This document shows positions 1-20,349 of a DNA stretch of 20,349 bases, in pieces. A program made the translations under genes and the position numbers. The notes beneath the pieces were generated by a model. That model did no database searches and was not told the origin of the DNA. It saw only the letters and a program-made list of their open reading frames with translations. Within the stretch, counting starts at the first letter, position 1, and every line of letters starts with the position of its first letter. This DNA is from Octopus sinensis (Eukaryota), in contig NW_021824005.1 in the NCBI RefSeq assembly GCF_006345805.1, positions 1 through 20,349 of the forward strand. The letters run 5' to 3'.

Positions 1-56
1 ATATATATATATATATGAATATAATATTATATATATATATATTATATACATATATA

Positions 57-105
<49 letters not shown>

Positions 106-130
106 ATATATTGAGAATATATATATATAT
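1..130. repeat. (TA)n microsatellite
   Basis: Near-pure TA dinucleotide run. Similar runs occur at about 3385-3565, 7140-7315, 9323-9400 and 9990-10120. Confidence 0.95.
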
Positions 131-476
131 CTTTTGTCCTGCCCTTCGTAACGTGGAGTAGATGAAACAGGGACAACTGAAGGGGAATGTTCTTTATGTT
201 GTATGTCTCTTTTTCTCTATGTTTTTTGTTTTTATGTTTTTCGTTTCTCATTGTGTTCAACGTTTCTTATGTCCTGTACCCATATATGCATATATATGTA
301 GGTATGTACATATACTGTGTATATGTGCATATATTTAGATAATTTATAATATTATATATATATATATATATATATTTATATAGGTAAGGATAAGATCGTT
401 AATTTAATATGAAAGAACGATTTTTTCAGTGGTCAGCATCGTAGATACCCTAATTTATAATTTTATATATATATAT

Positions 477-664
477 ATAAATGGAGGTTAACGCAGGTTA
501 AAATCAAATACTTTTACTTTCGACGACACATGCTTTTTCACATCCCTGAAGAGAAAATTGTATTGTTTATACCATTTAATTCTTTTGAATAATATCAGTG
601 AATAATATTCGAAACATGTCAAAAGTAAAGTATTTGATTTATACCTGCGTTAAACTCCATTTAT
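477..664 (+). mobile_element. Foldback element (about 44-bp inverted arms) enclosing a hammerhead-like core; probably Penelope-like-element derived
   Basis: Arm 481-524 (atggaggttaacgcagg...ctttcgac) is the reverse complement of 618-660, with 4 mismatches and 1 gap by eye. TA-rich flanks. Homologous to about 19945-20130. Confidence 0.7.
546..625 (+). ncRNA. Degenerate type I hammerhead ribozyme motif (minimal, palindromic stem III)
   Basis: CTGAAGA 546-552; stem II gaaaattgt/ataatattc; GAAA 611-614; palindromic ACATGT 614-619; GTC cleavage triplet 618-620. Stem I is disrupted (catcc vs aaaag). Confidence 0.55.
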
Positions 665-807
665 TTATTTATATATTACAAAAATTCCAAGTAACCCCTA
701 AGTTTCTACCTTTAAAAACAAGGTTACACCCTCTTTCTTTACTTGTGTAATTTTTTGCTAGCCTGGTAAATACTTATCTATTTTTCCTTGTTAATTGTTA
801 ACAAGGG

Positions 808-811
<4 letters not shown>

Positions 812-880
<69 letters not shown>
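812..880. repeat. (CT)n-(TA)n compound microsatellite
   Basis: Directly visible. Confidence 0.9.
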
Positions 881-885
<5 letters not shown>

Positions 886-1071
886 TAAGGGTAGCAAAAT
901 ATTCTCCGCTACCAGCGGTCTAGTGAGAAAAAAAAATAGTCAAAGACTATATAATATACATTCAACATATATATGTGCTGCTGAGTAGACCGCGCAATTG
1001 CGGTAGAATTTAGAGCATATGGACTGGAGGCTTCTTTACCATAGCCTCGTGGACATATACTCGTCCTAGGC

Positions 1072-1166
1072 TCTCTGCTGACGAGGCACGCCGGATGTAA
1101 ATGAATTTAATTTAATTTAATTAATTTATTTGCCTAAGTTTGCCGAAACTATGCATAGTCCAGAGA
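1072..1166 (+). ncRNA. Type I hammerhead ribozyme, full consensus core
   Basis: Stem I tctctg 1072-1077 / cagaga 1161-1166 (6 bp); CTGACGA 1078-1084; stem II ggca 1085-1088 / tgcc 1141-1144; GAAA 1145-1148; stem III acta/tagt closing a TGCA loop (whole ACTATGCATAGT 1148-1159 is palindromic); GTC with cleavage after C1160. Confidence 0.85.
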
Positions 1167-1347
1167 TGAAAGGGGTAAACGTTTTTATTTCTCTTTCTAT
1201 TTCAGAATTACAACTATTTAGCGGTTTGAGTTTGGCTGCTCTTTCTAGTGAGTCGAATGTCCTATATGGCCATTCCGTATATTGTTGAATATATATATAT
1301 AATGTTGTTTAATTTCACTTTGTTACTTCTAGAACCAGCTGTTCCAT

Positions 1348-2470
1348 TTGGAAAATCTTTTGAACGAACTGACGAAATTACATAAACGAAGTGTAAATGA
1401 GAAAGAAAAGCTACGATATTTCAATGCTATTGGCAAGTACCAGTCCTTGAAAATACTCCTGGTAGATAGACTCAACCAAAATGAAGAACGGGCTGGACTC
1501 CTCATGGACTCAATCCCAGTTCTTTGTATTTATTGTAAGACCTTCAGGCAGTATTTGAATTGTACTCAAGAGAATTATATTCATAAACTTTGCGGACTGC
1601 GATCTAATTTATATGAAATCGATATTCAACAACGATTAAAGATTGTAGAATAAAGAATGGTTTATGATTTTACATTTTTGGTATGATTGACTACATTATA
1701 GGTATGGGCAGTTCAATAGATGAACTCAAACATATCACAGTCTGATGAAGGATAAGCAAGCCGAGACTTCGAAGCCGTGTCAAAGCTGTTCTTGTTAAAG
1801 AATAATAAATAAAACGATTGAAAAGGTTGCAAGACGCAACGAAAACTTTAGGACAATAAAAATAAGAAAAACGTGGAAATTTTACCGGTGAGTGTGTTAC
1901 ATAATAAGGCACAAAAGAAAATGGCTCTCCCCAGAAACAATAGAATATATATTTCTTTACTACCCACAAGGGGCTAAACACAGACGGGACAAACAAGGAC
2001 AGACAAACGGATTAAGTCGATTATATCGACCCCAGTGTGTAACTGGTACTTAATTCATCGACCCCGAAAGGATGAAAGGCAAAGTCGACCTTGGCGGAAT
2101 TTGAACTCGGAACGTGACGACAGACGAAATACAGCTACGCATTTCGCCCAGCGTGCTAACGTTTCTGCCAGCTCGCCGCCGAAACAATAGAATATACTTC
2201 AACACACGAACTCATATAAAGACTCCTGCAAACCAAATCCCAAAACGAAAAATAGTAAATAAATACTCGAGAAAAAGTATTCTGTTTAAAGTAAAATTAT
2301 TGTCAGATAACCAGATATTGGATAGCTGGATGGTTATCTAAAACACATGTGCTTCCGAGTCAGAGATGGAAGGCATAGAATAAACATTCGACTGTTCCTT
2401 GTGGCAGGAGGTGACAAAATGCCACATTTCGTTTGTGGTTGTTGTAAAAAGGAGAGAGCGGGAACGAAAT
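1348..2470 (+). pseudogene. Possible heavily decayed non-LTR retrotransposon ORF2 C-terminal region, interrupted by a SINE
   Basis: Weak resemblance to post-RT LINE motifs (IYCKTF.. LYEIDIQQRL; later LDGYLKHM..HFVCGC). The frame carries many stops but continues across the SINE once one TSD copy is removed. Weak evidence. Confidence 0.25.
1950..2180 (-). mobile_element. tRNA-derived SINE (abundant octopus-type family), full length with TSD
   Basis: Minus-strand head ggcggcgagctggcagaaacg with B-box GTTCAAATTCC; core ...gtcgactttgcctttcatcctttcggggtcgat. Perfect 16-bp TSD gaaacaatagaatata at 1934-1949 and 2181-2196. Confidence 0.9.
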
Positions 2471-2730
2471 GAAGTCACGGAAAATAATTGTGTGGAATTT
2501 ACTAAGAGTTACGTCCCTTGGTCTCTAAATTCTTACGTTTGGCTATAAGAATGCGAATCTGTTGGGTAGAAATATGTGTAGGGTGTTAAGGGGTTGGTAG
2601 GCGTGTAGGGCTGGTACATGTGTCGGAGTTCTTTGGTGGGGTTGGAATAGGGGCGCAGATGCCTGAACCTATAACACCCTGTTTGGGAACGTATTCATAT
2701 GTGCATTTATATGTATATAGTGTTTTTGAA

Positions 2731-3054
2731 GGCACGTGACTTAGTGGCAAGGGGCCATTCGCCTCGCGGTCGTAAGGTCCTTAGTTCGATTCCCGTTGGC
2801 GCGTTTTATCTTTGAGCAAGATACTTTATTTCACGTTGCTCCAGTCCACTCACCTGGCGAACATGAGTAATACTCATAGTTCAAAGGGCCAGTTCTATCA
2901 CACTCTATGTCATACTGAATTCTCCATGAGAACTAACTTAAGAGTACCTGTGTCTGTGGAGTGCTCAGCCACTTTCACGTTAATTTCACGGCAGGACGTT
3001 CCGTTGATCAGATCAACTGGGACCCTCGTCATTGTAATCGACATTGTGTCACTC
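2731..3054 (+). mobile_element. tRNA-derived SINE with CORE-like central domain (second family)
   Basis: A-box-like tgacttagtgg, B-box gttcgattccc, then ttgagcaagatactttatttcac (CORE-like). Ends in a TA microsatellite. Confidence 0.75.
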
Positions 3055-3189
3055 ATATATATATATATATATATATATATAAATGGTTTAGCTAAAGACT
3101 TGGTTGTGTTCCCAAGATGTAATATGGGGAAGGCAGATAGGGGACAGTTTAGTGATTATAGTCCTGGAAAGCCTGTCATCATCTTCCTC

Positions 3190-3280
3190 ATACTCATTTA
3201 ACTTCCGTGCACCAGACTTCTGTGACAGTTTTGGCTGGATTTTTACAGCTAGATGCCTTTCCTAATACCAACCACTCAGC
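3190..3280 (+). mobile_element. Fragment of an interspersed repeat carrying the ttctacagctggatgcccttcctaac motif
   Basis: ttttacagctagatgcctttcctaatacaaccact matches the motif at 14171-14207. Confidence 0.5.
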
Positions 3281-3381
3281 AAATTACCGAATAATTGTCA
3301 CCTATTATATTTACAGATAAATTCCTCTATTTACATAATATTGAGTTTTCTTTCATTCTTTTGCTGTCTTACCATTTCTAT

Positions 3382-3426
<45 letters not shown>

Positions 3427-3458
3427 ATATACAAATATATATAAATATTATATGTATA

Positions 3459-3496
<38 letters not shown>

Positions 3497-3503
3497 TATA
3501 TAG

Positions 3504-3558
<55 letters not shown>

Positions 3559-3574
3559 TATATAATAAAAGTAT

Positions 3575-3940
3575 AGACAAACAGATTAAGTCGATTATAT
3601 CGACCCCAGTGCGTATCTGGTACTTATTTAATAGACCCCAAATGGATGAAAGGCGAAGTTGACCTCGGTGAAATTTGAACTCAGAACGTAGCGGCAGACG
3701 AAATACCTATTTCTTTTCTACCCACAAGAGGTTAAACACAGAGAGGTCGAACGCAGACAGACAAACGGATTAAGTCGATTACATCGACCCCAGTACGTAA
3801 CTGGTACTTAATTTATCGAACCCGAAAGGATGAAAGGCAAAGTCGACCTCGGCGGAATTTGAACTCAGAATACAGCGGCAGACGAAATACCGCTCAGCTT
3901 TTCGCCCGGCGTGCTAACGTTTCTGCCAGCTCGCCGCCTT
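3575..3940 (-). mobile_element. Head-to-tail SINE dimer: full copy (3707-3940) followed by a head-truncated copy (3575-3706)
   Basis: Both units align with the SINE at 1950-2180. The junction reads ...agaaatag|gtatttcgtctgcc on the minus strand. Confidence 0.85.
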
Positions 3941-4055
3941 ATTTATAGCAATATACACAATAGTTACACGGGTGTACACACCGTTGAGAACAAAGGGTGG
4001 GTAGAAGTAGGTCGACCGTTATTGTACGTGAACTTGTTATCATACTCACGGTTCA

Positions 4056-5367
4056 CAGGTCAAGAGAGAAATACCTTATTCATGGTTCCCTTACTGACAG
4101 AACACAAACTGGAATGGCAAACGAGAAGTTTCAGATTCGATTTCGAATCTCAGCTAGGAAGAGAAATTCCAGTTTCTACAACACTCACCTTCATTGTGAA
4201 GAGCTAAAAATCGAACGATACAGTTGCTTGTGCAGTCATGACTGCATGTGTGTTTCAAGAAAAATGCAGAAAATGTATAAACAGTCATTTACAAACGAAT
4301 GAATACTTGTCAAAAACAGGTCAGGAGAGTGCAGTGGTTCATGAAGGCTTGGCGTGGATTCGATCCTCAATCGCCAAATTTAATTAAACACTTCAACAGC
4401 TTTTTTCTCACGGCAAAACAATAGTTTTTCTGTGAGTGACAGCAGTTACATTTGCCAGATACCATCGCTAAGCAGAATAATGGTTTTGCCACTTGACCCT
4501 TATAATCTCTTCTGGGCCACCAAAAGCTAGAATAGAGATAACAGGTACCACCAACGAAATCTATTGTTCTCAACAATGTGTCTATCCTTCTGGCTGGTTT
4601 TGGATAGTTATAAAAACAAGAACTCCGCAAGCCAAAGTCAGTTAGTGAGAACCGAGTCTGGCTGACGGCTGAACAATGGGACAACTATGTTAACTCACCA
4701 ACGAAGCAGTTGTTTCCTCCCACCACTCTCCCTTTCACTAACTCACTTTCTTTTCTCTGTAACATTACCATCACTCTCTATATATACTACTATGAGATCG
4801 TGTACACGCCTACCGGCCGAAATTAGATCTTTGTACCTCGCATGCTTTTCCATTTAACCAGTTATACATACCAACCTGTCGTGGTTTTGGAGATATATTA
4901 ATGTAAAGGTAAATAATATCTCTTTACAACTTCAATCTCTGTTCTTCTCCCAATCTTGCACACCGGCAACCAACACCTTAACAACAAAAACCGTTACAAT
5001 TGGTGACCCTCAACTGCAGCGAAGTACTAACCGTTACAAGAGGGAAATACCTTAATCATGGTTCCCTTATTGACAGAACCATGGGTGGAATGGCAAGAGA
5101 GAAGTTTTAGATTGGAAATTCGAATCTCAATCAGGAAGAGAATATTAGTTCCTACAACACCCACCTTCTTGTGAGAGAGGTAAAATCGAACGATACAGGT
5201 GCTTGTGATGTTACGACTGCATATGTGTTTCAGGGAAAATTCAGAAAAGGGATATACAGTCATTTACAAACGAATGAATACTTGTCAAAAACAGGCCACG
5301 AGAGAAATACATTAATCATGGTTCCCTTATTGAGAGAACAATAAGTGGAATGGCAAGAGAGAAGTTA
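4056..5367. repeat. Tandem repeat with a unit of about 261 bp (two units plus a partial third), split by an LTR insertion
   Basis: Unit junction ..cagg(t/c)ca(a/g/c)gAGAG..aaatac has AGAG at 4065, 4326/5039 and 5301, giving periods of 261 and 262 bp. Units 4065-4325 and 5039-5300 align end to end. Confidence 0.85.
4330..5038 (+). mobile_element. LTR-retrotransposon remnant (Gypsy-like) with 4-bp TSD and a tRNA-Trp primer-binding site
   Basis: Termini TGCAGTGG (4330) and CCGTTACA (5038) flanked by AGAG at 4326-4329 and 5039-5042. An internal LTR end CCGTTACA at 4998 is followed by TGGTGACCC (5001-5009), complementary to the tRNA-Trp 3' end. Confidence 0.7.
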
Positions 5368-5439
5368 GTCATCATCAGTAGACGTTTTGGGTTTAGCACA
5401 AAAAATAGGTGGGCGTCAAAAGTGTTCTGTATGTTCCCA

Positions 5440-5670
5440 TGAAAAACTCTCTCTTAAAAAGCTTGAGTACCTCCATTGAATACATAAATTCGGCATTTGG
5501 GACGCTTGACTGGTCTGTAGAAGAAATCCACTGCATAGACATTAAAACCCGCAAGGTTCTGACGTCAACCAGAAATCTCCACAGAAATTGTGATATCGAC
5601 AGGTTTCTCTACCTGGGAAGAGATAAAGCAGGTAGGCGTTTGAGATCCGTGCATACAGCATTTGAAATGT
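5440..5670 (+). pseudogene. R4/Dong-like (RLE group) non-LTR retrotransposon RT C-terminal fragment
   Basis: FGTLDWSVEEIHCIDIKTRKVLT..H..DIDRFLYLGRDKAGRRL matches the family pattern FG..DW...E...D.KTRK.LT....H...D.DRLY.PR..GGRGL. Confidence 0.8.
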
Positions 5671-5734
5671 CACATAGTTTCTCTGATAGCACTAAATACT
5701 AGACAGATACAGGAAAGATATACGAAGAAAAGTG

Positions 5735-5752
5735 ATAGATAGATAGATAGAC

Positions 5753-5796
<44 letters not shown>

Positions 5797-5857
5797 GATG
5801 GATGGATGGATGGATAGATAGATAGGTAGGTAGGTAGGTAGGTAGGTAGGTAGGTAG

Positions 5858-5910
<53 letters not shown>

Positions 5911-5915
5911 GTAGG

Positions 5916-5964
<49 letters not shown>

Positions 5965-5965
5965 G
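5735..5965. repeat. (GATA)n/(GGTA)n/(GGAT)n compound tetranucleotide microsatellite
   Basis: Directly visible. Confidence 0.95.
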
Positions 5966-6015
5966 TAGAGAGAGTGCTTTTGACAGTGATGATTGGAAGC
6001 ATGTCAGATGAATGA

Positions 6016-6047
<32 letters not shown>

Positions 6048-6517
6048 TGAAAATAGAGGGAATGAAGCGAGATATAGAGAAGAAAGGAGAACGAATCAAC
6101 AGCGTCGATAGAGTAATTAGACTGTGACAGGGAGGGGGGAATAACTCACCTCGATATTCATTCAGTGTGTAGTTTTCGTGAGGAAATGAAGGAGAAAAAT
6201 CCAGTTTTCCACATTTATATCAACCGCTGTTGTTGTTAAAAAATGAAGAAGATAATAATCTAGGCACATTGGATTACGTAGCCCTAGATACACAGTGGTT
6301 TAAAATGAGAGGGGATGTCACAGCTAAGACGTCTTTTTGAACCTATGGGTCTGCTTGTTCAGGATTGAAGGGAGTTTAAAGGACATCAACGTCAGGAGCA
6401 GGTGATTATTATTTTAAATATCTTTTATTTGTTTCAGTCGCTGTGGCCATGCTGTACACTTCCCCTCAAAGTAGCATAGAAATGTCAGTTCAATAGCCAT
6501 TTTGTAAGCCTTGCAGT

Positions 6518-6519
6518 GA

Positions 6520-6553
<34 letters not shown>

Positions 6554-6637
6554 AGAGAAAGAGAGAAAGAGAGAGAAGGAGAGAGAGAGAAGGAGAGAGA
6601 GAGAAAGAGAGAAAAAGAGAGAGAGAGAGAGAGAGAG
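6518..6637. repeat. (GT)n-(GA)n microsatellite
   Basis: Directly visible. Confidence 0.9.
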
Positions 6638-7200
6638 TGGTGGGGGAGAACTTTGCAAACAATGAATGAAATAAACAAGAAAAGGAAAAGTCGTATAAAT
6701 AAAAGGGCCTTACTACAGATGTATACGCCCCCGATTTTGTTGCCCCATGATATCCAGAGAAAGGGATCCCTTTTAACAAAATTTTCTACAAATACCGCTT
6801 AGATGTTGTGGCTTCAGAGTTTAAAGGGATTTATGAGAAAGCATTTTTCCGAGGCGGCAGAGAGAGAAGTTTTGGAAAATTCACAAGATTGACTTTTTCC
6901 CTTCATAACTTTCAGGAAGATGGGTATCTTTTAATGAAAATTTATGCAAATCCCTTTCAAACGGCATAGATCATGATTATAAAGAAATTTGTGGGGAGAA
7001 ATTTTTCAGGGATTTTGCTCATGTTTTTAAAACACAGCGTTGGAAATGATGGGTGGGGGTCATTGCTAGTGGAATTCCAGCTGAGGTAATTCCATCCCTA
7101 TTTTCAATGGTAATACACACATACACTCACCCACACACACATATATATATATGTGTATATATATATATATATGTATATATTATATATATATATATATATC

Positions 7201-7305
<105 letters not shown>

Positions 7306-7540
7306 TATATATATAGTGTTTTGATATAATGTCAGCGTTATGATATAATCTCAGTATTATGATATTATCTGACCGTGATTATGTCATAATACTCAAAATG
7401 AAACATTATCTAGAATTCATTTTTGGGTAATAATACTTTACACTACAAATGCACTGTTAGGCTGCGATAAATATCACTGTCTCCTTTTCTCTGTCTCTGT
7501 CTGTCTGTCTCTGATTGTCCGTCTGTCCGTCTGTCACTCT

Positions 7541-7579
<39 letters not shown>

Positions 7580-8115
7580 GTCAACGTTTGCATAATTGGG
7601 AAAGTATACAGACACCTCATATCACTTATTTTTTTAACCTGTGTGGAATTCCAGCTGAGTGTAATTCCATCCCCATTTTCAATGGTAATACACACATACA
7701 CAAGCACATACAACTATGAACACCCACATGCAAGCATACATACATATGTTCGTAATCCACACATACATACGTACAGGCACACACACCCATACATACTTGC
7801 GAGAAGCAATTATGTCAGCAACCTAAATTTGTCGAAAAAAAACTATGTCACCTTACCAAACAAAGCCACTCAGACAAACTGCACAATTAATAATAGTCGT
7901 ATTGACAACAGAGTACGCGCTTTCTTAAACAACTCAATAAACTGTTTTTTGAAGGGAATGTGAACGACAAGAAACTTGATCATGGCGAACCAAATAATAA
8001 AAGATCCCCGCCATGAAAGTAGGTTTCTCTGTGGAAGATGCACAGAATTTTATAAGTCTATGGACACATGAGAGGGGAAACATGATTTTCTGAAATGCCT
8101 TGAGGCTTTCTGGAA

Positions 8116-8447
8116 CAGTGGTTCTCAGCCATGCTGTATATATGACTCCCGGGGAAGTTGGGAGAGGCTCTATAAGCCTTTTTGGGGAGTCCACGCAAGC
8201 AAAATTAAACTGGGGAATCACAGAAGTGTTTGAAGGATCAATGAAAAATATTCTGTTTCAAGTGTATTTCTTGTAAGAAACAGCTAAATTTCTTTCCCTG
8301 ACGTTTTACATGGTTCAAACTACACAAGTGAATGTGTGACAACAAAATAGGAATTTTGGAAGAAGTATCTATAAAATTAGTTATTAAACACATTGAGTGG
8401 CGGTTGGAGTGGGGTCCACCAGAATAAAATAATAATTAAAGGGGTCC
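8116..8447 (+). mobile_element. Probable hAT/Charlie-type non-autonomous DNA transposon, one-end fragment
   Basis: Starts CAGTGGTTCTCAGCC, resembling the Charlie TIR CAGTGGTTCTCAA(A/C)C. No matching opposite TIR was found. Confidence 0.4.
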
Positions 8448-8469
8448 CTTTTACCTTTATTCTTGTTTT

Positions 8470-8655
8470 TATCATTTGATTGCAGCCATGCTGGTGTACT
8501 GGCTTGAAGGGTTTTAGGGTTTTAGTCAAACAAACGACCACGGGACTTATTTCTTAAGCATACTGCTTATTCTGTCAACCTCTTTTGCTAAATCACTAAG
8601 TTCTGGAGATGTAAACACACCAGCACCGGTTGTCAAATGGTGATGAGGGAGGGGG
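8470..8655. mobile_element. Octopus-type SINE-like interspersed repeat (third family), ending in a CA-rich tail
   Basis: tcatttgattgcagccatgctgg...gatgtaaacacaccagcaccggttgtcaa followed by (CA)n. Recognised as a common octopus repeat; a short related piece lies at about 6425-6450. Confidence 0.55.
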
Positions 8656-8720
8656 CACGCACATACACACCACCCACACATCCACACACACCCATACATA
8701 CATATATATGTGTGTGTGTG

Positions 8721-8758
<38 letters not shown>

Positions 8759-8762
<4 letters not shown>

Positions 8763-9321
8763 TTGTCCGGAAAATTGTTGCCGATTTTTAAAGGAAAGAA
8801 AAAGGTCAATAAATACCTGCCATTACATTTTTAATCATCCAATATGAACCATTTTGTTGTAAGATGCGTCTCCATCTTCCCTTTAACTTGAAAATACCCT
8901 CTTCCCAGAAATGAGGTGGTTTCATGGCAAAGAATTCATCAAGGTATCTTTTTACATCATCAAAGGAATTGAAATTTTTACCATTAGGACTATTCTGCAG
9001 AGACCTGAATAAGTGAAAATCCGAAGGAGTAATATCTGGGGGAATATGGAGGGTGGAGTAACACGTCCCAGCCGAGCTGCAGGAATTGTTGTCTGGTTCC
9101 CAAAGCATCAAGTGTCGAAAATGAACTTTCTTATCTTCCATTTCAAAGGGTTACAGAATTAATACAGGTTATAGGAACATAAACATTCTTCCACGAAAAG
9201 ATAGCTTAAAGTGTGCTCTAAATGGAGGTGTAGTCAAATCCTATTTTATGGACGCAACCATATTCGAAAATAAGTCGAAATATAAGCTACTATAAATCAG
9301 CATGAACTTTCCAGACAACCC

Positions 9322-9322
<1 letters not shown>
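8759..9322 (-). mobile_element. Internally deleted mariner (Tc1/mariner) element
   Basis: Imperfect TIRs of about 30 bp (ttggttgtccggaaaattgttgccgattt / aaatcagcatgaactttccagacaaccca) with TA flanks. The minus strand encodes the transposase C-terminus PDITPSDFHLFRSLQNS..GKNF..W..GI.KL..RW (SPDLAPSD-like third-Asp motif). Confidence 0.9.
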
Positions 9323-9390
<68 letters not shown>

Positions 9391-9397
9391 TATATAT

Positions 9398-9556
9398 ATT
9401 ATATTATATTAAATTAGAGATAAAACCACTATTAGTCAAATAAAACAGTGAAAAACATAAGTCAATACGTAAAATTGATTTAAAAATATAAAAGTTAAAA
9501 ATTAAAAGATTATTTAAATAATTTAAATTTATAAATTTTAAATATGTATATATACA

Positions 9557-9589
<33 letters not shown>

Positions 9590-9983
9590 ATTTTTATATT
9601 TATATATTATTTTATTTATTAATTAATTTATTTATTTATTTATTTTATTTTTTATATAAATATCAAAAGTATTAAAAGTTTAATGAAAGATAAAGACTAA
9701 ACTTTTAATACGTTTGATATTTACATAAAAATAAATTTTTTTAAATAAATAAATAAATAATTAATTAATTAATTAATTAATTAAATAATATATAAATATA
9801 TAATATACATACATATATATATATGTATATTTGTATATATATATATTTAAAATTTATAAATTTAAATTATTTAAATAATTTTTTCAGTTTTAACTTTTAT
9901 ATTTTTAAATTAATTTTATGTATTGGCTTATGTTTTTCACTGTTTTATTTGCCTAATAGTGGTTTTATCTCTAATTTAATATA

Positions 9984-9990
<7 letters not shown>
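9398..9990. repeat. 593-bp AT-rich foldback palindrome
   Basis: 9398-9682 is a near-exact reverse complement of 9698-9990, with a 15-nt spacer atgaaagataaagac (9683-9697). Flanked by (TA)n. Confidence 0.9.
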
Positions 9991-10053
<63 letters not shown>

Positions 10054-10579
10054 TACACACACACACATATATATATGTATATATACATACACACACACAC
10101 ACACATATATATATATATCTTATATAGATAGATAGACAGATAGATAGATGGATAGATAGATTGATAGATATAGATATAGATATAGGTATATATATAGATG
10201 TATATATAGATATAAGATCTAAGGATTGAGGTTTAGGAGGAAAAGTTGGCTTCAAGCAATGCGTAGTAAATAGAAAAACAACTTTCAGGAACAATGGTTT
10301 GTTGAGACAGAAGGTTTTGGATTATTTTTGTTATCGAAGTTTGATGAATTGGAAAAAGTTCTTTTTATATTTCATGGTAGTCAACCAGGGTTGCCGTAAT
10401 GAATGCAGCAGTACAATTTGTACCTGCAAACATCAATCACTAAAACTATTCTCACAATACAAATAACAACATCTCCACTCAGCCTTTTTCCCCTAACCTT
10501 CTCAAATTTTCCTTCTTATTTCAATACTAAAAGAATTTTGTTTTTCAATTTATCATACTTGAATACGAAAAAATTCACA

Positions 10580-12400
10580 ACCTTCCATCTCCCATTTTGA
10601 GACTGACTACCCTTGGAAGCTTAAAAGTTTTCCGTTTTGGAACTACTTCTAGCAATTTCTTATGTTTTCTTTTATTTTTACAGGTAATCCTTGGTTCACT
10701 GATATTTTTGTGGAGTCGGCACATCAAAAATATAGTAAAGAACTTCCATGGGTACTTCTTTCCTTGTAACCCTTTCTTCAGCAAACCCCTTTTAGCTGAT
10801 TTATGTCTTTTACATTCCCATTTTGAACCTTACACCATGTACATGATTTTACCAATCCGTTTCATTATTATGCCATCTTCCTAACCTTCTTTTCTATTTC
10901 TGTACACTCTGAAAAACACCTTATCACCAGTTTTTAAATACTTGGTCATATTTTTAGTGCTTTCCCTGGCTTTTACTTTTCTTCCAGATAATAACTTGTC
11001 AAAGCTGACGTAATTTTTCTTGCCAAGGTCAGTTCAGCAGGCAACATGCCTGAAGCGGTATTTGCGTTTTGTGTTACACAGTAAATGCTCAGGAATAGTT
11101 GCAATGTTACATCATCCACTACCTCATTTCTGGATTTCCTCAGCTTATCTGTTCGATCTTGGGTAACCCAGAGAAGTAGTGATATGCTTAATTGAGAGTG
11201 TCTTGCAAAATCTCTTAAATTCACTTGCAATAAATTGTTTACCATTATCAGGAGATCATGGTGCCCGGAACACCACACTTTGCAAAATGTTCGTGTAGTA
11301 AATCCACTGTTACTGTGGAGGTCAGTTTTCTACATTTATCCATTTCTGGCCATTTTGTAAAACTATATACCCCTATTAGATAATAAGATCCATTTAATAG
11401 TCCTGCTAAATTTATGGTGTAGCCTAGTCCATGGAAAATCAGTCTTGGGCAAAGATCGAAATTTTGAAGGTGGTGACTTTGCTGCAAGAGCACAGCCTCT
11501 GCAGGATTTTACCAGCTTCTCGATATCTAGATCTACTTTTGGCCAGTACAGATAACTACTACTAAGTGACTTCATTCGAGAAATTCCTGAATGTCTAGTG
11601 TGGAATTCCCTTAACATTTGATCTTGTAATGAGGCAGGCACTACGATCATCTGTGCATACATAAGCACATTATCACATATCAAACACAAGTTCAAAACTG
11701 TGTTTCATCCAACAAAACACATTTTTCATTTGTTTCTTCTGATCTCTCTATTTTTTCATTTTCATAATAAACTCATCCATCTCCGCCTTAATTTTTATTT
11801 CATCCAATATGATAGGTAATTCATGCACAACATTGCATAATATACCTTTTATTCCATTTTCGGCTCTTAACGCCACTATCACTGTGTCTCCTAGTGGTTC
11901 ACTATATTTTAGTATTAAACCTCAACAAACTATCTGAATGTACCTATTTTTTAGACAGCAAATACTCCATTTTTAAGTCATGATTCCCTAAGATCATTCC
12001 CCAGCATTGCATTCTGTTGGCTGCATGTGTGGGAATACAATTTTTTACCCATAGATTGATAATAATGGGTGGTGGTCTGTCTGCAAGCAGAATTGTCTTC
12101 CAAGGATAAATTTATGGAATTTCATTACCACAAATATGATGGCTAATTCTTCCTTCTCTATTTGACTGTAAATTTTCTCAGCCAGAAATAAGGAATGCAT
12201 GAGCTACAGCTTTCATGCTAGCATCTTCATAATTGTGTAAATTCACAGCTCCAATACCATTTTCACTAGTGTCTGATGCCACTACCGTTTGTAAATTCGG
12301 GTCAAAATGTGATAATGAGAATTCTGACATTAAGAAATTTCTTCCAAAGCTTCTTGGTACTTGTCTGACCAGTTTCACTTAAATACTCTTATAAGTCGAT
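10580..12400 (-). pseudogene. Decayed Gypsy/Ty3 (Mag-like) pol: RNase H linker, integrase zinc finger and integrase core
   Basis: Frameshifted fragments: LSHFDPNLQTVVASDTSENGIGAV (RNase H start); H..H.GISRMK.L..SYLYWP..D.DIE..VKSC..C (HHCC); FTKWPE..FAKCGVPGTMIS (integrase core); Y..T.N..T..G..PAEL. Many stops and frameshifts. Confidence 0.9.
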
Positions 12401-12974
12401 ACTGTTTTCTCCTGTGTTAGCAGTGCTATTAAATCACATGTTAAAGTCATCTCTAAAGATTTCCTTAAGAAATTATAGCCAGCACTCATTTGCTTCAGAT
12501 ACGAAACGTCATAACAAACCACTGCTGGTTACAATTTCTCCTGAAAATCTAAAATGATAACCGTAACAAGCTCTTACTTTTGTTTCCAGTCATACTAATC
12601 TTTTTTGGTTTCAGTTTCAAAGATGTAAAGAAAACTTCCAAGATATCCGGCACGACCATTACTCATTTTACTCTTGATCTAACAAAATCAGTTCCTTGAT
12701 TAATTAACAATCTATCTGGGACACGAGCAATTCAACAGCAGAATCCTCAACGACTTCTTCGAACCCTCCATCATTTGCAAGTGTCCCATCACCTAAGTTT
12801 GATGTAGAATTTGTTCTTGTGGAAAATTTATAGAATTTTATTTTTCTAAGCATCATACATAGTTGAGGGTCCCACTTTATCCCATGACACAACAATTATC
12901 TCTTCTGTTTATCTTCACCAGAATTCCAGCTTTTGAAAATTCAGAAAGACGAAAGAAATTTCTAAATTATCAGT

Positions 12975-13154
12975 ATGGCAACACCATATCGATTACCCCC
13001 CAATTACATGAGACATCAAGGCAATTCTGGCAGACACTTTGTTGGACGACATTATGAGAGGGAAGAACTGAAGATCTTGATCAAGGATGAAGATACTCAA
13101 ATAATACAAGTTTATGGACTGCCTTATGTTGGCAAAACAAGTCTTGTGAAAACT
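12975..13154 (+). CDS. STAND/NB-ARC NTPase gene, first coding exon (P-loop)
   Basis: Acceptor tcttctgtttatcttcaccag at 12921; in-frame stop TAA at 12963; ATG 12975 in agtATGG context. Encodes LPP..FVGR..E..L and Walker A GLPYVGKT (13116-13139). Donor GTAAGA at 13155, phase 0. Confidence 0.85.
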
Positions 13155-13483
13155 GTAAGAAATTTACTATTGTTTTCTCTTTTCTTTACGTTAACCTTAT
13201 TGCATTTTGCCTTTCTGTAGGTTATTAGGGATCCTTGAGGTTTTACAGTTAAGTTACTGACTAAAGAGAAAAGCATTTCTTGTTCAATCCCATACAATGG
13301 CAGTCACTGAAGTCTTTGTACCGTTTGGTGAGTTGATGGTTGACCTATGATCAAAGGTATTTCTCCTGTAACCATTCTGTCTATGGCAATGATCATATTA
13401 TTTAATGTATCCTGTCCTATGTTATGAAGAAGATGGGCAGTTTGAGAGAAGTTTGACTGCTTTATATATTATGTATGTAAGTG

Positions 13484-13925
13484 AGTGGGTAGGTAGATAG
13501 GTAGGTAGGTAGGTAGGTAGGTAGACAGGCAGGTAGACAGGCAGGTAGGTATGTAGGTAGGTAGGTAGGTAGGTAGGTAGGTAGTTAGGTAGTTAGTTAG
13601 GTAGGTAGGTAGGTAGGTAGATAGGTAGGTAAGTAGGTAGACAGTTAGGTAGATAGGTAGGTATGTATGTATGTAGGTAGGCAGGTAGGTAGGTAGATAG
13701 GTAGGTAGGTAGGTAGGTAGGTAGGTAAGTAGGTAGGTAGGTAGGTAGGTAGGTATATAGGTAGGTATGTAGTTAGGTTGGTAGGTAAGTAGGTAGGCAG
13801 TTAGGTAGATAGGTATGTATGTATGTATGTATGTATGTAGGTAGGTAGGTAGGTAGGTAGGTAGGTAGGTAGGTAGGTAGGTAGGTAGGTAGGTAGGTAG
13901 GTATGTAAGTATGTAGGTAGGCAGA
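13484..13925. repeat. Intronic (GGTA)n compound microsatellite
   Basis: Directly visible; it is the source of the spurious YLPT ORFs. Confidence 0.95.
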
Positions 13926-14070
13926 CAGGTGTGTATATGTGTGTTTGTGTGTGTCTGTATGTTTGCATCTCCTCGGCTTGACATTGTAGATTTCTTGTAA
14001 ATGAATGTCGTTAACTTCCAATATTCCATGGAAATTTCCTATAGAGAAATATTTCCTTGGAAACAAGTAA

Positions 14071-14310
14071 GTTTGGTGTCAGGGGGGCATCTGGCTGTAG
14101 AGGGTCTGCCAGTTTGACTGAAAACTGGTAAGCTGGGGAGATTCACCAGGTTCCACTCTAATTTGTCATGGTTTCTACAGATGGGTGCCCCTCCTAACAC
14201 CAACCACTGCAAGAGTGTAAGGGGTGTTTTTCACGTGCCAGTTACGAAACACCAGCATCAGCCCTGACTACGACCTCACTTGACTTGACAGATCTTCTCA
14301 AGCACAAGAA
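14071..14310. mobile_element. Interspersed repeat remnants with an inverted pair of the ggatgcccttcctaac motif
   Basis: 14071-14101 is approximately the reverse complement of 14174-14205. Confidence 0.55.
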
Positions 14311-14659
14311 TAATTGATTGATAGACAGAGAGTGAGAGAGATGTAGATGAAATAAGAGATGGATAGTAAAAGAGATGAAGCAACTGTGTAATTAATAGAA
14401 AGATAATTAAAGAGATAGAATGGCAAAGTGACAAACTGTTATCCAGAAAGATACTTAGACAAACTGTAAGATGAATATGAAGGAATATAAAGGATACCCT
14501 GAACTAATGCATAGACAAAAGAATAGACAAAGAAACAGTTATTGAGAGGGAGTAATAAAGTCAGACAGAGAAAGAGAAAAACTGAGAGACCAATAAAATG
14601 ATAAGTGAATCTATGGAAATCTTTGAACTTGTTCTAATGTTATGTTTCTAATATGACAG

Positions 14660-15685
14660 GTCTGTCAAGAATTGAAGGATGAAATCAACCCCGAAAGACT
14701 CCACATAAAACACATCCATATTTCTAATAATAGCAGTTGGTCTGATATTTCCAACATGTACAATACATTCACCAATTGTTCCAGTATCACCAACACGAAA
14801 TGGAAAATTTGTATTTTTGATGATTTCCAGAACATTCAAGAAAGCTTCCTTCCAGGTTTCCAGGAGCTTTGCGACAATGACTTTTCACTGCACAGAAATC
14901 TAAAAATCATTCTCATTTTAAGTGGTGGAAAACCATTTCAGTTTGATAGAATCAGATTTGCAGAGTGTAAAGTGAGTCCATTGTCCATTAAAGATGCCCA
15001 GCTTCTTTTCGGTCGCTGTTCAGACATTGAGACGGATGATGAGAACAAAGAACAAATACACAACATCATCAGATATGCCTGTGGCCTGCCAGGACTTCTT
15101 ATTTACTTTGCAGAAAAATTCTCCCAGTTTCGTCATAATTTCTCTTTTAATGATATCTACAAAATGATTTGTGATGAAACCAAGCTCAATGACTGGCTGG
15201 ACGAATGTACAATTAACAGACGTAATATCAAACAAGAAATGGACAAGTACTTTTCTCAACTCTCTCACGAACAGCAAGAAGCTCTCAAAGTGCTTTCATA
15301 TTTTCCTGGAAGATTTGGTATTGAGGAAGCTGTTGAAATGACTGGTTCTTCTAGTCAACCAGCTTCCAAGATGCATGTTTTGATGCCACTTGTGGAGCAA
15401 GGTTTGATCAGTTCAGATTTAGAATTACAGTATTTCCAAGTACAAGAATTAATACGTGCAATTACTAAACAACAGATTGACAATGTACACAGCAATGATT
15501 TGGTAAAGCTCAAATATACAAACATTATTGGGAAAAGTCTGATGAAGGCTCAAGATATTTATGATAAAGGCCTCATATATGAAGCACTCGGAATAATGAA
15601 CAACAACTGGGAAAATATTTCGTTTCTGATGAAGAAAGGGATTGATGCACCCTCAGATGGTAGGACATATGGAGTTTATTATGAG
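14660..15685 (+). CDS. STAND/NB-ARC NTPase gene, second coding exon (rest of NB-ARC, winged helix, start of helical repeats)
   Basis: Acceptor ..gacag at 14659 joins in phase 0 to give GKTSLVKT|VCQEL. 342 stop-free codons contain kinase-2 ICIFDD (14807-14824), sensor-1 strand KIILILS, RNBS-C PLSIKDAQLLF, CGLPGLL (15080-15100), LS..QQ.AL..LSYFP..F, LVEQGLI and an MHD-position VQELIR. Donor GTAAGA at 15686, phase 0. Confidence 0.9.
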
Positions 15686-15861
15686 GTAAGATATTTTGTC
15701 CTTAACAACGTGTCTTGTATCTTGTGTTGTAAGTCAGTCTTTCATATGTCGCATTTTCGTTTAACCTGAGTTACATCTTCCCACATCTTTACCATTGGTT
15801 CTCAATTGAGGGCCATATGGCCCATGGAGGTCCATATAAGAGTTTGCATGCACATCCAAAA

Positions 15862-16320
15862 CTTGCCATTCACCAGTTCCCCGTTCGCCTGTCATATGCA
15901 GTGACTATCAGTAAATCACAACAGAAGACTTTTAATAAAATGGGGCTATTCTTACCTGAACCTGTATTCAGCCATGGCCAGGTATATGCTGTCAGGTATA
16001 AGGTGGCGAGCTGGCAGAAACGTCAGCACGCCGGACGAAATGCTTAGCCATATTTCGTCTGCCGTTACGTTCTTGGTTCAAATTCCGCCGAGGTCGACTT
16101 TGCCTTTCATCCTTTCGGGGTCGATAAATCAAGTACCAGTTACGCACTGGGGTCAATGTAATCGACTTAATCCGTTTGTCTGTCCTTGTTTGTCCCCTCT
16201 GTGTTTAGCCCCTTGTGGGTAGTAAAAGAAATAGGTCAGGTATATGCTGCATTCTCAAGGGCTTGCAAATGATCTGATGTGAAACTTAAAGTTATCAACA
16301 CTGACAAAGAAGGGAAAAGT
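15862..16320 (+). pseudogene. Helitron/PIF1 helicase C-terminal fragment (motifs V-VI), split by a SINE
   Basis: QFPVRLSYAVTISKSQQKTF..GLFLPEPVFSHGQVYA|AFSR after removing the SINE, matching QFP.RLA.A.TINKSQGQT...FSHGQLYVA.SR. Confidence 0.85.
15992..16236 (+). mobile_element. tRNA-derived SINE (same family as 1950-2180) with TSD
   Basis: B-box gttcaaattcc; exact 13-bp TSD caggtatatgctg at 15979-15991 and 16237-16249. Confidence 0.9.
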
Positions 16321-16349
16321 AGTAGAAAGAATTATTATTATTATTATTA

Positions 16350-16382
<33 letters not shown>

Positions 16383-16482
16383 TCCCTGGGGCAGAAAAGA
16401 TTTGAAATCATTAATATTTTTCATAAAAACGTTGATTTCAAATTTTGCTACAAGGCCAGCAATTTGTGGGAAGAGGAAAATT

Positions 16483-16565
16483 GATTTGAACTCAGAACAC
16501 GAAGGCAGACAAAATGCCACCAAGCATTCTGTTTAGTGTGCTAATGGTTCTGCCAGCTCACCACA
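16483..16565 (-). mobile_element. Older, diverged SINE head fragment of the same superfamily
   Basis: The reverse complement gtggtgagctggcagaaccattagcac...gttctgagttcaaatc aligns with 16001-16085. Confidence 0.7.
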
Positions 16566-16615
16566 TTATTTCTACAGACAAAATATTAACACATGTTACT
16601 GTCTTTGTCTTTTAG

Positions 16616-16772
16616 ATAACATTAAAAGCCTCAGATATACTGATGCTATGTCACCCTAGAGATTCAAGACAGTTTTTCCAAGCATGTCTACAAAACTCCC
16701 TGTTATTTGGTAATGAAGAAGAACAAGCTCTTATGAATATAGCATATGGTGTATCATTGACAGATTTACCAG
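16616..16772 (+). CDS. STAND/NB-ARC NTPase gene, third coding exon (TPR-like helices)
   Basis: Acceptor tgtctttgtcttttag at 16615; phase 0 matches exon 2. Open frame ITLKASDILMLCHPRDSRQFFQACLQNSLLFGNEEEQALMNIAYGVSLTDLP has a TPR-like pattern. Donor AG|GTATGA at 16773, phase 1. Confidence 0.75.
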
Positions 16773-17282
16773 GTATGATATGACGATGGTGTGTAGATTT
16801 TGTCATCCCACTGATGTAGATAATATGCTTAACAGGAATGTTGAGCATTTAGCACCATTTTTTGTATATTTTGCTAAATACTGAAGAGGTGTTTACGAGA
16901 TTATATAATGTTTCTAAAAGCAATTACGTAATACTAGCAGTAATTTACCAAAATACGTGTATGTTTCATAAAGCATGATTTCTATACTTTATTAACATTC
17001 TATACATATATCCATACATGCATGCTCCCATCCCTATATATGTATGTACATAAACATTTGGAAGGCAGCTCCTTGAGCAACCTTCTTTGTCCGATAACCT
17101 TGAACACATGACCAAAGAAGTCATAATTTTAAAACATACTTAGGTCAGACACAAATGTGAATCATATTAATTCTGCAGGAGCTGGTATGAATTTTTTCAG
17201 AGGGATCTGAGGGGGTGACCAGGGAAATTTTTCTGAAACTGGATGATTTGATATGGAATAACCCATATACATATATATTCAT

Positions 17283-17473
<191 letters not shown>

Positions 17474-17577
17474 CTAGCAGAATTGCCCGGCGATGCTCGG
17501 GGCTGAATTGCTTGAAAGTACTGTTAATGATTGCACTGAATTATGATGATTATTCAGGCAAATATCGATATAAGTTT

Positions 17578-18330
17578 ACGGTGGGAGATAAGGACTTAAC
17601 GATCAAACGTGTGCCATTGCATTGTTTTGGGGGAACCAAATTTCTATAGGGGCACCAACTTTAAGTTTGAGAATGTGTGGTGGTAGTCCGGTGGGCTCAA
17701 AGGAATTGAGTACCTCTATTGGATAGTTGATGACGTCCTCTGGGTCAGGAGTTGTATCGATAGACTTATATACATAGACATCCCCAGGAATGAGTTTTAG
17801 CATTTCATCATTAATATGGTGAACAGTTTTATTCCTCGGGGCCAGAATAGCCCTTTGGCCAATCCAATCCATATTCTGATAATTAGCTTGTAGATCTGGG
17901 AACACTGCATCTCTGAGATCAGAAGGCGTTTTAACAATGGTACAAATGGAATCGATGGCAATATTACCATTTTCATCCCCTGGTATTTTGCCTTCGCCAA
18001 GTGCAAGGAGGGTGTGAGAAAATGCTGCTGATGTGATATTATGTCGCATATAAACACGCATATTGGTGTGAAATTTGAGAATCTTCACCAGTGGCCACAA
18101 TGTGGATGACTTAAGACACGCACTTACTGCATCAGTTCTAGTCCCTTTGGGAATAACGGGAAGTGTTTGTCGGAAGTCCCCTGAAAGAAGAAGTGTTATG
18201 CCTCCCATGGGAGCTGAAGAGTGTTTGATGTCTCTGAGCGATCTATCTAGTGCCTCAAGAGCACCTCTGTGGGCCATCGTGCATTCATCCCAAACGATAA
18301 GCTTGCATCGTCCAATTTTAAAACAATAAC
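17578..18330 (-). pseudogene. Helitron PIF1-family helicase fragment
   Basis: IVWDECTMAHRGALEALDRSLRDI...GG..LLLSGDFRQTLPV (motifs II-III), RAILAPRN, LPPH.L.LKVGAPI, then a frameshift to RNL.PPKQCNGTRL. Confidence 0.9.
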
Positions 18331-18542
18331 CAAAGCCCCTTCTCCAAAAGGGGGAGGGTTACGGTTTACAATTATTTAACAAATGCAACACAACAACGTT
18401 TCCCTGACGAGGAACCAACAAACGTGATTACAATAGTCAAACAGTAATAATAATAACAACAAACCTTTTTAATGTATCCCCATTTATGTGAAACCACTTA
18501 TTCAAGTTCAAGTCATTGATGCAATTTTATACGAATTGCTAA

Positions 18543-19417
18543 TACACACACACATAATAAGGGTGAAAAATTGAATATTAAGTTGATTAATATGAATTGA
18601 AAACCAGTGGTGTAGCATATAAGACCATAGCGGATCTTCTTGTAGCAAAAAGGATGACCAGTATTAATTGCTCATCCCTTTTATATAAATACTTTCACTT
18701 TAATTGTTGCACACTTGCAAAGAGAAAGGAGGAGAAAGTGTAGTGGTAATGGTAGGAGTGAAGCACTTGAAATGAAAGAGGGAAATCGTAAAATATTAAG
18801 TTTTCTCGAATTTTTTCTTAATTGGGTGTGAAATTGAAAAAAACTTTACATGCCATGACCCAATGGATTCTACTTTGAAAAATGATAGGTAAATTCCAAT
18901 TGAATAAATTCTATATTGCAGAATTGTATAAAAAAACGAACGGTTTGGGAGGCAGAGAAAATCTGCCTTTTATCATAAGAGATACACACACACATAATAA
19001 GGGTGAAAAATTGAATATTAATTTGATTAATATGAATTGAAAACCAGTGGTGTAGCATATAAGACCATAGCGGATCTTCTAGCAAAAAGGATGACCAGTA
19101 TTAATTGCTCATCCCTTTTATATAAATACATTCACTTTAATTGTTGCACACTTGCAAAGAGAAAGGTGGAGAAAGTGTAGTGGTAATGGTAGGAGTGAAG
19201 CACTTGAACTGAAAGAGGGAAATCGTAAAATATTGAGTTTTCTCGAATTTTTTCTTAATTGGGGGTGAAATTGAAAAAACTTTACATGCCATGACCCAAT
19301 GGATTCTACTTAGAAAAATTATAGGTAAATTCCAATTGAAGAATTTCTGTATTGTAGAATTGTGTAAAAAACGAACGGTTTGGGAGGCAGAGAAAATCTG
19401 CATTTTATCATAAGAGA
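18543..19417 (-). repeat. Tandem duplication of the Helitron 5' terminal segment (440 + 435 bp)
   Basis: 18543-18982 and 18983-19417 are highly similar. Each starts with TCTCTTATGATAAAA and a GCAGA-TTTTC-TCTGC hairpin on the minus strand. Confidence 0.9.
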
Positions 19418-19429
19418 TGCATTGAGTAC

Positions 19430-19830
19430 TGTTCTCACTTATGGGCAGGTGCTCCTGCAGATTGTTTCACTCTGTTGGGCTGCATTCGATGCTGTATTCA
19501 TATTCTATTGGTCCTGATCTATCTTCTAAATTGGATTCACTCTCTCATCGTCATCATGTGGGTCTTCCTTGTCCCTTTTCTATAAGTATTTCCATAGACA
19601 TTGTTCAGCTGAGCTCTCCTCTCTGGTTCCTCCTCCAAGAACTTATCACCGATCAACCAGACTTGTATCCATCAGTATCCCGTGCAACCTCCTAAGCGCC
19701 GTAAAGCCCTTTACAGAACCAGTTTCTTCCCTCACGCCTCTGAACTTTGGAATTCCCTTCCACAGTCTTCTTTTCCGCTTTAATATGTCCTTCAGTCTTT
19801 TAAGTCTAATGTACATCTTCACCTATTGAC
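19430..19830 (+). pseudogene. CR1/L2/Jockey-group LINE ORF2 3' end fragment
   Basis: Frameshifted WAGAPA..; IG..LSSKLDSLSHR; LFYKYFHRHCS.ELSSLVPP....RSTRL; SFFP....LWNSLP....FKS.V. This is a typical post-RT C-terminus. Confidence 0.8.
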
Positions 19831-20010
19831 TTCTGTCTGGTGTCCATTTTATTCTAGTAACTCTTAGGTTTTCAGTGCTCTAAGGATCCTGTAATTAGTG
19901 AATGCTTTAAAAAAAGAAAATACATACATATATATTTGTATATATAAATGGATGAATAAATTATCCTTTGTTTACTGTTAACATGGAAAATGTTGAGATA
20001 GGTTCTCTTT

Positions 20011-20093
20011 CTTTCCTGATGAGAAGATTGTAATTGACACCGTTTATTCCTTTGGAATAAAACCAATGTTGTCTTCGAAACATATGTCGATAG
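20011..20093 (+). ncRNA. Type I hammerhead ribozyme motif (minimal, palindromic stem III), homolog of 546-625
   Basis: Stem I ctttc 20011-20015 / gatag 20089-20093 (one mismatch); CTGATGA 20016-20022; stem II gaagat/gtcttc with an inner tttattcc-ttt-ggaataaa hairpin; GAAA 20077-20080; palindrome ACATATGT 20080-20087; GTC with cleavage after C20088. Confidence 0.75.
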
Positions 20094-20167
20094 TAAAAGA
20101 ATTTGAATAGCATCTGCATTCAACTTCATTTATTTACTTGTATTTGTATATATGTATACATATACGA

Positions 20168-20327
20168 TGGGCTTTTTTCAGTTTCTTTCAACCAGATCCA
20201 CTCATAAGGCTTTGGCCAGCCTAAGGCTATAGCAAAAGACACCTGTCCAAAGTGTAATGCAGTGGGGCAGAACTCAGAACCCTTTGGTTGAGCAGGAATG
20301 TTCTTACCACACAACCATGTCGGAGCC
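20168..20327 (-). mobile_element. tRNA-derived SINE (fourth family), 5' part
   Basis: Minus-strand head ggctccgacatggttgtgtggtaagaac..gggttctgagttc, then a CORE-like ..tttggacaggtgtctt. Recognised as an octopus-type SINE. Confidence 0.6.
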
Positions 20328-20349
20328 TTTTAATGAATAATTGATGATA

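Follow-up and report, generated by a model that had tools for sequence, protein, structure and literature searches.

The joined exons and the sequence of their product allow us to identify, with little doubt, the gene in the window (the whole stretch of DNA analysed, 20,349 nucleotides, which is an entire 20 kb unplaced scaffold of Octopus sinensis) as LOC115226970, present here as the 5′ three exons of a ten-exon gene that encodes a STAND NTPase. The explanation of the locus that we favour, and consider reasonably probable, is an NB-ARC–TPR switch that forms one unit of a tandem array and acts as an intracellular immune or non-self sensor. LOC115226970 is already in RefSeq, annotated as an ‘uncharacterized protein, partial’, and is an unstudied NB-ARC–TPR member, not a new kind of system. 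No paper on this family in cephalopods was found.

Gene model, tandem array and likely role

Three coding exons on the forward strand join in frame through GT–AG sites to give a product of 454 residues. Every residue is the same as in the RefSeq protein XP_029653752.1/XP_029653784.1 (P0001), so an independent gene predictor picked the same junctions; the join and its matching phases, as proposed by the sequence-only reading, are correct. The acceptor and donor of exon 2 are kept in eight distinct paralogs with open frames, and the ten-exon structure is common to eight full copies from O. sinensis and O. vulgaris. Exon 1 (12975–13154; 60 codons, residues 1–60 of P0001) runs from the ATG at 12975 to a GTAAGA donor and encodes a disordered N-terminus of 21 residues, the hhGRExE motif (FVGRHYERE, residues 22–30) and Walker A (GLPYVGKT, residues 48–55). 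Intron 1 (13155–14659, GT…AG) carries a (GGTA)n microsatellite at 13488–13921. Exon 2 (14660–15685; 342 codons, phase 0 at both ends, ACAG/GTC to GAG/GTAAGA) encodes Walker B (ICIFDD, residues 110–115), a degenerate sensor-1 region, the PLSxxDAxxLF and GLPG motifs, the winged helix and the start of a helical arm. After intron 2 (15686–16615, GT…AG), exon 3 (16616–16772; 52 codons plus one base, TTTTAG/ATA to CAG/GTATGA) ends in phase 1 at a GT donor and contributes three predicted helices (394–414, 416–433 and 436–451) of an arm or TPR-like solenoid.

The gene had been placed at 12922–16772; its three exons are real, but the gene is incomplete. The scaffold stops within intron 3, of which 16773–20349 is the 5′ part, and a tblastn search found no TPR exons there. 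Exon 4, as placed on the 99.2%-identical scaffold C2724, lies about 570 bp beyond the end of the window. That scaffold supplies seven further exons, giving a protein of 858 residues with bona fide TPR_12 repeats; this near-identical full copy is LOC115227430, of which the copy in the window may be an allele or an assembly duplicate, judging from the 99.2% identity. Exon 3 had been called TPR-like, and in the model it is indeed helical-repeat-like, but Pfam finds no TPR in exon 3 or anywhere in P0001, and the TPR_12 units that can be detected belong to the exons beyond the window (63.7 bits in P0080, against a gathering score of 30.1). The domain order is NBD, helical domain, winged helix, helical arm, about ten TPR-like helix pairs and a short Cys-containing tail. 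The model of a full-length paralog (pLDDT 85.5) shows helix pairs throughout residues 340 to 800. Intron 3 also holds a PIF1-like (Helitron-type) helicase fragment on the reverse strand (17603–18358; PIF1 match 8.8e-32), and the copy in the window sits amid retroelement and Helitron debris.

The last exon of an upstream tandem paralog is found in the window at 1333–1653 on the forward strand (acceptor ttacttctAG; 106 codons and a TAA stop), 81–87% to the last exon of P0080, P0004 and P0085 by tblastn. There are 14 close and two divergent copies of exon 2, and the array comprises at least 14 head-to-tail copies with pseudogenes among them. A syntenic array lies at 42.18–42.62 Mb in O. vulgaris, and relatives also occur in other molluscs, in crinoids and in a hemichordate. 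The paralog expansion that the sequence-only reading had suggested looking for is present, but N-terminal domain variation was not seen: the N-termini are short throughout the family, and no effector domain was found in the animal relatives. The paralogs are about 93% identical in the NOD and about 80% in the TPRs (minimum 64%), with a dS of only about 0.07. Exon 2 gives a dN/dS of about 0.4. Over 28 non-independent pairs, the NOD has a dN/dS of 0.44, the arm 0.19 and the last exon 0.93; the TPR exons range over 0.37–1.33 (0.68 overall, above 1 only in one exon of 37 codons), and relaxed constraint fits these raised values as well as diversifying selection does. Given the tandem expansion and the faster evolution of the TPRs, the likeliest role is that of an intracellular immune or non-self sensor.

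The same gene could instead encode a non-immune STAND/TPR scaffold or regulator, comparable to nephrocystin-3 for cilia or MalT for transcription, with the array arising by neutral segmental duplication. Such a role would agree with the finding of an effector or death-fold domain nowhere, with TPR_12 units of the kinesin-light-chain/NPHP3 type (sub-threshold TPR_NPHP3 matches occur in 14 of the 38 family members) and with a TPR dN/dS that is mostly below 1; a review notes the common view that TPR/WD40 ‘NLRs’ do not recognise PAMPs (PMC6321704). Housekeeping scaffolds, however, are usually single-copy and conserved, whereas here at least 14 recent copies, with pseudogenes, show variability focused on the repeat domain and a patchy, lineage-specific distribution, a pattern typical of immune receptor families. 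We consider the scaffold role rather unlikely. The array, or at least the copy in the window, might also be a decaying, functionless duplicate whose frames are open only because the duplications are young. The low dS points that way, as do stops in three to four chromosomal copies, the disruption of exon 1 in two O. vulgaris copies, the dN/dS of the last exon and the surrounding mobile-element debris. The values for the NOD and arm are nevertheless well below 1 over the 28 pairs, all ten exons are open with intact splice sites in eight copies, and the family has been kept across molluscs, echinoderms and hemichordates, which makes loss of function improbable.

Class of the ATPase domain

The motifs listed in the sequence-only reading (FVGR, GxxxxGKT, hhhhDD, PLSxxDAxxLF, GLP and a winged helix) are all present, and in the family alignment hhGRExE, Walker A, Walker B, PLSxxDAxxLF and GLPx are conserved family-wide. 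P0001 has PLSIKDAQLLF, CGLPGLL and the winged helix, and in the profile search its ARC1 motifs VSPLSIKDAQLLF and CGLPGLL line up with their counterparts in Roq1 and ADR1. P0001 does not reach the gathering score of any Pfam NTPase model: NB-ARC (PF00931) gives 20.2 bits against a gathering score of 23.5 and covers profile positions 10–79 only, and other weak scores are 25.9 bits for ATPase_2, 23.5 for AAA_16 and 16.5 for NPHP3_N. The full-length paralog P0080 scores 15.9 bits on NB-ARC. The Pfam check proposed earlier therefore fails for P0001 itself, but its relatives exceed the NB-ARC threshold with 26–44 bits over the RNBS-B-to-GLPL part; those found with P0001 include P0028 (43.8), P0031 (37.2), P0040 (34.7), P0043 (33.2) and P0029 (32.3 bits). 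NB-ARC matches 18 of the 38 family members at E ≤ 0.001, and NACHT matches only three, all of them peripheral.

A NOD-only profile searched against the PDB gave Roq1 (3.7e-7), ADR1 (1.4e-6), MLA13, an NRG1-type protein, Sr35, PH0952, Apaf-1 and AfsR; apart from PH0952 and AfsR, all of its matches were NB-ARC proteins. The AlphaFold2 model of the 454-residue protein has a pLDDT of 87.4 and a pTM of 0.82, and its top Foldseek folds are CED-4 (TM 0.54–0.56), NRC2/3, Apaf-1 (0.51), MalT and ZAR1, followed by ORC/Cdc6 and RuvB. The predicted winged helix (helices 263–306, hairpin 310–321) superposes on those of CED-4 and Apaf-1. On these transitive and structural grounds, the ATPase is very probably a divergent NB-ARC/AP-ATPase and not a NACHT, as had been proposed from the motifs.

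The NTPase would be mis-assigned if it belonged to a NACHT/NPHP3-like or other STAND clade, for which the similarly weak scores of P0001 on several models could be cited, together with four peripheral matches (P0064, P0089, P0042 and P0056) that score better on NACHT. These NACHT-like proteins are the weakest matches (E 1e-7 to 5e-4) or were recruited via their TPRs, whereas the closer relatives match NB-ARC across the ARC1 part. No NACHT protein was found among the PDB profile matches even at E ≤ 10 and no NACHT structure among the top 50 Foldseek folds, and Pfam NACHT (PF05729) matched neither P0001 nor P0080, even at cut-offs of E ≤ 1 or 0.1. Walker B here has hhhhDD and then F/N (FDDFQN), unlike the D-[GAS]-h-D-E pattern that Koonin and Aravind reportedly gave for NACHT in 2000. 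Mis-assignment is accordingly quite improbable.

The domain is nevertheless divergent. The sensor-1 Arg (the TTR of RNBS-B) is lost in the octopod clade, which has ILILSGGKP instead, and TTR, TSR or STTR is kept in several distant members (P0043, P0044, P0048, P0064 and P0089); a nearby lysine, Lys151, might stand in for the Arg. The MHD position is VQE in Octopus (His to Gln) and I-H-G or I-Q-G in relatives. With both of these hallmark residues replaced, nucleotide hydrolysis or ADP-locking may differ from that of a canonical NB-ARC.

The short N-terminus and the proposed switch

FVGR begins at Phe22, and an in-frame TAA at 12963–12965 precedes the ATG, both as described in the sequence-only reading. 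The region 12922–12974 (forward strand) is probably the 5′UTR part of the first coding exon; its TAA and both nearby AGs are kept in four paralogous copies. The AG at 12972–12973 is weak as an acceptor. A better acceptor-like site, ttatcttcaccAG, lies at 12920–12921, just before the previously assigned start at 12922, and would add 5′UTR only, since the TAA is downstream of it. Residues 1–19 are disordered (AlphaFold pLDDT below 50). Members from Octopus, Argonauta, bivalves, gastropods, crinoids and hemichordates have short N-termini, and in intronless, transcript-like contigs from relatives the ATG is preceded by in-frame stops; by this sequence comparison, a short N-terminus characterises the family. 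The absence of an N-terminal effector, claimed for this one gene, is borne out: the Pfam scan and the AlphaFold model show no CARD in the 21 disordered residues, no recognisable effector domain was found at either end of the protein, and in the animal relatives Pfam detects no families other than NTPase and TPR ones. It is very improbable that true transcripts splice an upstream effector-coding exon onto the AG at 12972–12973: the O. vulgaris model P0085 does join an upstream exon at exactly this position, but that exon is a retrotransposon RT-type fragment and the model is probably chimeric, five other models begin at this ATG, the retroelement closest to it in the window lies on the other strand, and the transcript-like contigs of relatives start with equally short N-termini after their upstream stops.

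By analogy with Apaf-1, plant NLRs, MalT and PH0952, the favoured NB-ARC–TPR sensor would be a nucleotide-dependent molecular switch in which the TPR arm keeps the NOD closed until a ligand on the variable TPR region releases it; nucleotide exchange would then drive oligomerisation. As the protein has no effector of its own, the oligomer might recruit a partner that provides the output, much as the sequence-only reading had suggested with signalling through a partner in trans; it might be a hetero-oligomer of paralogs in sensor/helper fashion; or its own surface might provide the output. We put forward this immune-sensor mechanism tentatively, at slightly less than an even chance.

A bolder proposal, which we hold to be doubtful, is that this effector-less NB-ARC–TPR family of bilaterians constitutes a working repertoire of intracellular immune receptors in octopods, in which sensor paralogs with variable TPRs hetero-oligomerise among themselves or with some unlinked helper or adaptor; domain scans would have missed the family because it is below the Pfam thresholds. 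If true, a plant-like sensor/helper network would have arisen independently in a mollusc. Weaker still is a variant in which a conserved disordered N-terminal peptide is the recruiting motif; some copies have PPNY within this peptide.

Comparison with known systems

The best NOD fold matches are among Apaf-1, CED-4 and Dark, which share hhGRExE, Walker A and B, GLPx and the winged helix with the octopus protein. It differs from them in having no CARD, TPRs for WD40 repeats, only ∼11–14% identity, replacements of the sensor-1 Arg and MHD His, and many copies. An Apaf-1 orthologue was rejected, in agreement with the sequence-only reading, given the missing CARD, the TPRs in full-length copies and the at least 14 copies. 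A canonical animal NLR (NACHT and LRR) was likewise rejected: there is no NACHT match, Walker B is FDDFQN and the repeats are TPRs, not LRRs. Nephrocystin-3-type NACHT–TPR proteins also have a P-loop NOD followed by TPR_12-type repeats, and weak NPHP3_N and TPR_NPHP3 matches are seen, but all of these are sub-threshold and the NOD evidence favours NB-ARC.

The archaeal STAND–TPR protein PH0952 (PDB entry 6mfv) is the best fold match to the full-length paralog model (E 1.5e-10) and MalT is among the top NOD matches; both are prokaryotic STAND proteins whose sensor is a TPR/SUPR domain and both have the same NOD–arm–TPR order, and UniProt labels the octopus paralogs ‘MalT-like TPR region’. The full-length TM is low (0.28–0.36), however, the sequences are distant and MalT has a DNA-binding effector. 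Fungal NB-ARC–TPR NLRs have the same combination of NOD and repeats. Some fungal NLRs reportedly have only a short N-terminal motif and signal to an effector that is a separate protein (PMC4986451; bioRxiv 10.1101/2020.01.06.895854); in the octopus family, by contrast, the N-terminal 21 residues show no conservation beyond Octopus and the repeat unit shows no sign of a partner gene.

Plant NLRs (Roq1, ADR1, MLA13, Sr35, ZAR1 and NRC) are the best PDB sequence-profile matches, from Walker B through GLPL to the start of ARC2. They too form tandem arrays and have a variable repeat domain, and their sensor/helper logic is a possible analogy, although they carry LRRs and CC, TIR or RPW8 N-terminal executioner domains where the octopus protein has TPRs and no such domain. 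Cnidarians, placozoans and fungi are already known to have NB-ARC/NACHT–TPR proteins. The ‘NLR-like’ proteins of Hydra, Acropora and Trichoplax form lineage-specific expansions that are often clustered (PMC7642931, PMC6321704, PMC3879445). They often have an N-terminal Death, DED, CARD or TIR domain and are detected by Pfam, whereas the octopus family has no effector and a sub-threshold NB-ARC; compared by architecture, the two share an animal NOD joined to TPRs and a lineage-specific expansion.

Gene model and repeat arm

The gene lies on the forward strand and has three coding exons in the window. Exon 1 runs from the ATG at 12975 to 13154 and is followed directly by GTAAGA, exon 2 (14660-15685, 342 codons) has ...ACAG before it and GTAAGA after it, and exon 3 (16616-16772) lies between TTTTAG and GTATGA; the first two junctions are in phase 0 and the last donor is in phase 1. 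The joined 454-residue protein (P0001) is identical at every residue to XP_029653752.1/XP_029653784.1, annotated in RefSeq as 'uncharacterized protein LOC115226970, partial', so the NCBI gene predictor independently picked identical junctions. Eight different paralogs whose frames are open also keep the exon-2 acceptor and donor. The three exons, GT-AG sites and matching phases proposed in the sequence-only reading are thus exact.

The source genome is 2.72 Gb and the window is one entire unplaced scaffold (C476) of 20,349 bp. Searching the window with the TPR part using tblastn returned no TPR exons in 16773-20349; the 3' exons are therefore not hidden inside it, and the gene is truncated by the scaffold end. 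A second unplaced scaffold, C2724, matches window positions 8390-20349 over its positions 3-12005 with 99.2% identity, and its copy (LOC115227430, 858 aa) has exon 4 about 570 bp past the point where the window ends and its tenth and last exon at 22097-22414. Eight complete copies, drawn from O. sinensis and O. vulgaris, share this ten-exon layout. Scaffold C766 matches with 97.6% identity in reverse orientation, and the three scaffolds may be alleles or separate copies. Intron 1 carries a (GGTA)n microsatellite (13488-13921, about 108 units). This repeat accounts for the spike in GC skew (0.5) between 13 and 14.5 kb and also for the long minus-strand 'TYLP' pseudo-ORFs.

Full-length paralogs (856-858 aa) score above the Pfam threshold for TPR_12 (63.7 bits). 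The predicted structure of one of them, P0080 (pLDDT 85.5, pTM 0.75), is an unbroken series of helix pairs that spans approximately residues 340-800 and is followed by a short tail, and exon 3 of the window supplies three of these helices. The description of exon 3 as TPR-like therefore stands by predicted structure, although the exon itself has no TPR match in Pfam. The best structural match of the full-length model is PH0952 (E 1.5e-10), a STAND protein whose sensor is built of TPRs, followed by SAMD9 with a low TM score.

NTPase class and the short N-terminus

P0001 is sub-threshold for every Pfam family: its scores include ATPase_2 (25.9 bits), AAA_16 (23.5 bits), NB-ARC (20.2 bits, against a cut-off of 23.5) and NPHP3_N (16.5 bits), with no NACHT match. 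Single exons gave weak P-loop matches only, all matches in NCBIfam and PADLOC (ORC/Cdc6, RuvB, TPR and PDC-S) were sub-threshold, and phmmer of P0001 against PDB sequences found no match, so that a family profile was required. When 1.84 billion representative proteins were searched exhaustively with HMMER, only 55 matched. We looked up the source of 20; those named are all animal and all 'uncharacterized' or 'hypothetical', and on these traced sources we rejected bacterial origin or contamination. The relatives come from a cephalopod (Argonauta), gastropods (Lottia, Batillaria and Haliotis), bivalves (Pinctada, Saccostrea, Pecten, Solemya and Potamilus), crinoids (Anneissia and Antedon) and a hemichordate (Glandiceps).

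Three lines of evidence lead us to accept the NTPase as very probably of the NB-ARC/AP-ATPase type. The first is that many relatives pass the Pfam NB-ARC threshold (P0028 43.8, P0031 37.2, P0040 34.7, P0043 33.2 and P0029 32.3 bits), with matches that span the NB-ARC-specific part from RNBS-B to GLPL. NB-ARC is matched by 18 of the 38 aligned members and NACHT by three, the NACHT-leaning members being the weakest, peripheral matches. Secondly, a NOD-only profile run against all PDB sequences recovered the NB-ARC domains of the plant NLRs Roq1 (3.7e-7), ADR1 (1.4e-6), MLA13, the NRG1-type At5g66900 and Sr35, then the archaeal TPR-STAND protein PH0952, Apaf-1 and AfsR, and no NACHT protein even at E <= 10. 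Thirdly, the AlphaFold2 model of the 454 residues (mean pLDDT 87.4, pTM 0.82) is structurally closest to CED-4 (TM 0.54-0.56), NRC2/3, Apaf-1, MalT and ZAR1, and then to ORC/Cdc6 and RuvB; the top 50 structural matches contain no NACHT structure. The assignment to NB-ARC rather than NACHT made from the sequence alone is thus borne out, and the Pfam check proposed with it succeeds for many of the relatives (NB-ARC) and the full-length paralogs (TPR_12) but not for P0001 itself. PF00931 found no match in a six-frame, exon-by-exon search of the octopus genome; such a search is blind to divergent or finely split NB-ARC domains, and the negative is therefore uninformative, also as to a separate Apaf-1 gene.

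The family alignment conserves hhGRExE, Walker A, Walker B (ICIFDD), LxPLSxxDAxxLF and GLPx. The sensor-1 Arg of 'TTR' is replaced in the octopod clade (ILILSGGKP), while several distant members keep TTR, TSR or STTR, and the MHD position reads VQE in the octopod clade and I-H-G or I-Q-G in relatives. Sensor-1 and MHD residues contact the nucleotide in Apaf-1 and plant NLRs, and by analogy hydrolysis or ADP-locking may be altered in the octopod proteins.

Only 21 residues precede FVGR in the window protein, and an in-frame TAA lies four codons 5' of the ATG; the TAA, the ATG and both candidate acceptors are kept in four copies. The stronger acceptor-like site (ttatcttcaccAG, 12920-21), directly before the gene start of 12922 in the sequence-only reading, is upstream of the TAA and can therefore add 5'UTR only. 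Coding sequence could be added only through the weak AG at 12972-73, the route by which an upstream exon with an effector domain had been envisaged. One O. vulgaris gene model (P0085) uses this AG, and the piece it adds is a retrotransposon RT-type fragment; P0085 is for that reason most likely a chimeric prediction. Five other gene models begin at this ATG. The relatives P0086 and P0012 (intronless, transcript-like contigs) have equally short N-termini with in-frame stops upstream, FxGR lies 3-45 residues from the Met across Argonauta, bivalves, gastropods, crinoids and a hemichordate, and residues 1-19 have AlphaFold pLDDT values below 50. Judged from gene models and these transcript-like contigs, the family as a whole thus lacks an N-terminal effector domain, and the lack is not due to incomplete annotation, in line with the original claim.

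In none of the animal relatives examined did Pfam find an effector domain, whether Death-fold, TIR, kinase or another type; among the most distant matches, three (E 1e-4 to 4e-4) have a kinase, BTAD or LuxR domain of bacterial type at the N-terminus. A C-terminal effector was considered and rejected: the last exon matches no Pfam family beyond a chance-level NBD94 hit, and the tail keeps only a CxxC among octopods, with no clear zinc-finger pattern. An N-terminal signalling motif like those of fungal NLRs was also rejected as a trait of the family, the 21 residues being unconserved outside Octopus and the 3-45 residues of the relatives unrelated. The disordered N-terminal peptide contains a PPxY-type PPNY (window 12996-13010, residues 8-12). 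PPxY-type motifs bind WW domains; this one is probably coincidental, as other paralogs have PSNY and the Argonauta copies lack the motif.

Tandem array, neighbouring elements and rates

The genome carries 14 close copies of exon 2. Ten are on C23, a chromosome-scale contig, between 3.9 and 4.3 Mb, three or four of these having stops or being fragments, and four are on unplaced scaffolds; two divergent copies lie on C26 and C12701. More divergent superfamily members are found at C26:14047475-14048338, C12701:708-7902 and C24:27058683-27058952 (29-34% identity in exon 2), and the C12701 member shares exon boundaries and has 70-72% identity to the transcript-derived P0086 in exons 3-4. The O. vulgaris array occupies 42.18-42.62 Mb of one chromosome. 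The window also holds the last coding exon of an upstream paralog (1333-1653, forward strand, 106 codons and TAA, acceptor ttacttctAG), and the scaffold therefore spans a head-to-tail junction at which some 11.3 kb of intergenic DNA separate two tandem units.

The stretch 11363-12378 lies on the opposite strand, some 600 bp 5' of the ATG, and comprises degenerate LTR-retrotransposon pol fragments, with Integrase_H2C2 at 11363-11704 (1.2e-12) and RT_RNaseH at 12045-12378 (5.5e-10); a similar RT fragment is fused to exon 1 of a paralog in P0085. Intron 3 contains a minus-strand PIF1-like helicase fragment (17603-18358, 8.8e-32), probably Helitron-derived. Two further ORFs have no Pfam match: one in intron 2 (15733-16047, forward), which may be a Pif1 C-terminal piece, and one at 8806-9150 (reverse), which may be the C-terminal part of a mariner-type transposase. 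Intergenic positions 9001-10500 are very AT-rich (GC 18%); otherwise the window is made up of microsatellites and transposon debris. A partner gene within the repeat unit was rejected, since the other ORFs are low-complexity or transposon fragments.

From Nei-Gojobori counts summed over 28 non-independent pairs of eight full copies, with no significance test, dN/dS is 0.44 for NBD-HD1-WHD, 0.19 for the helical arm (residues 336-454), 0.48, 0.37, 0.70, 0.73, 1.33 and 0.70 for TPR exons 4-9 in turn (0.68 overall) and 0.93 for the last exon. Exon 1 was left out as unusable because it is disrupted in two O. vulgaris copies. Exon-2 copies have dS ~0.07 and dN/dS ~0.40, and paralog proteins share 93% identity in the NOD and 80% (minimum 64%) in the TPR region. 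Purifying selection acts on the switch module, and evolution is faster in the repeat domain, a pattern that fits a receptor family and is not proof of diversifying selection. Exon 9 (residues 665-752; for example L026 22531-22791 and L030 18523-18786) occurs in two divergent forms, with 71-74% or 92-100% identity to P0080, and last exons are 100% identical between otherwise different copies; together these suggest gene conversion or exon exchange within the array.

In the O. vulgaris copies L028 (2260-2443) and L030 (2549-2730), exon 1 appears as two overlapping frame-shifted matches, with stops at codons 36 and 40 in L028. These disruptions are the probable reason that gene models of O. vulgaris and O. 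bimaculoides in many cases start at Met93 without a P-loop.

Proposed mechanism and relation to known systems

On the model of Apaf-1, plant NLRs, MalT and PH0952, we expect that the protein would act as a nucleotide-dependent switch, released by a ligand bound to the TPRs and then oligomerizing. As there is no effector domain, output would come from a recruited partner, from hetero-oligomers of paralogs or from the oligomer surface itself. The structural parts of the sequence-only interpretation are supported, and sensor function is a candidate role only. How such a receptor passes on a signal is a question posed by the absence of effector domains throughout the family.

The innate immunity of cephalopods is poorly mapped. 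Our literature search found no paper on this NB-ARC-TPR family in cephalopods, and the reviews found do not mention a cephalopod NB-ARC or NLR repertoire. RefSeq and UniProt label the family 'uncharacterized' or 'MalT-like TPR region domain-containing', and surveys that count domains may miss it, as its scores do not reach the Pfam cut-offs for NB-ARC and NACHT. With at least 14 copies in tandem, a conserved switch module and TPRs that evolve faster, the array offers a concrete candidate for an intracellular sensor in octopus.

Animal NB-ARC/NACHT-TPR proteins, often expanded and clustered, are described in Hydra and Acropora (PMC7642931) and in Trichoplax (PMC6321704), and 'Apaf-1-like' proteins without a CARD have been noted across metazoans (PMC10959488). 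Sponge-centred work deliberately did not class such proteins with the bona fide NACHT-LRR NLRs (PMC3879445), and NB-ARC-TPR NLRs are reported to be common in fungi (PMC4986451). The octopus family is not a new kind of system; its members are unstudied, and their sensing role is putative. With it the NB-ARC-TPR architecture, so far treated mainly in cnidarians, placozoans, fungi and prokaryotes, gains a protostome and deuterostome-invertebrate branch.
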